This document shows positions 1 to 64,000 of a stretch of DNA of 64,000 nucleotides, in pieces. The stretch is taken from contig JBDZVA010000002.1 in NCBI GenBank assembly GCA_040255465.1, positions 346,373-410,372 on the forward strand. Reading direction: 5' to 3'. Positions within the stretch are counted from its first letter, which is position 1. Each line of letters opens with the position of its first letter. The notes under the pieces are model-generated. The model worked only from the letters and a program-made list of their open reading frames with translations. It made no database searches and was not told the origin of the DNA. Position numbers and translations under genes: made by a program. Origin of the DNA: Planctomycetaceae bacterium (GTDB lineage Bacteria; Planctomycetota; Phycisphaerae; Phycisphaerales; UBA5793).

Positions 1-1
1 C

Positions 2-1834
2 GACGTTACGCTCAACTCCAAGAGCCCGCTGCGCGGCATCTGGTCGCCGACGCACGAAGTCGAAGTCGTCCGCGATGGCGATCACAAAGCCCGCGCCGTC
101 TTCGAACGCACCAACTTCAGCCTTGCCGACGATTTCGTGCTCCTCTACGACGCCCAGCAGCGCGACGTCGGCTTGTCCGTCGTCTCCTACCGCGAAGATG
201 AGGCGCTGCCCGGCCATTTCCTCCTGCTGCTGGCCCCCAAGCCGCTGTGGGATGACCAGGTGCAGGTGCCCCAGGACTACGTCTTTGTCGTCGACACCTC
301 CGGCTCGATGGCCAGCGACGGCAAGATCGACCAGGCCAAGCAGGCCCTCATCTACTGCATCGACCGCCTCGAATCCGAAGACCGCTTCTCCGTGGTTCGC
401 TTTTCGACTGGCTTTGACACGATCTTCGACAAGTTGCAGAAAGCCGACAAGGCGAGCAAAGCCGAGGCAACTCATCGCGTCGAGAAGTTCAAGCCCTCCG
501 GCGGCACCAACATCAACGACGCGCTCAAAGCCGCCCTCGACATGCGCGATGCCGACGCCAAGGACCGACCCTTTGTCGTCGTCTTCATCACCGACGGCAA
601 GGGTGATCAGAAACGCGAGATCGTCGAAGACATGTTTGCTCGCATGACCAAGGACTTCCGCGCCAACATCCGTCTCTTCCCCTTCGGCGTGGGTCACGAT
701 GTCAACACTCAGCTGCTCGACGCACTCGCCACCGGCTACGGCGGCATTCCGACCTATGTGCAACCCGGCGAGAATCTTGAGCACAGCCTCGGCGACTTCT
801 TTGCCGTCTTCAGCGAACCCGTTCTCACTGACCTGCATCTGACACTGCCCGATGCCGTGGTCACCGAGCAGTATCCGCCGACGATCGGCGATCTCTACAA
901 CGGCCGCCAGATTCTCCTCGCAGGCCAGTTCGAAAAACCTGTCAAGGGTCCCGTCACGCTCAAAGCCAAGCGCGGCGACAAGGAACTCACCTATACCTGG
1001 AATGAGATCTCATTCGAGCCGACCAATGATGCGACCTACGTGCCGCGCATCTGGGCCGGCCGCAAGATCGCGTACCTCATCGACCGCATCCGCCTCGATG
1101 GCGAATCGAGCGAGATGGTGCGCGAGATCATGGACCTGTCCACGAAGTACAGCCTGCAGACGCCGTATTCGAGCTACCTCGTCGCGCCGGAACTGGAGCG
1201 CAGCATCTTCGGCGCGCCCGGCGATCGGCCAAACCGCCTGAGTTTCGGGCGCGGTCGAGGCAGTGGCTTCGAGGGCGGTGGTGGCGGGTTTGAAGGAGGA
1301 GCAGCGCCGGCCAGCGAGTCTCTGCGCCGGTCGCTCGACACCGAAGAGGCCCTCAAGGAAGCACGTGAGAACGCCCCCGCGAGTCGCCCTGCGGGTGCCG
1401 GTAAGGCAGGGGGTGACGACAGGCTGTATCAGATGAATCCCACCGATGCCGCTGGGGAAGGCGCCTTCTACCTTGCCGCCCGCCAGGCCCGCGCACGCGA
1501 AGCCACAGCCCTCGAAGATCAGAACGCCGATACGCGCGCGATGGCTATCCGCCGCATCGGCGATCGCAACTACGTCTTCGTCTCCGGCTACCTCGTCGAC
1601 TCAACGTTGACGGAAGAAACCAAACTCACCGAACTCAAGTTCGGCTCCGACGGCTACTTCGATCTCATCATGATGCGACCCGACCTGCGCAAGGCCCTCG
1701 CCGCCAGTAAATTCATGGTCGTCATGGTTGATCCGAAGAACGCCATCGTCATCCGCCAGGAAGAAGGCGTGGGCTCACTCACCGATGAAATGAAGGCCAT
1801 CATCAAGGCAGGAGCGCCCAAACCCAAGAAGTGA
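2..1834 (+). CDS. VIT + von Willebrand factor type A (vWA) domain protein, 5' end outside window
   Basis: The frame of listed ORF 137..1834 stays open back to base 2 (DVTLNSKSPLRGIWSPTHEVEVV...). It has the MIDAS-type motif DTSGSM, then SGGTNI and FITDG as in vWA domains, with VIT-like sequence upstream. A Gly-rich linker (GRGRGSGFEGGGGGFEGG) and a C-terminal domain follow. TGA at 1832-1834. Confidence 0.85.
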   Translation, partial: DVTLNSKSPLRGIWSPTHEVEVVRDGDHKARAVFERTNFSLADDFVLLYDAQQRDVGLSVVSYREDEALPGHFLLLLAPKPLWDDQVQVPQDYVFVVDTSGSMASDGKIDQAKQALIYCIDRLESEDRFSVVRFSTGFDTIFDKLQKADKASKAEATHRVEKFKPSGGTNINDALKAALDMRDADAKDRPFVVVFITDGKGDQKREIVEDMFARMTKDFRANIRLFPFGVGHDVNTQLLDALATGYGGIPTYVQPGENLEHSLGDFFAVFSEPVLTDLHLTLPDAVVTEQYPPTIGDLYNGRQILLAGQFEKPVKGPVTLKAKRGDKELTYTWNEISFEPTNDATYVPRIWAGRKIAYLIDRIRLDGESSEMVREIMDLSTKYSLQTPYSSYLVAPELERSIFGAPGDRPNRLSFGRGRGSGFEGGGGGFEGGAAPASESLRRSLDTEEALKEARENAPASRPAGAGKAGGDDRLYQMNPTDAAGEGAFYLAARQARAREATALEDQNADTRAMAIRRIGDRNYVFVSGYLVDSTLTEETKLTELKFGSDGYFDLIMMRPDLRKALAASKFMVVMVDPKNAIVIRQEEGVGSLTDEMKAIIKAGAPKPKK

Positions 1835-1842
1835 GGCGGCGC

Positions 1843-1912
1843 GTAGGTCGGGACAAGGCTCTGTCGAAGATCCTGAGCGAAGTCGAAGGGCGCAGGCCCG
1901 GCGCTTGGGCTC
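1843..1912 (+). repeat. Degenerate or interrupted copy of REP family 2 (GTAGG + CGGG.CAAGGCT ... GCGCAGGCCCGGC)
   Basis: It starts 9 nt after the vWA stop. GTAGGTCGGGACAAGGCT matches the first 18 nt of the 12590 copy apart from 2 mismatches. The 3' arm GGCGCAGGCCCGGCGCTTGGGCT resembles the 3' arm plus flank of the 3255 copy, but extra sequence lies between the arms. Confidence 0.3.
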
Positions 1913-1937
1913 GGAGACGCCGATACGATCTGCCTTG

Positions 1938-2702
1938 CTACCCCATCCCCAGCGGCAGCGCGTGCAGATCCGGCCGTCGCGCGATGTTCGGCGGCGCATC
2001 GAGCCATTGCACATTGAGCATCCCGCGGCGAAAGCCGTAGCCGGTCTGCTGCAGCGACAGTTCGCCCAGGCACAGGCTCCAGCCTTCGAGCCACAGACTG
2101 AGCTGGTGTCGCTGCGCGTCCGTTCCGTGGGTGACGATGAAGAGGTCAATGTCACTCCCGGGCCCGGCTTCTCCGTTGCCGGTGCTCCCTCCGAGATAGA
2201 CGGCCGTCACGCCAAAGCGATCCGCATCCAGCGCGTTTGCCAGCGACCGGGCGTACGACTCGCGCCAGCGCCAGTGCAGCCCCGGCTCCGTCGCCCGCCC
2301 GCCGAGCAGCTCGGTATGCTTCCATTCGAGATACTCGCTGATCCGATGCGCGATGTTGCGCAGCAGGACGGATTCTTCGGGAAGAAACGCCTCGGGCGCC
2401 AACTGGGGATCGATCGTGTCGGAAACCTGGATCCATCCGACTTCGATGCCGCACAGCAGAATCGGCTCTGTGATCGACCGACCCGATGATGAAAAGCCCG
2501 GGCCGACAAAACTCCGCCCCATGTATTCAATCCGCGCCCCCGTCGAGTCCGGCCGCTGCCAACCGTCCGGAATCACTTCAAGCACGCGCAGAAACACATG
2601 GGCGGGGGGCTGGCCGCGCTGCGACACCGCCTCGTGCACCCGATACAGGCACCGCAACTCCTTGGCCCGCTCCCGCAGTTGAAAAACTTCGTCGGCAGAC
2701 AC
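1938..2702 (-). CDS. Nucleotidyltransferase (Pol-beta superfamily) domain protein with N-terminal sensor-like domain
   Basis: C-terminal half has GGSTGNGEAGPGSDIDLFIV, the G[SG]x9-13DxD minimal nucleotidyltransferase signature. N-terminal half (ELRCLYRVHEA...IPDGWQ...FLPEESVLLRNIAHRI) resembles a small-ligand sensor module seen at the N-termini of signalling proteins. Confidence 0.7.
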   Translation of the reverse strand: MSADEVFQLRERAKELRCLYRVHEAVSQRGQPPAHVFLRVLEVIPDGWQRPDSTGARIEYMGRSFVGPGFSSSGRSITEPILLCGIEVGWIQVSDTIDPQLAPEAFLPEESVLLRNIAHRISEYLEWKHTELLGGRATEPGLHWRWRESYARSLANALDADRFGVTAVYLGGSTGNGEAGPGSDIDLFIVTHGTDAQRHQLSLWLEGWSLCLGELSLQQTGYGFRRGMLNVQWLDAPPNIARRPDLHALPLGMG

Positions 2703-2824
2703 GGCGAACTCCTTTGATCCAAATCTCGATCGCCAGATGCATCAAAGAATACGCCGTCCACCAGGGGTCATGGGTCAAGCAAAGCCCCCCGGACTTGGAT
2801 GCTCGCGAGGGCAGATGCCGAAAC

Positions 2825-2858
2825 GTAGGCCGGTGTCAAGGCTCGGCGCAGACCCGGC
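2825..2858 (+). repeat. REP family 2 hairpin (GTAGG-CCGGTGTC-loop-GACCCGGC)
   Basis: GTAGGCCGGTGTCAAGGCTCGGCGCAGACCCGGC. The 5' GTAGG is followed by an imperfect palindrome (CCGGTGTC / GACCCGGC). Near-identical copies lie at 3255 and 12590. Confidence 0.6.
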
Positions 2859-2958
2859 GATTGGGTTGCCGAGTTGCAGTGGTAGCAACCGATCCGACCT
2901 GCTCCATCAAGTCCCAGGCACTTTCGGCACCGCCTTCGCTTCACGTGACACCGAAGCC

Positions 2959-3232
2959 GAAAGCGCCGACTTCAACCCCGAAGGGGTGCCAGAATGTAGC
3001 CACGGGTGCAGCGCAGCCGCGCCGCGGCGCAGCGCAACCCGTGGACGTCGTCAGAAAACGATTCAAGCCCTGAAGGGGCGAAGGAAGCGATCGCCGCGCG
3101 TCGAACGCACAAAGGACTCGAACACCTCAGTCGCCCCTGCCGGGGCTAACCTCGATCAATCGATCCTAACCACGGGTTCCGCTCGCTGCGCATCGCTCCA
3201 CCCTAGGCTACACCCTTGCGCCCCTCCGGGGC
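2959..3232 (+). repeat. 274-bp MITE-like palindromic element, copy A
   Basis: Aligns without indels to 4025..4298 with 18 mismatches by hand count. Internal inverted repeats are TGTAGCCACGGGTGCAGCG ... CGCTCCACCCTAGGCTACA, and the outer mini-hairpins are CCCCGAAGGGG and CCCCTCCGGGG. The ORFs across it are only translations of the repeat. Confidence 0.75.
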
Positions 3233-3254
3233 ACCAGAACCGCTCCGGCGTGTT

Positions 3255-3288
3255 GTGGGCCGGGGTCAAGGCTCGGCGCAGACCCGGC
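3255..3288 (+). repeat. REP family 2 hairpin (GTGGG variant)
   Basis: GTGGGCCGGGGTCAAGGCTCGGCGCAGACCCGGC. It has the same loop and 3' arm as the copy at 2825. Confidence 0.55.
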
Positions 3289-3339
3289 ACTTGGGCTACG
3301 ATGGCGCTTTGAACACCAGCGCAGAGCCGGGAGCCACTC

Positions 3340-3945
3340 ATGTCTCGCCAGGTTCCAGAGTTATCCTGCCCGATCTGTGGATACGACTGTCACGCAGTTG
3401 ACAGCGCCTCGTGCTCAGAATGCGGTGCGATGCTGAGCCGCTCCATTACATCGCCAAACATGCTCAACCTAGGCCCATGGCAGTTGCGACTTCTGATTTG
3501 TGCCTCCGCCCTTCTCCTCGTCGCGATTGTGTTGGGAACGATGTCGGCGGACGTATCTAGACAGCGTATGAAACGTCAGTTTGATCTCGTCCAACAGAAC
3601 ATGTCAGATCTGCAGGACTACCGATGGCAGAACATCCAGTGGTGGAATGATCTGCAGAGTGGAAAGCACCCCGGCCTGGCTCCCGCCGCACCGACGCTAG
3701 TCACCGCTGCAGACGAGTACCCTCGGAGTGAACTCTGGTTGGCGGCAACGGTCCATGCAGGGCCGCAGCTGTTTCTACTGGCGATGGCGAGCCTCATAGC
3801 TCTGCTCATTCTCTGGATGTCCGTGATACAGCAACGCCGCCCGAGCCCGGTGAGCACCGTGCGGCTGGTTAGCGGAATGGTCTATCTCTACGCCGCGATA
3901 GCACTGCTCATTGCCAGTATTGCAGTAGGTGAGTTCTTGGTGTGA
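3340..3945 (+). CDS. Hypothetical zinc-ribbon membrane protein
   Basis: N-terminal CPICGYDCH...CSECG (a four-Cys ribbon pattern) followed by hydrophobic helices (LLICASALLLVAIVLG; LFLLAMASLIALLILW; VYLYAAIALLIASIAV). Base composition is visibly more A/T-rich than the neighbours. The ORF is bracketed by the two 274-bp repeats. Confidence 0.55.
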   Translation: MSRQVPELSCPICGYDCHAVDSASCSECGAMLSRSITSPNMLNLGPWQLRLLICASALLLVAIVLGTMSADVSRQRMKRQFDLVQQNMSDLQDYRWQNIQWWNDLQSGKHPGLAPAAPTLVTAADEYPRSELWLAATVHAGPQLFLLAMASLIALLILWMSVIQQRRPSPVSTVRLVSGMVYLYAAIALLIASIAVGEFLV

Positions 3946-4024
3946 TGTCACCGTCACCACGAGGAACTGGAACCTACACCCAGAGTACTTGCCGCGCCAC
4001 CGAACTTCTTGCGAAGTAGTAGTT

Positions 4025-4298
4025 GAAAGTGCCAACTTCAACCCCGAAGGGGTGCCAGAATGTAGCCACGGGTGGAGCGCAGCCGCGCCGCGGCGCAGCG
4101 GAGCCCGTGGATGTCGTCAGAACACAATTCAAGCCTCAAAGAGGCGGAAGAAGCGACCGCCGCGCGTCGAACGCACAAAGGACTCGAACACCTCTGTCGC
4201 CCCTGCCGGGGCTAACCTCGATCAATCGATCCTAACCACGGGTTCCGCTCGCTGCGCATCGCTCCACCCGAGGCTACACCCTCGCGCCCCTCCGGGGC
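4025..4298 (+). repeat. 274-bp MITE-like palindromic element, copy B
   Basis: Same orientation as copy A. The inverted repeat TGTAGCCACGGGTGGAGCG (4061-4079) versus CGCTCCACCCGAGGCTACA (4260-4278) has 1 mismatch in 19. The element ends 27 nt from the 3' end of the nucleotidase gene. Confidence 0.75.
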
Positions 4299-4325
4299 TG
4301 ACCGAAACCGACGGCTTCCGATCGA

Positions 4326-5315
4326 TCAAACCCCGAGCACCTTCCGCACCGCCGCCACCACTCGATCGTGCAGCACGCCGTTCGTCACGACCACCCCGAG
4401 GTTGTCGCGCAACGTCCGACCAATGGAAAAGTCCAACTCATTCCCGCGCACATCCGTCGCTCGCCCACCGGCCTCTTGAATCACAATGCAACCCGCCGCG
4501 TGATCCCAGATCTTCTCCTCGTACCCCTTCTTGGTCGGCAGGCGGAGGTAGATCGACGCGTCGCCGCGCGACACGGCCGCGTACTTGCACTGGCTGTCGA
4601 TGCGGTAGGGGGGCACGCTGATGCCCAGCAGTTCCGCGACCTTGGCCGAGTCATCCTGGGCCGAGTGAGCCGACTCGACCGACTCGCAGAAACTCGCTCG
4701 GCTCGGATCGCTGATGTTCGTCACATGGATCTTGTGCTCCGTCGGATCATCGAGCGTCCGCATCGTCGCGCCCTGACCCTGCACGGCGATGAAGACGCAC
4801 CCCGCCGGTCCATTCGGCTTCTTGCCATCATGCGGCAGGCTCGGGCAGCCGAGCACGCCGAGCACGACCTGGCCATCTTCGATCAAGGCCAGCGCCACGG
4901 CATACTGATCGTTGCGCAGGAATCCCTTGGTGCCGTCAATGGGATCGAGCGTCCAGTGCCGCCCTTTCGGCCCGCCTTCGTACATGCCGCGATCGATCGC
5001 ATCGAGGATGGCGCTCTCGGTCATCGAGCGGGCGACCTTCTGCACGCTGGAGACGACCTTGCCGCGCAGGTCGGCGCCAGCATCGCCACGCAACGCCGCC
5101 GCATCTTCCTCGCCGACGAGCGGATCATTCGGGAATGCCTTTCGCAGCTGGCTGGCGACCACCGCCTGGGCCCCGAAGTCCGCCACCGTCACCGGCGACT
5201 TGTCCTTCTTGGCCATCGTCTCTTCGGAGATCAGCGTCGCCTGCACCGTCTTGCACAGTTGGCAGGCGTCGAGCACGGCGTTCACGGCGGCCTGGCGTTC
5301 AGCAGCGTATTTCAT
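4326..5315 (-). CDS. 3'(2'),5'-bisphosphate nucleotidase (HAL2/SAL1-type, inositol monophosphatase superfamily)
   Basis: Carries the family motifs PVTVADFGAQ, VGEED, WTLDPIDGTKGF and WDHAAG. Its length and the internal insertion resemble the HAL2/SAL1 type more than short CysQ. Confidence 0.85.
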   Translation of the reverse strand: MKYAAERQAAVNAVLDACQLCKTVQATLISEETMAKKDKSPVTVADFGAQAVVASQLRKAFPNDPLVGEEDAAALRGDAGADLRGKVVSSVQKVARSMTESAILDAIDRGMYEGGPKGRHWTLDPIDGTKGFLRNDQYAVALALIEDGQVVLGVLGCPSLPHDGKKPNGPAGCVFIAVQGQGATMRTLDDPTEHKIHVTNISDPSRASFCESVESAHSAQDDSAKVAELLGISVPPYRIDSQCKYAAVSRGDASIYLRLPTKKGYEEKIWDHAAGCIVIQEAGGRATDVRGNELDFSIGRTLRDNLGVVVTNGVLHDRVVAAVRKVLGV

Positions 5316-5454
5316 GTCAGTTCTTTCGGGAGTTCTCTTGGGTCAACGGACCTGGAAGTGGAACTTGATCCTTGCCGGCCCGTCCGAGGGCTTCAAGGCT
5401 GGAATCCACCTGAAACGCAAGTTTGCGGCGAGCCCAAGCCGATAACTTCCAGAC

Positions 5455-6057
5455 ATGCTCACGCCACGCCGCCTGATCATCACCGATGGTTCGCTGCCCG
5501 CACTCGCCGCGCTGTCGCTGCAGAATCGCCCGGATCAGGCGGTGCTCTGGGTGCCGGAACTGGCCGATCATTCGACCCCCCAGCGCCTCGCCGCGATCGC
5601 TCGTCAGGCGACGCACTTTCGCATCGATCGCACGGTCGGCCCCGGCGCTGCGCGATCCGCAGTCGCCAAACCATCGGCTCGAGGCATCCATCATTCGGCG
5701 CTGGATGGCGCGGGCCTGCTGATCGCCGCGGTCATTGCGGCCCGCGAATTGCGCTGCAGCCGCGTCGTGTGGCCCTGTCAGGCCGGCGTCGATCTGGATC
5801 GCATGGCGACGCTGCACGAGGTGTCGATGTGCGCCGCGCATCTTGCAGATCTGGATGCGACCACCACAAACCCCGCCCCGGAGATTCGCACGCCCGTGCT
5901 CGACTGCACCGACGAGCAGATCATCGATCTCATCTCCAGCAGTGGAGTACCGACGAGTCTCGCGTGGTGGTGTGATCATGACTTGCCGCGCCCCTGCGGC
6001 GGGTGCGACTCCTGCCGCCGATGGGACAGCGTCCTGCGCGCCACAGCCGCCGCCTGA
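5455..6057 (+). CDS. QueC-like protein lacking the PP-loop signature
   Basis: The C-terminal cysteine pattern WWC...PCGGCDSCRRW matches the QueC Zn-binding C...CGxCxxCxxR cluster, and the central region aligns by eye with the QueC core. The position of the N-terminal SGGxDS PP-loop reads ITDGSLPA instead. Confidence 0.5.
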   Translation: MLTPRRLIITDGSLPALAALSLQNRPDQAVLWVPELADHSTPQRLAAIARQATHFRIDRTVGPGAARSAVAKPSARGIHHSALDGAGLLIAAVIAARELRCSRVVWPCQAGVDLDRMATLHEVSMCAAHLADLDATTTNPAPEIRTPVLDCTDEQIIDLISSSGVPTSLAWWCDHDLPRPCGGCDSCRRWDSVLRATAAA

Positions 6058-6106
6058 CACAAATCGGCGCGGACGAGGCTCCGTGTTGGCGGGGGAGTTC
6101 GATGCT

Positions 6107-7045
6107 TCAGATCGGACGCCGCGACGGTGGCTCGTTCGTCACCATCTCAGCGCGCGGCCGCGAGGGGATGAACGGGTCGGGCGGATTCTTCACCGGCTCG
6201 ACGGCGGCCGACTTCTTCAGCGTGTTCTCCAGCGCGCCGCCGATTCGGCCCGCGCCTACGAGGCTGCCCGCCTTGCGATTGCTCGCCTCGGCCTCGATCG
6301 CCAGTTCTTCCGCCGTCGGACCATTCGAGACGATGCCCGTCTCAATGCCCGCCGCAAACCGCAGGCCGATGATCGTCGTCGCCGCCAGCGCCGCAACGGG
6401 AAGCAGGAAGAACTTACCGTAGAACAGCAGGCTCGGCAGCGCCTCAGGACCTCCCGCCGTAAAGGCGTCACTGGCGCCCGTCATCACGTCATACGTCGTA
6501 AACACGCCGCCGAAGGGGAACTCAGCCGCCAGCCGCTGCCACGGCAGGCACAGAGCCAGCAGCGCCATCGACCACGCCTGGGCGGAGACGATGCCACGAA
6601 TGCCATACACGCTCGCCCCCGACGCGACCACGGTCCCGACGGCCAGTTGCACGCACAGCGCCAGACAACCGGCGATCCCCACCACCAGCGCCAACTGGTG
6701 CTGCACGCGAAACCACACGTTGAAGCGACTGGCCGACTCATTGACCTCAGGCGGCGGAGCGTTCTTGACGACCTCAGGCTCGACCGCCGGCCTGGGCTCC
6801 ACGCCCGTCAGCGAATGGACCTCACCGCGCTGCGGCTTGGTCTTCTTGACCACCGTGGGGTGATACTCTGCGGCGGTCGGCTGGATCTTGGTGACCCTCA
6901 GATCCGTGTAGTTCACCAGCGCCCAAGTGAAGATCTGCACAAAAAGCGACAGCCCGACAATCCACGCGCACACCGTCACGCTCAGCCGGACATGGCGCAG
7001 CGCGGGCGAAGCATGCGGAGTATGAATGTGGGGAGGGCCTTCCAT
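6107..7045 (-). CDS. Hypothetical integral membrane protein
   Basis: Several clear hydrophobic helices (VCAWIVGLSLFVQIFTWALV; LALVVGIAGCLALCVQLAVG; AWSMALLALCLPW; FFLLPVAALAATTIIGL). The overlapping + strand ORF 5735..7114 is Arg-rich and looks like a shadow frame. Confidence 0.5.
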   Translation of the reverse strand: MEGPPHIHTPHASPALRHVRLSVTVCAWIVGLSLFVQIFTWALVNYTDLRVTKIQPTAAEYHPTVVKKTKPQRGEVHSLTGVEPRPAVEPEVVKNAPPPEVNESASRFNVWFRVQHQLALVVGIAGCLALCVQLAVGTVVASGASVYGIRGIVSAQAWSMALLALCLPWQRLAAEFPFGGVFTTYDVMTGASDAFTAGGPEALPSLLFYGKFFLLPVAALAATTIIGLRFAAGIETGIVSNGPTAEELAIEAEASNRKAGSLVGAGRIGGALENTLKKSAAVEPVKNPPDPFIPSRPRAEMVTNEPPSRRPI

Positions 7046-7291
7046 CAGGTGCTTCCCGAGCCATCGGTTACTGAGATTCCTTGGTTCCTATCGGTCATTC
7101 GGCGGGCGGAGTGAGGTCGGCACGCCCGATTCCAGCAAGGCATTCGTCACGACGGGCACAATCGATCGGGCACGTGACGATCCCTCGGGGGCAGGCCGCG
7201 TTTTCGGACCTGAAACCCACTTCGACGGGGCCCCACGGCGACTCGGGCATATGCTCTGGAGCCGGCAGAACCGCCGGGAATCGGCAGGCCA

Positions 7292-8695
7292 ATGACAGCA
7301 TTCACACCCGACCTTGATCCCGGCGACGACCTCGGCGCGGCCGCGTGCGGCTTCGACCCCGGCTGGCTGCGGGGCCTGATCTTCGGCGAAGTACGCCTCG
7401 ACGTCGAGACGGCCATGCGGATCTACCGCACCGTGCCGCTCTTCGCCCTCGGCCGCTGGGCCGACGCTCGCTGCCGCGTCCTGCACGGCAACGCCATCCG
7501 CACCTACGTCATCGATCGCAACATCAACTACACCAACGTCTGCACGGCCCATTGCACCTTCTGCGCCTTTCGCCGCGATGGCGACGAAGACGACGCGTAC
7601 ACCCTTTCCGCCGAGCAGATCACCGCCAAGATCAGCGAGCTCAGCGCCATCGGCGGCACGCAGATTCTCATGCAGGGCGGCATGAATCCGCAGTTGCCGC
7701 TGTCGTGGTACGAAGATCTTCTCGCCGGCATCAAGGCCGAGCATCCGCACATCCACATCCACGCCTTCAGCCCGCCCGAATTCATCGAGTTCGTCCGCTT
7801 CTTCGATCCGCCCGGCGCTGATCTCGAAGCCAAACTCACGTACGTCTTCGAACGTCTCAGGAAGGCCGGCCTCGACTCTCTGCCCGGCGGCGGCGGGGAA
7901 ATCTTCGCCCTCCCCGTGCGCAAAAAGATCGGCCTTGGAAAGTGCACCGCCGAGGAGTGGCTCACCGTCATGCGCGTCGCGCATCGCCTCGGCATGTACA
8001 CCTCCGCGACCATGATGTTCGGCCACATCGAAGGCATCGCCGACCGCATCCACCACATGGACCTCGTGCGAACATGGCAGGATCGCTCCATCAATGACTT
8101 CGCCCGGCACGGCGGCGGCCGCTACAAGGCCTTCATTTCCTGGCCCTTTCAACGCGAGAACACGCCGCTTGGCCGACTGCCCGAGTGGGAGCCGCAGGCC
8201 GGCCAGGAGTTCCCCGGCGACATCGTCGCGGCAGGGGGTCACAGTGACCGCTTCGGCAAGGTCGTCCGCATGGCCGGGGCCACGGAATACCTCCGCACAC
8301 AGGCGATCAGTCGCCTGTATCTCGACAATGTTCACTCGATCGGCGCCAGTTGGGTGACCATGGGGCCGCACATCGGCCAGGTCGCCCTGAGCTTCGGCGC
8401 CAACGACATGGGCAGTGTGATGATGGAGGAGAACGTCGTCTCAGCCGCGGGCACGACCTACTGCCTCACCGAACAACTCATCTGTCATCTCATTCGCAAC
8501 GCCGGCTTCCTCCCCGCGCAGCGCAACAACGTTTACAACCTCCTGCGCGTGCACGACGGCCCCGAGTCTCCCGATCTGCTCGTGACCGACTGGTCCCAGC
8601 AGCGCGCCAGGAAACTGGCGATCGAAGGGCGCACGGAAACCAGCCCGGTTGAAGTAACCGTCTCCGCCGGCGGCGATCGCGTTGCGATTCAGTGA
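7292..8695 (+). CDS. Radical SAM enzyme of the MqnC/MqnE (CofH-like) family, menaquinone biosynthesis via futalosine
   Basis: NINYTNVCTAHCTFCAF (CxxxCxxC cluster in the family-typical NxTNxC context), followed by GGTQILMQGG and HIHAFSPPE. MqnC and MqnE cannot be separated by eye. The start could be slightly downstream. Confidence 0.8.
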   Translation: MTAFTPDLDPGDDLGAAACGFDPGWLRGLIFGEVRLDVETAMRIYRTVPLFALGRWADARCRVLHGNAIRTYVIDRNINYTNVCTAHCTFCAFRRDGDEDDAYTLSAEQITAKISELSAIGGTQILMQGGMNPQLPLSWYEDLLAGIKAEHPHIHIHAFSPPEFIEFVRFFDPPGADLEAKLTYVFERLRKAGLDSLPGGGGEIFALPVRKKIGLGKCTAEEWLTVMRVAHRLGMYTSATMMFGHIEGIADRIHHMDLVRTWQDRSINDFARHGGGRYKAFISWPFQRENTPLGRLPEWEPQAGQEFPGDIVAAGGHSDRFGKVVRMAGATEYLRTQAISRLYLDNVHSIGASWVTMGPHIGQVALSFGANDMGSVMMEENVVSAAGTTYCLTEQLICHLIRNAGFLPAQRNNVYNLLRVHDGPESPDLLVTDWSQQRARKLAIEGRTETSPVEVTVSAGGDRVAIQ

Positions 8696-9651
8696 CTGCG
8701 TGATTCAAGCGGCTGGACCGACACCGCCCACACACCCGTCGCATTCGAACCGTGTTCGAGGTCGTTCAGTTCGCGCGGGCGATCGTCAAAAGCCACGCGA
8801 TCCTGACTGACCATCGTGTCGATGTCCCACTCCTTGAGTTGGTCAAAGACATCCGCCACGAGTTCCTCAACCTGACCCAGCGATGCCGCAGAGAGCCAGA
8901 TCTCAATCCGCGCGCTGTCGGCAGGGGGTTGCTGTTCGCGTCGGACGGCCAGCACGACAATGTGCCAGAGCGTCACGCCCAGATCGCGTCCGCTCTCATC
9001 AGGATTGCCGTCCGGATCGACGTTCAGTTCAAGTTGCCAGAGACGCTGGAGGTGGACAATGACCTCATCGAGCGTCATCAGTCCATCTTTCTCCATCACG
9101 ACGCTTCGAAACTCGTCCATGCAGTCTTCATCATCGATCCAGTGGCTGGGAACCTCGTGCAGCCCCTCTGCCTGCAACTGTTCCTGGAGTACTTCGCTCT
9201 GCTCGCTGGCGATATTGATGATGATGAACTTGTTCGCCTCGACAAAAACCTCGACGTACGGCTCTTCGCTCATCGCGCCGGCCGCCAGCGCGCAGTCGTC
9301 CAGCAGCAGCGGTTCGAACTCGATCCACGTGACCAGGAAATCCTGGCGCGGCATCGGCTCGGGGCTCATCAGCGTGTCGACCTGCCGGTACGCATCCGTC
9401 GAGATGATCTCGAGAATCGGATACACCGGGTCGGGCAGCATCTCAAACAGCTTGGCCAGCAGTGGCTTGAGGCGCTCGTGCGAGACGGCAATCTGAAACT
9501 GGTGCGTGTCCGGCAACTCGAGGTCCGATTCGAGCCTCGAAATCGTGTAGCCTTCAAAAGGACGCTGCCCGTCGCTTGGATTCCACCCAAGGGGAAACGC
9601 AAAGCCATTGATCGTGAGTCGCTTCAGTGTTGGATCGATGAGATAGTTCAA
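8689..9651 (-). CDS. Hypothetical acidic cytoplasmic protein
   Basis: A long ORF with ordinary amino-acid composition and no recognisable motif. Its 3' end converges on and overlaps the mqn-type gene by 7 nt. Confidence 0.6.
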   Translation of the reverse strand: MNYLIDPTLKRLTINGFAFPLGWNPSDGQRPFEGYTISRLESDLELPDTHQFQIAVSHERLKPLLAKLFEMLPDPVYPILEIISTDAYRQVDTLMSPEPMPRQDFLVTWIEFEPLLLDDCALAAGAMSEEPYVEVFVEANKFIIINIASEQSEVLQEQLQAEGLHEVPSHWIDDEDCMDEFRSVVMEKDGLMTLDEVIVHLQRLWQLELNVDPDGNPDESGRDLGVTLWHIVVLAVRREQQPPADSARIEIWLSAASLGQVEELVADVFDQLKEWDIDTMVSQDRVAFDDRPRELNDLEHGSNATGVWAVSVQPLESRSH

Positions 9652-9661
9652 GAACGCTCGA

Positions 9662-10627
9662 TCAACCGTTAGTCCGCGACATGATCGCGGAGAGATGTCG
9701 GGCCAGACCCTCGGACAACGCGCCGGTATCGTATCCGCCCTCCAGCACCGTTACGATCTTTCCGTCGCAGTGGATGTCCGCAATTTCGACGAGAAGGCGG
9801 GTGATGGTTTCGTAGGTCTCGGGCCGCCATCGCAGCGACGCGAGCGGATCGCGCTCATCCGCGTCGAATCCAGCGGAAATCAGCAGCGCCTGGGGCTGGT
9901 ACCGATCCAGCGCCGGCCTCGCGATCTGCTCGTACGCCTCGATCGCCTCAGCGTGTCCGCTCCCGGGCCGCAGGGGGATATTGATCGTAAACCCTTCCCC
10001 CGGCGTGCCCCGCGCGCCGCACTCCCACTCGTAACCCGTGCCTGGATACAGCGTTGCCGGATGCTGGTGGCTCGAAACGTAAAGCAAGTCGCTGCGCGCT
10101 TCGAAGAGATGCTGCGTGCCGTTGCCATGATGCACGTCGAAATCCACGATGGCGATGCGCGACAGGCCGTGGAATCGAATCAGTCGCTCTGCGGCCAGTG
10201 CGATGTTGTTGAAAAAACAGAACCCCATTGCTCGATCCGCCTCGGCGTGATGGCCCGGTGGCCGCATGGCTGAGAATGCAACGCCATCCGGTCCGCGCAT
10301 CACCGCATCTGCCGCCGCCAGAGCGCACCCCGCAGAGGCCGCGGCTGCGGCAAATGAATCGCGACAGATCGCGCAGTCCACGACGTCGACGTACGCGCGG
10401 CCCGTAGCGCACGCCTGCCGAAACCGCTCGATGTAGCGTCGATCGTGAAGATGCTGCGCAAAGGCAATAATCTCCTCGCGCTCCGCCCACGCGGTGCCGG
10501 CAAGCGTCCGCGGCGTCAATTCGAGTTCGACCATCGCCCGCGCGACAGCATCAAGGCGCGATGCTCTCTCGGGGTGCTGGAGTCCCGTGTCATGACGCGC
10601 CGCGATCGCTTCCTGGAAAACCTGCAT
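9662..10627 (-). CDS. Histone deacetylase-family (acetoin utilisation/acetylpolyamine amidohydrolase-like) deacetylase
   Basis: RPPGHHAE, FCFFNNIA and DFDVHHGNGTQ are the metal and catalytic motifs of the HDAC/arginase fold. The start was chosen at MQVFQEAIAARHDTGLQHPERASRL because family members begin just before the H-x-tG-x-HPE motif. The listed ORF extends to 10846 but that extension is Ser/Arg-rich. Confidence 0.85.
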   Translation of the reverse strand: MQVFQEAIAARHDTGLQHPERASRLDAVARAMVELELTPRTLAGTAWAEREEIIAFAQHLHDRRYIERFRQACATGRAYVDVVDCAICRDSFAAAAASAGCALAAADAVMRGPDGVAFSAMRPPGHHAEADRAMGFCFFNNIALAAERLIRFHGLSRIAIVDFDVHHGNGTQHLFEARSDLLYVSSHQHPATLYPGTGYEWECGARGTPGEGFTINIPLRPGSGHAEAIEAYEQIARPALDRYQPQALLISAGFDADERDPLASLRWRPETYETITRLLVEIADIHCDGKIVTVLEGGYDTGALSEGLARHLSAIMSRTNG

Positions 10628-10685
10628 CAGACGCTCACAATGCGGCCCCGCGGCCGGGCGGTGGATCTGCGGTATCGTTGTCACC

Positions 10686-11348
10686 ATGGATGAAGAAGTC
10701 GTGCCGATAGACTGGTCGCTGGCGGAGATTGCCGATGCGCTCGCGATGGGCCTGGCGCAACAGTCGGAGGCCGACCGCCGGGCCCAGGCCGTTCGGGGCC
10801 TCGACAGCCTGAGCGAACTCCGGATGCACGCGGTTATGGAGTCCATCCTCCAATCCGCCGGCTTTGGGGTCCACCGCGAGCAACGCTACCCCGTCGCCCG
10901 GGGCCGACGCCGCCGATCCGAAGGCGAGCGCTGCGACTTCGTGCTGACCCCGCCCGGCCGCCCGCTGGCCGAGGAGGAAGCGGCGACCACGCTGTTTGCG
11001 CCGCCTCAATCCATCGAACCGGCTCAAGCGATGTGGCTGGAAGTCAAGGTCGTCGCCCAATTCACCGAGGAAGGGGCGAATGTCGCCTACGCCTCCGCCC
11101 TCCAGCACCCCGTTCGTCGAGACGTCGCCAAACTGGCCCGCGAAGAACAGATCCGCCATGCAGCCGTCCTGCTGGTGCTCTTCACGGCCGACCAGCGCAC
11201 GGCTATCCATGATCTGGGCGTCTGGCAGACGCGATGCGCCGAACGCAGCCTGCCGGTTCAAGCCCCGTACTTGCGACACGTCGACATCGTGGACCGGCTG
11301 GGAAACGGGTGTTGCACCATCGCATTGTTTCGCATCAAGGGCTGGTAG
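10686..11348 (+). CDS. Hypothetical protein with PD-(D/E)XK nuclease-like motif
   Basis: ERCDFVL ... MWLEVKVV fits a D...(D/E)xK core after a helix carrying Glu (HAVMESILQ). No other recognisable domain. An alternative start is at 10746. Confidence 0.45.
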   Translation: MDEEVVPIDWSLAEIADALAMGLAQQSEADRRAQAVRGLDSLSELRMHAVMESILQSAGFGVHREQRYPVARGRRRRSEGERCDFVLTPPGRPLAEEEAATTLFAPPQSIEPAQAMWLEVKVVAQFTEEGANVAYASALQHPVRRDVAKLAREEQIRHAAVLLVLFTADQRTAIHDLGVWQTRCAERSLPVQAPYLRHVDIVDRLGNGCCTIALFRIKGW

Positions 11349-11448
11349 TGATCGCCGGCAAGTCGCGCCCGCCCCATTCCCGATATGATCTGATTCAGGC
11401 CGCCATCGCGTCGGCGTACGACCGGGATGGCCATCGAGGTTTATTGGC

Positions 11449-12582
11449 ATGAAAGCGGAGTCGATCGTGAAGACATGGAAGAATCGAGTGTGCCCGGTGG
11501 TGGTCCTGCTCTGCCTGGCCTTGTGCGCCCCCGTCGCGCGTGCCCAGGAGCGATCCGCTGATGAGATCCTCGCCGAACTCAACAGCCTGAGCATGCCGCC
11601 CTACGACGTCAACCGGGACACGCCCAACACCGACTACCGCGAGCAGTTCCTCAAGAAACGCCACGAGATCACGAACCACCGCGCCGATCTCATTGGCGAA
11701 CTGTACCGCACTCATCCCGATCACCCGAGCGTTGCCGACTTCCTGCCCGAGCGCTGGGAGACGATGTTCAACCTCCGAGAAGATTACGAAGGCGTCCTCA
11801 ACGAAACGCAGGATCTCCTCAAGGCCCGGCCGGACCATCCCATCGCCCGCTACATCTGGCAGTGGCGCGCCATGAGCGCGATGATGTATTACACACGCGG
11901 CGACTCCTATGACCCGCAGAAGATGCTCGCCGCGATCGAGGATTTCATCAAGCGCTACCACGACGATCCGCAGGGATCGATGATGCTCTACGAAGCGGCC
12001 TCCTTCCATCTGCGCGACGCGGAGAAATCCGTCGCCATCCTGCGCCGCATCGTCGCCGACTGGCCCAAGTCCGGAGCCGCACGCGAGGCGCGCTGGAAAC
12101 TCCGCCAGGCGGATGGCATCGGCAAACCATTCGAACTCGATTTCACCGATGCCATCAACGGCAGCGAGGTTTCAATCAAGACGCTGCGCGGCAAGATTGT
12201 GGTCATCGATTTCTGGGCCACCTGGTGCCCGCCGTGCGTTGAAGAGATGCCCCGACTCAAAGACCTCTACGCCAAATGGAAATCGCAGGGCGTCGAGTTC
12301 ATCGGCGTCAGCCTCGATGCACCCGAGGCTGATCGCGGTCTTGAGCAACTCAAGGCTTTTGTCCGTGAGCACGACATCACCTGGCCCCAGTACTACCAGG
12401 GCCAGGGATGGCAGAGCGAATTCTCATCCGGCTGGGGTGTCGACAGCCTTCCCTGTGTCTTCGTGGTCGACCACGAGGGCAATCTGGCCGCCTGCAAAGT
12501 CGGCGACAAACTTGAAGAAACCGTCGAGGCTCTCATCGCCAAGCGGGATGCAAAGGCCGCAGCAGTCGACGCCGGAGGTTGA
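11449..12582 (+). CDS. Secreted TlpA/ResA-like thiol:disulfide oxidoreductase with N-terminal helical domain
   Basis: Signal peptide (VVVLLCLALCAPVARAQ). The thioredoxin active site is in the TlpA context VVIDFWATWCPPCVEEMP, followed by GVEFIGVSLD and SLPCVFVVD. Confidence 0.85.
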   Translation: MKAESIVKTWKNRVCPVVVLLCLALCAPVARAQERSADEILAELNSLSMPPYDVNRDTPNTDYREQFLKKRHEITNHRADLIGELYRTHPDHPSVADFLPERWETMFNLREDYEGVLNETQDLLKARPDHPIARYIWQWRAMSAMMYYTRGDSYDPQKMLAAIEDFIKRYHDDPQGSMMLYEAASFHLRDAEKSVAILRRIVADWPKSGAAREARWKLRQADGIGKPFELDFTDAINGSEVSIKTLRGKIVVIDFWATWCPPCVEEMPRLKDLYAKWKSQGVEFIGVSLDAPEADRGLEQLKAFVREHDITWPQYYQGQGWQSEFSSGWGVDSLPCVFVVDHEGNLAACKVGDKLEETVEALIAKRDAKAAAVDAGG

Positions 12583-12589
12583 GCCGCCC

Positions 12590-12622
12590 GTAGGCCGGGT
12601 CAAGGCTTGGCACAGACCCGGC
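12590..12622 (+). repeat. REP family 2 hairpin
   Basis: GTAGGCCGGGTCAAGGCTTGGCACAGACCCGGC, with a perfect 8-bp stem GCCGGGTC/GACCCGGC. It starts 8 nt after the TlpA-like stop, between convergent genes. Confidence 0.65.
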
Positions 12623-12671
12623 GTTTGAGCGATCGAGATTTCCACGTCGCGGCCCGTACGCAACAATCTCC

Positions 12672-13817
12672 CTACGCACCAGCCATCACGCGCTCGATAA
12701 CATCCACCGCTTCCCGATCGGGATGATGTCCCTCGAACATCGAACGGATCTCCACAAACGCATCGCGCTGCGCGTCCTGCGCTGCCGCATCCGTCAGCAC
12801 CTGCGTCAGCGCCTCGGCGATCGGCTCATCCGATCCAAAGTGGGGGATGAACTCCGGCACGACCCGTCGCCCCGCGACGATGTTGGGCAGCGCCCGCAGC
12901 GGTGATTGCACCAGCCAACGGCCAATGAGCAGCCACGGCAGCAGTGCGGTGCGGAACATCGCCACGAGCGGAACGCCGTGCCGCACCACGTTGAGCGTTG
13001 CCGTGCCCGAGCACACCAGCGCCGCATCCGCCCACTCCAGCGTCTCATGCAGTCGATCGACTTCAATCGTGATGAAGCGCGGCAGCGCGGCGATCACCTC
13101 GCGCGCCAGCCCCGCCGCCTTGGCATCGGCGCTGATGATCCGCACCGCCATGTCGGGATACTGCGACCGGCGGATCCCATCCACGATCGCGATCATCGAC
13201 GGCAGGTTCCGCCGAATCTCCGACGGCCGCGAACCGGGAAGCAGCGCGATCCGCGGCAGTCCTTGGTCATCTTCTTCCTCCTGTTCTTCTTCGCCCTCAG
13301 CCGGTTCCACAGGCGCCGGCAGCGGTTCATTCATCACCGGGTGCCCGATGAACGTCGCCGGCACGCCGCGCGATGAAAAGTATTCCTCTTCAAAGGGCAG
13401 CAGGCCCAGCACATGGTCCGTCAGTCGTTTCAGTTTGTTGATCCGCCATGGACCCCACGCCCAGATCTGCGGCCCCACGAGATGCACAATTCGGCACCCC
13501 GCCCGGCGCGTGATCTTGCAGATCGGAAAATTCGCCGCCGGCGAATCCACGGGAATGTGCAGGCTCACCGGATGACTGTCCAGCCATCGGCTCATCCGTC
13601 CATTCAGCCGCCAGTGCTCGACGATCTTCCCCAGCGAGCCAGCTCCCATCACCGCATCGGCTCCGGTGGACTCAACAATCGTCGCGCCGGCCGCCCGCAT
13701 CTTCGGCCCGCCCCAGGCATACACCTCAACCTCCGGCCGCCGCCGACGCAACTCCGCGATCACCGGCGCCGCATGCGCATCGCCGCTGGGCTCGAAGGCC
13801 GTAAACAAAACGCGCAT
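12672..13817 (-). CDS. lpxB: Lipid-A-disaccharide synthase
   Basis: The N-terminus MRVLFTAFEPSGDAHAAPVI is the LpxB (A)GExSGD motif. Collinear family features run through GTATLE-like CSGTATLNV. It contains an acidic insertion (EGEEEQEEEDDQ). Alternative starts are at 13847 and 13889. Confidence 0.85.
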   Translation of the reverse strand: MRVLFTAFEPSGDAHAAPVIAELRRRRPEVEVYAWGGPKMRAAGATIVESTGADAVMGAGSLGKIVEHWRLNGRMSRWLDSHPVSLHIPVDSPAANFPICKITRRAGCRIVHLVGPQIWAWGPWRINKLKRLTDHVLGLLPFEEEYFSSRGVPATFIGHPVMNEPLPAPVEPAEGEEEQEEEDDQGLPRIALLPGSRPSEIRRNLPSMIAIVDGIRRSQYPDMAVRIISADAKAAGLAREVIAALPRFITIEVDRLHETLEWADAALVCSGTATLNVVRHGVPLVAMFRTALLPWLLIGRWLVQSPLRALPNIVAGRRVVPEFIPHFGSDEPIAEALTQVLTDAAAQDAQRDAFVEIRSMFEGHHPDREAVDVIERVMAGA

Positions 13818-13894
13818 AGGGTGAGCAGGGGAGGCAGGCACGGCCATATCGCAGCCGGTCCAATGCTCGAAGTCAACTCCAAGCGCCAATTGGC

Positions 13895-15034
13895 GTGCTC
13901 AATGGTGTAGCATTCAGGTGCATGCGACCTTCACTTCTCATCGCCAATGGCATCATTTTGGCCGCGGCTCTGCTCTGGCTGCTCATCCTCGCCATCTCGG
14001 TCATGCAACCCTACCGGGCCGCGCCAGTCGTCGCCGCCGAAGCACGCGTCGATACGCCCGCCACGACCTCCGAACTTCGTCGAGGCTGGTACGGCTGTGT
14101 GCTGCGTCTCGATGGCTCTCACGAAGTGAGCCAGTTCGATCAGGCCATTGACGAGATCGCCGCCATGCACGCCAACAGCGTGCTTCTCGAAGTGCCGCTG
14201 CTCCAGGACAACCCCGAATCCACCGAACTTTCCCTCGAAGGTCTCGAATGCCCGCTGCTGACCGATCTTGTCTCCGTCATCCATCATGCGCAAGAACGCG
14301 GCCTGGGCGTCGTGCTCGTGCCCACGATCGTCTTCCACGAGGTCAAAGCGAGCCAGTCACGCTCGCGATTCGCCCCTGCCGATTGGGACCGATGGTGGGT
14401 CAGTTACGAGAGCGCGATACTCAAACTCGCCGAACTCGCGCAATCGAGCGGCGTCGAAGTCTTCGCCGTCGGCAGTGAGCTGAGCGAATCCGAGATCATG
14501 ACCACCCAGTGGATGAGACTCGTCTCGCAGGTGCGCAGCCGTTTCGGCGGACTCGTGATGTACAACGCCCAGTGGGAGCGCGCCACCCGCGTTGGCTTCT
14601 GGGAACACGTCGACATCATCGGCGTCAGCGCCTGGTTCCCGCTGATCAGAGGCGAAGACCAGTCGCTCGAATCGCTCGAAGGCATCTGGAAACAGGCGCT
14701 CGAAGAAGTCGACCTGCTCGCCACCAGGTCCGATCGCCCGGTTCTTTTCACCGCCGTCGGCTATCCAAGTCGCGCCAAGGGTCTCGCCGAACCCTGGGAC
14801 GCCGGCCAACCCATTTCAGAAACCGCGGATGAAAGGGTGCAGGCCGACGCCCTCAGCGCCTTCCTGCGCCGCTTCGAAGCCGTCGATCCCCGCTACCCAC
14901 GTCACGCCGGCTTCTTCGTCTACCGCTGGGGCGCCGGCAACGACGACTCCGATCCCACCTCGCACATCATTGAAGGCAAGCAGGCCGAAGCAATCGTGCG
15001 CGATGCGCTGGGCCGCCTGACACAACGAAAATGA
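13895..15034 (+). CDS. Membrane-anchored putative TIM-barrel glycoside hydrolase-like protein
   Basis: N-terminal TM helix (LLIANGIILAAALLWLLILAI). A beta-strand/acid pattern (VEVFAVGSELSE, IIGVSAWFP) is reminiscent of clan GH-A hydrolases. The family assignment is uncertain. Confidence 0.5.
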   Translation: MLNGVAFRCMRPSLLIANGIILAAALLWLLILAISVMQPYRAAPVVAAEARVDTPATTSELRRGWYGCVLRLDGSHEVSQFDQAIDEIAAMHANSVLLEVPLLQDNPESTELSLEGLECPLLTDLVSVIHHAQERGLGVVLVPTIVFHEVKASQSRSRFAPADWDRWWVSYESAILKLAELAQSSGVEVFAVGSELSESEIMTTQWMRLVSQVRSRFGGLVMYNAQWERATRVGFWEHVDIIGVSAWFPLIRGEDQSLESLEGIWKQALEEVDLLATRSDRPVLFTAVGYPSRAKGLAEPWDAGQPISETADERVQADALSAFLRRFEAVDPRYPRHAGFFVYRWGAGNDDSDPTSHIIEGKQAEAIVRDALGRLTQRK

Positions 15035-15040
15035 TCTCAA

Positions 15041-18000
15041 TCAATTCTCGACCGGCACACCCGCACGCGACACCGTCTCCACGATCGGCGCCTCCGCCTC
15101 GTCGCCCTCCGAGCCGCCGCCAACCGACACCGTCTCCTCCGCTTCCTTGAGCGCGTCCTTGGAGATGTGCCCGTCGCTGCCGACCTGGTCGAACCGCACC
15201 GCCACCCGCCGCGACACGCCGCGCTCCTGCATCGTCACGCCGTACAACTGGTCGCCCGCCTGCATCGTGCGTTTGTTGTGCGTGATGATGACAAAGTGAC
15301 TGCGATCGAGGAACGTCTGCAGCACGCCGCAGAACCGCTCGACATTGGCGTCGTCCAGTGCCGCATCCACTTCGTCCAGCAGGCAGAAGGGGCTCGGCTT
15401 GCTCTGGAAGATCGCCATCACCAGCGACACGCTCGTCATCGTCTTCTCACCGCCGCTGAGCAGCTTGATCGAGCGCGGCTCCTTGCCCGGCGGCTTGGCG
15501 ACGATCTCCACCCCCGATTCGAGCCAGTCCACCTCGCCCGTCTCTTCGTCAGGGATGAGGTGCATGTCCGCCTTGCCACCGCCGAACACGCGCCGGAACA
15601 TGCCGTTGGTCCCGGCGAAGTTCTCGCGGATCGTCTCGAACGTTTCCTTGAACCGCTCGCGACTGAGATTGCTCAGTTCCTCGATGAGTTCGATGAGTTG
15701 CTCGCGGGCCGAGTCAAGATCGCCGACCTGCCGGACCAGATCCTCATTGCGATCGACGAGTTCCTTCTCCTCTTCGATCGCATCCAGATTCACATTGCCC
15801 AGCCGCTTGATCGCTCCGCGCAGTTCGTCGATACGAGTCGCTGCCGCCTCGCGGTCGACCGCCTCCACATCGCCGCCGCTCATCAGTTCACGATACTGCG
15901 GATACTCCACGTCCATGTCGAGCATCAGATCATCCGTCGCCGACTGCTCCAGATGCTCGCGCTTCACCTCGTTCTCGCGCTTGCTGAGCTCCACGGCGTG
16001 GTAGTTCCGCTCGACAATCGACAGCCGCTGCCGCGCCGCATTGAGTCCATCGCCCAGTTCGACGACATTCGCCTGGCACTGCTCGCGCTGGGCTGAAAGT
16101 TCCTCCAGCACGCCTTCCGACTCATCGAGCGTCTTGACGCACTCTTCGGCTTCGAACACCGCTTCATCAATGACGCGTTCAAACTCGATGATCTTGCTCG
16201 TCCGCTGCTTGAGCGCTGCTTCGAGCATCGTCCGCTGCCGCTGCTGTTCCTCGACGGCAGACTCCAGTTGCCTTCGCTCGCGGTCCGACGCCGCCAGCCG
16301 TTCGCTCGCCTGGCTCGCCTCGACGCGCCGGTTTGTCAGCGATTCTGCCGCTTCCGCCGCGCCCTGTTCCGCCGCCTCCAGTTGCTCGCGCAGCGCCGCC
16401 TGTGCCTTTGCTTCCTCTTCCCGCAATCGCTGGAGCGAATCGAGATGCTCCTGCTTTTGTGCCCGGCTGGCTGTCAGTTCATCGCGCCGCGCCTGTGCCG
16501 CCTTCATCTCCTCATCAAGCCGCTGCCCATCGCGCTGCGCCCGCTGACTCTCCGCCTCGAGTCGCTCGACCTCGTGCGACGCCTTGTCGCGCGCGTTGCG
16601 CATCTCAAAGAGCCGCTGGCCCAGTTCCGCGCGCCGCTGATCCAGCGTCGCCGCCTCATCATCAATGGCCGACAGTTCCGCCCGCAGCGAGTCGATCTGC
16701 TCCGTCAGCGTTTCAACCTGCTCGGCCAGGCTGTTCATTTCCACGCGATGCACGATCAATCCCGCGCCCGTGCCCTCCGCCGAATTCGGCCCCGCGATGA
16801 TCCGACCATCGGTCTCCAGCACCGTGCCGCTCGCCGTGACAAACCGACACTCCCGCATCGGCCCGGCCGCCAGCAGCAGCGCACTGTCCAGCGCGTCCAC
16901 CACGATCGTCCGCGCAAACAATCGACTCGCCAGCCCGGACCACTCCTCCGACACCCGCACCACCGACAACAGCGGCCGCGCCCCTTCGATCAGTGGCAGT
17001 GGCACTGCGAGCGCCTCCGCCTCCCCGCCTGGAACGCGCAGCGGCAAAAACGTGATCCGCCCCGCCAGCGTTTCGAGATCCGCCTGCCCGTCGATGACTT
17101 CCGTCAGACTGTCAACCACCATCGCCTGCAGCAGCGACCCCAGCGCCGCTTCGACTGCGGCCGCATGTTCGATATCCGTCTCGATCCCGTCGGCCAGCAA
17201 TCCGCGCACGAACTGGAATCGCGAACCTTCATGCCGCTCGCGCAGCACGCCGCGCACTGCTTCGCCGAGTTCGGTCCCGCTTTCGAGCATCTCCTTGAGC
17301 GTCCGTCGCCGCGCATCGAGGCCCGCTCGCTCCTGCTCCAGCGTGCCCAGCGTCTCGCTGAGAGACCGCTGCCGCCCGCTGAGCGTCTGAGCCTGTTGTT
17401 CGTGCTGGCTCTGCTGTGCTTCAAGTCCCTCGACGCTCAGCGCCGCCGCCTCGACGCGCTGCACCGCTTCGCCCGCCTGTTCGCTCAGCGAAAGGAGCCG
17501 CGACTCGATCTCGCCGCGCCGTGCTTCGATCTGCGCCGCCTGCTGCTCGAGTTCCAAGAGACGATGATCGATCGCCTCAATCGACGCCGACTGCGACACG
17601 ACCTCGCGCTCGATCCCCGACAGCGTCCGCTGCATCTCGTTGAGACGCCGGTTCAGTTCGTTCAGTGCCGCATCGCACTCCGCCCGCTTCGCCAGCGCCG
17701 CCTCCACAGCCCGCTCGGCGTCGCTTCGCGCCTTGGCCAGATCCTCGTGCGATCGCTCGTGATCCACCACGCCGCGCCGCAACTGGTCGATCTTCGCATC
17801 CAGTTCGCCCAGCCGGCGCTGCTCGGCTCCGATCTCCGCCTGCGCCTCATCACGGTTGCGGATCGTCATCGCCCGCCGCTGCTCGGCCTGGTCGCGCCTC
17901 GCCTGCAACTGCAATCGATCCTGCTCCACCTCCGTGCACCGCGTTTGCAGCCGGTCCCGCTCAATGTTCGCATCCTGCCGCGCTTCTTCGAGTTCGTGGA

Positions 18001-18805
18001 CGCGGTCCATCACCTTCGTGCGGTCCGCCTCGAGATGGCTCAGCTCCGACGTCAGCCCATCAATCGTCTCGTGCAGCTCGTGGTACAAGTCGAGCATGTG
18101 TGCCGCGCGCAGTGCCCGGAACTCATCGTCGAGTCCCTTGAACGTCCGCGCCTTGGCCGCCTGACCCTTGACGATCCGCAGCCGCCGTTCGGCGTTATCC
18201 AGTTGCTCGCGACACCGCGTCAGGTTGATTTCCGTTCGTTCCAGTCGGCGCATCGCCTCGATGCGCCGCACCTTGAACTTCGCCACCCCCGCAGCTTCCT
18301 CGAAGATCGCCCGCCGCTCGATGGGGTTGCTCGTGAGCATGGCATCGACCTTGCCCTGCTCGATGATCGAATACGCATCCGCCCCGATCCCCGTATCCAG
18401 GAACAGGTCGCGCACATCCTTGAGCCGCGCCTTGGCGTTGTTGATCAGATACTCGCTCGTCCCGTCGCGATACAGCCGCCGGCCGACATCGACCAGCTCG
18501 CTGTCCACCGGCAGCTCGCGCTTGCCCGTCGCCGCCTCGATCAGCGGGTTCTCAAACGTCAGCACGACCTCGGCCATGTTCATCGAAGGCCGGCTCGTCG
18601 TCCCTGCGAATATGACATCCATCATCTGCTCGCCGCGCAGACTCTTGGCCGACCGCTCGCCCAGAACCCACTTGATGGCGTCCACCACATTGCTCTTGCC
18701 GCACCCGTTGGGCCCGACAATACAGGTGATGGGATCGTCGAAGCGAAATTCGGTCGCGTCGGCGAAAGACTTGAAACCGTGCAGTTTGAGTCGGGCCAGT
18801 CGCAT
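15041..18805 (-). CDS. smc: Chromosome partition protein Smc
   Basis: N-terminal Walker A in the SMC context ([11 protein letters not shown]...[22 protein letters not shown]), long Ala/Glu/Arg/Gln-rich coiled coils, a central hinge, a C-terminal signature LSGGEK and Walker [13 protein letters not shown]. 1254 aa. Confidence 0.95.
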
Positions 18806-19057
18806 GATTCGGGCAAGACCTCCATGTCCAACCGTCGGCCGTTCAAGGACTTACGGAATGGGACGCCTGCGGCAACTCCACCGCCAGCCCACCCCGCGGC
18901 GGGATGTTGAGCCACACAGCATATGGTATCGGCCCATGGGCGTTCCACAACGCAAAAAGCGTCTTTCCTCCCTGCTCCGGCTCTGCCTTCCATAGATCGA
19001 GCTCGAATGGCGCTGGGCCCCAGGGGGTCAGGGCAATCGCAAACCCGACGCCCGACC

Positions 19058-19081
19058 GTAGGGTCCGCCGTGCGGACCACG
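19058..19081 (+). repeat. REP family 1 hairpin (GTAGG-GTCCGC-CGT-GCGGAC-CACG)
   Basis: GTAGGGTCCGCCGTGCGGACCACG, with stem GGTCCGC/GCGGACC. Identical 24-mers lie at 19558 (same orientation) and 20301 (inverted). Confidence 0.75.
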
Positions 19082-19180
19082 CGCGTGCAAACGCTCAAGC
19101 CGTGCCATGAAGCGTCCGTGACCAAGGCCGCTTCGATGCCCCGCGACAACTCGATACAATGTTGCAATCTTGGAGGAACC

Positions 19181-19543
19181 ATGATTCCGCCTGAGATCCA
19201 AGGTGGCCCGCTTGACTTTCTAGATCCCATCGTTGTGGGAATGGGGCTGGGCTGGTACGCACCTCTGTTGTGGGGGCTCCTAGCCAACTTGATCGCGTTG
19301 GCTGGTCATTACCTTGTCGAACGAGAAATCGTTCCAAAGCTCTGCTTTTGGACGACTGCCGCAGTGCTAGGTCTGCTGACGATCCACTTCATCGAATTGT
19401 GGTTCCTCGTTCGTCATGCCATCTACGCAGACATTGATTTCGGCCCGCACTTTCTATTCGTCTATGCGGAGGGAGTGCTGTGTGCGCTTGCATGGAGCAT
19501 TCTGTTGATGGACAGCCCGAAGCTAGTCTCATGGGGTTCATAG
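19181..19543 (+). CDS. Hypothetical small membrane protein (REP-bracketed)
   Basis: ATG at 19181 is preceded by GGAGGA (19173-19178). Hydrophobic helices (PIVVGMGLGWYAPLLWGLLANLIALAG; FWTTAAVLGLLTIHFIELWFLV; VLCALAWSILLM). Composition is visibly lower in G+C. The listed ORF 18923..19543 extends upstream across the REP and is probably too long. Confidence 0.55.
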   Translation: MIPPEIQGGPLDFLDPIVVGMGLGWYAPLLWGLLANLIALAGHYLVEREIVPKLCFWTTAAVLGLLTIHFIELWFLVRHAIYADIDFGPHFLFVYAEGVLCALAWSILLMDSPKLVSWGS

Positions 19544-19557
19544 CAAGCCGGTAGTTC

Positions 19558-19581
19558 GTAGGGTCCGCCGTGCGGACCACG
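19558..19581 (+). repeat. REP family 1 hairpin
   Basis: An identical 24-mer GTAGGGTCCGCCGTGCGGACCACG, 15 nt after the small ORF stop and 75 nt from the RAYT 3' end. Confidence 0.75.
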
Positions 19582-19655
19582 AACGTGCAACCACGCCCAT
19601 CGGTGCTAATGCCCTGTAACATGAAATCCACCACGCGGGTCATTCGACCGCGTCC

Positions 19656-20231
19656 CTACTCCGGTGCGGTATCGAGTGCTCGCACGTGCTCTGGAACTCC
19701 AACCCTCTTGTTACCGCATCGACAGCACCAGTCCTGTTGGTACGAACCGCGCGCCGCAAAGCGATGGAACGTCGAATGCGGCCACAAATGCGGACACTGC
19801 ACGAGCCCATGTTTGACAGGGTTGAAATGGATGTAGTCGAGATGAGCGGTGAGGTCATCCTCGTCTCGGATGGAGTGCTCCCAGAAACGACGTTGCCAGA
19901 CGCCGAGGCGGCGATGTCGCAATTGCGAAACGCTTGGTCGCGTTTGTCGCTCACCGATGGCGACCCACGATTGCGAGAACGTTCGCTTGATGTAGCTCCA
20001 TCGCTTCGAGTAATCAGCGTCTCCGGCCGGTAGCGTCCAGATCGTGTGAAGGTGATCGGGCAGAAGAACCATGGCCACGATTGTGAATGGCCAACGCTGC
20101 CTGCACTCAGAGATCGATTGTCGAAGCAGCCGACGCGCAGAGTGTCCAACCAGAACTGCTCGCCGGCGCGCGGTTACGACAGTAAAGAAATACATACCGC
20201 CCGCGAAACGTGCTCGTCGATAGTTCGGCAT
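19656..20231 (-). CDS. REP-associated tyrosine transposase (RAYT, IS200/IS605 TnpA-like Y1 HUH enzyme)
   Basis: From MPNYRRARFAGGMYFFTVVT. HUH motif in LLPDHLHTIW and catalytic Tyr region YIHFNPVKHGLV, the typical RAYT layout of about 190 aa. The listed ORF extends to 20477, but that extension only translates the REP and its flank. Confidence 0.85.
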   Translation of the reverse strand: MPNYRRARFAGGMYFFTVVTARRRAVLVGHSARRLLRQSISECRQRWPFTIVAMVLLPDHLHTIWTLPAGDADYSKRWSYIKRTFSQSWVAIGERQTRPSVSQLRHRRLGVWQRRFWEHSIRDEDDLTAHLDYIHFNPVKHGLVQCPHLWPHSTFHRFAARGSYQQDWCCRCGNKRVGVPEHVRALDTAPE

Positions 20232-20300
20232 GCCTTCGCATGGTAGTCCGGCAATTTCGCAGGCCGGCCGTCTGCTGACACCGCGCCCGTTTTGCCCACC

Positions 20301-20324
20301 CGTGGTCCGCACGGCGGACCCTAC
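20301..20324 (-). repeat. REP family 1 hairpin (inverted copy)
   Basis: CGTGGTCCGCACGGCGGACCCTAC is the exact reverse complement of the 24-mer. It lies 70 nt upstream of the RAYT start. Confidence 0.75.
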
Positions 20325-20504
20325 GCTGACCGCACTTTCCCCGTGAACAACGGTCTCAAACCCGGCTCCGCGGTCAAGCGACGCTCCCGGAGCACGGTGC
20401 CCGGCGTTGTGACTCGAATCTAATCTAACAAATGGTACGATCAACCACGGCCGCTCCCCGGCGCGGCGGCCACCCAACCGCCAGCCAGCAAGGAGATCCG
20501 ACCC

Positions 20505-20720
20505 ATGAACACATTCGGCCTCGTCTTCATCGTCGTCGGCATCTTCTCAATCTGCGGCGCTGCATTCAACTGGGACTGGTTCATCAACCACTACAAGGCC
20601 CGGATGTTTGTCGCACTGCTCGGCCGAACCGGCGCGCGAATCTTCTATGGCATCCTCGGCGCGGCGCTCAGCATCCTCGGCGCCCTCGTCTCAATGGGCC
20701 TCGTGTTTGAACAGGTGTGA
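20505..20720 (+). CDS. Hypothetical two-helix small membrane protein
   Basis: AGGAG lies about 9 nt upstream of the ATG. The 71-aa product has two strong hydrophobic helices (FGLVFIVVGIFSICGAAF; IFYGILGAALSILGALVSMGLVF). Confidence 0.6.
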   Translation: MNTFGLVFIVVGIFSICGAAFNWDWFINHYKARMFVALLGRTGARIFYGILGAALSILGALVSMGLVFEQV

Positions 20721-21149
20721 CTCGCCTTGATTGGAATGCTGGTCGCGATTCCCGCTTCCGCTTCGATCCCGCAAATCTCATACACAGGCATCGCGCGCCT
20801 CATTCGCAGAGTCGCCTAGCGACATGACGTTGAGCGCCCTGCCCAGAGTCTGGGCGCTCTGCCCGATCGGCCTCCGGGCGATCACAGCCGCCGCCCGCCG
20901 TCTCCACCCACCTCGCTGCCAATCACCATCTCAGGGAAGCCACCCTGTTTGTGCCAGCAATCCTCGCGGCATTTTGGCGCGATTCCTCTCCAGTGTACAA
21001 TTCACAGATCCCCGCGCCTCCTTATCCCGACCAGCCCGGACGCTGGTGCACCGGCCATCGAATCGACATGGCAATTCCGCGACGGGGGACCATCCTTTCG
21101 CATCCGATCCCTCGGCGGCCACCTCAGGGAGCATCAAGTGTTGACTCCA

Positions 21150-22631
21150 ATGACTACGGTGCGTGACCGGTTTATCGGTACGTCGACCAAGCCCATGTTT
21201 CTCGCGGCTCTGCTGCTCACTGGTGCAACCCAGGCGGCCCCGCCGTGCGGTGACTGGGAACTGACTGCCACTCCCAACGTTGGCGACAGCGTCACCCGGC
21301 TGACCGCCGTCACCGCGCTCTCCCCCAGCGATGCCTGGGCGGTCGGACTCTGGCGCAACACATCCGGTGTCTTCGGCCCGCTGGCCATGCGCTGGAACGG
21401 GACGACGTGGAGCCTGAAGGACCTGCCCGATACCTCCCAACTGGGAGCGCAGCCCGAGACGAACGGTGTTGAGGCAGCTTCCAACGGCGATGTCTGGGTC
21501 GTCGGCAAAGTCTTCACCGGGTATCCAACCGACCAACTCCCCCTCCTCCTTCGCTGGCGAGGCAACAGCTGGGACTACGTCAACACCATGACGCTGCGCC
21601 CTCAGACGGTGTACCCCTTCGGCCCCCGCGGCGGCATCCTCTACGAAGTCGATGCACTCGCCCCCAATGACATCTGGGCCGTGGGACTGGCCTCCGGCTA
21701 CGGCGACGGGGGAGCAACAACCGTGCCCCTCGCCGCACATTGGAACGGCTCCACGTGGACCGATGTGGAAGTGCCGCGCATCGCGAACCGACATCACGAG
21801 TTGAGCGATCTCGTCGCGATCTCGCCCGATGACGTCTGGGCGGTGGGGGATTATCGAAATGTCGCCGGGGCCTTTCATGGAGTCACGTATCACTGGGACG
21901 GTAGTTCGTGGTCCCATGTCGACAGTCCGATCGAGCAGATGATCGGAGACACCGGCCTGGACGATGTCGCGGCCGCCGGACCCGATGATGTGTGGGCCCT
22001 GGGCGGAGGAAGCCAGGAGGGCGTTGTCCTGATGCACTGGAACGGCTCGCGGTGGAGCCTCATGCCGCCACCACCCAACTCCGGCGGCTCGATTGCCGCC
22101 GTCGGTCCCAATGACCTCTGGGTGTCAGGCTGGAATGGCTACTGGCACTGGGATGGCAACAGTTGGACCGAAGTACCGGCCGAGGTCCCGGGCGCGACTT
22201 ACGTTATCCGCAGCGGCGGCATGGAGATCCTCGGAGAGTGCAGCCTCTGGTGCGTGGGTTTCTGGACCCTGCCAGACGGCACCACCAGCTTCAGCCTGGC
22301 GGAAAAACTGGCGCCTGCCAATTCGCTGCGCCTGCAGGCTTCGCGCTGGGTCGAAGGATCGCTTGGCGATGCCGAGGTGTTCGGAGCAACGCCGGGTCAG
22401 TCCGTCGCGTTCATCTACAGCAAACGTGGATTGGGCAGGACGTACCTCCGGCAGTTGGATGTGACGATCGATCTGTCCAATCCGCTGCTGGCGGGCACCA
22501 GAAGAGCAGACCCGACTGGCCATGCACTCTTCCGCACGCGGGTTCCCTTGGGTACGCGGGGAAGACACGTCTGGATGCAGGCCGCGGAGTTCCGCCGCAC
22601 GAGCAATGTCGTCGAGCAGGTCATCGAGTAA
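21150..22631 (+). CDS. Secreted six-repeat beta-propeller-like protein
   Basis: Signal-like N-terminus (MFLAALLLTGATQA). Six repeats share the pattern D(A/V/I/L)W(A/V)(V/L/S)G ... (R/H)W(N/D/R)G(T/S/N)xW(S/T/D): DAWAVG..RWNGTTWS, DVWVVG..RWRGNSWD, DIWAVG..HWNGSTWT, DVWAVG..HWDGSSWS, DVWALG..HWNGSRWS, DLWVSG..HWDGNSWT. The start is chosen at 21150; the ORF is open from 20949. Confidence 0.7.
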   Translation: MTTVRDRFIGTSTKPMFLAALLLTGATQAAPPCGDWELTATPNVGDSVTRLTAVTALSPSDAWAVGLWRNTSGVFGPLAMRWNGTTWSLKDLPDTSQLGAQPETNGVEAASNGDVWVVGKVFTGYPTDQLPLLLRWRGNSWDYVNTMTLRPQTVYPFGPRGGILYEVDALAPNDIWAVGLASGYGDGGATTVPLAAHWNGSTWTDVEVPRIANRHHELSDLVAISPDDVWAVGDYRNVAGAFHGVTYHWDGSSWSHVDSPIEQMIGDTGLDDVAAAGPDDVWALGGGSQEGVVLMHWNGSRWSLMPPPPNSGGSIAAVGPNDLWVSGWNGYWHWDGNSWTEVPAEVPGATYVIRSGGMEILGECSLWCVGFWTLPDGTTSFSLAEKLAPANSLRLQASRWVEGSLGDAEVFGATPGQSVAFIYSKRGLGRTYLRQLDVTIDLSNPLLAGTRRADPTGHALFRTRVPLGTRGRHVWMQAAEFRRTSNVVEQVIE

Positions 22632-23354
22632 TCTCCAACTCATCAATGCGCCGGCGCGAGACGCACGATGCGGCGGGAATCCGCACGATACCTGCTGTAG
22701 ATCAAGCACGCAACGCCTGTCGCCATCGACGCGGTGTCGAGACGGGTGGGCTGCGCCGATTAATTGTCTATCTCCCGCATTTCCATCCAATCCCATGCGT
22801 TTCCTCGTGCTTTCTCCGTGTTCTCTGCGACTCTGTGGTGAATCTCTTCTTCGATTCGCACAACCGCGCACCCTCTCAATCGCATCCCGTGCGCCGACTT
22901 TTTGAAAACGCAAAAAAGTTGAGCAAAACTCAGAATCACCCCCCTCAGAAAAATGAAAATCGACGAAAATTCCTGATTCGTCCCGCACAGAGGCGCTCAT
23001 TCACACAAACGCGCGCCGCAGCGCACCACGGCGCTCGAAAATCGCGCACAGAAGCGCTCCGGCGCGCATGAAAAGTTCCCGACCTGGTGCGCCTTCGTGT
23101 TGGCACGCAAATTGCGTTGCACATTTTTCATCGAACCGCGTTCCCGCCGCGCCACGCGGCACAAATCTTGCACAGCTGCCCTCAACTCACTCCGGCGTCG
23201 CGCGAGCACAACGCGGTTTTGCGTCATTGCCGGCGGTCGCCGCGCACAGCCATGCACGAATCAGGTTAATGGTGGACCCCTGTTTTTGCCGTGCCCGGCA
23301 TAGGATTGAACACCCGGTGGCCGCTGGCGCCATCGCCTCTGCGAGGACCGCATC

Positions 23355-24626
23355 ATGCTCTGGCAACCCGCTCTGCCCCTCAAGTACCTCGAATTGTCCG
23401 ACGACCAGCTCGCCGAGGCGATTCGCGCCCGCCGGGCTGAACTGGGTGACAAAGTCGTCATCCTCGGCCACCACTACCAGCAGGACGAGGTCGTCCAGCA
23501 CGCCGACTTCCTCGGCGACTCGTTCAAACTCTCCCAACTCGCCGCCGAAAAGGTCAAAGAAGTCGGGGCGAAGTACGTTGTCTTCTGCGGCGTCCACTTC
23601 ATGGCCGAGAGCGCCGACATCCTCACCCCCGATGATGTCGTCGTCATCCTCCCCGATCTCTCGGCCGGTTGCTCGATGGCGGACATGGCCGACTACGACC
23701 AGACCGTCCAGGCGTGGGCCGAGATTCACGAAGCACTCGACGAGACCAAGGGATCGGCGACGCGCGTTATCCCCATCACCTACATGAACAGCACCGCCGC
23801 CATCAAGGCCTTCGTCGGCGAGCACGGCGGGGCGGTCTGCACGAGCAGCAACGCCGGCCGCGTCTTCGAGTGGGCCCTCAGAGGTGGCGACAAGCCGCTC
23901 AAGAAGGGCGAGGTGGTGAAGATCCTCTTCCTGCCCGACCAGCACCTCGGCCGCAACACCGCCAAGGCCGCGGGCTTCGTGACCGAAGTGGATGCCGCGG
24001 CGACCGGCAGGAAGCCGCAGACCGCGCTGTGGGATTCCAAGCAGGAGTCGGGCGGCCTGTCGGCCCAGGCGATTCGCGATGCGACCATCCTGCTGTGGAA
24101 GGGGCATTGCAGCGTTCACAAACTCTACCGCCCCGAGCACGTGCCCGAGATGCGAAAGAAGCACAAGGGCGTGACGGTGCTCGTCCACCCCGAAGTGTGC
24201 CAGGAGGTGGTCGATCTCGCGGACCTGTCAGGTTCGACGGAGTTCATCATCAAGACCATCGACGCAGCCGAGAAGGGCAGCAAGTGGGCCGTGGCGACGG
24301 AGACGCATCTCGTCAACCGCATCGCCCAGACCGCGAAGAAGCGGGGCGTTCACGTCGAAATGCTCAGCGGCTGTCAGTGCCTGTGCACGACGATGTATCG
24401 CATCGATCAGCAGCACCTGCTCTGGGTGCTCGACAATCTCGCCGAGGGCAAGGTCGTGAATCAGATCAAGGTTCATGCCGACGCGAAGAAGTGGGCGATG
24501 GTCGCGCTGAATCGCATGCTGGATCTCCTCGGGCAGGGATCAGTGAAAGCCGCGAAGAGCGAGTCTTCGAAACCGCGCCGCGGATCGAAGCGCAGCGCGA
24601 AAGCAGAGATGACACTGACGGATTGA
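23355..24626 (+). CDS. nadA: Quinolinate synthase (long form)
   Basis: ILGHHYQ, VVFCGVHFMAESA and other collinear NadA segments, with conserved Cys positions (LSAGCSMAD, KGHCSVH, GCQCLCTTM) for the 4Fe-4S cluster. Confidence 0.9.
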   Translation: MLWQPALPLKYLELSDDQLAEAIRARRAELGDKVVILGHHYQQDEVVQHADFLGDSFKLSQLAAEKVKEVGAKYVVFCGVHFMAESADILTPDDVVVILPDLSAGCSMADMADYDQTVQAWAEIHEALDETKGSATRVIPITYMNSTAAIKAFVGEHGGAVCTSSNAGRVFEWALRGGDKPLKKGEVVKILFLPDQHLGRNTAKAAGFVTEVDAAATGRKPQTALWDSKQESGGLSAQAIRDATILLWKGHCSVHKLYRPEHVPEMRKKHKGVTVLVHPEVCQEVVDLADLSGSTEFIIKTIDAAEKGSKWAVATETHLVNRIAQTAKKRGVHVEMLSGCQCLCTTMYRIDQQHLLWVLDNLAEGKVVNQIKVHADAKKWAMVALNRMLDLLGQGSVKAAKSESSKPRRGSKRSAKAEMTLTD

Positions 24627-24646
24627 TGGTCTGGTTGATTGGGGTG

Positions 24647-24746
24647 CCACACAGCACTTCGCTTCGAATGCGGTGTGCAGACGAGCAAGTGCTGTCATCT
24701 TGTCTTGCACATCCGGCACACAGCACCCGAGGCGGGATGCGGTGTG
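24647..24746 (+). repeat. Two tandem related hairpins in the nadA-fpg spacer
   Basis: 24647-24677 reads CCACACAGCAC-N12-GCGGTGTG and 24716-24746 reads GCACACAGCAC-N12-GCGGTGTG. The outer arms GGGTGCCACAC (24642-24652) and GTGTGGCACCC (24742-24752) are also complementary. Confidence 0.4.
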
Positions 24747-24779
24747 GCACCCAGACCTTGACATGTTCACTGCGATCAA

Positions 24780-25688
24780 ATGCCCGAACTGCCTGACATC
24801 CTCGTCTACCTCGATGCGCTGCGGCATCACGTCGTTGGCAAGCGACTGAACGATGTGGTTGTTCGTGGGCCCGCTCTGCTTCGGTCGGTCGATCCGCCAC
24901 TTGATGCCTTTGATGCCCATGTTCTGACCGTTGTCTCGCGCATCGGCAAACGCATCGTGCTCCATTTCGATTCCGGCGCAGCGCTTGTCATTCACCTGAT
25001 GATTGCCGGTCGCCTGCTCTGGAGAGATGAACGTGTGAGGCCGACCGGGCGCAATGACCTTGCGGCGTTCCGATTCGAGAATGGCACACTGATGCTCACT
25101 GAAGCCGGAACCAAGCACCGCGCGACGCTCACTGCGGTTGGCAGCACAGCAGAACTTGCCCGGATCAATCGCGGTGGCCTCGACCTTCTCACCTGCACGC
25201 GCGACGAGTTGACCACACGATTGCACGGTGAGAATCGCACACTGAAGCGAGCCTTGACTGACCCGCGCATCATCGATGGCGTTGGCAATTCGTACTCAGA
25301 CGAGATCCTTCATGCAGCTCAGCTCTCGCCATTCGTTCGCACCGCCGATATGAGTGAAGCACAGATCGCCGCACTGCACGAGGCGGCGCTGAGCACACTC
25401 AATCACTGGTCGAAAGCGTTGCACGATCAGTTCGACGGCGGCCGAAAGTTCCCCGGTCGCGGCCAGATCACTGCGTTCCGCAACGGCTTTGCCGTACACG
25501 GCCGCTTCAACAAACCGTGTCCGCGCTGCGGCTGCCCGGTTCAGCGTGTCGTCTATGCCGAGAATGAGATGAACTACTGCGCCAAGTGTCAGACGAACGG
25601 CAAGGTCCTGGCCGACCGCTCGCTCTCGCGACTGCTCCGCGACGACTGGCCCAGGTCGATTGAAGAACTCGAAGAGCAGAGTGAGTAA
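24780..25688 (+). CDS. Fpg/Nei-family DNA glycosylase/AP lyase
   Basis: N-terminal MPELPD (catalytic Pro2/Glu3), a central H2TH-like region (GNSYSDEILHAAQLSP) and a C-terminal zinc finger CPRCGCPV...YCAKCQ. Confidence 0.85.
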   Translation: MPELPDILVYLDALRHHVVGKRLNDVVVRGPALLRSVDPPLDAFDAHVLTVVSRIGKRIVLHFDSGAALVIHLMIAGRLLWRDERVRPTGRNDLAAFRFENGTLMLTEAGTKHRATLTAVGSTAELARINRGGLDLLTCTRDELTTRLHGENRTLKRALTDPRIIDGVGNSYSDEILHAAQLSPFVRTADMSEAQIAALHEAALSTLNHWSKALHDQFDGGRKFPGRGQITAFRNGFAVHGRFNKPCPRCGCPVQRVVYAENEMNYCAKCQTNGKVLADRSLSRLLRDDWPRSIEELEEQSE

Positions 25689-25716
25689 GCAGCCACGCTG
25701 AACGATACGATGTCGC

Positions 25717-26454
25717 GTGATGAACCTCGCAACCAGTTTCGATCTCGACGGCTTCGAGTCCGGCTCGACAGTTCATCTCATGGCTGCGGGGGTCTGTCTG
25801 CTTGCGACGCTGGCGTCGAGTTGGCTCGGTCTGCGGTGGCGGCAGCGGCGGCCGAGGTTCGAACGTCAACTCCGCCTCAGTTGGACGGTGTTTATCATCG
25901 TCACGCAACTGTTCACGACGATTTGGTGGCTGCTGCCGCAGAACTTCAGTTGGCGTGTCAGCCTGCCGCTGCACATCTGCGATATCGTGGCGGTGCTCGC
26001 GGCCGTCGCGTTGCTGGCGACGACGCGATGGGTGTGGTCGGTGCTTTACTTCTGGGGCATCGGGCTGAGCATCTTCGCCTTCATCATGCCCTCACTGACG
26101 CATGGTCCAGGTCACGTCGAGTTCTACCTCTTCTGGCTGACGCATCTCCAGATCATCGGCACCACGGCCTACCTTGTCACCGTGATGCGCTACCGGCCCA
26201 CCACACACGACTGGATGATCGCCGAGTTGCTCATCACGCTCTACACGATTGCGATCTTTCCGCTCGATGCGGCGTTCGATCTGAACTACGGCTACATTGG
26301 GCCGATTGACTCGCCGGCGCGGATCGTCGGCGCCTGGCCGGGACGCGTGCTGAATATGTATCTCATGCAGTTCGTGCTGTTTGGGGTACTGCTATTGCCG
26401 TGGCTGCTGACGCGACGCCGGAGTGCTGTCCAAGTCGCGGGCCGATCGAATTGA
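25717..26454 (+). CDS. Integral membrane protein, YwaF/TIGR02206-like
   Basis: A polytopic hydrophobic protein. The LPLHICDI motif in the third helix and the overall size resemble the YwaF family. The assignment is from memory of the motif only. Confidence 0.55.
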   Translation: MMNLATSFDLDGFESGSTVHLMAAGVCLLATLASSWLGLRWRQRRPRFERQLRLSWTVFIIVTQLFTTIWWLLPQNFSWRVSLPLHICDIVAVLAAVALLATTRWVWSVLYFWGIGLSIFAFIMPSLTHGPGHVEFYLFWLTHLQIIGTTAYLVTVMRYRPTTHDWMIAELLITLYTIAIFPLDAAFDLNYGYIGPIDSPARIVGAWPGRVLNMYLMQFVLFGVLLLPWLLTRRRSAVQVAGRSN

Positions 26455-26523
26455 AAGAGAAGATGGACCGCCGCGGGTGCGACGGTCCATCGTGATGAGG
26501 CACATGAGTGACGTCCTGCGAGC

Positions 26524-27012
26524 TTACTCGTCGCAGCCGGCGCCGCTGAAGGCAGCCTCGGCGGCCTTAGCCATCTCTTCGGGCGTCATGTCCTTGAGGT
26601 GGGTGCAGAAGGCCCAGGCGTGGCCGAAGGGATCGTTGAGCGTGCCGTAGCGATCGCCCCAGAACATGTCGGCCGCGGGCATGGTCACGGTCGCACCCGC
26701 CTTGGCGGCGCGATCGATCGCGGCATCGCAGTTGCGAACGTACTGGGTGAGTGTGACGGGCGAGGCGCCGAGTGCATTGGGATTGCGCGCCTTGCCGCCG
26801 CAGTATTCGGGGAAGTCGTCAGCGAGGAAGACCGTCGTCGAGCCGATCTTAATTTCCGCGTGCATGAGTCGGCCGTCGGGAGCCGGCATGCGGCAAACTT
26901 CCTCGGCGCCGAATGCCTTCTTGTAGAATTCGATGGCCTTGGCGCAGTCATCGACGACGAGATGGGCGATGACGCCCTCGAGCCCTTCGGGGATGGGATT
27001 GACGTTGCTCAT
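26524..27012 (-). CDS. VOC (glyoxalase/PhnB-like) family protein
   Basis: From MSNVNPIPEG, with AGGAG upstream. HAEIKIGSTTVFLAD and MFWGDRYGTLNDPFGHAWAF are typical of the PhnB-type VOC fold. Confidence 0.8.
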   Translation of the reverse strand: MSNVNPIPEGLEGVIAHLVVDDCAKAIEFYKKAFGAEEVCRMPAPDGRLMHAEIKIGSTTVFLADDFPEYCGGKARNPNALGASPVTLTQYVRNCDAAIDRAAKAGATVTMPAADMFWGDRYGTLNDPFGHAWAFCTHLKDMTPEEMAKAAEAAFSGAGCDE

Positions 27013-27215
27013 TCTCAAACTCCTTGCTGTCTTGAATGGATGCCGATCATGCATGACGTGATCTATCCCACCACGGTCAGATCACACGCCACCACCGGCG
27101 CGATGATACCGACAGTGCGACCGCGCGGTGCGGGAAAAGTTCGGTTTTTGCAGCAGATTACGAACCTGTAAACTTTACAAGCCTGTATACAAACCCTCGG
27201 GCCGCTGCGAGCGGC

Positions 27216-28883
27216 TTACCACTCGGGTCCGCCGCTGTATCGCCCGTAGACGTCGGCCATGGCCTGGACCATTTCGCCGAGGGTGCAGTTGGACTCGGCG
27301 CCGTCAACGAGGCTGGGCATGACGTTTTCGTCGTTGCGAGCCGCTTCGCGGATGGCGTTGAGTGCGGTCTCAACCTTGTGATAGTCGCGGCGCGTCTTGA
27401 ACTCGGCGAGTTGTTTGACCTGATCCGTTTCCACTTTGTGGCCGATCTGAAGGATCTCAACATCGCGCTCTTCGTTCTCATCGACGTAGGCATTGACGCC
27501 GACAATGAGGCGCTCGCCGCGCTCCATTTCCTGGCCGAAGCGATAAGAGGCTTCCGCGATGGAGCGGCGGAAGTAGCCGCGCGTGATGCCGCCGATGACG
27601 CCTCCCATGTCATCTATTTCGTGAATGATCTCGAGTGCGTCTTTCTCCATCTGGTCAGTCAGCGCTTCGACGTAGTACGACCCGCCGAGCGGGTCGGCCG
27701 TTCGCGTGACGCCGGTTTCATGGGCGAGAATCTGCTGGGTCCGAAGCGCGATTGTCACCGCCTGCTCGGTGGGAAGGCCGAGCGTTTCATCCATCGAGTC
27801 GGTGTGCAGGCTCTGGCAACCGCCCAGCACGCCGGCCATCGCCTGATAGGCGACGCGGATGATGTTGTTGTAGGGCTGCTGCTCGGTGAGCGAGCAACCG
27901 GCCGTCTGAACGTGAGTGCGCAGAAGCCACGACCGCGGGTTCCTGGCCTTGTAGCGATCGCGCATCATCTTCGCCCAGATGCGGCGGGCGGCGCGGAGTT
28001 TGCAGATCTCTTCGAAGAACTCGTTGTGACTGTTGAAGAAGAAGGAGAGGCGTGGTGCGAACTCATCGACATCGAGGCCGCGACGGATGCACCACTCAAC
28101 GTACTCCATGCCATCGCGCAAAGTGAAAGCGAGTTCCTGCGTGGCGGTGGAGCCGGCTTCACGGATGTGGTAGCCGGAGATGGAGACGCTGTTCCAGCGC
28201 GGCACGTGCTGAGTCTGGAACTCGATGGTGTCGATGACGAGCTTGGTCGAGGCTTCGGGCGGGTAGATGAATTCGTTCTGGGCGTGGAACTCTTTGAGGA
28301 TGTCGTTCTGGAGCGTGCCGCCGAGTTTGTTCCAGTCGAAGCCGCGCTGGCGGGCCATGGCGAGGTACATCGCCCAGATGATCGCGGCGGGTCCGTTGAT
28401 GGTCTGGCTGACGGTGACATGATCGATCGGAATGTCGGCGTAGAGCCGATGCATGTCTTCGATGGTGTCGATCGCCACGCCGCAGCGGCCGACTTCGCCG
28501 GCCGAGAGCGGATCATCGCTGTCGCGTCCCATCAGCGTCGGCAGGTCAAAGGCGGTGGAGAGGCCGGTGTTGGCGCTCGTGCCGTGGGCCGCCTGGAGCA
28601 GGTACTTGAATCGCTTGTTCGTGTCATCGGCGTTGCCGAAGCCGGCGAACTGCCGCATCGTCCAGAGACGATCGCGATACATGCCGGGATGGATGCCGCG
28701 CGTGTAGGGAAACTGCCCCGGTTCGCCGACGTTGGTGACGTGGTCGCGAGCCTCGGCGGAGTCCGGCCCGTAGACGCGATCAATCACATAGCCGGAGAGA
28801 CTCAGCGCATGTGGATCGACGGATGGCTTGACGGCTTCGGAAATCGAGGTGCTTTGCTTTCCAACGGTGCTCATGTTCGACAA
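27216..28883 (-). CDS. Acyl-CoA (methylmalonyl-CoA-type) mutase large subunit, catalytic domain only
   Basis: [40 protein letters not shown] and [14 protein letters not shown] are collinear with the MCM (beta/alpha)8 substrate domain. At 555 aa it ends before any DxHxxG B12-binding domain. Confidence 0.9.
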
Positions 28884-29020
28884 GCCCTTGCCCGACGTGG
28901 GGGTGGTTTCAGTGAGATCGATAAGACGAGGTATTCTAGACGCTTGGGGACGCCGAACGCTTGCCGGGAACCCGCTTTCCCGTGCAACAGCGGAGGATTC
29001 GGCTACAATCGGGTGAAGTC

Positions 29021-29284
29021 ATGAAACTCATCGTCTTCCATCAACTGCTCATCGCCTCGGCCATCATCTTCATGGTCGGTTACGGGGGATGGGAACTCTA
29101 CGACTACTGGTTCGGCGGGACGGCGGGCCCGGTCAGCGCTGAGGCTGACATCATGGGAGCGACGACGCCGGCCGGCCCGGCCGCGATGTTTACGGGGCTG
29201 GCGATGCTGGTCGGAGCCGGGATTCTCTCGGTCTACCTGTACCGGCTCTATCGCCGGTATGCGGGGCAGATGTCGGGGTTCTGA
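29021..29284 (+). CDS. Hypothetical small membrane protein
   Basis: Two hydrophobic helices (LLIASAIIFMVGYGGW; FTGLAMLVGAGILSVYLY). It lies upstream of nuoD on the same strand. Confidence 0.45.
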   Translation: MKLIVFHQLLIASAIIFMVGYGGWELYDYWFGGTAGPVSAEADIMGATTPAGPAAMFTGLAMLVGAGILSVYLYRLYRRYAGQMSGF

Positions 29285-29386
29285 GTCGATGTCACGCCAC
29301 GATTGAGAACCAGCGCAAGTCTGCACCGCAGGCGTCCTTCCGACCTATGATGCGGCTGCACCGTCCATAGGGAAGTTGAAGCGACC

Positions 29387-30676
29387 ATGCCCTACACGAT
29401 CAAGCCGATCGACGCCATCGAACTCGACGACGAGCGGGTGGACTACCTCAAGGACCATGTGGACACCGGCGACCGCTGGGTGCTCAACTTCGGTCCGCAG
29501 CACCCCGCCACGCACACGACGCTGCGCCTGGTGATGGAACTGGACGGCGAGCGGGTCGTCCGCGTCACGCCGCACATCGGCTACCTGCACTCGGGCTTCG
29601 AAAAGCTCGGCGAGCATCACGACTACAACCAGTATGTCTGTACGGTCAGCCGGATGAACTACATCTCGCCGATCTGCAATGACATCGCGTGGCACGGCGC
29701 GGTGGAGAAGTTATTCGGCATCGAGATCACGCCGCGCTGCAAGGTGCTGCGGACGATTATGCACGAGATCGGGCGCATCCAGGACCACCTGCTGTGCGTC
29801 GGTGCTGCGGCGCTGGACCTCGGAGCGTTTACCGGTTTCCTCTACGGCTTCAACCAGCGCGAACGCATCAACGACATCTGCGATTACATCTGCGGCCAGC
29901 GGTTTCATCCGGACTGGACGCGAGTCGGCGGCCTCATGCATGATCTGCCCGACGAAAGTACATTCAAGACGCTTATCAAGCGGTTCATCAATGACGAACT
30001 GCCGCCGGCGCTGGATGACATCGAGACGCTGCTCAATCGCAACCGCATCTTCCTTGATCGCACGCAGGGCATCGGGGCCATCTCGAAGGAGGACGCGATT
30101 GCGTGGAGCCTGTCAGGACCTGTGGCGCGCTCGGCCGGGGTGCGGCGCGACATTCGCAAAGATGAGCCGTACCTGTGCTTTGCGGACAACTGGGATGGCC
30201 AAGGGGCCGAGGCGGTCAAATTCAAGGTCGCGGTGATGAGCGAAGGTGACGTGTTCAGCCGCTACTACGTGCGTCTGTTCGAGATGCGGCAGTCGGTCGA
30301 GATCATCCGGCAACTCATCGACCACATGCCCGGCGGGTCGGTGGATACATACGCCGATGGCAAGTTTGTCAAGCCTGACAAGAGCCAGGTGTACGGGTCA
30401 ATCGAAGGGTTGATTCAGCACTTTGAACTCGTCATGACCAATCGCGGCTGGAAGGCGCCGGTCGCGGAGTGCTACGCGTGCCAGGAATCGCCGAACGGGG
30501 AACTGGGGTACTACATCGTGGCCGATGGAGGGCCGCGTGCGTGGCGGGCGCGGACGCGGCCGCCGTCGTTCATCAACTACCAGTCGTTTTCGAAGATGCT
30601 CGAGGGCCATCTGCTGAGCGACTCGGTGGCGATTCTCGGCAGCCTGAACATCATTGCGGCGGAACTCGATCGTTGA
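29387..30676 (+). CDS. nuoD: NADH-quinone oxidoreductase subunit D
   Basis: LNFGPQHPATHTTLRLVMELDGE, GYLHSGFEKL and C-terminal LGSLNIIAAELDR are 49-kDa subunit hallmarks. It is not fused to NuoC. Confidence 0.95.
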   Translation: MPYTIKPIDAIELDDERVDYLKDHVDTGDRWVLNFGPQHPATHTTLRLVMELDGERVVRVTPHIGYLHSGFEKLGEHHDYNQYVCTVSRMNYISPICNDIAWHGAVEKLFGIEITPRCKVLRTIMHEIGRIQDHLLCVGAAALDLGAFTGFLYGFNQRERINDICDYICGQRFHPDWTRVGGLMHDLPDESTFKTLIKRFINDELPPALDDIETLLNRNRIFLDRTQGIGAISKEDAIAWSLSGPVARSAGVRRDIRKDEPYLCFADNWDGQGAEAVKFKVAVMSEGDVFSRYYVRLFEMRQSVEIIRQLIDHMPGGSVDTYADGKFVKPDKSQVYGSIEGLIQHFELVMTNRGWKAPVAECYACQESPNGELGYYIVADGGPRAWRARTRPPSFINYQSFSKMLEGHLLSDSVAILGSLNIIAAELDR

Positions 30677-30690
30677 GATAGGAACAGTCG

Positions 30691-31236
30691 ATGGCGTGGA
30701 TCACGAAGAATTCGGCAACGATGACGATCGAGCGGCGGGAGCAGCCTTGTCTCACGGATGAGATGAAGGCTGATATGAGCAAGCGGCTGCTGCCCCGGTA
30801 CGAAACGAAGATGGGTGCGCTGCTGCCGGTGCTGCACGAGGTGCAGGAGCACGTGGGGTACCTGCCGCACCAGGCGCTTCAGGAGGTGGCGGAGTTTCTC
30901 GAGCTCACCCCGGCTGAGGTGCTGGACACCGCATCTTTCTACGAGGAGTATCACTTCTCGCCGGTGGGCAAGTATGTCATCGGCGTGTGCCAGTCGATCG
31001 CCTGCGAGGCGTGCGGGCACCAGCCGATCGTCGATCACCTGCGCAAGAAACTCGGCATCGAGCCGCACGAGACGACCAGTGATGGGCTCTTCACGCTGCT
31101 GTGCATGGAATGCCTCGGTTCGTGCGACACGGCTCCTTGTGCACTGGTGAACGAGGACCGGCATGACCTGATCAGCATCGAGCAGATGGATCAGATGATC
31201 GATGAAATCCGCGCCCGCGAGGGTGGACAGGGTTGA
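30691..31236 (+). CDS. nuoE: NADH-quinone oxidoreductase subunit E (24-kDa, 2Fe-2S)
   Basis: LLPVLHEVQEHVGYLP is followed by the four-Cys pattern CQSIACEACG ... CLGSCDTAPC. It starts 14 nt after nuoD. Confidence 0.9.
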   Translation: MAWITKNSATMTIERREQPCLTDEMKADMSKRLLPRYETKMGALLPVLHEVQEHVGYLPHQALQEVAEFLELTPAEVLDTASFYEEYHFSPVGKYVIGVCQSIACEACGHQPIVDHLRKKLGIEPHETTSDGLFTLLCMECLGSCDTAPCALVNEDRHDLISIEQMDQMIDEIRAREGGQG

Positions 31237-31237
31237 G

Positions 31238-31429
31238 ATGCCCCAGCGCGAGCCGAACAAGCCGCTGATGCGCTCGATCGGCGAGTTCTTCGGGCACATT
31301 CTCAAGGCTATTGGCCAGGACGTGAGCAAGGACCGGCGGATCATCGAGTCGGAGCATCGTGAGGAGAAACGCGGCACGACGGTGATCCGCGAGACCCGCA
31401 TTCGCGAGATCGAGGTGCGGGATGAGTAG
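31238..31429 (+). CDS. Hypothetical 63-aa charged protein
   Basis: The ATG is 1 nt after the nuoE stop. The product is highly charged (REEKRGTTVIRETRIREIEVRDE). Support comes only from its position and the tight coupling. Confidence 0.35.
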   Translation: MPQREPNKPLMRSIGEFFGHILKAIGQDVSKDRRIIESEHREEKRGTTVIRETRIREIEVRDE

Positions 31430-31634
31430 CCATGCGAGGCTTAATACGCGGCAGGTGCTGGCGAGGCTGGGGATCGCCGCAGTGCTGTGGTTCGGCGGGG
31501 GCGTGGTGACGTCGCGGTTGCTGGGAATGGCGGCGGTGGATTCGGTCGCGTTCCTGCTGTGTCTTGGTGTGGTGTTCCTGCTGGGGTCGGTTTTCTTTGC
31601 CGCGGTGTATGGGCCCAGGGGCGAATCCGAATAA
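31422..31634 (+). CDS. Hypothetical 70-aa membrane protein
   Basis: Overlaps the previous ORF by 8 nt. Two hydrophobic helices (LGIAAVLWFGGGVV; VAFLLCLGVVFLLGSVFFAAV). Confidence 0.4.
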   Translation: MSSHARLNTRQVLARLGIAAVLWFGGGVVTSRLLGMAAVDSVAFLLCLGVVFLLGSVFFAAVYGPRGESE

Positions 31635-31644
31635 GGGAGACGTG

Positions 31645-32217
31645 ATGATCCCGGTGTTTATCGTTGGCTTCGTCGTGGTGCTCATTCCCGTGGTGTATTT
31701 CTTCGCGATCTACAATCGCCTGGTGAGCCTGCGTCAAATCGTGCGGGAGAGTTGGTCGGACGTCGACGTGGAACTAAAGCGGCGCTATGACTTGATTCCA
31801 AACCTCGTCAACACGGTGAGGGGTTACGCCGCACATGAAAGGGAGACGCTTGAGAAGGTAATCGCGTTGCGCAACGCCGCGGAAGCCAACCATGGAGACG
31901 TAGCGTCGCAGGCAAGCGACGAAAACAGACTAATGATGGGGGTAAAGCAACTCTTCGCGGTCGTTGAGAACTACCCAGAACTCAAGGCCGATGCTCACTT
32001 TCTCCAATTGCAGTACGAACTTGCCCTTACAGAGGACCGCATCGCAGCCTCTCGGCGATTCTTTAACGCGAATACACGCGAGATGCGGCAGCTATGCGAG
32101 ACCGTGCCGTCCAGCCTAGTGGCGTCGATTGCCAACATCCGACCTGGAACTTACTTCGAACTGAGCAGCGAAGCGGAGCGGGTGACGCCGCGGGTGGAGA
32201 TGGGGACGGCTCAATAG
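31645..32217 (+). CDS. LemA family protein (copy 1)
   Basis: An N-terminal TM helix is followed by YNRLVSLRQIVRESWSDVDVELKRRYDLIPNLVNTV and ENYPELKA, the LemA signature. It uses more A/T-ending codons than its neighbours. It starts 10 nt after the previous ORF. Confidence 0.85.
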   Translation: MIPVFIVGFVVVLIPVVYFFAIYNRLVSLRQIVRESWSDVDVELKRRYDLIPNLVNTVRGYAAHERETLEKVIALRNAAEANHGDVASQASDENRLMMGVKQLFAVVENYPELKADAHFLQLQYELALTEDRIAASRRFFNANTREMRQLCETVPSSLVASIANIRPGTYFELSSEAERVTPRVEMGTAQ

Positions 32218-33344
32218 GTGTTGTGCTTGCGAATTGCGGGCCGAGTATCTCGCAGCCGCGTGAACATGCTTGCGATGCGATCGCCGGTCCGGCCATCCCC
32301 GTATGGGTGGTTGCCGGACACGTCGTGATCCAGTACCTGCTGGATTGCAGTTTCGACGTCGTTTTGAGAGGCGCTCGCCGCGTCGATAGCGTTTGATGCT
32401 CGTTCGCGCCCTGCTTGACGAGGCCCGACGTTGACGACGCGTAGTCCAAGTGCCGCGGCTTCAATGAGGCCGGCGGATGAGTTGCCGATGAGAAGACTCG
32501 CTCGTTTAAGCAGGCCGATGAACTGCTCGCGAGGCAGGTGGGGGAGCATTCGGCGATCGCCGATGGCGCGGAGGATGGCCGGGCGGCCGGGGTCGTGGTT
32601 GGGGGCGCCGATGGCGAAGTTGCCTTCGAAGGCCGCATCCGTGGCAACAAGGATCGCCGACATCGTGTTGAACTCGATCGCGTCTTCGAGGCCGGTCGGG
32701 TGGTGGAGGACGATCGCAAAGTCGCGCGATGGGTCGAGATGCAGGGCGCGGAGTTGATCGTCGGTGAGCGGTTCGAACGATGCGAGGTCGTCGACGGCGG
32801 GGGAGCCGACGAGATGAATGGAATCTTCGCGTTCGCCCATTCTCCGGATGCGTTCAGCACTTTGCTCGGTGGCCGGGAAGTGGATGTGGGCGAGCTTGGT
32901 GATGGCGTGACGCATCGCTTCGTCGGCGACGCCTTCGGCCCGGTCGCCGCCGTGGACGTGGGCGACGAGGAAGCCGGCGACGCTGGCGGCGGAGGCGGCG
33001 GCGAAGGCTTCGATGCGGTCGCCGAGGACAAGCACGACATCGGGTTTGAGTTCATCGAAGGCTTGCGCGAGACCAGTGATGCCTCGACCGAGTGCGATGG
33101 CGTCGGCGGTGCGGCCGGTCTCGCCGGGCTGCTGCATGGAGATCTCTGCGGCGATGTCGAACTCGGCGGCGACTTCATTGCGCGTATTAACTTCGGGTAG
33201 CAGGTGGGCGCCTGTGACGATTACTTGCAGTTGAAGCGATGAGGTCGCGGCGATGGCGCGCATAATTGGGCGGAGCAGGCCATAGTCGGCGCGGCAGCCG
33301 GTGACGACGGCGATGGTGCACGAAGTAGTCGACTCGGTCATCAC
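32211..33344 (-). CDS. neuC: UDP-N-acetylglucosamine 2-epimerase (hydrolysing), NeuC-type
   Basis: VVTGCRADYGLLRPIM, VLGDRIE and HVHGGDRAEGVADEAMRHAITKLAHIHF match the NeuC/LegG-type hydrolysing epimerase. The start overlaps the neuB stop (ATGA). Confidence 0.85.
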   Translation of the reverse strand: MMTESTTSCTIAVVTGCRADYGLLRPIMRAIAATSSLQLQVIVTGAHLLPEVNTRNEVAAEFDIAAEISMQQPGETGRTADAIALGRGITGLAQAFDELKPDVVLVLGDRIEAFAAASAASVAGFLVAHVHGGDRAEGVADEAMRHAITKLAHIHFPATEQSAERIRRMGEREDSIHLVGSPAVDDLASFEPLTDDQLRALHLDPSRDFAIVLHHPTGLEDAIEFNTMSAILVATDAAFEGNFAIGAPNHDPGRPAILRAIGDRRMLPHLPREQFIGLLKRASLLIGNSSAGLIEAAALGLRVVNVGPRQAGRERASNAIDAASASQNDVETAIQQVLDHDVSGNHPYGDGRTGDRIASMFTRLRDTRPAIRKHNTY

Positions 33345-34387
33345 GCACCACCTTCGAGGTCATCAGTGGTGAGCGGTGTGTCGGCGGCGACGCTTCGTGC
33401 GAGTTTGCGGCCGGGCAGCTGAGTGAGCATTGCCGGGGGCAGGCCGGTGCCGGGGCGTTTGATGGTGAGGTCGTCGCGCGTGAGCGTCGCGCCGGCTTTC
33501 AATTCGCGCGTGATTGTGACACTCTGACGGCTGACGGTTCGCACATCCTGCTCGATCGCCTGCACCATGACGCGCGGCTCACCAAGCATCGATCGGGCGC
33601 GGCGGGCCTGCCCGACATACCGCGCAAACTGGCCGGGGTCGAGGGAAGCGGCGTGATCGGGGCCGCGCGCGGTGCGATCCCACGTGAGATGTTTCTCGAG
33701 CACGGTGGCGCCGCATGCGACGGCGAGAGCGCCGGTGTCGATCGAGGTGGTGTGGTCGGAGTAGCCGATGGGGATATCGCGGCCGTCGGCGGCAGTTGCC
33801 GCGAGTCGCGCGAGAGGGCCGATGCCGGCCAGTTGTGCGTTTTCATCGGGTGTGGGATAGGCGCTCACGCAGTGCAGCACGATGTGGCCGAATCGGGCGA
33901 GGGCGGCGGCGATTTCATCTGCGTTGGCGGCGCCGGTGCTGAGAATGAGCGGCTTGCTTGCGGCGGCGAGCGCTTCGAGCAGCGGGGTGTTGATGATGTC
34001 AGGCGAGGCGGTCTTGAGGGCATCCCACTGCAGTTCGGTGGCGAGGTTGGTGTGTTCGAGACTGAAGATCGAGACGATCGCGTGGAGATCGAGGGAGTGG
34101 GCGTAGCGGACGATCTCGGCCATGGCGTCGCGATTGAGCTGCAGGCCGCGAAGCATTTCGATGGGGTCGGTTTCACCAGCCTGCTGCTGGTAGGTCGCAA
34201 GGCGGCGGGCGCTGCTCATGAGCGATTCGGCTTCGAAGTACTGCACCTTTATGGCGTCGGCGCCGGCTTTGTGTGCCGCCTCGATGAGTTGCAGGGCGCG
34301 CTGGGTGGAGCCGTCGTGGTTGACACCGATCTCGGCGATGATGTAGGGCGGCTGGTCGCGGCCGATGGGGCGATCACCGATGCGCAT
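33341..34387 (-). CDS. neuB: N-acetylneuraminate (nonulosonate) synthase
   Basis: PYIIAEIGVNHDGS, GADAIKVQ, HCVSAYPTP and YSDHT, followed by a C-terminal SAF/antifreeze-like domain (LTRDDLTIKRPGTGL). Confidence 0.9.
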   Translation of the reverse strand: MRIGDRPIGRDQPPYIIAEIGVNHDGSTQRALQLIEAAHKAGADAIKVQYFEAESLMSSARRLATYQQQAGETDPIEMLRGLQLNRDAMAEIVRYAHSLDLHAIVSIFSLEHTNLATELQWDALKTASPDIINTPLLEALAAASKPLILSTGAANADEIAAALARFGHIVLHCVSAYPTPDENAQLAGIGPLARLAATAADGRDIPIGYSDHTTSIDTGALAVACGATVLEKHLTWDRTARGPDHAASLDPGQFARYVGQARRARSMLGEPRVMVQAIEQDVRTVSRQSVTITRELKAGATLTRDDLTIKRPGTGLPPAMLTQLPGRKLARSVAADTPLTTDDLEGGA

Positions 34388-35123
34388 AGCGTGTGGTCTC
34401 GGAAGCGCCGTCGCCGGCTGTCTCGGTGAGCATCAGTTGGGCGAGGAGGAAGTCCATGCGATTGTCGACATCGACGACTTCGCCGGCCTGGTTGTGTATG
34501 CCGCGCCGATCGGCGCCGAGAAAGGCGTGCGGCTGACCTTCGATCACGTGGTACAGATTCTCGCGGCGCACGGCGATCACGCCGCCATCGGGGATGAAGA
34601 GCGGTGGGAGATCCTGCCGTCGGTAGACGGTGTTGGCGACGTAGGGTTCAACGCGACCGGCCTCGTCGATCTTCACTTCCCAGTAGGGATGGTACTTGCC
34701 GACGGGCGCGTAGCTCTGCACGGAATCAGCGCCGGACTCGATGAGCAGCCGGACGGCGCGATCGATCAGGCCGAATGGTCGAATGGGCACATTGGCATAG
34801 AGGATGACGGCGAGGGGGGCTGCGTCGTCGAGCAAGGCGTGGCGGGCGGCGGCGTCGACGGTCGCGTGATCGCTGGCCAGTTCTGCGGGGCGGTCGATGA
34901 CTTCCACGCCTTCGTTTCGCGCCGCTTGAGCGACGTGCGGGCAATCCGTGGAAACCAGAACTCGGGTGACTGTGGAGGCGGCGCGGGTGTGGGCGATGGA
35001 GTGAACGACCATGGGGCGACCGGCGAGGAGCATGGCATTCTTGCCGGGCAGACCCTTGCTGCCGGCGCGGCCGAGGATGACGGCGGTGGCTTGCGGTTTG
35101 GTGTTGGACCGATGGTTGGTCAT
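34374..35123 (-). CDS. neuA: Acylneuraminate cytidylyltransferase (CMP-sialic acid synthetase)
   Basis: AVILGRAGSKGLPGKNAMLLAGRPMV is the CMP-NeuAc/KDO synthetase N-terminal motif. Size and remaining motifs are consistent. It overlaps neuB by 14 nt. Confidence 0.85.
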   Translation of the reverse strand: MTNHRSNTKPQATAVILGRAGSKGLPGKNAMLLAGRPMVVHSIAHTRAASTVTRVLVSTDCPHVAQAARNEGVEVIDRPAELASDHATVDAAARHALLDDAAPLAVILYANVPIRPFGLIDRAVRLLIESGADSVQSYAPVGKYHPYWEVKIDEAGRVEPYVANTVYRRQDLPPLFIPDGGVIAVRRENLYHVIEGQPHAFLGADRRGIHNQAGEVVDVDNRMDFLLAQLMLTETAGDGASETTRYAHR

Positions 35124-35139
35124 GCGTGTCCCAATGCTC

Positions 35140-38100
35140 TCAGACGGCGCCGAGTTCGAGGATCAACGTGGGCGTGTCCCGGTCATCGATCTCAGAAACT
35201 CGCGTTACGCCTGCCTGCAGTGATGCCCACACTTCGGCGAGAGATTGGGAGTCGAGATCGACGATTGCCTGATCGTCGGGCTGGAGCCAGGCATGGTGGC
35301 CGACGAACGCCGCACCATTTGCCCGCACCTGCAGAATGCGACGGTTCATTTCATCGAGGGCGGCGGGCGGCGGGTCGAGCTGGATCGAGTTGTCGATGGC
35401 GGAACTGGGAACGGGATCGACCATCGCAGCGCCGGCGTAGTGCATCCATCGATCGATGAAGTTGCGCTGTTCATCCAGCGTGGCCTCGCAGCGCATCAGT
35501 CGCGGCACGATCCATGGGGTGACGAGCGCATTGGGGTTGCCTGCCCGCGCGCTGCGGCCGTTGATGAGGGAATCGACGCGCTGCCGCAGTTCGTCAAATC
35601 GATCGATCCCCATGACGGTCTGGTACGTCGGCGCCGTCTCGCCATGAACTTCAACGCTGATGACGTCGATGGGCAGGAGGAGCACACGGGTCGGATCACC
35701 AAACGCATCGGGCAGATCAGTGCGGACATGAATCGCAGCGCAGCCAACCTCTCGAGCGAATCGGAGGATTTCTTCGAATTGCGGATGGAGCAGGGGGTCG
35801 CCCCGGCCGCCGAAAGTGATCGCGAGATCCGAACGGGAGACGGCTTCGCGCAGGAATCGCCTTGCTACGTCGATGTCGATGTCCACTTGCGGATTGATCG
35901 CCGGAGACCAGAACGGCTCAGTCGAGCGGCGCGTGGTGAGTTCGATCTCGATCTGTTGAGGGAGGCCGTCGGCGGCCGTGGGGATGGCGTTCAGTGCGGC
36001 GAGAAGTTCCAGACCGCAAGGGTCCTTGCCAATCGACTCAAACGCGCGGGCGATGGTAGATGTGTCGGCAATGTACCTGCCGATGTGATTGCGGATTTCT
36101 GCGGGCAGTTTGACGCAGGCATCCTTGCTGGTTGGATCGAGTTGCGGCAGGCTGGGGATGTAGGAGAGCATCGAGCCGACGGTGAACTGGCGCACGCGCT
36201 GGGACATTTCGCGCATGAGCGACGCTTCGATCAGCACGCCGCAGAGGCCCGGCGGCGCCTGGGTGAAGACGAGCCGGTGGATTTCGGGATGTTCGAGGTA
36301 GCGGGCGATGAGCGCCCCGCAGCCGGTGGCGTCTGACCAGTCTACAAGCGGCCAGTCGGGGCCGACAACAACGACCGCGTCGAGATGCAGTTCGTCCATC
36401 GCCGCCGCCATGTGGGAGGGGGCGATGATCTCATCAAAGACGGTCATGCCGCCGATGCCGCCGCGCCACGACCAGTCACTCCAGCGACGGGCGGCGGCGA
36501 CGGCGCGGTGGGCGTCGTCGAAGATGGGACCGACAACTTCGCGAACCACAAGCGGACGGTCGATGCGGGACTGATCAAGGAACGACTGAATGTCACTGCC
36601 GCGCGGGACGAGGAGCACGATCGACTCGATGCGCCGGCAGCGGCCGAGGCGTTCGAGCGTGGCCTGCAGAGGCCAGCTGCTCGATCGGTTGTTCATCGGG
36701 CGATCGATGAGCAGTCCGCTTCGTTGCGGGTCGATGGCGATCATTGCGGCGATGCGGCGCGGCCCGGTGGCGGTCGATCCGGTGTCAGCCGACTGCGAGT
36801 GTTCCGTCTTTGCCGCCGCGCGCTCGCTGATGCGGGTATTGACTGACTCGCCGCTAAGAACGCGCAGGGCTTCGTTGAGGATTTGTTGTGTTTCGAGGCA
36901 GGCCTCGGCGAGCCAGCGAACGTTGGTCTGGTCGCGCTCCAGTTGCGCCTTCTGGCGAGCGAGTGGTTCGAGCGTCTCGGAGAGATCGAGTTTTCGATCG
37001 GCTTTCAGTCGCTTGAAGACGCCGAGTTGATTGACGAGGTTGACCAGATCGTGCAGGACGGCGAGGCGATCGACTTCTTTTTGGTTGGCCCGTATCTTCT
37101 GGAACAGGCGATTCATCGCCGCTCCATCGTGCTGATGCTCGAGCATCTCGCCGAGAATGCGATCCGTGTCACGGCTGACCTTTTCGAGACGCTGCACGTC
37201 GCTTCGCACGGACTCGAGTCGGCGGCTGGTCTGGCGCAGGCGATCGGCGTCGAGTCGCCGACGCTCGGTTGCGAACTCCGGCAGGGGAGTTGACGCGGCC
37301 TCGGCGAGCACTTCGTCGAGCGGTCGGACGATGGTGTGTTGCTTGGCGACGCCTCCGCCGGCCGCGTCGATGATGGTCTGCGGTGCGTTGCAGAAGTCGC
37401 GTTCGAACTGCGTGAGGTAGGTGCTCATCTGCTCATCGACGAGCATCGGTCGGCCACTCTGGCTGCGGGCGGGGCGCAGGTTCCGCTTCATGCGAGCCAC
37501 GCGCGACCATTCCATCATGTCGATCGTGTTGAAGGCATTGATCTCCGGCGCCCACTGGTCGTGAATCGCAGCGCCGGGGCCGTAGTAGAGGTTGTCCGTG
37601 AAGCCGAGATCCTGGCCGACCAGGACGATCGGATCGCAGCCGAGGTATTGTGCGAGATAGAAGCTCAAGTGGGCCACGGTCGAGCCGGCGGGGACGGAAC
37701 CCATTTCGCGCGCGAGTGGGCCGAGGAGTTTGTCGAGGAAGTTGTTGGCGACGCAGCGAATCGGGCCGGGATAGGACTCGACGACGATGCGGTTTACCTT
37801 GGCCTCGCAGACGAGAGTGATGTCGCGCAACTCTTCGGGATCGAGGCCGTCGTAGAACTGGCGACTGATTTCGTGGTAATCCAACGCCGTGACGAAGTGC
37901 GGCCGGATGCCGCGCCGCAGCAGCGGGCGCAGGCAGGTCTGCACGGCGATGATCACGACGCGCTCGCGCAGCGTTGGATCGGCCAGGAGTTCGTAGTGGC
38001 GCGACAGGCTAGGGCCGGCGGAGAGGAGCAGGGCGGTTCGACCGCTGGCGATGTTCTTGAGCAGCGCGATGCCTTCGCCGGCGGCGTAGTGATCCAGGTT

Positions 38101-38847
38101 CAGGCTCAGGTTGCGGCAGGTCGTGGATGAATGCACGAGCGTCGTGAGCATCGTGGTGCGGATGTTTGAGACCAGGTCGGCGAACATCTTGCTGAATCTG
38201 GCTGCCGCTTCACCCAGTCGGGCGCGGCTGGGGAGATGAGCTTCGATCGTGGTGCCTTGCGCCACGATGCCTTCGGCTCCCGCGAGCTGGACGGAGATGC
38301 CGGCGCGATCTTCGGGCTCGTCGGCGATGACGAGATTCGTCGCGTTGATCCACTCGGAGTGGTCAACTTGTTCAAGCACAGAGCGAAGCAATGCGACATC
38401 GGGTTCGAAGACAATGATCAGCCCTGTCTTGCGCATGGCCTGGGCGATTCGCTGGATGTGATAGCCCATGGCAAAGCCGAGCACGACGACGGTCGCATGC
38501 TGGACGATGTCGATCCCTTTTGCGAACCGATCCGCCTCATCGAGCGGTCGGTGTCGGCTGCACAATTGTGATCCGTGAAGCGAGAGAGCCGGAACCCCCT
38601 GCGGGGTCGGTGCGAACGCGCATAGCGTGGATGGGGCGATGGTTCGGATTCGCTCCACAAGCCGGGCGTTGTGCGGAGCGAGAGCCTTGAGATTGGCTTC
38701 GAGGATTGCTGTACTCACTCCACCCGCCACTTCGCTTGAGGGTCGTTTCCGGTTTCGGCATCGGTCTTGCTGTGGTATTATCGGAATCAAATCGCCGGAG
38801 ACTTGAGCCATGGATCTGCCAAGCGGCTCGCCGCTGATCGTGAACAC
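35140..38847 (-). CDS. Multidomain Maf-like (DUF115/MptE-like) putative nonulosonic-acid transferase fused to nucleotidyltransferase-like and radical-SAM-like (Cys-less) modules
   Basis: The N-terminal third (ILEANLKALAPHNARL..., ALLLSAGPSLS, IIAVQTCLRPLLRRGIRPHFVTALDYHE, VLVGQDLGF) matches the motility-accessory-factor/MptE-like pattern. A coiled-coil linker follows. Residues about 720-930 look like a GT-A/cytidylyltransferase-like fold (RRIAAMIAID..., IVLLVPRG). The C-terminus has radical-SAM-barrel-like strands (ITFGGRGDPLLHP, AIHVRTDL, VISVEVHG), but TTRRSTEPFWSPA occupies the place of CxxxCxxC. The start (38847 or 38811) is uncertain. Confidence 0.7.
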   Translation of the reverse strand: MFTISGEPLGRSMAQVSGDLIPIIPQQDRCRNRKRPSSEVAGGVSTAILEANLKALAPHNARLVERIRTIAPSTLCAFAPTPQGVPALSLHGSQLCSRHRPLDEADRFAKGIDIVQHATVVVLGFAMGYHIQRIAQAMRKTGLIIVFEPDVALLRSVLEQVDHSEWINATNLVIADEPEDRAGISVQLAGAEGIVAQGTTIEAHLPSRARLGEAAARFSKMFADLVSNIRTTMLTTLVHSSTTCRNLSLNLDHYAAGEGIALLKNIASGRTALLLSAGPSLSRHYELLADPTLRERVVIIAVQTCLRPLLRRGIRPHFVTALDYHEISRQFYDGLDPEELRDITLVCEAKVNRIVVESYPGPIRCVANNFLDKLLGPLAREMGSVPAGSTVAHLSFYLAQYLGCDPIVLVGQDLGFTDNLYYGPGAAIHDQWAPEINAFNTIDMMEWSRVARMKRNLRPARSQSGRPMLVDEQMSTYLTQFERDFCNAPQTIIDAAGGGVAKQHTIVRPLDEVLAEAASTPLPEFATERRRLDADRLRQTSRRLESVRSDVQRLEKVSRDTDRILGEMLEHQHDGAAMNRLFQKIRANQKEVDRLAVLHDLVNLVNQLGVFKRLKADRKLDLSETLEPLARQKAQLERDQTNVRWLAEACLETQQILNEALRVLSGESVNTRISERAAAKTEHSQSADTGSTATGPRRIAAMIAIDPQRSGLLIDRPMNNRSSSWPLQATLERLGRCRRIESIVLLVPRGSDIQSFLDQSRIDRPLVVREVVGPIFDDAHRAVAAARRWSDWSWRGGIGGMTVFDEIIAPSHMAAAMDELHLDAVVVVGPDWPLVDWSDATGCGALIARYLEHPEIHRLVFTQAPPGLCGVLIEASLMREMSQRVRQFTVGSMLSYIPSLPQLDPTSKDACVKLPAEIRNHIGRYIADTSTIARAFESIGKDPCGLELLAALNAIPTAADGLPQQIEIELTTRRSTEPFWSPAINPQVDIDIDVARRFLREAVSRSDLAITFGGRGDPLLHPQFEEILRFAREVGCAAIHVRTDLPDAFGDPTRVLLLPIDVISVEVHGETAPTYQTVMGIDRFDELRQRVDSLINGRSARAGNPNALVTPWIVPRLMRCEATLDEQRNFIDRWMHYAGAAMVDPVPSSAIDNSIQLDPPPAALDEMNRRILQVRANGAAFVGHHAWLQPDDQAIVDLDSQSLAEVWASLQAGVTRVSEIDDRDTPTLILELGAV

Positions 38848-39406
38848 GCTGGAAAGCCCCTGGTTTCTGGCGGCGCTGCTGCTGATTGCGGGGGGAATCG
38901 CGTGGTTCGGGTTCCGCTATCGGTATCCGCGCCGGGCCCCGATGGTGGCCGGAGTGTTGATCGCTGCGGCCCTGGGGCTGGTAGCGCTGGCGGCACTGGT
39001 GGAGACCACGGGTGAACGACTCGCACGAGAAACCCGCTCGCTGGTGGAAGCGGCGGTGGCCGGGGATGCGGTGGCGTTTGGCGGCCTGCTTGAGGATGGT
39101 CTCGTGCTGCGCGTGGGCCGGGACAAGTCATCGCTGGACAAGGCCGATCTGCTCGATCGTGTCAAGGGGATCAAAGCGCTCGTGCAGTCCAACAACATTC
39201 GCGACACGCGCGGAGTGCGCACCGGAGCCGACACAGGCGAATCGGTGCTGGCGCAGACGACCACCACGGCCATGGGCCAGCCGACACCCAATGAGTGGCG
39301 ATTTCGCTGGCGCAAGGATGCGGCCGGCCGGTGGAGGGTGACGGAAATGATCTGGGAGAAGTGGGGATTCAACGACGTTCCCAGCGCGGACATGCTGCGC
39401 AACTGA
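38810..39406 (+). CDS. Hypothetical membrane-anchored NTF2/SnoaL-like protein
   Basis: Two N-terminal TM helices (WFLAALLLIAGGIAWFGF; VAGVLIAAALGLVALAALV) are followed by about 120 aa ending WRFRWRKDAAGRWRVTEM, typical of NTF2-like/DUF4440 folds. The 5' end overlaps the divergent Maf-like ORF as listed. Confidence 0.5.
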   Translation: MDLPSGSPLIVNTLESPWFLAALLLIAGGIAWFGFRYRYPRRAPMVAGVLIAAALGLVALAALVETTGERLARETRSLVEAAVAGDAVAFGGLLEDGLVLRVGRDKSSLDKADLLDRVKGIKALVQSNNIRDTRGVRTGADTGESVLAQTTTTAMGQPTPNEWRFRWRKDAAGRWRVTEMIWEKWGFNDVPSADMLRN

Positions 39407-39418
39407 GGGCGGCTGGCG

Positions 39419-42010
39419 CTACTTCTCGGGGGTTTCTTCCTGAAGAGGATCCGGAGCGAGGGGATCCGGCGTGTTGAAGTAGGCGCGGGCGTCCTGGGCG
39501 ATGGCGCGGAGTTGCGGATTGTCGCTTCGAAGCGAGGCTTCGAGCACCACGTCCGCGTCGCTGGCAGAGCGGGCTGCGATCCAGGCCATCTGAACGAGTG
39601 GATCGGTCGAGCGTCGAGCCACGGCCTCGAACTGGTCCAGCACAGCGATGCGACTGGTGCTCGTGTCCTTTTGGAAGGGCAGCGACAGGATGGCCCATGC
39701 GGCCGTCTTCGCATCGAGTTCGGGCCAGAGTTCGATCAGGCGGTTCATGCCGGCGTCCATCGCGGCCATTAGTTCGGGGTTGGCGGCGGGATCGATCATG
39801 CGAGTGAGACGGGCGTGCAGCAGGGCGCCGATCTTTGAGATTGTCTGAACAGTCGTTGCGGAGTCCTGAGCGGAGAGCTGACCGGCGAGATCCGGGGTGG
39901 CGCCGTCGAGCAGCCCGGGCCACGCAGAAACCTGCATTGGTTTGGATTGGCGGACGATGCTCCACGATTGGGGTCGGAATCTGCCGTCCGACCCGACGTC
40001 GTAATCGAGCATGGCCTGGAACTGCACACTCAGTGGGCGCAGGGCGAAATTCGGAATCAGCAGACCGAAGAGCGTGTGATCGATGGAGATCGGCACGGTC
40101 ATCTCTTCGGCGGGCATGAGCATGAGGCGGCGCTCAAGATCGAGCGTGAGCGGGCGGGTGCCGGTGGGCAGTCGCTTGCCGCCAATCTGGAAGATCGGAA
40201 ACACGGCGAGCCGGCTGGGAAGGATCTTTTCGGCGTCGATCGCGACGGGCCAGGGACCGTCGTTACGCACCGTCACATCGAACGTGATCGCGTCGAGCGG
40301 TTCGGTCCGTTCGGTGCGGGGGGCGATCGAGAGGCTGAAGTACCGCTCTGGTCGCATGAGCAGGTCGCTGAGCGTTTGCGGGAAGCGATCGAGTTCCTTT
40401 TCGACGGCGCGAGCCTGGCGCGGGGCAGGCATCGGCTTTCCCGTCAGTTTCTCGTACTTCCACTTGCACAGGATCCCCACGAGTTTGCCCGGCTGACCCT
40501 GGTAGATTTCTCCAAGCAATCGCGTGGCGTCGGCTGTGCGACCGAGTTCGAGTTGAGCGGTTGCGACACCCAGATCGCTCAGCGGATCGACGGCCTGGAG
40601 GGACTGAAGGCCGGCGATGGCGGCTTGCGCATCGCCCTGACGCAGGCTGAGCCAGGAACGAAGGCGCTGCAGTTCGGCGGGATCGTGGTTGCCGCTCCTG
40701 TCGAGTTCGAGGACGTCGGCCGCGGCCTGCTCGACATGCCGATTGACCCACAACCGCGTCCACGCCCGATCCGCAATGATGCGGCGCTGGTCAGCGTTCA
40801 TCGCATTGATGGCTGAGACGGGCAGCGAAGTGCGATCGGTGCTCTTCAACTCCTGGAGTTGCGAATCCCAGATGCGTTCGAGGGACGCCAGAGAGCTTTC
40901 GACATCGTTTTCCGATTCAGCCGCCATGGCGAGCAGCAGGCGGGTGATCTGCAGATGAATTGAGAGGTCCACGGAGACGTCTTCAAACGTCGGCATCTCG
41001 CCGATCTGCGGGGTCGGGAGACCCTCATCGGCAGCCTTCTTCAGGGCTGCCTGTTGCTGGGCAATCCACTCCTGCTGTCGCCGCCGCCTCTCGAAACGGT
41101 CAAATGAGTCCTGCCGTTTTTTGATGAGATCGAGGCCGTCTCGCGGGCCCGACTCGGCGCAACGAAGGTAGGCGTAGTCGGCGAAGAGATCGTCGGGGAT
41201 GCTGGATTGATGTCGAGCGGCTTGAGCGCTCAGCCCTTCGATCAGGTCGGCGGCCCCGCGCTGGAAGCCGGATTCCTGAACCACCGCGATCAGATCGTTC
41301 AGCGCGGCTTCGTTGACGGGATCGGCCTTGACCAGCTGCATCATGGCGCGAACGAGCAGTTCGACCTTGGCGGTTTGACGATCGGTTTCCAGGGCGTTGA
41401 GGGCTGCGGCGTCGAGGTTCACCGGGTTGCGTTTGAGTGCTTCCTCGAGGTAGGAGGAGGCCACGCTGGCGCGCCCCTGCTCCTCAGCCAGGATCGCGGC
41501 GCGGTAGGCGACGTGGCTGAGAACTTCAGGCATGAGACGAGCGCCGGCGGCTGAGCGCAGAAGCCGCTCACAGAGATCGAGGCGCTCAGTGACGCTCTGA
41601 CGCTCGTCGATGGCGCGGCTGATGACGTTTAACTGGGCCGTGGCGTTGTCGGGTTCGAGGCGGAGCAGATTCCGTTCCGCCTGGATGATCATGGGCAGGC
41701 TGGAATCGAGAACCGCGCCGGCGGCGGCCAGTCTGCGGTGGATTTCGACGTCATCCGGAGCGAGTTCGGCGGCCCACTCCAGAATGCCTACGGCCGCCCG
41801 GTATCCCGCCTGCGGATCCGCCTCGGGCCCGGGGCGGGCGAACCGAAGGGTGTGCTGGACCAGTCTCCGGGCGATGAGTTGATCAAGGGAATAGGTCTCC
41901 GCCGTGGCGACGGCCGCCGCGTCTGATGAGACGGAGCCCGGGCTGGCGGTGGCGACGAGGGTGCCGAGGGAGAGCAGGGCGACGAGCAGTCGAATCATGG
42001 TGTCTTTCAC
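39419..42010 (-). CDS. Large secreted helical-repeat (TPR-like) protein
   Basis: Signal peptide (MIRLLVALLSLGTLVATASP). The N-terminal two-thirds are Ala/Leu-rich helical repeats, and the C-terminal third looks beta-rich. No catalytic motif was recognised. Confidence 0.6.
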   Translation of the reverse strand: MKDTMIRLLVALLSLGTLVATASPGSVSSDAAAVATAETYSLDQLIARRLVQHTLRFARPGPEADPQAGYRAAVGILEWAAELAPDDVEIHRRLAAAGAVLDSSLPMIIQAERNLLRLEPDNATAQLNVISRAIDERQSVTERLDLCERLLRSAAGARLMPEVLSHVAYRAAILAEEQGRASVASSYLEEALKRNPVNLDAAALNALETDRQTAKVELLVRAMMQLVKADPVNEAALNDLIAVVQESGFQRGAADLIEGLSAQAARHQSSIPDDLFADYAYLRCAESGPRDGLDLIKKRQDSFDRFERRRRQQEWIAQQQAALKKAADEGLPTPQIGEMPTFEDVSVDLSIHLQITRLLLAMAAESENDVESSLASLERIWDSQLQELKSTDRTSLPVSAINAMNADQRRIIADRAWTRLWVNRHVEQAAADVLELDRSGNHDPAELQRLRSWLSLRQGDAQAAIAGLQSLQAVDPLSDLGVATAQLELGRTADATRLLGEIYQGQPGKLVGILCKWKYEKLTGKPMPAPRQARAVEKELDRFPQTLSDLLMRPERYFSLSIAPRTERTEPLDAITFDVTVRNDGPWPVAIDAEKILPSRLAVFPIFQIGGKRLPTGTRPLTLDLERRLMLMPAEEMTVPISIDHTLFGLLIPNFALRPLSVQFQAMLDYDVGSDGRFRPQSWSIVRQSKPMQVSAWPGLLDGATPDLAGQLSAQDSATTVQTISKIGALLHARLTRMIDPAANPELMAAMDAGMNRLIELWPELDAKTAAWAILSLPFQKDTSTSRIAVLDQFEAVARRSTDPLVQMAWIAARSASDADVVLEASLRSDNPQLRAIAQDARAYFNTPDPLAPDPLQEETPEK

Positions 42011-42238
42011 ATCGGACGCCGGGGGGCGGTCACGTCAGCGGGCGGATCTGAAAGGGGTTACAAAATGGCGCTGGACCGGGTCGGCGATGCTAGGAACGCG
42101 GCTGGGCGATTCCATGAACAGAAGAGATTGAGGATTGACCATCTCAAGGAGCAATCGTAGCGTAAGGTTCGATGTTGCCAGCGATTGAGCCTGGCCGAGC
42201 CGGGCGGCCACACGCCCAGAATTCGCGGAGATTCCAGC

Positions 42239-43321
42239 ATGCACGCTTCCCGGCGACGAACGTCGACCCTCCTCGCCTTCCTGCTGATGGTTCTGGGTGC
42301 AGGTCCGCTGGCCCTGGCCCAATTGCCCCCGGACGTCTTCAACACGCCCCGACCGCTGACATCGCAGCAGGTGGCGGCGCTCAAGGACTTCGTGCAGAAG
42401 AATCTCGCCGGCCTCAAGTCAAAGGACAGTCGCGCGCTGGCTGACGCCCGGCGGTCGCTGCTCGATCCGGTGCGTCGGGACACCTCCCGGACCTTCCGCA
42501 TGGCGTACAACGATGCGCTGACGCCGGGATTGACGGTGCTGGCCAATGACGAGCAGGCGGAGATGGCCAATCGCCAGGCGGCGATCTGGATTCTCGGGGC
42601 GGTGGCGAGCGATGATTCTGATGCGGCGCTGCGAAATGTTCTGGGATCCAAGGTGCCGGCGCTGCGCTATGCGGCGGCGACTGGACTTGAACGGTCGATG
42701 CAGGCCAACCGTCTGGACCGCAACGCTTACTCGAACGCGATGCAGAGCGAAAAGAACGTCGCTCGATTCCTGCGTGATGCGCTGGAAACGGAAACGGACG
42801 CCGAAGTCTTGCGCGCCCTGCTTTCCGCCGCCGCGGCGCTTCCGACAGCCGCCAACGCGCTGGACACGATCAGTGACGGGCTTGTGGCCCAGGCGCGTCG
42901 ACTCAAGGATGCGGACTCCGTCGCGTGCCTCAATTCCATGCGGATCGGTCTTGAGCGGATGCAGAAGCGCTACGTCGTGGACACCGTGGGCGGGCCGGCC
43001 ATCGCGCCGCACGAGCACAAGATGATCGAGGCGGCGGCCAGCGCGCTGCTGCTGGTTGTGCGCCACGGCAAGGCGGACAAGATCACCGACGCCAGCCGGG
43101 ACACCTATTCGAATCTCACACGCACGAGCGAAAACCTGCTGAGCCTGCTGTGCAAGCGAGACAGCGCTCAAACGCGTGTTTCCAACGCCGTGGCCGCCGG
43201 TCGCTACGACGACGCCGACGCGGCGCTCAAATCGACATGGCTCGCGGGTGATGGCCCCATCTATTCGAACCGGGTGTGGGAGTTTGAGGCCGGGTCGATC
43301 GAGGCAGCGTTCAACCGCTGA
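42239..43321 (+). CDS. Secreted HEAT/armadillo-like repeat protein
   Basis: Signal peptide (STLLAFLLMVLGAGPLALAQ) followed by repeated helical units (ANRQAAIWILGAV, VPALRYAAATGLE, VLRALLSAAAAL). The listed ORF starts at 42185. Confidence 0.55.
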   Translation: MHASRRRTSTLLAFLLMVLGAGPLALAQLPPDVFNTPRPLTSQQVAALKDFVQKNLAGLKSKDSRALADARRSLLDPVRRDTSRTFRMAYNDALTPGLTVLANDEQAEMANRQAAIWILGAVASDDSDAALRNVLGSKVPALRYAAATGLERSMQANRLDRNAYSNAMQSEKNVARFLRDALETETDAEVLRALLSAAAALPTAANALDTISDGLVAQARRLKDADSVACLNSMRIGLERMQKRYVVDTVGGPAIAPHEHKMIEAAASALLLVVRHGKADKITDASRDTYSNLTRTSENLLSLLCKRDSAQTRVSNAVAAGRYDDADAALKSTWLAGDGPIYSNRVWEFEAGSIEAAFNR

Positions 43322-43363
43322 TCGTCGGGAGGCTTCGCTCGGGGTCGATCGCGGCTCTACGCT

Positions 43364-45250
43364 ATGGGCATGAGGACGATCCTGCCCATACTCCTGCTCG
43401 TGGGTCTGCTCATCGGAGCGGTGATGCTCGACCGGCCTCAACCGCCGGCTGATCTCACGTTTATCAATCGCGGTGAAGTTCATTCACTGGACCCGCAGCG
43501 CATGAGCTGGCTGCAGGATTTTCGTATTGCCGACGCGCTCTACGAGGGGCTTGTCAACTACGACAACGACACGTTTGAGATCGTACCCGGCGTGGCCGAG
43601 ACTTGGACCGTGTCGCCGGACGGGCTGACGTATACGTTTCACCTGCGCGACAACGCCAAGTGGTCCAACGGCGATCCGGTGACCGCACAGGACTTTGCGT
43701 ATTCGTGGCGTCGGGCGCTGTTTCCCGACACCGTGGCCGGATATGCCGATCTGTTCTTCAAGATCAAAGGTGGCCGGGCCTTCTTCGATTGGCGCGTCAA
43801 GCAACTGCAGGACTTTGCAGGACGAGCAGCGGGAGTGGACGACGCGGCGCGGCTGAAACTGGCTCAGCAGATGCTTGAGGAAGCGCTGCAGCGGTATGAG
43901 CAGACCGTGGGCGTGGACGCGGTCGACCCGCACACGCTCGTGGTCACGCTGGATGTGCCCACGCCCTACATGCTCGACCTGCTGGCGTTTGGACCGTTCA
44001 AGCCAGTGCACCGACCGACGGTCGAGCCGTATCTTCATCTGGACGCCGCGTCGGGTGCGTTTCGCCAACACTACGGGTGGACCAAGCCGCCGCTGCTCGT
44101 CAGCAACGGACCCTACGTGCTGACGGTCTGGCGTTACATGCGCGATTTGCGGATGGAGCGCAACCCGTACTACTGGAACAGTGCTGCCGTGCAGTCCGAT
44201 TCGGTTGTGTGCATCGCGGTCGAAGACGCCAACACAGCCGTGCTCGCATACGAGACGGGAACCATTGACTGGCTGAGCGATGTCGGCGTGGACTACCGGG
44301 CCGACATGCTCGCACAAAAGCAGAGATACATGGATCGCAATGCGGCGCGGTACCAGGAACTGTGCGATCAGGGAAAGAGCTACAACGAGGCGATGGAAAT
44401 CCTCGCGCACGAATCGCCGCCTCAGCCCGGCGAACGGAACGACATTCACGCCTTTGCGGCATACGGCACCTATTTCTACAACTTCAATTGTCAGCCAACG
44501 CTGAATGGCGGCGAATTCAATCCATTCAAGGACGCGCGGATTCGCCGGGCGTTCGCCCGGGCGGTGGACAAGCAGGCGATCGTGGAGCGGGTCACGCGAA
44601 TGAACCAGCCTGTGGCCAATGTGCTCATTCCGCCGGGATCGATTGCGGGGTTCGAGGGGGCCAAGGGCATTGGCTATGACCCCGCCAAGGCTCGATCGGA
44701 ACTGGCGGAAGCCGGCTGGGAGGACCGGGACGGCGACGGATACGTGGAGGATGCCGCGGGTCAGCGGTTCCCGACGGTGGAGATCCTGTTTCCATCCGTC
44801 GCGGAGCACAAGTCCATCGCGCAGGCGATTGCTCACATGTGGGAGCGCACGCTCGGCGTGAAATGCCGCCTCCGCGAGGAAGAGACCAAAGTGCAGGCGG
44901 CCCATCTGCAGGAGCACGATTTCATGGTTTCTCGGGGGAACTGGTACGGCGACTACGGCGACCCCACGACGTTTCTTGATCTCGATCGCACCGGCAACAG
45001 CAACAACGACCGCAACTATTCGAATCCCGTATTCGATGAACTCATGAACCAGGCTGACATGGAACTGGATCCAGTCAAGCGCATGAAGATCCTCGAAGAG
45101 GCGGACGCGATGATGGTGAATGAAGAAGTGCCGATCCTGCCGCTGTTTCACCAGGTGACGCTCTATATGTACGATCCGGCGAAACTTCGCAATATCTCAA
45201 CGCACCCGCGATTGACGCAGTACCTGTGGGAACTGAAGGTCGTGAAATGA
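43364..45250 (+). CDS. ABC transporter substrate-binding protein, family 5 (peptide/nickel/opine type)
   Basis: An N-terminal anchor is followed by SLDPQ..., YEGLV, PGVAESW-like (PGVAETWTVSPDGLTYTFHLR) and KWSNGDPVTAQDF, all collinear with OppA/DppA-type proteins. Confidence 0.85.
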   Translation: MGMRTILPILLLVGLLIGAVMLDRPQPPADLTFINRGEVHSLDPQRMSWLQDFRIADALYEGLVNYDNDTFEIVPGVAETWTVSPDGLTYTFHLRDNAKWSNGDPVTAQDFAYSWRRALFPDTVAGYADLFFKIKGGRAFFDWRVKQLQDFAGRAAGVDDAARLKLAQQMLEEALQRYEQTVGVDAVDPHTLVVTLDVPTPYMLDLLAFGPFKPVHRPTVEPYLHLDAASGAFRQHYGWTKPPLLVSNGPYVLTVWRYMRDLRMERNPYYWNSAAVQSDSVVCIAVEDANTAVLAYETGTIDWLSDVGVDYRADMLAQKQRYMDRNAARYQELCDQGKSYNEAMEILAHESPPQPGERNDIHAFAAYGTYFYNFNCQPTLNGGEFNPFKDARIRRAFARAVDKQAIVERVTRMNQPVANVLIPPGSIAGFEGAKGIGYDPAKARSELAEAGWEDRDGDGYVEDAAGQRFPTVEILFPSVAEHKSIAQAIAHMWERTLGVKCRLREEETKVQAAHLQEHDFMVSRGNWYGDYGDPTTFLDLDRTGNSNNDRNYSNPVFDELMNQADMELDPVKRMKILEEADAMMVNEEVPILPLFHQVTLYMYDPAKLRNISTHPRLTQYLWELKVVK

Positions 45251-45266
45251 GCCGAGGAGTGGCCCG

Positions 45267-46217
45267 ATGATCGCGATGCTCATTCGCCGACTCCTGCAGG
45301 TGCCGGTCATCCTGTTGGTGATCTACACCGTGACATTCACGCTGGCGTGGTTGCTGCCGGGCAATCCGCTCGAACGGGAAGGACGACGTCCCGACGTTGC
45401 GGTGCAGGATGCGATGAAGGCGCAATACAACCTCGACAAACCCTTGACGTTCTACGTGTCCTACCTGGATCAGGCGTCGGGGCTGGCGTGGTTGCGCGGT
45501 GATTCGGAGAAGGTTTTCAATCTGGGCCCTTGCCTGCAGTACCAGGACTGGAGCACCAACGAACTCATCGGCGGCGCCCTGCCGGTGAGCATCGTGCTGG
45601 GGATCGTGGCGCTGGTCTTCGCGGTGACGATCGGATTGGCGTCGGGGATTGTCGGCGCGGTGCGGCCGGGCAGTTGGATGGATGTGGCGACGTTGCTCAT
45701 CGCGCTGCTGGGGATCAGCCTGCCGAGTTTTGTGATCGGCACGGCGCTGCTCATCGTGTTCGCGGTGTGGTTTGAGTTTGTGCACGTGGCGCACTGGGGC
45801 TCGCCGCGCGACCTGCTGCTGCCGGCGCTGACGCTGAGTCTGCCTTTTGCCGCGTACATTGCGCGCCTCACGCGGCTGGGCATGATTGATGTGCTGCAGT
45901 CTGATTTCATCCGCACGGCGCGGGCCAAGGGCGTGTCGGAGACGCGCATCGTGCTGCGGCACGCGCTCAAGGTGGCGTTCCTGCCGGTGCTGAGTTATCT
46001 CGGGCCGGCGGCGGCGTATGTCATGACGGGCTCGTTTGTGGTTGAGAAGGTGTTCAACGTGCCGGGTTTGGGTCAGCACTTCGTCAATTCGGTGCTCAAC
46101 AAGGACCTGTTCGTCATCATGGGCATTGTGCTGACGTATTCGACGATGCTCGTGCTCTTCAACCTGGCGGTGGACGTGATGTACCGTTGGGTCGATCCGC
46201 GCATCGAGTTTGCCTGA
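45267..46217 (+). CDS. ABC transporter permease (DppB/OppB-type)
   Basis: MLIRRLLQVPVILLVIYTVTF, the EAA-loop region FIRTARAKGVSE...HALK and C-terminal VDVMYRWVDPRI are typical of DppB/OppB. Confidence 0.9.
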   Translation: MIAMLIRRLLQVPVILLVIYTVTFTLAWLLPGNPLEREGRRPDVAVQDAMKAQYNLDKPLTFYVSYLDQASGLAWLRGDSEKVFNLGPCLQYQDWSTNELIGGALPVSIVLGIVALVFAVTIGLASGIVGAVRPGSWMDVATLLIALLGISLPSFVIGTALLIVFAVWFEFVHVAHWGSPRDLLLPALTLSLPFAAYIARLTRLGMIDVLQSDFIRTARAKGVSETRIVLRHALKVAFLPVLSYLGPAAAYVMTGSFVVEKVFNVPGLGQHFVNSVLNKDLFVIMGIVLTYSTMLVLFNLAVDVMYRWVDPRIEFA

Positions 46218-46231
46218 GCATCGGAGCCGCC

Positions 46232-46660
46232 ATGTCTGGACCGTCTGACTCCAATCCTGTTGATCCGCTCGAAACGCGCTGGGATCTCGAACACTCGACT
46301 CCGTCGCTGCGCATCATCACGATGCCCAAGGATACGAATAACCTCGGATCGATTTTCGGCGGCGTGATTCTGAGCTACATCGACCAGGCGGGGTACGTCG
46401 AGGCTCGCAAGCAGGGGCCGTACCGCTGGGTGACCGTGGCGATGGAAAAGGTCATCTTCCACGCGCCGGTCCACGTGGGCGACATCGTCAACCTGCACAC
46501 GCAAACGATCCGCGTGGGAACGACGAGCATCACCGTGCGGGTGCTCGTGCAGGTGGAGCGGTTTGTCAGCCGTGAGATTGTCGATGTGACCGAAGCGCAG
46601 ATGACGTTCGTGGCGGTGGATGAATCAGGTCGTCCGACGCCGGTCGTGGAGACCGCTTAG
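46232..46660 (+). CDS. Acyl-CoA thioesterase (hotdog fold, YciA-like)
   Basis: MPKDTNNLGSIFGGVILSYIDQAG and FHAPVHVGD are typical of the YciA/Acot-type hotdog fold. Confidence 0.8.
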   Translation: MSGPSDSNPVDPLETRWDLEHSTPSLRIITMPKDTNNLGSIFGGVILSYIDQAGYVEARKQGPYRWVTVAMEKVIFHAPVHVGDIVNLHTQTIRVGTTSITVRVLVQVERFVSREIVDVTEAQMTFVAVDESGRPTPVVETA

Positions 46661-47364
46661 GCCCTGTTGCAGAGTCGATCGACGACGTGGCGCGGCCAGT
46701 GTTCGAGGTAGGTTCGGGCCCACTGGAGCTGGCTCTCAAACTGCTGCGGTTTCCAGCGGCGGTGGCCATCCGTCAGCAGGATCGTTGACTGCTCCATGTC
46801 GATGCCCGGTGGACGGGTGGCCAGCAGGAACTCCATCATGCGCGGGTCGATCAGGTCGTACGCAAATCGCTTGTCGGGCGACTTGACGAAGAACGCCTTG
46901 CTGAACTCGGACGACTCGAAGTCGATGTCATCAAAGCCGATGGCGGACTTGATCTTGTCGAAGAACCCTTCGGGCCGAATGAGCACATCGGGTACGCCGA
47001 CATAGGGCAGATGCAGGATCGCAAAGCTGAATCGATACGTCGTGGTCTGCGTCGTCTTTCCGTTCGACGTGGTGATCTTGTATTCGTAGTCGCCGAGCAA
47101 CACGCGCAGTGCCTGCTCGGCGCATGTGAGTGTGCCGGCCATGGTGTTGAAGGCGCAGCGGCTGTGCCCCTGTCGAAAGATCTCGAAGTGGGGGTAGCGG
47201 GCATCGTGCGATGTGTCGCGCCTCGGGCTGAACTCAAAGCCGAGCCGCTGCGCAAGCGCGGCCAGCTCCTGGGTGCGCTGCCGTTCCGCCTTCCAGGCGA
47301 AGTACGCGATGACGGCGACGATTACGATGACCGGGATAATGAGCAGGATGCCCAGCCCTTCCAC
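46657..47364 (-). CDS. DUF3137-like membrane-anchored protein
   Basis: An N-terminal TM helix (ILLIIPVIVIVAVIAYFAW) is followed by a globular domain with FEFSP..., RFSFAILHLP, IRPEGFFDK, DFESSEFSKAFFVKS and LIDPRMMEFL, which resembles DUF3137 as I remember it. Confidence 0.55.
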   Translation of the reverse strand: MEGLGILLIIPVIVIVAVIAYFAWKAERQRTQELAALAQRLGFEFSPRRDTSHDARYPHFEIFRQGHSRCAFNTMAGTLTCAEQALRVLLGDYEYKITTSNGKTTQTTTYRFSFAILHLPYVGVPDVLIRPEGFFDKIKSAIGFDDIDFESSEFSKAFFVKSPDKRFAYDLIDPRMMEFLLATRPPGIDMEQSTILLTDGHRRWKPQQFESQLQWARTYLEHWPRHVVDRLCNRA

Positions 47365-47365
47365 G

Positions 47366-48454
47366 TCACACCTCCTTCCCGGCGCGGTCTGAGGGTCGAT
47401 CCGATTCGACCGGCGCGGAGATGAGTGCGGTGAGGCGCGCGATGCGATCCTGCAGCGGAGGATGCGTGCGAAAGACGCTGTCGAGCTGGTGGCCGTCGTT
47501 CTTCAGGGCGTTTCGCAGTGGATTGACGATGTAGAGGTGTGAGGTGGCGCGGTTCGCGACTTCGAGCGGTTCGCGGCAGGCGCCGAGCTTCTGCAACGCG
47601 GAAATCAATCCCTGTGGGTAGCGCGTCAACTCGACGGCCCCTGCGTCTGCCAGGTACTCGCGCTCGCGACTGACCGCCATGCGGATCAGCATGGCCAGCG
47701 TCGGGGCGATGATCATCAGGATGATCGAGACGACGAAAACGATGAGCATGAGGACGGCTGCGCCCTTGTTGTCGCTGTCACTGCGCCGCGACGAGCGACG
47801 ACCGCCGCCGTACCAGAAGTGCAGGCGCATCATCTGGAGGACGGCGTCAGAAGCGAAGACGATCAGGCCGACCATCGTCGCCATGAGCATGGCGAAGCGG
47901 ATGTCGTAGAAGCGAATGTGGGAAAACTCGTGAGCCATGACGCCGGCGAGTTCATCGCGGCTGAGTTGAGCGCGCAGACCCTTGGTGATGGCGACCGCGG
48001 CGTGCTCGGGGTCGCGGCCGGTGGCGAAGGCGTTGAGCGCGGTGTCATCGATGACATAGACCTTCGGCGGGGGGATGCCCGCGGCGATGGCGAGTTCTTC
48101 GACGACGTTGTACAACTGCGGGTCGTCCTTTTTCTCGATCTCTTTGGCGCCCGACAGGGCCAGGATGGCGTTTGAGCCGCCGTAGAAGCTCCACACGCCC
48201 GCGAGCGAGGCGACGATGGCCGAGGCGATGCCTCCGAGGATCAGCGACTGGACGAGATTGACCTGGTCCCGCGCCGCCCCGGTGTAGACGCCGAGGATCA
48301 CGGTCACGGCCATGCCGACGAGGATGACAAGCAGGCCCATGCCGAGCATGAGCAGCGCGCTGCGGCGCTTGTTGCGACGAATCAGATCAGGAAACGTCAC
48401 ATTGGCGGGCAAGCCGTGGATCGCCGGATTGTCGGTGTGAATGACGTCGGACAT
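47366..48454 (-). CDS. M48-family zinc metallopeptidase (HtpX-like)
   Basis: HEXXH in GVMAHEFSHI, TM helices flanking the catalytic domain, and a downstream E in REREYLADAGAVELT. The stop of this gene and the start of the DUF3137-like gene are 1 nt apart. Confidence 0.85.
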   Translation of the reverse strand: MSDVIHTDNPAIHGLPANVTFPDLIRRNKRRSALLMLGMGLLVILVGMAVTVILGVYTGAARDQVNLVQSLILGGIASAIVASLAGVWSFYGGSNAILALSGAKEIEKKDDPQLYNVVEELAIAAGIPPPKVYVIDDTALNAFATGRDPEHAAVAITKGLRAQLSRDELAGVMAHEFSHIRFYDIRFAMLMATMVGLIVFASDAVLQMMRLHFWYGGGRRSSRRSDSDNKGAAVLMLIVFVVSIILMIIAPTLAMLIRMAVSREREYLADAGAVELTRYPQGLISALQKLGACREPLEVANRATSHLYIVNPLRNALKNDGHQLDSVFRTHPPLQDRIARLTALISAPVESDRPSDRAGKEV

Positions 48455-48539
48455 GGGAAAGGCGAGGCAACAGGCACTGGGGGCCAGGCGCTAGTTGAGT
48501 CTGGCTGGACTGGTGAAAAAAGTCGGTCGCACCACGCGA

Positions 48540-49106
48540 TCAGAACTGCACCTTGGGCGCTTCGCGCTCGGCCTGGTTCTCGAGTTCGAAGTATTCCTTT
48601 TCTTTGAAGCCCATGAGGCCGGCGATGAGCACGCCGGGGAAGACGCCGATGGCCTCGTTGTACTGCTGGGAGCTGCGGTTGTAGTGCTGGCGCGAGAAGC
48701 CGATCTTGTTCTCGGTGCTGGTGAGTTCTTCCTGCAGGGCGAGGAAGTTCTGGTTGGCCTTGAGCTCGGGGTAGGCCTCGCTGAGGACCATGAGCCGGCC
48801 GAGCACCTGGCTCAGTTCACCCTCGGCCTGGGCCTTGGCGGCCACGCCTGAGGTATTCACGGCCTTGGCGCGAGCGGAGATGACCGCGTCGAGGGTTTGC
48901 TTTTCGTGGCCGGCGTAGCCCTTGACGGTTTCGACGAGGTTGGGTATCAGGTCGTGGCGACGCTTGAGCTGGACGTCGATATCCGACCAGGCGGCCTCTG
49001 CGGCAATCTCCTTGCGTTTGATGCCGTTGAAGATCCCGATGGCCCACAGGAAGAAGAGAACGAAGGCGCCGAAGAAGACAAGCAGAACGATCACGGCTGG
49101 TGCCAC
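48540..49106 (-). CDS. LemA family protein (copy 2)
   Basis: A TM helix is followed by AAWSDIDVQLKRRHDLIPNLVETVKGYAGHE and EAYPELKA. Confidence 0.9.
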   Translation of the reverse strand: MAPAVIVLLVFFGAFVLFFLWAIGIFNGIKRKEIAAEAAWSDIDVQLKRRHDLIPNLVETVKGYAGHEKQTLDAVISARAKAVNTSGVAAKAQAEGELSQVLGRLMVLSEAYPELKANQNFLALQEELTSTENKIGFSRQHYNRSSQQYNEAIGVFPGVLIAGLMGFKEKEYFELENQAEREAPKVQF

Positions 49107-49263
49107 GGTGTGCTCCTTTCAGAGGCAAGAGGGGCGTGCGAACAAAGTAGCATCATGGCTTTGTATGGAAAAAGCAAGCCCGGATGCGCGGGGCGTCTCG
49201 TGGGGCGGGTGTCGGGACACGTCAGGGCACTTGCCCGTTTCCGCGGGCAAGGTAGCATGAGCC

Positions 49264-50694
49264 ATGAACGAACCGCACCGGAGCGTCGTGGTTGACCAGG
49301 TGAACTGGAGCGGCATCCTGCTCATCAGCCGCATCCCCAGGGCTCTGGCGCTGTCGTTTCAGCCCAGTCGGGTCATCATGGGATTTGTCATTGTCGTGAT
49401 GCTCATGGCGTCAGGGACGATCTGGGACGGGTTGGCTGGAAAACAGGTAGGGCCGGGCGGTCTTGGTTCGCCGCCGATGGCCGATCCGGCGCTGCGTGAC
49501 GATCTTCGACTGCTCCTCGCCGACCCGGCACTGATCCGGACCGATCGCGCCGAGGCGATCAGAAGCGCCGAGGTATTGAGCGCAGCCAATGTGCGGGCCG
49601 CAGTGCTCGAAACCTACCGTGAGAAGTCGCTGGAGGATCAACAGCGTGATCGCGTGGTCGTTGCCGAGGCCCTGGCTCGCTTGAAGCTGGTCGCCCCCAA
49701 GGGTGTGTTTGAGGCGACGGCGGAGGCGGTTGTGGCGCGGTGTCACGGCGTGCTCAACGCGGCTCTGCACCTGAACCTCGGCGGCATCGCGGACGAGCTG
49801 GCGGCCGCTGCACGGATGATCGGGATCCTTCTCCATGAATATCTGCTCTTCACGATCGTGTTCGGGCTGTGGACTCTGGTCATCGGCATGATTGGCGTCG
49901 CGACGATCTCGCGCACCGCCGCGTGCCAGTTTGCGATCGAGCAATACATTACCTGGACGACGGCGCTGGCGTATGCCCTGAAGCGGTGGATTCCCGTTCT
50001 GGGCACGATCGGACTGCCGCTTGTGGCGCTGGCGCTGGGCGCGATCGCATTGGCGGTGGGCGGGTTACTGCTCGCCGTACCGGGGCTCAATGTCATCGGC
50101 GGTGTGCTCTATGGGCTCGCTCTCTTTGGCGGAACGATTGCGGCGTGTCTGATCCTGCTCACGCTGCTCGCCTCGGCGCTGTTCATACCGGCGGTGGCGG
50201 TGGAGTCGGCGGATGCGCCCGACGCGCTGGCTCGCGGGTTCTCATTTGTGCGCAACCGACCACTGCACTGGATCGTGTACGTGATTGCGGCGTTTATTCA
50301 AGGTGTGTTCGGTCTTCTTATCGTCACGCTTGTGGCGTCGCTGGCGCTGAATTTCACGGCGTGGGGTGCGAGTTTGTTTGTGACCTCTCCCGCCGTCGAG
50401 GCCGTGGGCGGAGGGGCCAGCATCGATCACCTGCTGCCGCTCAGCGAGGGGTGGTCGCTCTCGGGTACGCAGCGCATCACGGGCGGTCTTCTCGTGTTGT
50501 GGCGAACGGTGGTCGGCGGTATGGTGGCGGGTTGGGTGGGGTCGTATTTCGCTTGCGCGACCACGGTGCTCTATTTCCTGATGCGCAAAGCGACGGACGA
50601 CCAGGATCTCGAGGAAATCTGGCAGCCGGGCTTGATCGAGGGGACGATGGCGCCGGGCCGGGCTTCGGTCGTGGACGCCGGCGAAGCGTCCTGA
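49264..50694 (+). CDS. Hypothetical polytopic membrane protein
   Basis: At least six long hydrophobic segments follow a soluble helical region of about 130 aa. No motif was recognised. Confidence 0.6.
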   Translation: MNEPHRSVVVDQVNWSGILLISRIPRALALSFQPSRVIMGFVIVVMLMASGTIWDGLAGKQVGPGGLGSPPMADPALRDDLRLLLADPALIRTDRAEAIRSAEVLSAANVRAAVLETYREKSLEDQQRDRVVVAEALARLKLVAPKGVFEATAEAVVARCHGVLNAALHLNLGGIADELAAAARMIGILLHEYLLFTIVFGLWTLVIGMIGVATISRTAACQFAIEQYITWTTALAYALKRWIPVLGTIGLPLVALALGAIALAVGGLLLAVPGLNVIGGVLYGLALFGGTIAACLILLTLLASALFIPAVAVESADAPDALARGFSFVRNRPLHWIVYVIAAFIQGVFGLLIVTLVASLALNFTAWGASLFVTSPAVEAVGGGASIDHLLPLSEGWSLSGTQRITGGLLVLWRTVVGGMVAGWVGSYFACATTVLYFLMRKATDDQDLEEIWQPGLIEGTMAPGRASVVDAGEAS

Positions 50695-50749
50695 GACGGC
50701 GGACATGGTTCTGCGGATGACTGGTGGAATCGGCCGATACCATCAGTCC

Positions 50750-52588
50750 ATGCCAGACTCTTCTGTTCACGCCGCCGGTCCGTTTACGCTCGCTCATGTC
50801 ACGCACGAAGCCGTCGAAAAGATGGGCGGCATCGGCACCGTGCTCGAAGGCATGATGACCAGCGCGGTGTACCAGTCGGCGGTTCGGCGGTCGATCCTCA
50901 TCGGCCCCATGGGTGGGCATCACTTTGAGAGCCCGCTGCGGCGGCTTGGGCCGCATGTGAATGTCCGGTACAGCAGCGCGGACAACATCGACTTTGACGG
51001 GCTGGGTCGCAAGTTCCACCCGATCCAGTGGGCCTTTGGGGTGCACATCGCCTACGGCATCCGCTCGTACGAGAAGAATGGCTACGACCGCGACGGCAGC
51101 GCCGAGGTGTTGCTCATTGATGTGTCGAATCCGAATCGCGAGCAACTGGCGATCTTCAAGATGCGGCTGTGGGATGAGTTCGGCATCGATGCGCGGCGCT
51201 ACGAGCACGACTGGGGTTTTGAGGAATACTGCCGCCTGGCTGAGCCCGCGTTCTATGCGCTTTCCGCCATTGTTCCTTCTGATGAACTGCCATGCATTAT
51301 CCTGAGTCATGAGTTCATGGGAATTTGCACGGCGCTCAAGTCAGTGATGGACGGCGGCGACGCCTTTCGCACCATCTTCCACGCCCACGAGTGCGCTACG
51401 GCGCGGCGCCTGACCGAGCATCACCCGGGCCACGACACCGCGTTTTACAACATGATGCGCCAAGGGGCGGCTAAGGGTCTGTACGTCGAGGATGTGTTCG
51501 GCGATCAGTCGAACTTCATGCGGCACGCGCTCATTTCCAGAGCGCATGAACTGGACGCGATCATCGCCGTGGGCGACCCGACGGCCGAGGAGATGCGATT
51601 TCTCAATCCCGAAACCAGGCACGGGCGCGTGAACCTTGTCTACAACGGACTGCCCGCCTTCAACAGCGACTACGAGCAGGAGACGCAAAGCCGCCGACTC
51701 ATGGACGAGTGGGCCGAGCGTGTCATCGGGTATCGGCCTGATGTTCTGATGACGCACGTGGCGCGTCCTGTGATCAGCAAGGGGTTCTGGCGCGACCTCA
51801 AAGTCTGTTCGTATCTTGATGGAATGCTCGGAACCGAAGGAAGAACGGGGTTGCTGGTGATTCTCACCTGCGGCGCGCCGCCGCGCGGGCTCAATGAGGT
51901 GAACCGGATGGCCCGGGAATACGGATGGCCCTGGCAGCACCGCGAGGGGTATCCCGACCTCGCCGGCCCGGAGCTCGAACTCTTCCAACTCATCAAGCAG
52001 TTCAATGTCGGGCACACGAGTCTCAAGGTGATGCTGGTCAACCAGTTTGGCTGGAGTCGCGAAACGCTGGGCGACGCCGCAGCTGAGGAGATGAGCTTTG
52101 CCACCCTTCGGCAGGCGGCGGATGTGGAGTTTGGCCAGTCGGTGTATGAGCCGTTTGGGATTGCGCAGTTTGAGCCGCTGGGCAGCGGAGCGATCTGCGT
52201 CGCCAGCTCGGTGTGCGGCTGCGTCACCTCGTACCAGCACGTACTCACGCGGCTCGGCGAGGCGGCGATCGCCTTCGAGAACGTCATCGTCGCGGACTAC
52301 ACCAAGCTCGACCGCCCCATGACAATGGATGAACTGCGCGCGATGACCCAGCAGCAGCGCGACAAACTGGAGGATCGCGTGGCCCGGGAGGTCGCAACGG
52401 AACTGCACCGCCGACTCCCGCGCAGCGAGGCCGACGCGAAACGGCTGCTCGAAACGGGACGTGAACTGGCGGACGGCATGAGCTGGGACACGGTGATGGC
52501 CGAGGGCATGATCCCGCTGCTGACGCAGGTGGCGGCCCGGATTCGGGAGCAAGCCGCCAGTCCCGCTGCCGCTCAGCCGGCGCTATGA
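50750..52588 (+). CDS. Glycosyltransferase resembling eukaryotic-type (GT3-like) glycogen synthase
   Basis: The N-terminus HVTHEAVEKMGGIGTVLEGM parallels the GT3 E(V/C)ANKVGGIYTV motif. SHEFMGICTALK parallels the HEW-type segment. The C-terminal GQSVYEPFGIAQFEPLGSGAICVAS is the GT-B E-x7-E region. The listed ORF starts at 50705. Confidence 0.65.
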   Translation: MPDSSVHAAGPFTLAHVTHEAVEKMGGIGTVLEGMMTSAVYQSAVRRSILIGPMGGHHFESPLRRLGPHVNVRYSSADNIDFDGLGRKFHPIQWAFGVHIAYGIRSYEKNGYDRDGSAEVLLIDVSNPNREQLAIFKMRLWDEFGIDARRYEHDWGFEEYCRLAEPAFYALSAIVPSDELPCIILSHEFMGICTALKSVMDGGDAFRTIFHAHECATARRLTEHHPGHDTAFYNMMRQGAAKGLYVEDVFGDQSNFMRHALISRAHELDAIIAVGDPTAEEMRFLNPETRHGRVNLVYNGLPAFNSDYEQETQSRRLMDEWAERVIGYRPDVLMTHVARPVISKGFWRDLKVCSYLDGMLGTEGRTGLLVILTCGAPPRGLNEVNRMAREYGWPWQHREGYPDLAGPELELFQLIKQFNVGHTSLKVMLVNQFGWSRETLGDAAAEEMSFATLRQAADVEFGQSVYEPFGIAQFEPLGSGAICVASSVCGCVTSYQHVLTRLGEAAIAFENVIVADYTKLDRPMTMDELRAMTQQQRDKLEDRVAREVATELHRRLPRSEADAKRLLETGRELADGMSWDTVMAEGMIPLLTQVAARIREQAASPAAAQPAL

Positions 52589-52630
52589 TTTGCGACACGG
52601 CTGGATGGCAGCGCCTGCTGCGTTTGGAGT

Positions 52631-53980
52631 TTGATTATGCCCATGAGCGGCCCGGTTCTCACCCGGCGCATTCCCACGTTTCCCTACGGCGATCCCAAGA
52701 AGCGTCAGACCATCTGGTATGACGCCTACGTGAAGTCCGGCGGGTATGAATCGCTGCGCAAGGCGATTGACCAGGAGCCGGCGCAGATCGTCGACATGGT
52801 CAAGGATTCGAACCTGCGAGGTCGCGGCGGGGCCGGGTTCCCGTGCGGGTTGAAATGGACGTTTCTTCCCCGGGACTACGAGGGGCGGCGCTACCTGGCC
52901 GTCAACGCCGACGAGTCTGAGCCCGGCACGTTCAAGGATCGACTGATTCTGGACTTTGACCCGCACATGCTTCTTGAGGGCATTGCGATCTCGTGCTATG
53001 CGTGTAAGTTGCAGACCGCCTACATCTACATTCGCGGCGAGTACCACCACCAGGCGCACGTTCTTGAGAAGGCGATCGCCGAGGCGTACGACAAGGGCGT
53101 CTTCGGGGGCAAGGGGCTGCTGAGCGGGGCCAGTCCGTTCAAGGTGGACTGCTACCTGCACCGCGGGGCCGGAGCGTACATTTGCGGCGAGGAGACCGGC
53201 CTGCTCGAATCGCTCGAAGGCAAGCGCGGCTGGCCGCGCATCAAGCCGCCCTTCCCGGCGGTCAAGGGTCTGTTTGGCAAGCCGACGATCATCAACAATG
53301 TTGAGACACTCTGCTGTGTGCCGTTCATCGTCGAGCATGGGGTGGACTGGTTCAAGTCGCTCGGGTGTGAATCATCGATCAAGGGTCCGCCGAGTTACGG
53401 CACCAAACTGATGGGCGTGTCCGGCCACGTGAACCGGCCCGGCGTCTACGAGTGCGACCTCGGCATTCCACTGCGCCAACTCGTCGAGGAGTACTGCGGC
53501 GGAATGCGCCACGGCAAGAAGTTCAAGTCCGCAATAGCGGGCGGCATCTCCATGGGTGTGCTTGCCACGGATCAGTACGACGCCGAGATGGATTTTGACA
53601 TCGGCCGCAAGTATGAAGTGCTCGGGCTGGGTACGGCGTGTCCGACGATCTTTGACGAAGATACGGACATGGTCATGGTTGCGCGGAATATCACACGGTT
53701 CTTCAAGAACGAGTCGTGCGGTCAATGCACGCCGTGCCGCGAGGGGTCGGGCTGGATGTACAAACTCATGTGCCGCATCGAAGCGGGTGAAGCGAAGATG
53801 AAGGACCTTGACCTGCTGCTCGAATTGGCCGGCTCGATGGGCGCCATGCCGGGCACGACGATCTGCGGCCTGGCCGACGGGAACAACTGGGCAGTGCGCA
53901 CCATTGTCAACAAGTTCCGCAGCGAGTTCGAAGCCCGCGTCAGGCCCTCGTTTGTGCCGGTTACCGTTGGCGTGGGTTGA
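52631..53980 (+). CDS. nuoF: NADH-quinone oxidoreductase subunit F (51-kDa, FMN/NADH-binding)
   Basis: LRGRGGAGFPCGLKW, NADESEPGTFKDR, GAGAYICGEETGLLESLEG and ESCGQCTPCREG are all NuoF hallmarks. Confidence 0.95.
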   Translation: MIMPMSGPVLTRRIPTFPYGDPKKRQTIWYDAYVKSGGYESLRKAIDQEPAQIVDMVKDSNLRGRGGAGFPCGLKWTFLPRDYEGRRYLAVNADESEPGTFKDRLILDFDPHMLLEGIAISCYACKLQTAYIYIRGEYHHQAHVLEKAIAEAYDKGVFGGKGLLSGASPFKVDCYLHRGAGAYICGEETGLLESLEGKRGWPRIKPPFPAVKGLFGKPTIINNVETLCCVPFIVEHGVDWFKSLGCESSIKGPPSYGTKLMGVSGHVNRPGVYECDLGIPLRQLVEEYCGGMRHGKKFKSAIAGGISMGVLATDQYDAEMDFDIGRKYEVLGLGTACPTIFDEDTDMVMVARNITRFFKNESCGQCTPCREGSGWMYKLMCRIEAGEAKMKDLDLLLELAGSMGAMPGTTICGLADGNNWAVRTIVNKFRSEFEARVRPSFVPVTVGVG

Positions 53981-54032
53981 AGAGGCAGCTGGAGTTCGAC
54001 AAGCGGTCCTCGCACGGAAGGAGAACGTCACC

Positions 54033-55739
54033 ATGGCAGGGATGCACAGTCGCCTCCGTTCGCGTCGATTGCTGAGCACGGCCATCATTATTCTGGCGCT
54101 TGTCAGCATGGACGCCCTGGCGGGAACGCGCAGCGGGGAGGCTCCGATCGAAACGCCCGGGCGCCTCTTCGCCGTCACGGTCCACAACGACTGGGCGAGC
54201 ATCACGCGTGTGGCGACCTTCGAACTGGGCGCCGGCCAGCACGAGATCCGATTCATCCAACTGCCCTCGACGATTGAGCCCGCGTCGATCCGCGCTGATG
54301 CGGGCGGTCGCGCCGTCGTGACGCGGGTGACATACGAAGTGAACGAGGATGTTGCCGCCTACCAGGCCGGCCTGGCGGCACTGACGACTCGGCTTGGGGA
54401 AGCGCAGAAAACACTGGCCATTCTCGATGAGAAGTTGCTCGTCATCGGCAAAGAAGAAGGTTTGCTGGACGCAATCGCCGAGCGCACCGCTCAGCGCTCC
54501 GGCGAACTGGTTGGTTCGGGCAAGATCGATCTTGAGGAGATCACGCGCGTTTCCAAGTATCTCGCGGAACAGAACGCGGCTTTGCTGGAGCGCCGTCGCG
54601 GCGTCATGGCTGACAAGCAGGCGGCGCAGGCGGCGGTTGACGCGCTGACGGCTCAGCGGATCGAGTATGAGGCGGCGGGCCCACCGCTCATTCGCTCCGC
54701 GGTGCTGGGTGTCTCGATGCCCGAATCGGCAGATGCGGCCGTCCAGGTGCAGTTGACGTACCTCGCCTCGGGTGTGCGCAGCCACGTCCAGTACAACGTG
54801 CGCACCGACTCCAACCTCACGCAATCGGTCGTCGAATTCGAACTCGTGCTCGAGCAGCAGACCGGTGAAGACTGGAACGATGTGAACTTTGCCTACTCGA
54901 CGCACCCGATCGTCGATCCCACGGCTCCGCCGTCGCTGCAGCCGGGGTTTGTCGATTCCGGCGGCACCAGCGCACCGTCGATGGCCGTCCGTCAGCCGGG
55001 CGAGCGTGGTCCGCTGCTGTCGGGTCGAGCGAGCCTGGCGCGGATCGTTGGTCAGGGCGGGACGGTGACATCGTCGGGTTCTCTGGGTTCGCCTCCGTTT
55101 GCGATGTTCCGTCTGCCTCAGCTGATCACGATTCCATCGGGTGATTCGAAGACCCAGCGGCTGCGGCTTGGGACGTTCATTACCCGCCCGGCGTTTCGGT
55201 ATGTGGCGATCCCGGTGATTTCTGACAATGCTTTTCTCCGCGGTACGGTCGAGAACACGAGCCGGGTCCATTGGCTGCCCGGACCGGTGTCCATCTTCCT
55301 CGGCAGCGAGTACGTTGGCGAGACGACGCTGCCTTACGTGGCGCCCGGGTCGAGCGTTGAACTCTTCTTTGGCACCGACCACCGGGTGAGTTCGCAGCGC
55401 ATCAGGGTGACGAATCGGACCCGTTCGACAGGGTTGCTCGGCGACGGGCGAGAGACACTGGTCGAGTACCAGATCAAAGTCGGCAATACCACCGGGCAGA
55501 CGGTGGCCGTCGAAGTCTGGGATCGAGCGCCGATGACGCGTGACGATCAGATCAGTGTGTCGACGACGTCCATCTCGCCGTCTCTGAGCCGCGATGAGTA
55601 TTTCCGGCTGCGGCAACGCGGCTCGGGGCTGCTGCGCTGGGATGTCGAATTGCCCGCATCCGGCCGGGAAGCGACGATCGAGTACACGCTGGTGGTCAGC
55701 CACAAGTCCGATGTCGAGGTTCCCGATGTCCCGGATTGA
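54033..55739 (+). CDS. DUF4140/DUF4139 (TIGR02231, mucoidy-inhibitor-A-like) secreted protein
   Basis: AGGAG lies upstream of the ATG at 54033. A signal anchor is followed by an N-terminal beta domain (VTVHNDWASITRVATFELGAGQHEIRF), a long coiled coil and a C-terminal beta domain (EYTLVVSH). This architecture is typical of the family. The listed ORF starts inside nuoF. Confidence 0.65.
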   Translation: MAGMHSRLRSRRLLSTAIIILALVSMDALAGTRSGEAPIETPGRLFAVTVHNDWASITRVATFELGAGQHEIRFIQLPSTIEPASIRADAGGRAVVTRVTYEVNEDVAAYQAGLAALTTRLGEAQKTLAILDEKLLVIGKEEGLLDAIAERTAQRSGELVGSGKIDLEEITRVSKYLAEQNAALLERRRGVMADKQAAQAAVDALTAQRIEYEAAGPPLIRSAVLGVSMPESADAAVQVQLTYLASGVRSHVQYNVRTDSNLTQSVVEFELVLEQQTGEDWNDVNFAYSTHPIVDPTAPPSLQPGFVDSGGTSAPSMAVRQPGERGPLLSGRASLARIVGQGGTVTSSGSLGSPPFAMFRLPQLITIPSGDSKTQRLRLGTFITRPAFRYVAIPVISDNAFLRGTVENTSRVHWLPGPVSIFLGSEYVGETTLPYVAPGSSVELFFGTDHRVSSQRIRVTNRTRSTGLLGDGRETLVEYQIKVGNTTGQTVAVEVWDRAPMTRDDQISVSTTSISPSLSRDEYFRLRQRGSGLLRWDVELPASGREATIEYTLVVSHKSDVEVPDVPD

Positions 55740-55852
55740 GCCGGTGGGGGCAAGACGAAGGGCTGCGGACTGGTTGACTTCCAGCGAATGGCTCCACAAC
55801 ATACGCAAGACCCGAATCTGCCCCTACCAGATCTTGCATCGGAGCCGCAGGC

Positions 55853-56356
55853 GTGATCTGCCCAGCTTGTGCCGCCAATGACGACCGCGTAATCGACAGT
55901 CGCGCCAGCGATGGCGGCAAGGCGATTCGCCGCCGGCGGGTGTGCAATCATTGCGGCAAGCGGTTCACGACGTATGAACGCGTCGAGACGGCGGGTCGGC
56001 TGATGGTTGTCAAGCGCGACGGCACGCGCCAGGCGTTTGACCCGCAGAAGATTCTGGCCGGGATCGAAGCCGCATGCGGCAAGCTGCCCATTGCCTCCGA
56101 AGCCAAGAGCCGGATCGTGGAAGAACTCGACGAGGAACTTCATCGCGAATACGAGCGCGAAGTGCCGGGATCGATCATCGGCGAGCGGGTCGCTCAGCGG
56201 CTGCGCAAGCTCAACCAGGTGGCGTACGTGCGCTTTGTGAGTGTGTACAAGGAATTTCACGGCCTCGATCAACTCATTGATGAAGCACAGGATGTTCGCG
56301 AACAGGCGAGCAGCGAAGTGCCGGGCCAGGGCAACCTCTTCCCGACCGGCGAGTGA
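55853..56356 (+). CDS. nrdR: Transcriptional repressor NrdR
   Basis: MICPACAANDDRVIDSR...RRRRVCNHCGKRFTTYERVE forms the zinc ribbon, followed by an ATP-cone (MVVKRDGTRQAFDPQKIL...YVRFVSVYKEF). Confidence 0.95.
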   Translation: MICPACAANDDRVIDSRASDGGKAIRRRRVCNHCGKRFTTYERVETAGRLMVVKRDGTRQAFDPQKILAGIEAACGKLPIASEAKSRIVEELDEELHREYEREVPGSIIGERVAQRLRKLNQVAYVRFVSVYKEFHGLDQLIDEAQDVREQASSEVPGQGNLFPTGE

Positions 56357-56372
56357 TGCGGAACGCCACGCC

Positions 56373-56825
56373 ATGACGGAACCGAAGCCATCAGCTGCCG
56401 AGTGGTACGCCGACGGGCTGCGCTTCGAGTGCACGCAGTGCGGCAACTGTTGCACGGGGCCCACGGGGTTCGTGTGGGTGAGCGATGACGAGCTGAAGGT
56501 CATCGCCGCGACGCTTGGGATGAGCGTTTCGGAGACCGAGGCGAAGTACACTCGCCGGCTGCACGGACGACGATCGTTGACCGAGACGCCAGGCGAGCAC
56601 GGCTACGACTGCGTGTTTCTCGATCGGCAGTCGGCGCCGGGCAAGGCGGCGTGCGGGATCTATCGGGCGCGGCCGTCGCAGTGCCGCACCTGGCCGTTCT
56701 GGCCGGAGAATCTGCGGCATCCGCGCGACTGGCAGCGCGCCGGGCGGACATGCCCGGGGTTGAATCAGGGGCCGCTGATTCCCATCGAGTCGATCCGGAT
56801 CCAGCGCGATGCGACGCCGGAGTAG
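56373..56825 (+). CDS. YkgJ-family (UPF0153) cysteine-cluster protein
   Basis: ECTQCGNCCTGP (CxxCxxCC) plus downstream CGIY...CRTWPFWP are typical of the family. The listed ORF starts at 56241. Confidence 0.8.
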   Translation: MTEPKPSAAEWYADGLRFECTQCGNCCTGPTGFVWVSDDELKVIAATLGMSVSETEAKYTRRLHGRRSLTETPGEHGYDCVFLDRQSAPGKAACGIYRARPSQCRTWPFWPENLRHPRDWQRAGRTCPGLNQGPLIPIESIRIQRDATPE

Positions 56826-56893
56826 CACGCTCTGTGCCGACTTCGTAGCGTTCCCATCGCACCTCACGTGCAAAGCCAGGCAGCGCTTATTAT

Positions 56894-58267
56894 TCAGTCG
56901 AATAAGTGATCGAGTATCACATCGCGGACTGCGGTGCAGGGGAGTTCATCCTCGCTGGTTCCGCTGTGCTGCGTTATTACCACGGGTTTGTGCTCCGGTG
57001 ACTGATCGATTCGGCCATGTGAGCCGCGGACAAGGCGTGTGTCGAGGGGGATGACGTCAAAAAGGGTGCGGTGGCCGAGTTTCTTTTTGAGCAGCGTCCA
57101 ACCGAGGCGGAGTTTGGGCCAGGCGATGGCGGGATCGATGAAGAGTTCGAGCGGGTCGTAGCCGGGCTTGCGGTGAATGTCGACGGTGCGGGCGAAGTCC
57201 GGTGCACAGCGATCATCGAGCCAGTAGTCGTAACTGAACCAGCGGCGCGAGGCGGCGACGAGGGTTAGTTCGCCGGCTCGCGGATGATCGATGCCGAGTT
57301 GCTGTTGGCCGGAGCGGTCGAGGACTTGATCGACGCCCGGCGTCTGCTCGCATGTCCGGCGCACCTGCTCCGCAATTGACGCATCATTGATGTACACGTG
57401 CGCGATCTGGTGATCGGCCACGGCGAAGGCGCGACTCGCGCCGGCGTCGAGCAGTTCGCGGCCGTTCTCCTCGCGGACCTTCAGCCAGCCTGCTTGGCGC
57501 AATACGCGGTTGATGTGGACGGCATCATCGACGGGCTCGATGCCGTATTCGCTCAGCAGCATAACGCGAACTTCGCGCTGTGCGAAGAAGTCGATCAGTT
57601 CGCCCACCAACGCGTCGATGTCGCGCAACTCTGCCGGGATCGAGGCGTGGTCGGGTCCCACTTTTTGCAGTGCATAGTCAAGATGCGGGAGGTAGACGAG
57701 TGTGAGTGTGGGATTGTGTTTCTCCCAGACGCGTTGCGTCGCCTTTGCGATCCACCGGCTCGATTCGATTGAGGCCCCGGGCCCCCAGAAGGAGAAGAGC
57801 GGGAACGGTCCCAGTTCGTGCTGGAGCATGTCGCGAAGATCGGCGGGCTGGCTGTAGCAGTCGGGGATCTTCTGCCCATCGGCGCGATACTGCGGGCGCG
57901 GCGTGACGGAGTAATCGGCGCTCGAGTACATGTTGAACCACCAGAACATGTTGGCGCAGGTGACGGAGGGGTCGCGCTGCCGGGCCGTTTCCCACACCTT
58001 TTCTCCCGCGACGAGTCGGTTCGACTGCTTCCAGAACTGCACTTCACATTGCGTGCGGTCGTACCAGCCGTTGCCGACGATCCCGTGCTCGCGTGGAGGC
58101 AGGCCGGTGAGCATGCTCGACTGCACGCTGCACGTCACGGCGGGGAGTACGGGGTTGAGACGCTGGATCCGTCCGGCCCTGGCAAAGGCGGCGATGCGCG
58201 GCGTGTGCGGCCCGATGAGCGACGACGAGAGGCCGACGATGTTGATGACTGCCGTGGCGTGGGCCAT
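56894..58267 (-). CDS. eboF: Alkaline-phosphatase-superfamily nucleotide pyrophosphatase/phosphodiesterase, EboF-type
   Basis: VINIVGLS..., LPAVTCSVQSSMLTGLPPREHGIVGNGW (nucleophile Thr context), YLPHLDY and LSEYG. It is the last gene of the ebo-type cluster. An alternative start is at 58297. Confidence 0.8.
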   Translation of the reverse strand: MAHATAVINIVGLSSSLIGPHTPRIAAFARAGRIQRLNPVLPAVTCSVQSSMLTGLPPREHGIVGNGWYDRTQCEVQFWKQSNRLVAGEKVWETARQRDPSVTCANMFWWFNMYSSADYSVTPRPQYRADGQKIPDCYSQPADLRDMLQHELGPFPLFSFWGPGASIESSRWIAKATQRVWEKHNPTLTLVYLPHLDYALQKVGPDHASIPAELRDIDALVGELIDFFAQREVRVMLLSEYGIEPVDDAVHINRVLRQAGWLKVREENGRELLDAGASRAFAVADHQIAHVYINDASIAEQVRRTCEQTPGVDQVLDRSGQQQLGIDHPRAGELTLVAASRRWFSYDYWLDDRCAPDFARTVDIHRKPGYDPLELFIDPAIAWPKLRLGWTLLKKKLGHRTLFDVIPLDTRLVRGSHGRIDQSPEHKPVVITQHSGTSEDELPCTAVRDVILDHLFD

Positions 58268-58268
58268 C

Positions 58269-59138
58269 TCAGGTTCCTGCGATCCACTTCTGACCAATCA
58301 GCGTGACGGCGAAACAGGCTCCGGCTGCGAGCGCCGCCTCGGGCTGGTCGAGCCGCGTGAGATGGTACAGATCCAGCAAGGCAATTCCCGCGATCCAACC
58401 TGCGACGGCGCGGCCAAGGTGGCGCTGGGGCTGCTGCACATACATCGCCACGCCGAGCGTCCAGATGAGAAACATGCCGCGCCCGATGATGGTCAGCCAC
58501 GCCGGTGCGTTACTGGGTACGAACTCGCCGAAGACGACTGCGAACATCGGCAGCAGGACGATGATCGACTCGAATCGCATGCGCTCACTGCTCGCTTCGC
58601 CCCGAGCCACAAGTGAGAAGAGCAGCACGTACGCCGTGAGCGCCGTCGCCAGGAGCGGCAGGGCACCCCATTGCGGCGACCAGCCCGCGGCCAGCGCTGC
58701 CGTGACGTAGACCAGCGCGCGGCAAAGACCCATGAGGAGGACCGAGGCGGCGGTGCGCGCGTGAATGATGTTGTAGAGGATGATGGCGATCATGAGGACG
58801 AAGCCGTAGCCCACCGTCATCCAGCCGCGCATCGCAAGCAATCCGAGTGCAGCCGCGAAGCACGCAATCACGAGGATTGCAGCAGCAGATCGCGAGATGT
58901 CTCCCGAGGGGATCGGCCGAGCCGGCCGCTCGCGACGATCGACCTCCACATCCATCACATCATTGAGGGCCATGCCGCCGACGTAGAGCAGAAGCATGGC
59001 GAACGTGGTCGGCACGATGCCGGTCCATGATCCGTCGGCATGAGCGTTCAGTCCGATCGCCCAGCCGACAAGGACGTTGCTCAGGATCGTCGGGGCGTTG
59101 GAGAGGCGCATCAGTTCCAGCCAGGGGCGGACGGTCAT
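58269..59138 (-). CDS. eboC: UbiA-family aromatic prenyltransferase, EboC-type
   Basis: A polytopic protein with LNDVMDVEVDRRERPARPIPSG (the NDxxDxxxD first Asp-rich motif). The start ATG (59138) overlaps the eboE stop as ATGA. The listed ORF starts at 59189. Confidence 0.85.
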   Translation of the reverse strand: MTVRPWLELMRLSNAPTILSNVLVGWAIGLNAHADGSWTGIVPTTFAMLLLYVGGMALNDVMDVEVDRRERPARPIPSGDISRSAAAILVIACFAAALGLLAMRGWMTVGYGFVLMIAIILYNIIHARTAASVLLMGLCRALVYVTAALAAGWSPQWGALPLLATALTAYVLLFSLVARGEASSERMRFESIIVLLPMFAVVFGEFVPSNAPAWLTIIGRGMFLIWTLGVAMYVQQPQRHLGRAVAGWIAGIALLDLYHLTRLDQPEAALAAGACFAVTLIGQKWIAGT

Positions 59139-60334
59139 GTTGGCCCCTCGCATGCGATGTCCAGGCGCGCGAGTTCGGCACGCAGCCACTCGATTTCCCC
59201 CGCGATGCCGCTGGCGATGGACGGCGGACGTTGCGGCTCAGGCAGGACCCCCCACGTGTAGGTTTCGATTTCCAAATCGCGAGCGCCGTGGGTGGGGAGG
59301 TGCTGCAGGCACTCGGTGATGGCGGACTGGGTCGTGCCGAGTGATCCGATGTGGGCGCGGCTGATGGGAACGTGGTAGTGGATACGCCAGTGTTCTTCAT
59401 GCGCAGTCGGTGTCTGGGACAGGGCTGCTGGTAGATCTTCGAGAAACAACTGCTCGCCATTTCGCATGATACCCGTCTGGTGCAGATAGCGATCTTCGGC
59501 GAAGGGGTGAAGCGCATCGAGAACCCGTCGGCGCTGACGTTCATCCGCTGGCACTCGAATATCAATGGCGCTGGAGACCTGCACCTTTCCAATTGTGACT
59601 CCCGCTGCGGCATAGCGATCGAGCGCTTCGTACTGCGACTCGAACATCACAGCGGCGTGGCAGACGTCGTGGCACACGCGAATGTGTCGGCGGATGATGC
59701 GCTCCTCAGCTTCGCTGACGTCGCGCAGCAGGTGATTCAGGTAGAAGTTGCAGAGCTGGCCGCTTGTCGAGAGAATGCAGCCGGGCTCGGGTTCGATGTC
59801 GAGGTGAATCAGACGCCCGGTCTCGGCGGCCAGATGATTCAATTCGCGCGCCGTCGTGCGGAGTTGCATGATCGCAGTCGCATGGTCCACGGCATCACAG
59901 GGCGGACCTGGCCAACCTAGCGGCAGTGTGGAGATGCCGGCGTGCTCGCCTTCATCCACAAGGGCGACGAGAATGCGGGCCAGGCTGAGTGTGAAATCCA
60001 ATCGGCGCTCGTCCGCCCATGAAGGCTTGTAGACGCGATGCTTGACGACCGGGCCGTGGAAGTCACCGTACGGAAAGCCGTTGATGGTGAAGATGCGCAG
60101 GTAGTGCGCATCGAGCCAATCCCTGAAGGAAGTGATGGCAGCGGGGGAGTCGAGTTCTGCCGCGGCATCGGCCGAGAGCCAGAGGCCGATGTTCAGGCGA
60201 TCTTGCGGAGCCACGAGGTTGCGAATGGCCGTGGCGTGCTTCTGAAGTTGCGCCTTGGTTTCAGCCAGTGTTCGCCCGGCGTGCACGTTTGTGCAGTAGC
60301 CGATCCGGCAGTGGTGGGACACTTCAGCGCTCAT
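59135..60334 (-). CDS. eboE: Xylose-isomerase-like TIM-barrel protein, EboE-type
   Basis: [10 protein letters not shown]..., [17 protein letters not shown] and HLDIEPEPG are collinear with the proteins annotated as metabolite traffic protein EboE. The gene context also supports the call. Confidence 0.8.
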
Positions 60335-61133
60335 TGACCCTGAACTTCGGCGATTGGCTCAGGAACGTCTGAGGATTCTCGAGTGAAACGCGTCGCACCA
60401 GATCCTCGGTGTGGCCGCGGCGACGGAGTTCCACCTGGCACTTGGGCACGGCGAGCGGGTCGCTGACGCCCCAGTCGCCCGCGGAATTGATCCAGATGCG
60501 CTCGGTGCCGTACATCTCGAAGATGTCCGCGGCTCGCTGCGGCGTGCATTTGGTGTCGGGATAGAGCGTCATCCCCGCCCAGAAGCCGGCGTCGAGCACC
60601 ATCTTGACGGTATGTTCTTCGACGTGGTCGATCAGCACGCGACCGGGATCGATGCGACCGTTGCGCCTGATCGCATCCATGATGAGTCGCGTGCCTTTGC
60701 GCTTGTCTTCGAGGTGCGGGGTGTGGACGAGGATGAGTTGGTCGCGCTGGGCCGCAAACTCGACGTGGGCTTCGAAGATCTCCAGTTCATTGCGGCTGTT
60801 TTTGTTCAGGCCGATTTCGCCGATGCCCAGCACGTTTGGGCGATCGAGAAAGTCGGGGATGAGCGACATCACTTCGCGGGCGAAGCCGGGGTCTTCGGCC
60901 TCCTTGGGATTGATGCACAGCCAGGTGAAGTGGCGGATGCCAAATTGAGCGGCGCGATTCGGTTCGGACTCGGTCAGCTGCCGGAAGTAGTCGTAGAAGC
61001 CCTTGGGGCTGGAGCGATCAAAGCCCGCCCAGAAAGCAGGTTCGGTAATGGCGAGGCAGCCGGCCTGCGCCATGCGCTGGTAGTCGTCGGTCGTGCGCGA
61101 GACCATGTGGATATGCGGGTCGATGTAGGTCAT
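60324..61133 (-). CDS. eboB: TatD-related metal-dependent hydrolase, EboB-type
   Basis: [10 protein letters not shown] (HxH), GIGEIGL, LVHTPH and IDH are amidohydrolase/TatD metal ligand positions. It overlaps the upstream small ORF by 4 nt and eboE by 11 nt. Confidence 0.85.
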
Positions 61134-61447
61134 TTCGCAGCCGCCTTGTCACCGGGGTAGACGCCGAAGGCGCCCTTCATGCCTGCCGCCGATTCGATGG
61201 GGACTTCGCTGGGATCGCTGAAGTGATCCAGGACGCGCCTGGCCCGCTGGCCCTGCCCGTCGAGCAGCAGCGCAATCGACTGCTTGAGCGCGGCGACGCG
61301 GAAGTCTTCGTGGCCGATGTCATCGGCCGCGCGGTCGAGTCGATCGAGAAACGCGGCCAGATCGAGCACCTTGGCGCGATGCTCCATGAAGTAAAGTTCG
61401 ATCACTTTCGAACGTGATGCCGGGCAGGATGGCGTTGCCGTGGCCAT
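61130..61447 (-). CDS. Small hypothetical protein in the eboA position
   Basis: A 105-aa ORF, translationally coupled to eboB (ATGA). No motif was recognised. Equivalence to EboA is inferred from position only. Confidence 0.4.
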
Positions 61448-61491
61448 ACGCTCCTCCTCTCTGAATCGAGCACAAAGGCTGCAGATGTACT

Positions 61492-62745
61492 CTACGACTG
61501 TCGCGCGGCGGCCGCCTCGTCACGGAGTCGATTGATGGCCCGAGTGATCACCTCTTGGTCCATTGTGTGGACGTCGAAGGCGTTGCCGATTCCGCGGAGC
61601 ATAGCGAGGGTCAGTTGCCCGCCCAGGTGTTCGCGGAATTCTTCGAGGCCGCCAAGCAGTTCGCTGGTGCGGCTGAGATCATCGTGCCAGGTTGGCAGGC
61701 CCAATCCGCGGAGGCCAGTCAGTATGCGCTCTCGATCGGATTCGCTCAGCCAGCCTTGCAGCGTGGAGTACGTTGTGTCGAGCGCGATTCCGATGCTGAC
61801 GGCCTCGCCGTGACGCAGATCGAAGTCGGTCATCTGTTCGAGCTTGTGCGCGGCCCAGTGACCAAAGTCTAGTGGGCGAGCCGCGGTGAGTTCGAATGGA
61901 TCGCCGCCCTGGACGATGTGCTTCAGATGCCATTCTGCGGAGCGGCGGATGATGGCGGTCGTGGTGTCGAGATCGCGAGCGACGAGTCGTGCGCTCGCAT
62001 TGCAGATGTCGTCAAACAGTGTGGCGTCCTTGACGAGCGCCACCTTGACACACTCGCTCAAGCCGCTGCGCCAGTCGCGATCGGCAAGCGTGGTGAGCAG
62101 GCTGGAGTCGTTGATAACGGCCCAGGGAGGCGTGAAGGTGCCAAGGAAGTTCTTCTTGCCGAACGCGTTGATGCCGTTCTTGACGCCGACGCCGGAGTCG
62201 TCCTGAGCGAGGACGGTACTGGGCATTCGGACGAGTCGAACGCCGCGATGGGCGACGGCCGCGGCAAAGCCGACGACGTCGAGCACCGCGCCGCCTCCAA
62301 TGACGAGTACATACGAGCGCCGACAGAGTCCGGCTCTGTTGATCTCGCTGGTGATTTGCTCAAAAACTGCGCGGTCGTTCTTGGCGCGCTCGCCGCCGGG
62401 AATGGCGATGAGTTCGCCTGTCAGTTCGAGTCGATCGCTGGTCGACTTGGCGTAGTGGCGGATGCTGTCGCTGATGCGCGGAGCTGCGTTCAGGATGCCG
62501 TCATCGATGACGACGAGAACGCGGGCGGGCGCCCCATCGGTCTCGATGACATCGCGCAGGACGCGGTTTTGCGGCTCAAACGCATGGCTGGTGAACCGGA
62601 GACGAAAACGCCAGCCGACAGAGAACCGGGCATCAATGCCGTCTGGTCGGCGGTCGTATTCGGCATGGGCGACGTGGCCCGAAGGATCGGACAAGGGCGA
62701 GGCTTCCTCATTGGGGCGGGCGCGGGAGGTGTTTGGTACGATCAT
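61492..62745 (-). CDS. eboD: 3-Dehydroquinate-synthase-family sugar phosphate cyclase, EboD-type
   Basis: GGERAKN, VIGGGAVLDVVGFAAA, the QDDSGVGVKNGIN context and HGEAVSIG fit the DHQS/sugar-phosphate-cyclase fold. The start is chosen at MIVPNTS (62745); the ORF is open to 62835. Confidence 0.85.
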   Translation of the reverse strand: MIVPNTSRARPNEEASPLSDPSGHVAHAEYDRRPDGIDARFSVGWRFRLRFTSHAFEPQNRVLRDVIETDGAPARVLVVIDDGILNAAPRISDSIRHYAKSTSDRLELTGELIAIPGGERAKNDRAVFEQITSEINRAGLCRRSYVLVIGGGAVLDVVGFAAAVAHRGVRLVRMPSTVLAQDDSGVGVKNGINAFGKKNFLGTFTPPWAVINDSSLLTTLADRDWRSGLSECVKVALVKDATLFDDICNASARLVARDLDTTTAIIRRSAEWHLKHIVQGGDPFELTAARPLDFGHWAAHKLEQMTDFDLRHGEAVSIGIALDTTYSTLQGWLSESDRERILTGLRGLGLPTWHDDLSRTSELLGGLEEFREHLGGQLTLAMLRGIGNAFDVHTMDQEVITRAINRLRDEAAAARQS

Positions 62746-62893
62746 CGAACGATAGGCCTCGGCCTTCTGTGCCCCGCTGCCGCCCCGTCTTTTCAGGCGC
62801 CCCCCGAGGTGAATGTCGTCCTGGCGGCAGACCATTGCACGGGAGCCCGGAGCCGCTGCCCGGCCCGGTGCTGGCTGCGCCGGCGCAGGGCAA

Positions 62894-62966
<73 letters not shown>

Positions 62967-63200
62967 AATCAACCGGGCCGTGCCGGTTGACCGAGCCCAA
63001 GCGTACCGATCCGCCGCGTCGGGTCAAGTGGGGTGGGCTACCATCCGCTTGACTGATTCTGGTGTCTGAACTACCTTTGGGGACGTGTTTTTGCCGCTCG
63101 GACACAGCGGCGGGCCGGTCGGCCACGTGCGTCTGCGGGCCTGGATCGGCCTGTACCCCAGCCATACCCACTTTCTCTGATCTTTGCGAGGCCTTCGGTC

Positions 63201-63389
63201 ATGCATCCCACTCATCGAACTTCACCCGGTCGCAAGCGCCGGCGTCGATCGCACCACGCTCTGCGTGGCGCTCACACCACCCTCTGCCCGAACTGCGGCG
63301 AGAACAAACTGCCCCATAGCGCCTGCGCGAACTGTGGCTATGTTCGGCCCGGACTTCAGATGAAGACCGAGACTTCCGAGGAAGACTAA
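63201..63389 (+). CDS. rpmF: 50S ribosomal protein L32
   Basis: A basic N-terminus (HRTSPGRKRRRRSHHAL) and the zinc ribbon CPNCGE...CANCG. It sits immediately upstream of plsX, as in many bacteria. Confidence 0.85.
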   Translation: MHPTHRTSPGRKRRRRSHHALRGAHTTLCPNCGENKLPHSACANCGYVRPGLQMKTETSEED

Positions 63390-63392
63390 CCC

Positions 63393-64000
63393 ATGCGGAT
63401 CGCCATCGATGTGATGGGCGGCGATCACGCGCCAGGCGCCATCCTCGACGGCGCGTTTGCGGCCCTCGGGTCGCTCGATCCCGGTGATGAACTCCTGCTC
63501 GTGGGCAAGGGCGACGTCATCCGCAACGCGATGGCTGCGCATGGCGTGCGTGATGCGCGCGTCTCGGTGGTTGACGCGCCTGATGAGATTGGCATGGACG
63601 AATCGCCCGTCGAGGCGGTCCGGACCAAGCCGAAGAGTTCCATCGTCGTCATGTCTGAGCTGGCGCACCGTCGGGCTGAAGACAGTGCCGACATCGTCAT
63701 GTCCGCGGGAAACACCGGGGCATGTGTCTGTGCGGCCCAGATGTCCTTGCGTCGCCTGCCGGGCGTGCACCGCCCGGGCATCGCGGTCATCCTGCCGACG
63801 TTTGGCGGGCCGGTCGTTTTGTGCGACGTCGGCGCCAATCCGGATCCACGGCCGTCTCACCTGGCCCAATACGGGCTGATGGGTGAGGTGTATGCCCGGG
63901 AGATGCTCGGCATCGCCAACCCTCGGGTCGCGATGATGAACATCGGAGGAGAAGAGGGCAAGGGCACGGGATTGATCAAGGCCACTCGTGATCAACTCAG
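63393..64000 (+). CDS. plsX: Phosphate acyltransferase PlsX (3' end outside window)
   Basis: My own translation from the ATG at 63393 reads MRIAIDVMGGDHAPGAILDG..., later SAGNTGA and CDVGAN. The frame is open to the window end, so it is absent from the ORF table. Confidence 0.9.
   Translation, partial: MRIAIDVMGGDHAPGAILDGAFAALGSLDPGDELLLVGKGDVIRNAMAAHGVRDARVSVVDAPDEIGMDESPVEAVRTKPKSSIVVMSELAHRRAEDSADIVMSAGNTGACVCAAQMSLRRLPGVHRPGIAVILPTFGGPVVLCDVGANPDPRPSHLAQYGLMGEVYAREMLGIANPRVAMMNIGGEEGKGTGLIKATRDQL

What the first reader, a model, noticed from the sequence alone, without database searches (positions are those of the whole stretch)
32211..35123. Minimal neuC-neuB-neuA pathway paired with a Maf-type transferase
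Only the three enzymes needed for UDP-GlcNAc to ManNAc to Neu5Ac to CMP-Neu5Ac are present. They are tightly coupled, with 14-nt and 4-nt overlaps. None of the dehydratase, aminotransferase or acetyltransferase genes of the pseudaminic or legionaminic acid routes are in the window. Maf-type transferases are classically tied to Pse/Leg flagellin glycosylation. A Neu5Ac-type donor with a Maf-like enzyme in a non-host-associated-looking genome would therefore be unusual. Alternatively the Leg-type upstream genes lie elsewhere, and these are LegG/LegI/LegF equivalents.
Basis: partly seen in the sequence, partly recalled or inferred. Interest (0 to 1): 0.6.

Follow-up and report, generated by a model that had tools for sequence, protein, structure and literature searches.

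The report
Flagellin sugar-acid operon in a planctomycete
A four-gene operon in a free-living Phycisphaerae bacterium makes an activated nine-carbon sialic-acid-like sugar and most likely attaches it to flagellin; the sugar is more likely legionaminic-type than true sialic acid, so this is a new example of a known system.

Summary
On the minus strand, maf (35140-38847), neuA-like (34374-35123), neuB-like (33341-34387) and neuC-like (32211-33344) form one tight operon, with a 16-nt gap and 14-nt and 4-nt overlaps.

The window has no dehydratase, aminotransferase or acetyltransferase. The genome has all three elsewhere:
- a PglF-type dehydratase (C5:10080-11801);
- a DegT aminotransferase (C13:46964-48163), in a 99%-supported clade with aminotransferases inside other planctomycetes' nonulosonate clusters;
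- a NeuD/PglD-family acetyltransferase (C5:834 kb).

Across 121 Phycisphaerae genomes the acetyltransferase co-occurs almost perfectly with Maf and NeuB. The epimerase and cytidylyltransferase sit among relatives from full legionaminic-type clusters. An AU test rejects joining the epimerase to true NeuC (p 0.0007). PseG was not found.

NeuB belongs to a Phycisphaerae-specific clade outside the canonical Neu, Leg and Pse synthases. It carries KxASPD where canonical enzymes have KIPSGE.

I read this as flagellin O-glycosylation with a legionaminic-type sugar (about 0.55), Neu5Ac second (about 0.25). Pairing Maf with Neu genes is already in the literature (Geobacillus). This is a new member of a known kind. 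The Maf/dead radical-SAM fusion was already found by this scan (e1-2392036).

The parts
35140..38847 (-). Maf-type nonulosonic-acid protein glycosyltransferase (residues ~1-620) fused to a cysteine-poor spiro-SPASM/radical-SAM-like module (~620-1235). First gene of the operon.
   Evidence: PF01973 MptE-like 116.5 bits at residues 248-418. Maf_flag10_N 25.3 bits when the N-terminus is scanned alone. The C-terminal half scores 0.95 in the Atlas to planctomycete SPASM/Radical_SAM clusters, with a weak TIGR04321 hit. It has no CxxxCxxC motif. It is the only Maf in the genome.
34374..35123 (-). CMP-nonulosonate synthetase (NeuA/LegF-like cytidylyltransferase)
   Evidence: PF02348 64.5 bits. PseF TIGR03584 scores only 79 bits against a cut-off of 205.7. 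Best solved relative is N. meningitidis CMP-Neu5Ac synthetase at 71.9 bits. In the tree it lies in a 22-row clade (99% support) that includes the NeuA of the L095 cluster, a full flagellar island with dehydratase and aminotransferase.
33341..34387 (-). Nonulosonic acid synthase of a divergent, Phycisphaerae-specific NeuB subfamily (KxASPD motif)
   Evidence: PF03102 201.5 bits plus SAF. Below both the NeuB (281/399.65) and PseI (208/340) equivalog cut-offs. Only NeuB-family gene in the genome. It sits in a 24-row clade (99% support) outside the canonical Neu+Leg clade. KxASPD replaces KIPSGE in 23 of 23 clade members.
32211..33344 (-). Hydrolysing nucleotide-sugar 2-epimerase (NeuC/LegG family). 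Last gene; its 3' end overlaps the convergent LemA gene (31564-32217, +).
   Evidence: TIGR03568 320 bits, above the 235.9 cut-off. Best solved relative is the A. baumannii GDP/UDP-diNAcBac 2-epimerase at 184.9 bits, against human GNE at 157 and N. meningitidis SiaA at 39.9. In the tree it falls in a 95%-supported clade with Leg-context epimerases. The AU test rejects union with true NeuC, p 0.0007. Single copy in the genome.

Best explanation
The operon maf-neuA-neuB-neuC is the conserved core of a protein O-glycosylation system in flagellated Phycisphaerae.

Proposed pathway (all steps inferred):
1. The NeuC-like enzyme removes the nucleotide from a UDP-sugar and epimerises it at C2.
2. The NeuB-like enzyme condenses the product with phosphoenolpyruvate to give a nine-carbon nonulosonic acid.
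3. The NeuA-like enzyme activates it with CTP.
4. The Maf domain transfers it from the CMP-sugar to Ser/Thr of the two 489-aa flagellins, which are encoded on another contig.

The donor is most likely a legionaminic-type 5,7-diacetamido-3,5,7,9-tetradeoxy sugar. Its precursor, UDP-2,4-diacetamido-2,4,6-trideoxyglucose, would be supplied by three unlinked genes:
- a PglF-type 4,6-dehydratase (G000:C5:10080-11801);
- a DegT aminotransferase (C13:46964-48163);
- a PglD/NeuD-family acetyltransferase (C5:834002-834715).

This mirrors the UDP-based legionaminic route shown in B. subtilis.

Shown here: gene identities, operon structure, conservation, phyletic coupling and tree positions. Inferred: substrate identity, flagellin as acceptor, and all chemistry.
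For: Operon and families.

Conservation:
- The four-gene order is conserved in at least 15 Phycisphaerae genomes.
- In the planctomycete G072 (L095), the same module lies in a flagellar island: fliC-fliD ... maf - spiro-SPASM - neuA - neuB - neuC - methyltransferase - x - PseB/PglF-type dehydratase - DegT.
- L092, L094 and L098 also carry SDR+AT(+Ac) next to neuC/neuB; L094 also carries three flagellin genes.

Upstream genes in our genome:
- The DegT at C13 forms a 99%-supported clade with the L092 and L095 cluster aminotransferases.
- The acetyltransferase passes TIGR03570 (197 bits against 160.8). It groups, weakly, with L091/L094/L097 and not with the NeuD clade of E. coli, Pasteurella, Haemophilus and Streptococcus.

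Phyletic pattern in 121 class genomes:
- NeuB and the acetyltransferase: both present in 58, neither in 47.
- The 7 NeuB-only genomes are 5 with weak paralogs and 2 MAGs that are 73-80% complete.
- Maf has the same family-level distribution.
- Every genome with a Maf ortholog has flagellin (one further genome, G393, has only a weak 30%-identity Maf match and no flagellin). Their flagellins are about 480-600 aa, against about 280 aa in the Maf-less families f6 and f102.
- In family f104, only G304 and G391 have flagellin. They are also the only two with Maf, the PglF-like dehydratase and a clade-type NeuB, and two of the three with the acetyltransferase and a close DegT.

Trees and other tests:
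- NeuC and NeuA positions.
- AU test against true NeuC.
- PseG not found.
- Flagellin central regions are 20-33% Ser+Thr.
- A UDP-based Leg pathway starting from a PglF-type dehydratase is documented in B. subtilis (PMC7439481).
Against: - Only C, B and A are kept with maf across the whole class. That is what a pathway starting directly from UDP-GlcNAc (Neu5Ac) would look like.
- The PglF-like dehydratase and the DegT ortholog are nearly universal in the class, including NeuB-less families f6, f7 and f109. Their presence is therefore not specific to this pathway.
- The acetyltransferase family also contains sialate O-acetyltransferases (NeuD). Its tree placement has only 80% support.
- True Neu enzymes are nested inside Leg-context clades, so specificity can switch within a clade.
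- NeuB is highly divergent: Glu134 to Asp and Gly to Pro, below all equivalog cut-offs. Its substrate cannot be read from sequence.
- Nothing was measured chemically.
- The AU groups were named after the tree was seen.
Confidence: 0.55

Rival explanations
1. True sialic acid pathway. NeuC hydrolyses and epimerises UDP-GlcNAc to ManNAc, NeuB makes Neu5Ac, NeuA makes CMP-Neu5Ac, and Maf puts Neu5Ac directly on flagellin Ser/Thr. The unlinked NeuD-family acetyltransferase would then O-acetylate the sialic acid.
For: - The class-wide conserved operon contains exactly the three Neu enzymes and nothing else.
- The best solved relative of the cytidylyltransferase is CMP-Neu5Ac synthetase.
- The dehydratase and aminotransferase occur regardless of NeuB.
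- NeuD-family proteins accompany true Neu clusters, as in E. coli K1, L124, L125 and L127.
- Maf enzymes can transfer Neu5Ac, and a Neu-only neighbourhood was proposed for Geobacillus.
- A Roseburia locus shows Fla-Fla-Maf-B-C-A with no SDR or AT within 8 kb.
Against: - The epimerase is separated from the true NeuC clade by several supported branches, and the AU test rejects their union, p 0.0007.
- Its best solved relative is a diNAcBac 2-epimerase.
- NeuA and NeuC share clades with enzymes from clusters that carry dehydratase and aminotransferase genes.
- The acetyltransferase is not in the NeuD clade.
- NeuB lacks the KIPSGE motif that all five true-Neu references keep.
Confidence: 0.25
2. 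A different, possibly undescribed nonulosonic acid. The divergent KxASPD synthase clade would accept another 2-acetamido or 2,4-diacetamido hexose, for example another stereoisomer or acyl variant, giving neither Leg5Ac7Ac nor Neu5Ac.
For: - The NeuB clade lies outside canonical Neu+Leg and even outside the two true PseI references.
- It scores below every equivalog cut-off.
- The specificity and catalytic loop is changed in all 23 clade members.
- At NmNeuB position 184 it has Ser, the state reported for Pse enzymes, while its position-132 equivalent is neither Gly nor Phe.
- Related islands carry extra tailoring genes: a methyltransferase and a real radical-SAM spiro-SPASM enzyme.
Against: - NeuC and NeuA are ordinary members of their families and are orthologous to those of Leg-context clusters.
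- No extra tailoring enzyme is in this operon.
- The radical-SAM-like module has lost its cluster cysteines.
- Sequence divergence alone does not show new chemistry.
Confidence: 0.12
3. The sugar is made as described, but the acceptor is not flagellin. It could be a surface protein, a pilin or a polysaccharide.
For: - The operon is on a different contig from the flagellar genes.
- Its neighbours are secreted or membrane proteins of unknown function.
- The acetyltransferase's position near the flagellar cluster is not conserved in relatives.
Against: - Every genome with a Maf ortholog has flagellin, and these genomes have the long flagellins.
- In G072, G221 and other phyla the same module sits beside flagellin genes.
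- Maf proteins are known only as flagellin glycosyltransferases.
Confidence: 0.08

Closest known systems
Maf-dependent flagellin glycosylation with legionaminic acid (Campylobacter jejuni/coli LegB-C-H-G-I-F with Maf4; Clostridium botulinum)
   Same: It has a Maf transferase, a NeuC-type hydrolysing epimerase, a NeuB-type synthase and a CMP-transferase. A dehydratase, an aminotransferase and an acetyltransferase are present in the genome. The epimerase and cytidylyltransferase group with Leg-context enzymes.
   Different: The upstream genes are unlinked and are PglF/PglE/PglD-like, implying a UDP route. No LegB or LegC passes its cut-off. The synthase lies outside the canonical LegI clade. Maf is fused to a dead radical-SAM-like module. 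The host is a free-living planctomycete.
Bacillus subtilis sps legionaminic acid pathway (SpsM-C-D-G-E-F; PMC7439481)
   Same: It is a UDP-based route that starts with a PglF-type dehydratase. SpsE is one of the two best solved relatives of this NeuB (137.7 bits) and shares the K-x-A-S start of the loop motif.
   Different: SpsE has Tyr-Glu where this protein has Pro-Asp. The sps pathway uses SpsG rather than a NeuC-type epimerase. Its sugar goes to the spore crust, not via Maf to flagellin.
Geobacillus kaustophilus Maf with neighbouring Neu5Ac genes (bioRxiv 10.1101/2020.06.03.131540)
   Same: Maf is paired with what looks like a Neu-only donor pathway. Direct Ser/Thr-O-sialylation was shown in E. 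coli.
   Different: The native sugar is unproven there too. One genome that paper lists, Caenibacillus caldisaponilyticus B157, has SDR+AT+Ac genes in the same cluster in my context scan (L195). Here the phylogeny argues against true NeuC.
E. coli K1 / Pasteurellaceae / Streptococcus neuDBAC sialic acid clusters
   Same: They share the same three enzyme families plus a NeuD-family acetyltransferase somewhere in the genome.
   Different: NeuB identity is about 33%. The KIPSGE motif is not kept. NeuC is in a different, AU-separated clade. There is no polysialyltransferase or capsule export machinery.

Membership tests
NeuB-family nonulosonic acid synthase (PF03102 + SAF) | NeuB TIM-barrel domain plus C-terminal SAF/antifreeze-like domain above Pfam thresholds | tested here: met
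   PF03102 201.5 bits (cut-off 22.1) and PF08666 43.9 bits (cut-off 21).
NeuB-family nonulosonic acid synthase (PF03102 + SAF) | Metal-binding His residues (SDH and EKH motifs) and the PEP-binding Lys of the K-I-x-S-G-E loop | tested here: met
   YSDHT, EKHLT and the Lys are conserved in the alignments.
N-acetylneuraminate synthase equivalog (TIGR03569, canonical NeuB/LegI) | Score above the curated equivalog cut-off; catalytic Glu134 and the Gly of the S-G-E loop | tested here: not met
   281 bits against a cut-off of 399.65. The loop is A-S-P-D, with Glu changed to Asp and Gly to Pro, in 23 of 23 clade members. It lies outside the 81-row canonical clade.
Pseudaminic acid pathway (PseB/C/H/G/I/F) | PseI equivalog, the Phe of K-I-A-S-F-E, and PseG hydrolase present | tested here: not met
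   PseI 208 bits against a cut-off of 340. Pro stands where PseI has Phe. PseG TIGR03590 has no match in the genome, which is 95% complete. A NeuC-type epimerase is present instead.
Hydrolysing UDP-sugar 2-epimerase NeuC/LegG (TIGR03568) | Score above the equivalog cut-off over the full length | tested here: met
   320 bits against 235.9, model positions 3-364.
True NeuC (UDP-GlcNAc-specific, Neu5Ac pathway) clade | Groups with epimerases from verified or typical Neu clusters (E. coli K1, Pasteurella, Haemophilus, Streptococcus) | tested here: not met
   It lies in a separate 95%-supported clade. The constrained tree is 134 log-likelihood units worse, AU p 0.0007. Caveat: the groups were named after the tree was seen.
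CMP-nonulosonate synthetase (PF02348 CTP_transf_3) | Cytidylyltransferase domain above the Pfam threshold | tested here: met
   64.5 bits against 22.6. No equivalog is passed: PseF scores 79 against 205.7.
Maf flagellin nonulosonic acid glycosyltransferase | MptE-like/Maf_flag10 catalytic domain with the Maf N-terminal domain | tested here: met
   PF01973 116.5 bits against 34.6. PF20157 25.3 bits against 23.5 when the N-terminus is scanned alone. Catalytic residues were not mapped here.
Maf flagellin nonulosonic acid glycosyltransferase | Flagellin is the acceptor | not testable with these tools
   Only indirect support. Every genome with a Maf ortholog has flagellin, these genomes carry the long flagellins, and relatives show linkage to flagellin genes.
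Legionaminic acid pathway (upstream half) | 4,6-dehydratase, C4 aminotransferase and N-acetyltransferase able to make nucleotide-diNAcBac | tested here: inconclusive
   All three families are present but unlinked. PF02719 scores 350 bits. The DegT is below the PseC and LegC cut-offs, yet forms a 99% clade with cluster-embedded aminotransferases. TIGR03570 is passed. LegB TIGR04180 is not passed. Activities are unknown.

The most novel reading that the evidence does not exclude
The Phycisphaerae-wide KxASPD synthase clade could make either a previously undescribed nonulosonic acid or genuine Neu5Ac. In either case the sugar would be natively O-linked to flagellin in free-living marine or soil planctomycetes. 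It would be delivered by a Maf that needs a catalytically dead radical-SAM-like partner.
Probability: 0.3. Interest if true: 0.6.

Novelty: new member of a known kind. Interest (0 to 1): 0.35.

Why it matters
Nonulosonic acids on flagella are mostly studied in pathogens. This result shows a conserved, vertically inherited Maf-NulO module across a whole class of environmental planctomycetes. Its presence tracks flagella, and specifically the long flagellins.

The locus also illustrates why 'minimal neuCBA' clusters should not be read as Neu5Ac pathways without searching the rest of the genome. Planctomycete pathways are scattered, and the committed upstream genes can be megabases away.

The divergent KxASPD synthase clade is a defined, testable target for enzymologists interested in specificity within the NeuB family.

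Tried and rejected
Contexts were obtained through the genome search and the fetch from genomes instead.

2. Sequences of solved structures could not be imported. Characterised C. jejuni, L. pneumophila and A. baumannii enzymes are therefore not in my trees. The references are E. coli K1 plus loci labelled by gene context.

3. The first alignment for the genome-contig scan was too diverse. A narrower alignment returned only canonical NeuB relatives.

4. Active-site rules from Vibrionaceae (PMC7371886: Gly vs Phe at position 132; Asn/Tyr/Ser at 184) gave a mixed, uninformative answer for this protein.

5. PDB bit scores for NeuB do not discriminate: SpsE 137.7, NmNeuB 137.5, PseI 111.

6. I tested whether the acetyltransferase's position, about 3.5 kb from flgF, is conserved. 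It is not. Only an unknown 200-aa gene, MqnA and an HTH protein are syntenic with it. The Atlas gave no function for the 200-aa partner.

7. The presence of DegT and PglF as an argument for Leg is weakened, because both are near-universal in the class.

8. The epimerase gene next to the flagellins (C5:852 kb) is a generic GalE-like SDR, not a pse or leg gene.

9. No sigma-70-like promoter and no convincing terminator was found around the operon.


Full report
**What is there**

The window is G000:C9:346373-410372 of a 4.55-Mb, 63% GC genome in 16 contigs. Close NeuB homologues in public data are named Phycisphaerales or Planctomycetota.

Four minus-strand ORFs with strong GC3 bias lie head to tail.
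- 35140-38847, 1235 aa: MptE-like/Maf.
- 34374-35123, 249 aa: CTP_transf_3.
- 33341-34387, 348 aa: NeuB plus SAF.
- 32211-33344, 377 aa: Epimerase_2. It passes the NeuC_NnaA equivalog at 320 bits against 235.9.

The junctions read directly are a 16-nt gap, a 14-nt overlap and a 4-nt GTGA overlap. A convergent LemA gene overlaps the 3' end of neuC. A plus-strand NTF2-like gene separates maf from the next minus-strand ORF. The unit is therefore four genes.

**Is the pathway really minimal?**

It is minimal inside the window but not in the genome. NeuB, NeuC and Maf are each single-copy, and PseG was not found. The genome also holds:
- one PglF/CapD-type 574-aa dehydratase at C5:10080-11801 (PF02719 350 bits);
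- two DegT aminotransferases, at C9:570 kb and C13:47 kb, both below the PseC and LegC cut-offs;
- one acetyltransferase that passes the NeuD/PglB/VioB family model, at C5:834002-834715 (197 bits against 160.8).

No LegB equivalog is present. Two 489-aa flagellins lie at C5:845-852 kb with FlgL, FliW and CsrA.

**Relatives**

A scan of 301 Planctomycetota genomes found NeuB-family genes in 114, including all 10 same-order genomes. Gene contexts were read by tblastn with probes from this genome, from E. coli K1 UTI89 and from a Priestia pse cluster.
- maf-neuA-neuB-neuC alone recurs in at least 15 Phycisphaerae genomes from several families.
- Other planctomycetes keep the same module next to upstream genes.
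- L095 (G072) reads fliC, fliD, maf, a genuine spiro-SPASM radical-SAM gene, neuA, neuB, neuC, a methyltransferase, an unknown gene, a PseB/PglF-type dehydratase and a DegT aminotransferase.
- L092 reads AT-SDR-Ac-neuC-neuB.
- L094 has AT, SDR, neuC, neuB, neuA, Ac and three flagellin genes.

**Named references**

By context, most are SDR-AT-Ac-B-C-A, the classical legionaminic layout.

A small group (E. coli K1, Pasteurella testudinis, a Haemophilus MAG, a Gastranaerophilales MAG and Streptococcus azizii) is Ac-B-A-C or B-C-Ac-A with no SDR or AT. I used these as true-Neu references.

**Trees (IQ-TREE quick, LG+G4, SH-aLRT support)**

- NeuB: our protein sits in a 24-row Phycisphaerae clade (99% support). 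The clade is outside the 81-row canonical clade (99%) that holds both true-Neu and Leg-context synthases. It is even outside the two true PseI references. Planctomycete Leg-context rows form a grade in between.
- NeuC: our epimerase lies in a 24-row clade (95%) with L092, L095, a Halorussus plasmid gene and a Rhodobacteraceae plasmid gene. The true NeuC clade (100%) is nested far away. Forcing the two together costs 134 log-likelihood units, AU p 0.0007. The groups were chosen after the tree was seen.
- NeuA: the Phycisphaerae clade (99%) contains L095's NeuA and is surrounded by Leg-context enzymes.
- Aminotransferase: the C13 DegT forms a 99% clade with the cluster-embedded aminotransferases of L092 and L095.
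- Acetyltransferase: ours groups with L091, L094, L097 and a plasmid gene at only 80% support. It is not in the NeuD clade.

Solved structures agree in direction. The epimerase's best hit is the A. baumannii GDP/UDP-diNAcBac 2-epimerase (184.9 bits), against GNE at 157 and SiaA at 39.9.

**Phyletic profiles in 121 Phycisphaerae genomes**

| Gene | Genomes with a match |
|---|---|
| NeuB | 65 |
| NeuD/PglD-family acetyltransferase | 67 |
| Maf | 60 |
| Flagellin | 92 |
| PglF-like dehydratase | 105 |
| DegT ortholog | nearly all |

- NeuB and the acetyltransferase: both present in 58 genomes, neither in 47. Of the 7 NeuB-only genomes, 5 carry weak paralogs at 36% identity or less, and 2 are MAGs that are 73-80% complete.
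- Maf has the same family-level distribution as NeuB.
- Every genome with a Maf ortholog has flagellin; G393, with only a weak 30%-identity Maf match, has none. Their flagellin ORFs are about 480-600 aa. The Maf-less but flagellated families f6 and f102 have flagellins of about 280 aa. This fits glycosylation of the variable middle domain.
- Our own flagellins are 20-33% Ser+Thr in that region.
- The dehydratase and the DegT ortholog are nearly universal, including in NeuB-less families, and are often adjacent to each other. They are available to the pathway but not specific to it.
- In family f104, flagellin, Maf and the PglF-like dehydratase were found only in G304 and G391. These two also carry a clade-type NeuB, the acetyltransferase and a close DegT ortholog.

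Related genomes are not independent, so these counts are descriptive only.

**Interpretation**

A Pse pathway is excluded: PseG was not found, a NeuC-type epimerase is present, and the Phe of PseI is missing.

Between Leg and Neu the evidence leans to a legionaminic-type donor made by a UDP route like that of B. subtilis (PMC7439481), with the upstream genes dispersed as is usual in planctomycetes.

It is not decisive, for four reasons:
- the operon's conserved content is what a Neu pathway would look like;
- the acetyltransferase family includes sialate O-acetyltransferases;
- true Neu enzymes are nested within Leg-context clades, so specificity can switch;
- NeuB is so divergent that its substrate cannot be inferred.

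NeuB has KxASPD instead of KIPSGE, meaning catalytic Glu134 is changed to Asp and the Gly/Phe specificity position to Pro, in 23 of 23 clade members.

My odds are 0.55 for Leg-type, 0.25 for Neu5Ac and 0.12 for another sugar. I put about 0.85 on flagellin as the acceptor.

**Comparison with the literature**

Pairing Maf with Neu5Ac is not new. Khairnar et al. predicted it for Geobacillus kaustophilus and other bacilli from gene neighbourhood, and showed Ser/Thr-O-Neu5Ac in E. coli. One of the genomes they list, Caenibacillus caldisaponilyticus B157, has SDR, AT and Ac genes in the same cluster in my scan (L195). This underlines how easily such clusters are misread.

**The Maf protein**

Its C-terminal half resembles spiro-SPASM/radical-SAM proteins (Atlas 0.95, weak TIGR04321) but has no CxxxCxxC motif and few cysteines. 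In most relatives the two halves are separate adjacent genes. An earlier follow-up in this scan (e1-2392036) reached the same reading.

**Verdict**

This is a real, conserved operon and a new member of a known kind of system. Interest is moderate to low, apart from the divergent synthase clade.

Noticed in passing
window 35140-36990 (C-terminal half of the Maf ORF): The Maf protein is fused to a spiro-SPASM/radical-SAM-like module with no CxxxCxxC motif and few cysteines. In most relatives the two halves are separate adjacent genes. In G072 the partner is a genuine radical-SAM protein (TIGR04321, 187 bits). Already reported by this scan as e1-2392036.
   Followed up: partly
window 33341-34387; loci L079-L087, L104-L123: All 23 Phycisphaerae-clade NeuB proteins carry K-x-A-S-P-D where canonical Neu/Leg synthases have K-I-P/G-S-G-E and PseI has K-I-A-S-F-E. 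The catalytic Glu is Asp, and the Gly/Phe specificity position is Pro.
   Followed up: partly
class scan, (for example G222:C9:47943, G206:C67:108549 against G000:C5:848786): Flagellin length tracks Maf presence. Maf-less flagellated families (f6, f102) have flagellin ORFs of about 275-297 aa. Genomes with Maf have about 480-600 aa.
   Followed up: partly
G000:C5:834624-835226 (L045:14625-15227, minus strand): An unknown 200-aa planctomycete-specific protein lies immediately upstream of, and co-directional with, the NeuD/PglD-family acetyltransferase. The pair is syntenic in several same-order genomes. It has no Pfam, NCBIfam or named Atlas family.
   Followed up: partly
L195 (Caenibacillus caldisaponilyticus B157, NZ_BDDQ01000002.1): This genome is listed in the literature as a candidate for flagellin O-sialylation. 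Its cluster reads Fla-Fla-Maf-SDR-AT-NeuC-NeuB-Ac-NeuA, a legionaminic-type context rather than a Neu-only one.
   Followed up: no
L139 (uncultured Roseburia MAG, CANSSP010000008.1): It has a second 'minimal' layout, Fla-Fla-Maf-NeuB-NeuC-NeuA, with no dehydratase or aminotransferase within 8 kb. This is in a gut Firmicute, and its NeuB is in the canonical clade.
   Followed up: no
L095:11861-16486 (G072): The flagellar glycosylation island carries a SAM methyltransferase, an unknown 375-aa protein and a SagB-type dehydrogenase beside the dehydratase and aminotransferase. These are possible sugar-tailoring genes.
   Followed up: no
window 31564-32217 (+) against 32211-33344 (-): The LemA gene and neuC converge and overlap by 7 nt at their 3' ends. 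No terminator-like hairpin was found between them.
   Followed up: no
class scans, (for example G349:C67:2035-4733, G374:C155:25264-27859): The PglF-like dehydratase and the DegT ortholog are adjacent in many Phycisphaerae genomes and occur even where NeuB, Maf and the acetyltransferase are missing. They must serve another glycan as well.
   Followed up: partly

Follow-up and report, generated by a model that had tools for sequence, protein, structure and literature searches.

Is the uninterrupted reading frame that leads a neu operon in a Phycisphaerae (Planctomycetota) bacterium a single gene, and what does the part of its product that lies beyond a Maf-type glycosyltransferase do? The maximal ORF occupies 35140..38847 (-) of the window (the whole stretch of 64,000 nucleotides that was analysed), starts with GTG and encodes 1235 aa plus a stop. 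All the motifs quoted when this ORF was first read from the sequence (ALLLSAGPSLS, IRPHFVTALDYHE, VLVGQDLGF, ITFGGRGDPLLHP, AIHVRTDL, VISVEVHG, and TTRRSTEPFWSPA) are in the 1235-aa translation, and the GC content of its three codon positions (0.68/0.46/0.76) is like that of the other coding frames of the window. The first 39 codons, however, overlap a divergent gene at 38810-39406 and the closest homologues begin at the equivalent of V40 (P0001, MAGGVSTAIL), and therefore the true start is probably the GTG at 38730 (V40), which makes a product of 1196 aa likelier than the 1235 aa originally read. The full-length AlphaFold2 model of the 1196-aa form was confident throughout (pLDDT 89.8, pTM 0.85). 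Residues are given below in the numbering of the 1235-aa ORF unless stated otherwise.

When relatives of the protein were surveyed, at least 404 species-level genomes were found to encode one, and the best 80 of these were nearly all metagenome-assembled genomes of Phycisphaerae/Planctomycetota. Of 85 independent genomic loci, 68 had a single fused ORF; it recurs in hundreds of protein clusters, with full-length homologues of about 1200 aa detected down to 41% identity. In a subclade, represented by about 12 loci, the Maf half and the second half, which we call unit 2, are encoded by two adjacent genes that are cut exactly at the linker, a flexible stretch at 36769..36807 (-) (residues ~681-693) which is the sole internal stretch of the model with a pLDDT below 50. 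The Maf gene is directly upstream of the partner gene in loci L088 and L089, and in a contig of 33.7% GC the partner gene is located between two Maf paralogues. A standalone relative of unit 2 was also seen in locus L090, with no Maf gene within 8 kb. The fusion, whose conservation the sequence-only reading had left to such a survey, is thus widespread and genuine, and the locus is a real gene for a two-unit protein in which a Maf glycosyltransferase is joined to a relative of radical SAM/SPASM proteins that is devoid of Fe-S ligands.

The likeness of the first third to DUF115/MptE-like proteins, also proposed from the sequence, was confirmed by a PF01973 match at residues 248-418 (E 1.4e-33, 116.5 bits against a gathering threshold of 34.6). 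This catalytic domain (MptE-like/MAF_flag10; 37594..38106 (-)) contains SAGPS, D323 and GQDLGF, and it is preceded by a Maf N-terminal domain at 38131..38730 (-) (residues ~40-239), which is delimited by a weak Maf_flag10_N match at residues 118-170, the PseD model and the alignment to the Maf structure 5mu5. A Foldseek search with the full-length model matched 5mu5 over 735 aligned columns (E 2.1e-18, TM (target) 0.49), and a profile search matched the 5mu5 sequence with an E value of 7.9e-6. What had been taken as a separate coiled-coil link between modules turned out to be the normal Maf C-terminal helical domain at 36856..37248 (-) (residues ~534-664; in the 1196-aa model, long helices span 495-625), since this bundle falls inside the 5mu5 match, is helical in the AlphaFold2 model and is contained in the Maf genes of the split clade, which end past it. 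D323, which is D284 in the 1196-aa form, does not vary among 71 sequences and aligns to Asp324 of Magnetospirillum magneticum Maf, 5 residues past the position aligned to F319 of 5mu5; Asp324 is among the catalytic residues named for that enzyme (10.1101/2020.06.03.131540). The PseD model (NCBIfam NF050051) matched 41 of 41 family members and covered residues 124-605 of this protein with only 53.7 bits against a cutoff of 670, and by this score the Maf unit is a relative of PseD and not an orthologue. Residues ~40-680 therefore read as a complete and apparently active Maf-type glycosyltransferase with the same three-domain body as the Maf flagellin glycosyltransferases of M. magneticum (5mu5) and Geobacillus kaustophilus and PseD/PseE of Campylobacter, including the retained catalytic Asp. 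It differs from them in that about 540 aa are added at the C-terminus, a unit that is without a published description for a Maf, and in that the gene is outside flagellar glycosylation islands.

Unit 2 (residues ~694-1235) consists of a MobA/cytidylyltransferase-fold domain, a radical-SAM-type barrel and a SPASM/twitch remnant, and when modelled alone with AlphaFold2 it gave a pLDDT of 91.4 and a pTM of 0.92. For the first of these domains, at 35986..36768 (-) (residues ~694-954), Foldseek matched the Leptospira cytidylyltransferase 6oew (TM (target) 0.68-0.70, E 4e-6) and also human ISPD (4cvh), so that the nucleotidyltransferase-like segment seen in the sequence holds at the level of the fold. 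At the level of profiles the domain had no Pfam match in this protein (PF02348, PF12804), the standalone relatives scored about 25 bits with PF12804, near the GA of 27, and hhalign against NeuA gave a probability of 0.3%. Its family-invariant motifs are WRGG.GGM..(F/Y)DE, DWP and QAPPGL, of which D-W-P occupies what we take to be the usual D-x-P position of the nucleotidyltransferase fold, whereas the N-terminal NTP-binding signature departs from the canonical form (D-P-x-R-x-G-L-(L/G)-x-x-R against G-R-A-G-S-K-G-L-P-G-K-N in the neuA of the window).

The barrel, at 35401..35973 (-) (residues ~959-1149), is of the partial radical-SAM type, as shown by Foldseek matches with E values from 4e-9 to 1e-5, namely to DesII (E 3.7e-9), BlsE, CteB, SuiB and viperin, and by profile alignments to BtrN and BlsE. 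PF04055 (Radical_SAM) did not match this protein even at E 10, and in relatives it scored 19-30 bits against a GA of 29.5, with weak precomputed matches in many homologues. The former cluster loop ELTTRRSTEPFWSP (35902..35943 (-), residues 969-982) aligns to EVNSQCNRTCWYCP of BtrN in such a way that R974, P978 and S981 sit on the three cluster cysteines, and GGRGDPLLHP is found in place of the GGE motif. A CxxxCxxC triad was absent from 71 aligned homologues, 85 genomic loci and the more distant standalone relatives, and across the family the three positions are R, P/G and S/T. The suspicion that the fold lacks its cluster motif was therefore correct, and there is no triad that had been misaligned. 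The remaining tail, at 35143..35400 (-) (residues ~1150-1235), was recognised as a degenerate SPASM/twitch domain from its own alignment, the BtrN twitch alignment and PF13186 (SPASM), which is above GA in the standalone relatives of unit 2. Four positions of this tail, none of them Cys here, hold cysteine at all 12 split loci (C-x12-G-x4-C ... CxxC) and at none of about 68 fused loci. Unit 2 thus shares the partial TIM barrel, a GGE-like motif and the beta-hairpin/helix tail with the SPASM/twitch enzymes BtrN, BlsE, DesII, CteB, SuiB and anSME but has neither CxxxCxxC nor the auxiliary-cluster cysteines, and therefore it cannot work as a radical SAM enzyme here. Taken over the alignments, the radical-SAM cluster cysteines are lost in the whole unit-2 lineage and the SPASM cysteines additionally in the fused clade. 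About 22 columns of unit 2 are nevertheless invariant across 67 sequences and its dN/dS against the closest relative is 0.15-0.21 (0.21 in the nucleotidyltransferase-fold domain and 0.20 in the barrel), and by these measures it is not decaying.

Where unit 2 comes from is indicated by NCBIfam TIGR04321 ("spiro-SPASM protein"), which has the same order of parts, nucleotidyltransferase-like, radical-SAM-like and SPASM tail, and which 40 of 41 family members match collinearly. The standalone relatives of unit 2, one of which is labelled "spiro-SPASM protein" by JGI, span model positions ~87-506 of 510 with 96-153 bits, below the 250-bit cutoff, and this protein matches only positions 215-307 with 19.8 bits. 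The comparison is one made via the model, and it differs in that the hosts here are Planctomycetota and not spirochaetes and the fused form is without the SPASM cysteines. Unit 2 goes back to a protein of a "spiro-SPASM-like" lineage that combined nucleotidyltransferase and radical SAM/SPASM parts. The name "pseudo-SAM/SPASM protein" of TIGR04347 is a precedent for a signature-less radical-SAM-like domain joined to SPASM, but that model gave weak matches in only 6 of 41 family members (best E 6.6e-4), belongs to a different lineage and, to our knowledge, has no Maf connection. The radical-SAM-like part and the nucleotidyltransferase-like part together form one pre-existing unit, whose standalone version in relatives has a gene of its own and is collinear with TIGR04321; the three modules of the sequence-only reading are all there, and they are better described as two units, the Maf including its helical bundle and then the nucleotidyltransferase/radical-SAM unit. 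A literature search found no published account of this architecture.

The gene heads a neuA-neuB-neuC operon, as had been proposed: downstream on the same strand are neuA, CMP-nonulosonate synthetase, at 34374..35123 (-) (PF02348, E 1.5e-17, canonical GRAGSKGLPGKN loop), neuB, nonulosonate synthase, at 33341..34387 (-) (PF03102, E 1.9e-59, plus SAF), and neuC, of the UDP-GlcNAc 2-epimerase family, at 32211..33344 (-) (PF02350, E 5.5e-70). Of the 85 loci, 81 have neuA next after the Maf gene and about 65 have neuB/neuC. Known Maf genes are also linked to CMP-nonulosonate genes, and the neuABC type found here is that of Geobacillus. On the other side, the divergent gene at 38810..39406 (+) encodes a 198-aa two-TM protein of DUF4440/NTF2-like type (weak PF14534 match). 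Its place beside the Maf gene is conserved, with a homologue there at 59 of the 85 loci, in the fused and split clades alike, and any part that it has in the system is putative. In close relatives a secreted repeat protein of ~800-980 aa is also a neighbour.

Architecture, folds, loss of cysteines, conservation, fused and split arrangements and the operon are observations; which sugar is donated, what accepts it and what unit 2 does we infer as follows. The sequence-only reading had offered two roles, an enzyme that activates, modifies and transfers the sugar in one polypeptide, or a binding module. The best explanation, to which we give a probability of roughly 55%, is that the fusion O-sialylates proteins and that its accessory module is non-radical and serves as a partner subunit. 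NeuC, NeuB and NeuA would supply a CMP-activated sugar of the sialic acid type, in the simplest case CMP-Neu5Ac, and the Maf unit would move it onto Ser/Thr of a protein acceptor, for which neu-linked Maf enzymes that transfer Neu5Ac are a precedent (10.1101/2020.06.03.131540). As no flagellin or flagellar gene was found within 6-10 kb at any of the 85 loci, it is family precedent that points to flagellin as the acceptor.

An acceptor other than flagellin is a tentative alternative and on the whole rather unlikely; the Maf unit would then sialylate some other surface protein or glycan and unit 2 would be an adaptor to it. This would agree with the surroundings of the gene, as no flagellin-like ORF was detected within 6-10 kb at 85 loci (phmmer, with the N-terminus of E. 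coli FliC as the query), the window contains housekeeping and no flagellar genes, the chromosomal context of the loci is conserved and likewise housekeeping, and the two conserved neighbours are a membrane-anchored protein of ~200 aa and, in close relatives, the secreted repeat protein. However, flagellin genes are frequently unlinked to their glycosylation genes, and the experimentally characterised Maf proteins, as far as we know, act on flagellins. Such is the case for the Maf proteins in 10.1101/2023.12.03.569772 and 10.1101/2020.06.03.131540.

It is unlikely, though the conservation of unit 2 gives it some weight, that unit 2 is an enzyme with non-radical chemistry which acts on the nonulosonic acid or on its CMP derivative, for example by activation or tailoring, and so couples modification to transfer. 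Invariant charged residues and the kept D-x-P motif in the nucleotidyltransferase-like domain, the polar residues conserved on the barrel strands and the purifying selection are what such an enzyme would have; the nearest solved barrel relatives include the sugar or nucleotide-sugar tailoring enzymes BtrN, BlsE and DesII, and viperin, and the 4-Cys site of the split-clade partners could hold a cluster. Yet neuA is a separate gene, canonical here and next to Maf at 81 of the 85 loci, so that no second activating enzyme should be needed, the NTP-binding signature is not conserved and the similarity to NeuA is negligible by hhalign, and every Fe-S ligand is gone in the fused clade, while we know of no radical SAM fold that catalyses without its cluster. 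Very improbable is an active radical SAM domain with a [4Fe-4S] cluster on non-canonical ligands, for although the overall barrel and a GGE-like motif (GGxGDPLL) are kept, the last 276 residues have two cysteines, neither in a conserved column, and the cluster positions are taken by other residues across the family. Finally, that two or three adjacent genes were joined by a frameshift is ruled out for practical purposes, even if some relatives do have two genes, by the single ORF in 68 independent assemblies, the in-frame linker, the confident model and purifying selection on all parts.

Returning to the O-sialyltransferase with its accessory module, unit 2 is incapable of radical chemistry and would most likely be a dedicated partner for binding or choosing a substrate, which may be the polypeptide to be modified or else the CMP-sugar or nucleotide. 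A functional coupling of the two units is supported by the fusion at 68 loci, by the adjacent genes of the split loci and by the Maf genes beside the partner at L088, at L089 and in the contig of 33.7% GC. What counts against a binding partner is the strong conservation of many polar residues, in the barrel as well as in the nucleotidyltransferase-like domain, which would fit a retained non-radical enzymatic activity as well; the standalone relative at L090, with no Maf gene within 8 kb, also speaks against this explanation. Acceptor-binding modules of Maf proteins, fused or separate, have a precedent in Shewanella, where Maf-1 with its C-terminal TPR and Maf-2 with GlfM are likewise a Maf body plus an accessory module that is fused in some lineages and an adjacent gene in others, as here (10.1101/2023.12.03.569772). 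The role proposed for unit 2 as a partner in substrate specificity would be like that of this TPR or of GlfM in logic and not in ancestry, as those modules are TPR or a four-helix bundle, whereas unit 2 is of an unrelated fold. Because the two halves of the fusion also occur as neighbouring genes elsewhere, the dead radical-SAM unit probably represents a type of Maf partner subunit that has not been described before.

The ORF finder placed the Maf-fusion gene at 35140..38847 on the minus strand, as an ORF of 1235 aa with a GTG start, and its codon-position GC of 0.68/0.46/0.76 resembles that of genuine coding frames in the window, which has 63% GC. The first 39 codons are overlapped by a divergent gene (38810-39406, plus strand), and the start of the nearest homologues corresponds to V40, as in P0001, a homologous protein of 98% identity that begins MAGGVSTAIL; therefore, the product is most likely of 1196 aa and starts from the GTG at 38730. 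Residue numbers used here are those of the 1235-aa ORF, which exceed those of the 1196-aa alignment by 39, and all the motifs that had been quoted from it were found in its translation. The fusion is kept in related genomes, where 68 of 85 loci have a single fused ORF, and a frameshift or assembly artefact as the origin of the long ORF is thereby rejected. In about 12 of the 85 loci there are two clean genes instead, whose boundary falls exactly on the linker that was modelled with low confidence (residues ~681-693), and a few loci have apparent local frameshifts or runs of N.

The N-terminal two thirds of the Maf-fusion protein are a complete Maf, and by every feature tested except the acceptor the protein belongs to the Maf/MAF_flag10 family. 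The DUF115/MptE-like identity proposed in the sequence-only reading was confirmed by Pfam, in which PF01973 (MptE-like/DUF115) matches residues 248-418 with an E-value of 1.4e-33 and 116.5 bits against a cutoff of 34.6, and Maf_flag10_N matches weakly. The PseD model of NCBIfam covers residues 124-605 with a score far under its cutoff and matches 41/41 family members. The Magnetospirillum Maf structure 5mu5 was reached by sequence with the family profile (E 7.9e-6) and was the top fold match of the full-length AlphaFold2 model (pLDDT 89.8, pTM 0.85), with an E-value of 2.1e-18 over 735 aligned columns. The long helices at residues ~534-664, read at first as a coiled coil, do exist but they are not a separate linking segment; they are the C-terminal helical domain of the Maf, because they fall within the 5mu5 match and the separate Maf genes of relatives stop just past the equivalent helices. 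The invariant Asp of PHFVTALDYHE aligns to Asp324 of the Magnetospirillum Maf, described in a Maf study as critical for activity (10.1101/2020.06.03.131540), and judged from these features the Maf unit looks catalytically intact.

Direct searches with the C-terminal half returned nothing usable from Pfam (residues 700-1235) or from PDB sequences (residues 699-1235), and the folds of this partner unit were therefore identified by alignment-based and fold-based searches. Residues 690-1235 were modelled by AlphaFold2 with 66 homologues at very high confidence (pLDDT 91.4, pTM 0.92), and Foldseek against PDB matched the model to DesII (3.7e-9), then to BlsE, CteB, SuiB, SkfB, viperin, MoaA, and BtrN. 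The same search also returned the Leptospira cytidylyltransferase 6oew (TM 0.68-0.70) and human ISPD, which bears out the nucleotidyltransferase-like segment; when this domain was aligned with the NeuA profile by hhalign the probability was 0.3%, with one short plausible stretch. The radical-SAM-like module is supported both by these folds and by sequence, as the last ~290 residues, used as a profile, align to BtrN and BlsE. In these alignments ELTTRRSTEPFWSP falls on EVNSQCNRTCWYCP of BtrN, with R974, P978, and S981 at the three cluster-cysteine positions, GGRGDPLL of the barrel falls on the GGE motif, and the tail aligns with the twitch subdomain of BtrN. The cysteine triad was found in none of the 71 aligned homologues, at none of the 85 loci and in none of the more distant standalone relatives, and therefore the cysteine-less site noticed earlier is a family-wide loss and not a misalignment. 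The partner unit is thus unable to bind the radical SAM cluster, and the Maf-fusion protein as a radical SAM enzyme is ruled out, the defining triad having been tested and found absent; nor is it a SPASM-domain protein in the cofactor sense. Cryptic, non-canonical cluster ligands in the barrel were also rejected, and a CxxxCxxC in one locus (L061) is a chance match located in helix 1 / strand 2, outside the cluster loop. An internal contrast to the degenerate barrel is a radical SAM gene of the MqnC/CofH type at 7292-8695 on the plus strand of the window (PF04055, E 6.6e-17, plus CofH_C); locus L004 has a gene of similar kind at 6-8 kb from its Maf gene.

The claim of a three-module fusion stood in so far as the MobA-fold and radical-SAM-like parts are both present, but the two form one pre-existing unit, which stands alone in relatives and is related to the "spiro-SPASM" proteins. 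TIGR04321 of NCBIfam matches 40/41 family members (best E 2.6e-20), and in several of them a collinear alignment begins inside the nucleotidyltransferase-like domain and runs on to the C-terminus, with residues 813-1202 on model positions 105-486 of 510 as one example. In a Phycisphaeraceae subclade the partner unit has its own gene (~545-585 aa), whose products match Pfam SPASM above threshold, NTP_transf_3 and Radical_SAM near threshold, and TIGR04321 with 96-137 bits against a cutoff of 250. One of them is named "spiro-SPASM protein" by JGI and several are named "SPASM domain-containing protein" by NCBI. By score the Maf-fusion protein is not a TIGR04321 member, but its relationship to that family is clear. 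A representative search for true spirochaete members, for which the Cys-rich tail from a standalone relative was the query, and a homologue search after it retrieved only further sub-cutoff relatives.

The standalone partners of the split clade have four invariant tail cysteines, C-x12-G-x4-C ... CxxC, in 12/12 loci. In the ~68 fused loci all four of these SPASM positions are without cysteine, and the protein of the window has likewise lost the auxiliary site. P0275 (1224 aa, from a Phycisphaeraceae MAG, MEX2671825.1) is a fused Maf and partner with a Cys-rich SPASM tail, …CRQLGKRMSILSDGRRALCDQDW…PLCANCSAWHRP, and has the look of a transitional form between the split proteins with cysteines and the fused ones without. 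Cluster loss looks stepwise: no member examined has kept the radical SAM site, and it is only in most of the fused forms that the SPASM site has been lost as well.

At least 404 species-representative genomes encode a relative, and nearly all of the best 80 are from Phycisphaerae, Phycisphaerales or Planctomycetota MAGs; among the matches listed, Phycisphaerales UBA5793 is the closest, with 80% identity in the C-terminal half. A tblastn search of this half against plasmids gave no match. Many copies are present in public databases, where their only annotation is "MptE-like protein" or "DUF115 domain-containing protein". Among more distant relatives, L088 has the gene order Maf, partner, neuA, neuB, neuC, and in L089 the Maf and partner genes overlap by 4 bp. 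At L086:3297-8960 (33.7% GC) a spiro-SPASM-like gene lies between two Maf paralogues of 588 and 568 aa, as it does in L087; in L086 HD and DUF8042 genes precede this group and a PglD-like acetyltransferase gene follows it. One standalone relative had no Maf within 8 kb. That the units are fused, adjacent, or arranged with the partner sandwiched between Mafs is strong genomic evidence that they work together. Every part is under purifying selection against the closest relative, with dN/dS of 0.12-0.14 for the Maf unit, 0.21 for the nucleotidyltransferase-like domain, 0.20 for the radical-SAM-like barrel, and 0.15 for the SPASM-like tail, and across 67 sequences the C-terminal half has ~22 invariant columns.

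The neuA-neuB-neuC operon was indeed found behind the Maf-fusion gene: the window encodes NeuB, NeuC, and a canonical NeuA with a GRAGSKGLPGKN loop, neuA follows the Maf-fusion or partner gene in 81/85 loci, neuB and neuC do so in about 65, and the order is repeated in large contigs. A promoter and terminator scan of the operon gave nothing above chance. At 32211-32217 the minus-strand neuC and a convergent gene of the LemA family (31564-32217, plus strand) share 7 bp at their 3' ends, and no terminator-like site was found between them. In several split-clade loci (L056:9533-11356, L057:7764-9788, L070, L073, and L076) a single ORF of 580-675 aa has matches to NeuA as well as NeuB, an apparent fusion that in L056 has a NeuA-type N-terminus, MKTLAIILARAGSKGLPGKN; in some (L068:8569-10599 and L075:9921-11951) an unannotated ORF of ~676 aa follows neuA/neuC, and neuB was not found beside them. 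The divergent gene at 38810-39406 encodes 198 aa, which include membrane helices, a weak DUF4440/NTF2-like domain, and an N-terminus in which LE(N/S)PWPL is conserved. It is head-to-head with the Maf gene in 59/85 loci, in fused and split clades alike; such conservation of the pair suggests that the two are linked in function or regulation. The 863-aa protein encoded at 39419-42010 on the minus strand has a signal-peptide-like N-terminus and a helical-repeat look and gave no Pfam match. Its sequence-recognisable homologues are in close relatives only, and a no-Pfam protein of ~800-980 aa takes its position in the larger contigs L001-L004. No flagellar gene was found near the Maf-fusion or partner gene at any of the 85 loci. 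The window carries housekeeping genes, among them those for SMC, methylmalonyl-CoA mutase, NadA, LpxB, and a Nuo subunit. Its GC skew at ~22000-26000 turns from negative to positive near 24-25 kb, where the cumulative minimum is about -1.15, a pattern shown by replication origins.

NeuC, NeuB, and NeuA would supply a CMP-activated sialic-acid-type sugar, most simply Neu5Ac because no Leg- or Pse-specific genes were found nearby, and the Maf unit would transfer it to Ser/Thr of a protein; flagellin is a candidate acceptor by family precedent only. What, then, does the partner unit do? The favoured explanation is that it would be a non-radical substrate-holding or specificity partner that binds the acceptor or the nucleotide-sugar, and the solved structures nearest to its barrel include peptide-modifying as well as sugar/nucleotide-modifying enzymes. 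This role is favoured because the unit is obligately paired with Maf, because NeuA already gives activation, because the redox cofactor ligands are all gone in the fused clade, and because in known Maf systems the acceptor is bound by accessory modules, whether fused or separate: the TPR of Maf-1 and, for Maf-2, GlfM (10.1101/2023.12.03.569772). The main rival is that the partner unit retains a non-radical catalytic activity, a reading that the strong conservation of its polar residues allows. Taking the specificity role further, we give a probability of roughly 0.35 to the tentative reading that the spiro-SPASM-like lineage is a new class of Maf partner, which most Phycisphaerae have as a fusion with Maf and other lineages as a separate protein, and in which an ex-radical-SAM pseudoenzyme reads the acceptor protein or the CMP-sugar in protein O-sialylation. 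If this is true, the uncharacterised spirochaete TIGR04321 proteins would by extension also be flagellin-glycosylation factors.

Literature searches on Maf with radical SAM, on "spiro-SPASM", and on Phycisphaerae with nonulosonic acid found no relevant paper, nor one describing the architecture or a Maf/spiro-SPASM-like pairing, and a paper on Treponema flagella held nothing on glycosylation genes. The architecture is solid, as is the pattern of its evolution, and both would be unexpected for Maf specialists; the role of the partner unit is offered as a hypothesis. The attachment of sialic-acid-like sugars to bacterial proteins goes mainly by way of Maf enzymes, whose choice of substrates, through TPR domains or GlfM, is only now being worked out. 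The partner unit would be a third kind of Maf accessory module, structurally unrelated to those two and derived from a radical SAM/SPASM enzyme minus its iron-sulfur clusters, and in hundreds of Phycisphaerae species purifying selection acts on it. The fusion/split pattern gives a functional hypothesis for the unstudied "spiro-SPASM"-like proteins, and the stepwise cluster loss is a case study in pseudoenzyme evolution. Glyco-engineering with Maf enzymes is being explored, and a built-in specificity module could serve it. Finally, the family suggests that proteins are sialylated in a group where this was not expected, a major and mostly uncultured environmental lineage.

What the first reader, a model, noticed from the sequence alone, without database searches (positions are those of the whole stretch)
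56894..62745. Complete, translationally coupled six-gene ebo cluster (eboD-A-B-E-C-F order) next to tRNA-Lys
Six consecutive minus-strand genes match the composition of the ebo cluster. They are a DHQS-like sugar phosphate cyclase, a small ORF, a TatD-like hydrolase, a xylose-isomerase-like TIM barrel, a UbiA prenyltransferase and an alkaline-phosphatase-family pyrophosphatase. The ebo cluster was first noted in eustigmatophyte plastids and many bacteria, and was later implicated in moving a scytonemin precursor to the periplasm in Nostoc punctiforme. The chemical product, presumably a prenylated cyclitol-type lipid carrier, is still undefined. Here the junctions are ATGA overlaps or gaps of 1-44 nt, which argues for a single operon. 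No scytonemin genes are nearby, so the cluster must serve another pathway in this organism.
Basis: partly seen in the sequence, partly recalled or inferred. Interest (0 to 1): 0.7.

Follow-up and report, generated by a model that had tools for sequence, protein, structure and literature searches.

The report
eboG-type ebo operon in Phycisphaerales
This is a real, tightly packed six-gene "ebo" operon in a Phycisphaerales (Planctomycetota) bacterium, but its small gene is EboG rather than EboA, and recent work links ebo genes to making the seaweed growth signal thallusin, so it is a new member of a known system.

Summary
Six co-oriented minus-strand genes at 56894-62745 encode a DHQS-like cyclase, a 105-aa protein, a TatD-like hydrolase, EboE, a UbiA prenyltransferase and a phosphodiesterase-family protein. 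Their junctions are -4, -11, -4, +1 and +44 nt, and tRNA-Lys(CTT) lies just upstream.

Two parts of the interpretation need correcting.

1. The small ORF is not EboA. It has no similarity to EboA (BLASTP E=44; hhalign probability 0.1%; no hit to NCBIfam EboA models). It is 39% identical (E=6e-14) to the protein at the same position in a Deinococcus D-x-B-E-C-F cluster. That arrangement is the DGBECF "eboG" variant described by Yurchenko et al. (2016). The window's EboB also falls on the eboG side of the EboB split.

2. The product is no longer undefined. [quoted passage not shown] EboC farnesylates hydroxyquinaldic acids (2022). A May 2026 preprint ties eboB/C/E/F to thallusin biosynthesis.

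The new elements are modest. The operon is compact in Phycisphaerales, whereas the literature describes planctomycete ebo genes as scattered. EboG always directly precedes eboB in the loci examined and also occurs fused to a GAF domain. No eboG-type cluster has been tested chemically.

The parts
61492..62745 (-). eboD: DHQS-like sugar phosphate cyclase (417 aa from the conserved ATG; a 447-aa ORF is possible from 62835)
   Evidence: NF004852/PRK06203 scores 543 bits (cut-off 333). aroB TIGR01357 scores 214 bits, below its cut-off of 305. The best solved relative is the sugar phosphate cyclase 4p53, not a DHQS. It is 44-54% identical to the DHQS-like genes inside about 60 other ebo clusters. 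The start at 62745 is conserved in L001, while 62835 is ATA there.
61130..61447 (-). eboG (not eboA): 105-aa protein predicted as a three-helix bundle with a disordered conserved tail
   Evidence: GGAGGAG lies 5 nt upstream of the start, and its stop overlaps the eboB start as ATGA. It is 39% identical (E=6e-14) to the protein at the same slot in the Deinococcus sp. QL22 D-x-B-E-C-F cluster. It shows no similarity to EboA. The word-indexed search found 525 homologues, and the exhaustive profile search found 1055 representatives at 50% identity. Against L001 there are 22 synonymous and 6 non-synonymous codon differences. The AF2 model has helices at 12-39, 49-62 and 68-76, with mean pLDDT 77.
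60324..61133 (-). eboB: TatD-like metal-dependent hydrolase-fold protein (269 aa)
   Evidence: PF01026 scores 30.9 bits (cut-off 27). It is 58-65% identical to the EboB of eboG-type clusters and 41-49% identical to those of eboA-type clusters. A neighbour-joining tree shows a clean eboG-type versus eboA-type split. It is 99% and 97% identical in protein to L001 and L002, although 18% and 34% of codons carry synonymous changes.
59135..60334 (-). eboE: xylose-isomerase-like TIM-barrel protein (399 aa)
   Evidence: NF035939 TIM_EboE equivalog scores 433 bits (cut-off 250) and aligns full length, 11-385 of the protein to 1-379 of the model.
58269..59138 (-). eboC: membrane UbiA-family prenyltransferase (289 aa)
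   Evidence: PF01040 scores 77.7 bits. The best NCBIfam model is EboC NF035940, at 95 bits, below its cut-off of 250. The cluster-encoded EboC of Deinococcus and Mycetohabitans score similarly (107 and 112 bits). The motif LNDxxDxxxDxxERPxRP is kept in all 11 EboC sequences aligned, with PSG following in 9 of them including the window.
56894..58267 (-). eboF: alkaline-phosphatase-superfamily phosphodiesterase/pyrophosphatase (457 aa)
   Evidence: PF01663 scores 219.6 bits. It is 51-63% identical to the EboF of other ebo clusters.
62746..62892 (-). Leader between tRNA-Lys and eboD, with a conserved block just before the start codon
   Evidence: The block CAGCGGGGCAC-GAAGGCCGAGGCCTATCGT is near-invariant between the window and L001. 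No Rfam family, sigma-70-like promoter or above-chance terminator was found here.
62893..62967 (-). tRNA-Lys(CTT): a same-strand upstream neighbour, not part of the pathway
   Evidence: Found by ARAGORN and by Rfam at 70.3 bits. It is present at the same place in L001 but was not found in L002 or in other eboG-type loci.

Best explanation
This is the eboG-type (DGBECF) variant of the ebo operon in a Phycisphaerales bacterium, expressed as one translationally coupled unit. It most likely makes a cyclitol-derived, farnesylated quinoline meroterpenoid of the saccharoquinoline/thallusin type.

Proposed steps:
1. [quoted passage not shown] This is reported for EboD homologues and inferred here.
2. 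The soluble enzymes EboB (TatD fold), EboE (TIM barrel) and EboF (phosphodiesterase family) convert that cyclitol plus L-aspartate into a hydroxylated quinaldic acid. The genes are genetically required in Stieleria, but the individual reactions are unknown.
3. The membrane enzyme EboC attaches farnesyl from FPP and may also cyclise it. Farnesylation is shown in vitro for eboA-type, planctomycete and actinomycete homologues, and inferred here.
4. EboG takes the place of EboA as a small cytosolic accessory protein. I propose that it works with EboB. This is my inference from gene position, translational coupling and co-segregation of sequences.
For: Identity of the cluster:
- Family scores for all six proteins.
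- The same six genes in the same order in Phycisphaerales/Planctomycetota MAGs, Ktedonobacteraceae and Deinococcus.
- Table S2 of PMC5133447 lists DGBECF for Deinococcus swuensis, DGBxECF for Herpetosiphon and CDGBEF for Acidobacteriaceae KBS 96. CDGBEF is the order I see in Acidobacteriota locus L021.

EboG rather than EboA. The EboB tree splits by eboG-type versus eboA-type, with the window on the eboG side. This reproduces the split reported in PMC5133447.

Single operon:
- Overlapping or abutting junctions that are conserved in relatives.
- No terminator excess: 4 found against 4.4 expected.

Functional genes: purifying selection on all six, and the EboC Asp-rich motif is intact.

Pathway chemistry.

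EboG partnering with EboB:
- EboG or GAF-EboG directly precedes eboB in all 14 eboG-type loci compared and in the further JGI contig.
- EboA likewise precedes eboB in ABCDEF-type clusters and in Mycetohabitans.
- EboB is the most constrained gene.
Against: - No eboG-type cluster is among the experimentally validated thallusin producers. Those were Bacteroidota, Saccharomonospora, Nostoc, Tranquillimonas, Pirellulales-type planctomycetes and Saltatorellus. The preprint never mentions eboG or Phycisphaerae.
- The thallusin link rests on a preprint, and the reactions of EboB, EboE and EboF are unassigned.
- EboC scores below NCBI's EboC equivalog cut-off (95 versus 250 bits).
- I could not retrieve the reference EboG accessions of Yurchenko et al. 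(for example WP_052195592) for direct alignment. The EboG label therefore rests on position, genus-level arrangement and family membership.
- Transcription was not measured.
Confidence: 0.6

Rival explanations
1. The eboG-type operon makes a different end product from the eboA-type operon. It would be some other prenylated cyclitol- or quinoline-type metabolite rather than thallusin, with EboG (versus EboA) acting at or directing the diverging step.
For: - EboA and EboG are mutually exclusive and unrelated.
- EboB, and largely EboC, split along the same line.
- Yurchenko et al. raised this possibility explicitly.
- No eboG-type carrier has been tested for thallusin.
Against: - The five enzymes are orthologous across both types: EboD 44-54%, EboF 51-63% and EboB 41-49% identity to eboA-type clusters.
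- The EboC catalytic motif is identical in both types.
- Planctomycete producers reported to lack a detectable eboA still make thallusin, so eboA does not appear to be essential for that product.
Confidence: 0.22
2. The cluster makes a prenylated lipid carrier that moves other metabolites across the inner membrane. This is the 'metabolite traffic' model and the first reader's reading.
For: - In Nostoc punctiforme every ebo deletion leaves the scytonemin monomer trapped in the cytoplasm (PMC6282210).
- NCBI still names EboE a 'metabolite traffic protein'.
- EboC is an integral membrane prenyltransferase.
Against: - There are no scytonemin genes or any recurring cargo pathway next to the 14 eboG-type clusters examined.
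- N. punctiforme itself secretes thallusin, and the preprint attributes the scytonemin effect to indirect causes.
- EboC homologues prefer hydroxyquinaldic acids with FPP and yield a small soluble meroterpenoid, not a long-chain carrier.
Confidence: 0.12
3. The six genes are a chance or merely syntenic juxtaposition of a true AroB with unrelated hydrolases and a UbiA enzyme, with no shared pathway.
For: NCBI's model PRK06203 is named '3-dehydroquinate synthase', and the TatD_DNase Pfam hit is weak.
Against: - aroB TIGR01357 is below its cut-off.
- The same six families recur together across at least six lineages named in the record titles (Planctomycetota, Chloroflexota, Deinococcota, Acidobacteriota, Rhodothermales, Bacteroidota) in unrelated genomic neighbourhoods.
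- They are the only recurrent families around eboG-type loci.
- The junctions overlap.
Confidence: 0.01

Closest known systems
eboG-type ebo operon, DGBECF arrangement (Deinococcus swuensis; DGBxECF in Herpetosiphon; CDGBEF in Acidobacteriaceae KBS 96) - Yurchenko et al. 2016, PMC5133447
   Same: Same six families in the same order. A short, unannotatable protein lies between eboD and eboB. EboA is absent. EboB groups with the eboG-type sequences.
   Different: The host is a Phycisphaerales planctomycete, a group not sampled in that study. The three planctomycetes they analysed carried eboA and unclustered genes. The Phycisphaerales proteins form their own branch in every tree.
Thallusin biosynthetic ebo genes (Maribacter eboABCDEF; scattered eboB/C/E/F in Stieleria maiorica Mal15) - bioRxiv 10.64898/2026.05.21.724671
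   Same: The core genes eboB, C, E and F plus eboD are all present. The EboC catalytic motif is conserved. The host belongs to the same phylum as the genetically tested Stieleria.
   Different: Here the genes form one compact operon, whereas the preprint states that planctomycete ebo genes are unclustered. EboG is present, and the preprint does not consider it. Product formation is untested for any eboG-type cluster.
Cyanobacterial ebo cluster associated with scytonemin (Nostoc punctiforme Npun_F5232-5236) - Klicki et al. 2018, PMC6282210
   Same: Homologous eboB, C, E and F, with an eboD nearby. All are annotated with the same families.
   Different: The Nostoc cluster is eboA-type, lies next to or is co-regulated with scy genes, and is UV-A induced. 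The window has no scy genes and carries EboG instead of EboA.
EDB cluster of Pseudomonas fluorescens NZI7 (nematode repellence)
   Same: It has six ebo homologues, including the cyclase and the UbiA enzyme, which are needed for the phenotype (review PMC12904256).
   Different: It carries three additional genes, and its read-out is linked to indole/tryptophan catabolites. No extra conserved genes accompany the window's operon.

Membership tests
ebo operon (Yurchenko et al. 2016) | EboD: a DHQS-like sugar phosphate cyclase distinct from AroB | tested here: met
   PRK06203 scores 543 bits (cut-off 333), the same model that hits the Deinococcus ebo-cluster cyclase at 561 bits. aroB scores 214 bits, below its cut-off of 305. 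The top solved relative is the cyclase 4p53.
ebo operon (Yurchenko et al. 2016) | EboE: a dedicated TIM-barrel family | tested here: met
   NF035939 equivalog scores 433 bits (cut-off 250) over its full length.
ebo operon (Yurchenko et al. 2016) | EboC: a UbiA-superfamily enzyme of the EboC group | tested here: inconclusive
   The best NCBIfam hit is the EboC model, but at 95 bits against a cut-off of 250. Bona fide cluster-encoded EboC of Deinococcus and Mycetohabitans also score only 107 and 112 bits. The motif LNDxxDxxxDxxERPxRPxPSG is shared, and the protein groups with eboG-type EboC. It groups with cluster-encoded EboC but fails the curated equivalog threshold.
ebo operon (Yurchenko et al. 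2016) | EboB (TatD-like) and EboF (PF01663) present and co-oriented with the other genes | tested here: met
   PF01026 scores 30.9 bits and PF01663 scores 219.6 bits. EboB is 58-65% and EboF 51-63% identical to cluster-encoded homologues. The junctions overlap or abut.
eboA-type ebo operon (ABCDEF and derivatives) | Presence of EboA (NCBIfam EboA_domain NF035938 / EboA_family NF035937) | tested here: not met
   The small ORF has no NCBIfam hit at E up to 10, whereas the models score 149 and 141 bits on Mycetohabitans EboA. BLASTP gives E=44. hhalign of EboG against EboA profiles gives probability 0.1%. Canonical EboA proteins are 240-296 aa.
eboG-type ebo operon (DGBECF) | A short conserved protein (EboG) in place of EboA, next to eboB | tested here: met
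   It is 39% identical (E=6e-14) to the protein in the eboG slot of the Deinococcus sp. QL22 cluster. Homologues sit at the same slot in Ktedonobacteraceae, Rhodothermales and Acidobacteriota loci. Direct alignment to the published accessions was not possible.
eboG-type ebo operon (DGBECF) | EboB falls on the eboG side of the EboB tree bipartition | tested here: met
   The neighbour-joining tree of 21 EboB sequences separates all 9 eboG-type sequences, including the window, from all 12 eboA-type sequences.
Thallusin biosynthetic gene set (2026 preprint) | [quoted passage not shown] | tested here: met
   All four are present and intact, together with eboD.
Thallusin biosynthetic gene set (2026 preprint) | The organism produces thallusin or saccharoquinoline | not testable with these tools
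   This needs culture or heterologous expression with LC-HRMS and the Ulva bioassay. No eboG-type or Phycisphaerae strain appears among the tested strains.
Scytonemin-associated ebo cluster | scy genes adjacent or in the neighbourhood | tested here: not met
   Pfam scans of 51 of the 52 gene-like ORFs examined in the 64-kb window show housekeeping or unrelated functions only.

The most novel reading that the evidence does not exclude
EboG may be a dedicated partner or regulatory subunit of the TatD-like EboB that replaces EboA.

In some lineages it is fused to a free-Met-sulfoxide-reductase-like GAF domain, which would make the pathway sensitive to a ligand or to redox state. About 48 protein clusters carry this fusion. 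In each of the four contexts inspected, the fusion gene sits directly upstream of eboB.

eboG-type operons such as this one may therefore be regulated differently from eboA-type operons, or may yield a product other than thallusin.
Probability: 0.25. Interest if true: 0.6.

Novelty: new member of a known kind. Interest (0 to 1): 0.35.

Why it matters
The ebo genes have just been proposed as the long-sought basis of thallusin, a picomolar bacterial signal that shapes green seaweeds.

This locus shows that some planctomycetes (Phycisphaerales) carry the genes as one 5.9-kb, translationally coupled cassette. The literature generalises from Pirellulales that planctomycete ebo genes are scattered. 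A compact cassette is a convenient unit for heterologous expression.

The locus also draws attention to EboG, an uncharacterised small protein ignored in the recent functional work. It has 1055 representatives at 50% identity, always sits in front of eboB in the loci examined, and is sometimes fused to GAF. Testing an eboG-type operon would show whether thallusin potential really extends to Deinococcota, Chloroflexota, Rhodothermales, Acidobacteriota and Phycisphaerae, as genome mining assumes.

Tried and rejected
- **EboA assignment of the small ORF.** Rejected.
- **True AroB for the cyclase.** Rejected.
- **Direct retrieval of the published EboG accessions.** A search with the Deinococcus protein and a cluster look-up returned only unnamed or other Deinococcus entries.
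- **Literature search for 'eboG'.** Swamped by Ebola glycoprotein papers.
- **Apparent EboG-EboB fusion (P0148).** Rejected as a frameshift artefact, because every gene on that 1x-coverage contig is fragmented.
- **NadA (quinolinate synthase, 23355-24626) as a link to aspartate incorporation.** Not pursued. It lies 33 kb away among housekeeping genes, and no such gene recurs beside ebo clusters.
- **tRNA-Lys as an integration-site signature.** Rejected. The rpmF / tRNA-Lys / ebo / CxxCxxCC / nrdR / DUF4139 / nuoF context is syntenic in L001, and everything downstream of the operon is syntenic in L002. GC content matches the rest of the window.
- **Riboswitch, sigma-70 promoter and internal terminator scans.** Nothing above chance.
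- **Accessory genes co-varying with eboG-type clusters.** None recur across 14 loci.

Full report
**Observation.** The region 56894-62745 holds six consecutive minus-strand ORFs.

- Pfam and NCBIfam assign them to DHQ-synthase-like cyclase, no family, TatD-like hydrolase, EboE, UbiA prenyltransferase and type I phosphodiesterase/nucleotide pyrophosphatase.
- Read from the sequence, the junctions are as follows:
  - a 44-nt gap with a GGAGGAG ribosome-binding site,
  - an ATGA overlap,
  - an 11-nt overlap,
  - an ATGA overlap,
  - a 1-nt gap.
- tRNA-Lys(CTT) sits 147 nt upstream of the cyclase start on the same strand.
That ATG and a 30-nt block in front of it are conserved in the closest relative, whereas the upstream ATG at 62835 is ATA there.
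- Public contigs carrying an identical small protein were gene-called independently with the same boundaries for the other five genes.

**Whose genome.** A scan of species-representative genomes with the EboE protein found its nearest relatives in 'Phycisphaerales bacterium UBA5793' (83% identity) and a Planctomycetota MAG (70%). All other hits were at or below 41%.

- UBA5793 shares the whole context (rpmF, tRNA-Lys, the six genes, a CxxCxxCC protein, NrdR, a DUF4140/4139 protein and NuoF). The Planctomycetota MAG shares the six genes and everything downstream of them.
- The GC content of the operon equals that of the rest of the window.
- The cluster is therefore a stable chromosomal feature of this lineage, not a recent island.

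**The small ORF is EboG, not EboA.**

- Canonical EboA proteins upstream of eboB in Cytophagales, Rhodothermales and gammaproteobacterial loci, and in a Mycetohabitans plasmid, are 240-296 aa. The Mycetohabitans protein, the one scanned, hits NCBIfam EboA_domain and EboA_family at 149 and 141 bits.
- The window's 105-aa protein hits neither model, even at E=10. It has no BLASTP similarity to EboA (E=44). Profile-profile comparison gives probability 0.1%.
- It is instead 39% identical (E=6e-14) to the unannotated 112-aa protein between the cyclase and the TatD gene of a Deinococcus sp. QL22 plasmid. That cluster has the order D-x-B-E-C-F.
- It has positional homologues (37-43% identity) in Ktedonobacteraceae, Rhodothermales and Acidobacteriota loci.
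- Yurchenko et al. (PMC5133447) described this variant. In it eboA is absent and a short, poorly conserved 'eboG' clusters with the other genes. Their listed arrangements are DGBECF (Deinococcus swuensis), DGBxECF (Herpetosiphon), DGBXE//CF (Truepera) and CDGBEF (Acidobacteriaceae KBS 96).
- My Acidobacteriota locus shows C-D-x-B-E-F, and its EboC looks ABCDEF-like, as they reported for KBS 96.
- They also reported that the EboB tree splits eboA carriers from eboG carriers. My neighbour-joining tree reproduces that split and places the window with the eboG-type sequences.
- One caveat remains. I could not fetch their reference accessions for a direct alignment.

**The other five proteins.**

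- EboE passes NCBI's equivalog cut-off.
- The cyclase scores 543 bits on PRK06203, the model that also captures the Deinococcus cluster cyclase. It falls below the aroB cut-off, and its best solved relative is a sugar phosphate cyclase.
- EboC is below the curated EboC cut-off, but so are the cluster-encoded EboC proteins of Deinococcus and Mycetohabitans. That model evidently covers only the ABCDEF type. The Asp-rich LNDxxDxxxDxxERPxRP motif is kept in all eleven EboC sequences aligned, and the PSG that follows it in nine of them, including the window.
- All six genes are under purifying selection against two relatives. EboB is extreme, with 3 non-synonymous against 49 synonymous codon differences. 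That is tighter than NrdR or NuoF.

**Operon and neighbourhood.**

- Four more distant Phycisphaerales or Planctomycetota contigs carry the same D-G-B-E-C-F unit with equally tight junctions, in entirely different surroundings.
- I clustered all ORFs from 14 eboG-type loci. Only the six ebo families recur: G, B, E and C in 14/14, F in 13/14 and D in 11/14.
- Internal terminator-like sites do not exceed chance, and no Rfam element lies in the leader.
- The rest of the window is ordinary chromosome. It holds SMC, LpxB, NadA, methylmalonyl-CoA mutase, Nuo subunits, a nonulosonic-acid gene set and an oligopeptide transporter. There are no scytonemin genes.

**What it most likely does.**

- EboC homologues farnesylate 8-hydroxyquinaldic acid and related quinolines (PMC9235831).
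- A May 2026 preprint reports the following:
  - ebo genes are present in all 27 thallusin producers and absent from all 8 non-producers among the first 35 strains tested;
  - of three cyanobacteria tested separately, only the two ebo carriers (both Nostoc) secrete thallusin;
  - L-aspartate is incorporated into the quinoline core;
  - EboC from three phyla farnesylates 6,7,8-trihydroxyquinaldic acid ester;
  - single deletions of eboB, C, E or F in the planctomycete Stieleria maiorica abolish thallusin.
- By homology, the window's operon most likely makes the same kind of molecule.
- The enzyme families and gene organisation are shown here. The chemistry is inferred, and it rests on eboA-type or eboA-less systems. 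No eboG-type cluster has been tested, and the preprint does not mention eboG or Phycisphaerae.

**EboG itself.**

- The family is large. The word-indexed search found 525 hits, and the exhaustive profile search found 1055 representatives at 50% identity.
- It has no Pfam family, no PDB sequence relative and no Foldseek PDB match.
- AlphaFold predicts a three-helix bundle with a core pLDDT of about 90 or more, followed by a disordered tail. The tail carries the conserved AAGxKGAxG motif.
- About 48 protein clusters of roughly 250 aa fuse a GAF domain to EboG. That GAF domain is annotated by JGI as free methionine-(R)-sulfoxide reductase-like.
- In all four contexts inspected, the fusion gene sits directly upstream of eboB. 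Three of them have the order (GAF-G)-B-E-C-D-F, and the fourth is interrupted by an inserted island.
- I suggest that EboG and EboA are accessory partners of EboB, for three reasons:
  - EboG, like EboA, always directly precedes eboB and is usually translationally coupled to it.
  - EboB sequences segregate by partner type.
  - EboB is unusually constrained.
- This suggestion is an inference. An apparent direct EboG-EboB fusion proved to be a sequencing artefact.

**Verdict.**

- The finding is real and correctly recognised as an ebo cluster.
- It is mislabelled in one gene, and its functional context is outdated.
- It is a new member of a known kind, namely the DGBECF eboG-type operon.
- There are two modest points of novelty:
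  - The genes form a compact operon in a planctomycete class, whereas the literature describes planctomycete ebo genes as scattered.
  - The data focus attention on the neglected EboG protein.

Noticed in passing
L090:6001-6756; L092:8001-8894; L091:8001-8747; JGI 3300047160 contig (no DNA held): GAF-EboG fusion proteins recur: about 48 clusters at 90% identity, 240-297 aa. JGI annotates the GAF part as free Met-(R)-sulfoxide reductase-like. In the four contexts inspected the fusion gene sits directly upstream of eboB, in clusters ordered (GAF-G)-B-E-C-D-F. None of the ebo papers I read describes this.
   Followed up: partly
window 60324-61133 (eboB) versus L001 and L002: EboB is 99% and 97% identical in protein to two relatives, although 18% and 34% of its codons carry synonymous changes. 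It is more constrained than NrdR or NuoF in the same window, and far more than EboE or EboD.
   Followed up: partly
L085:13620-14114, L085:4695-7366; L092:6771-7949; JGI 3300047160 contig 14272-15576: Three single-locus neighbours might fill unassigned pathway steps. L085 has a VOC/glyoxalase-family gene right after eboF and two squalene-hopene-cyclase-like genes beside the operon. L092 has a bicupin divergent from GAF-eboG. The JGI contig has an aminotransferase right after eboF. None of these recurs across loci.
   Followed up: no
L091:9701-15212: In one GAF-eboG cluster, a roughly 4-kb stretch between eboE and eboC-eboD carries phage-like or defence-like genes: Phage_P4_cII, Beta_protein, Peptidase_M78 and an HTH protein.
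   Followed up: no
window 32211-38847: This is a nonulosonic (sialic-like) acid gene set. It holds UDP-GlcNAc 2-epimerase, NeuB, a CMP-sugar cytidylyltransferase and a 1235-aa protein with an MptE-like (DUF115/Maf-type) domain, all on the minus strand.
   Followed up: no
window about 22000-26000: GC skew changes sign from negative to positive, with the cumulative minimum near 24 kb. This suggests a replication origin or terminus, or a switch in gene-strand bias. NadA lies at 23355-24626.
   Followed up: no
window 62746-62790: A roughly 30-nt block immediately upstream of the eboD start (CAGCGGGGCAC-GAAGGCCGAGGCCTATCGT) is near-invariant between the window and L001, while the surrounding leader diverges. 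It may be a regulatory or ribosome-binding element.
   Followed up: no
window 49264-52588, 42185-43321, 39419-42010: Several large ORFs with gene-like codon bias (476, 627, 378 and 863 aa) have no Pfam family. The 627-aa ORF is conserved in L001 and L002, and the 476-aa ORF in L002.
   Followed up: no
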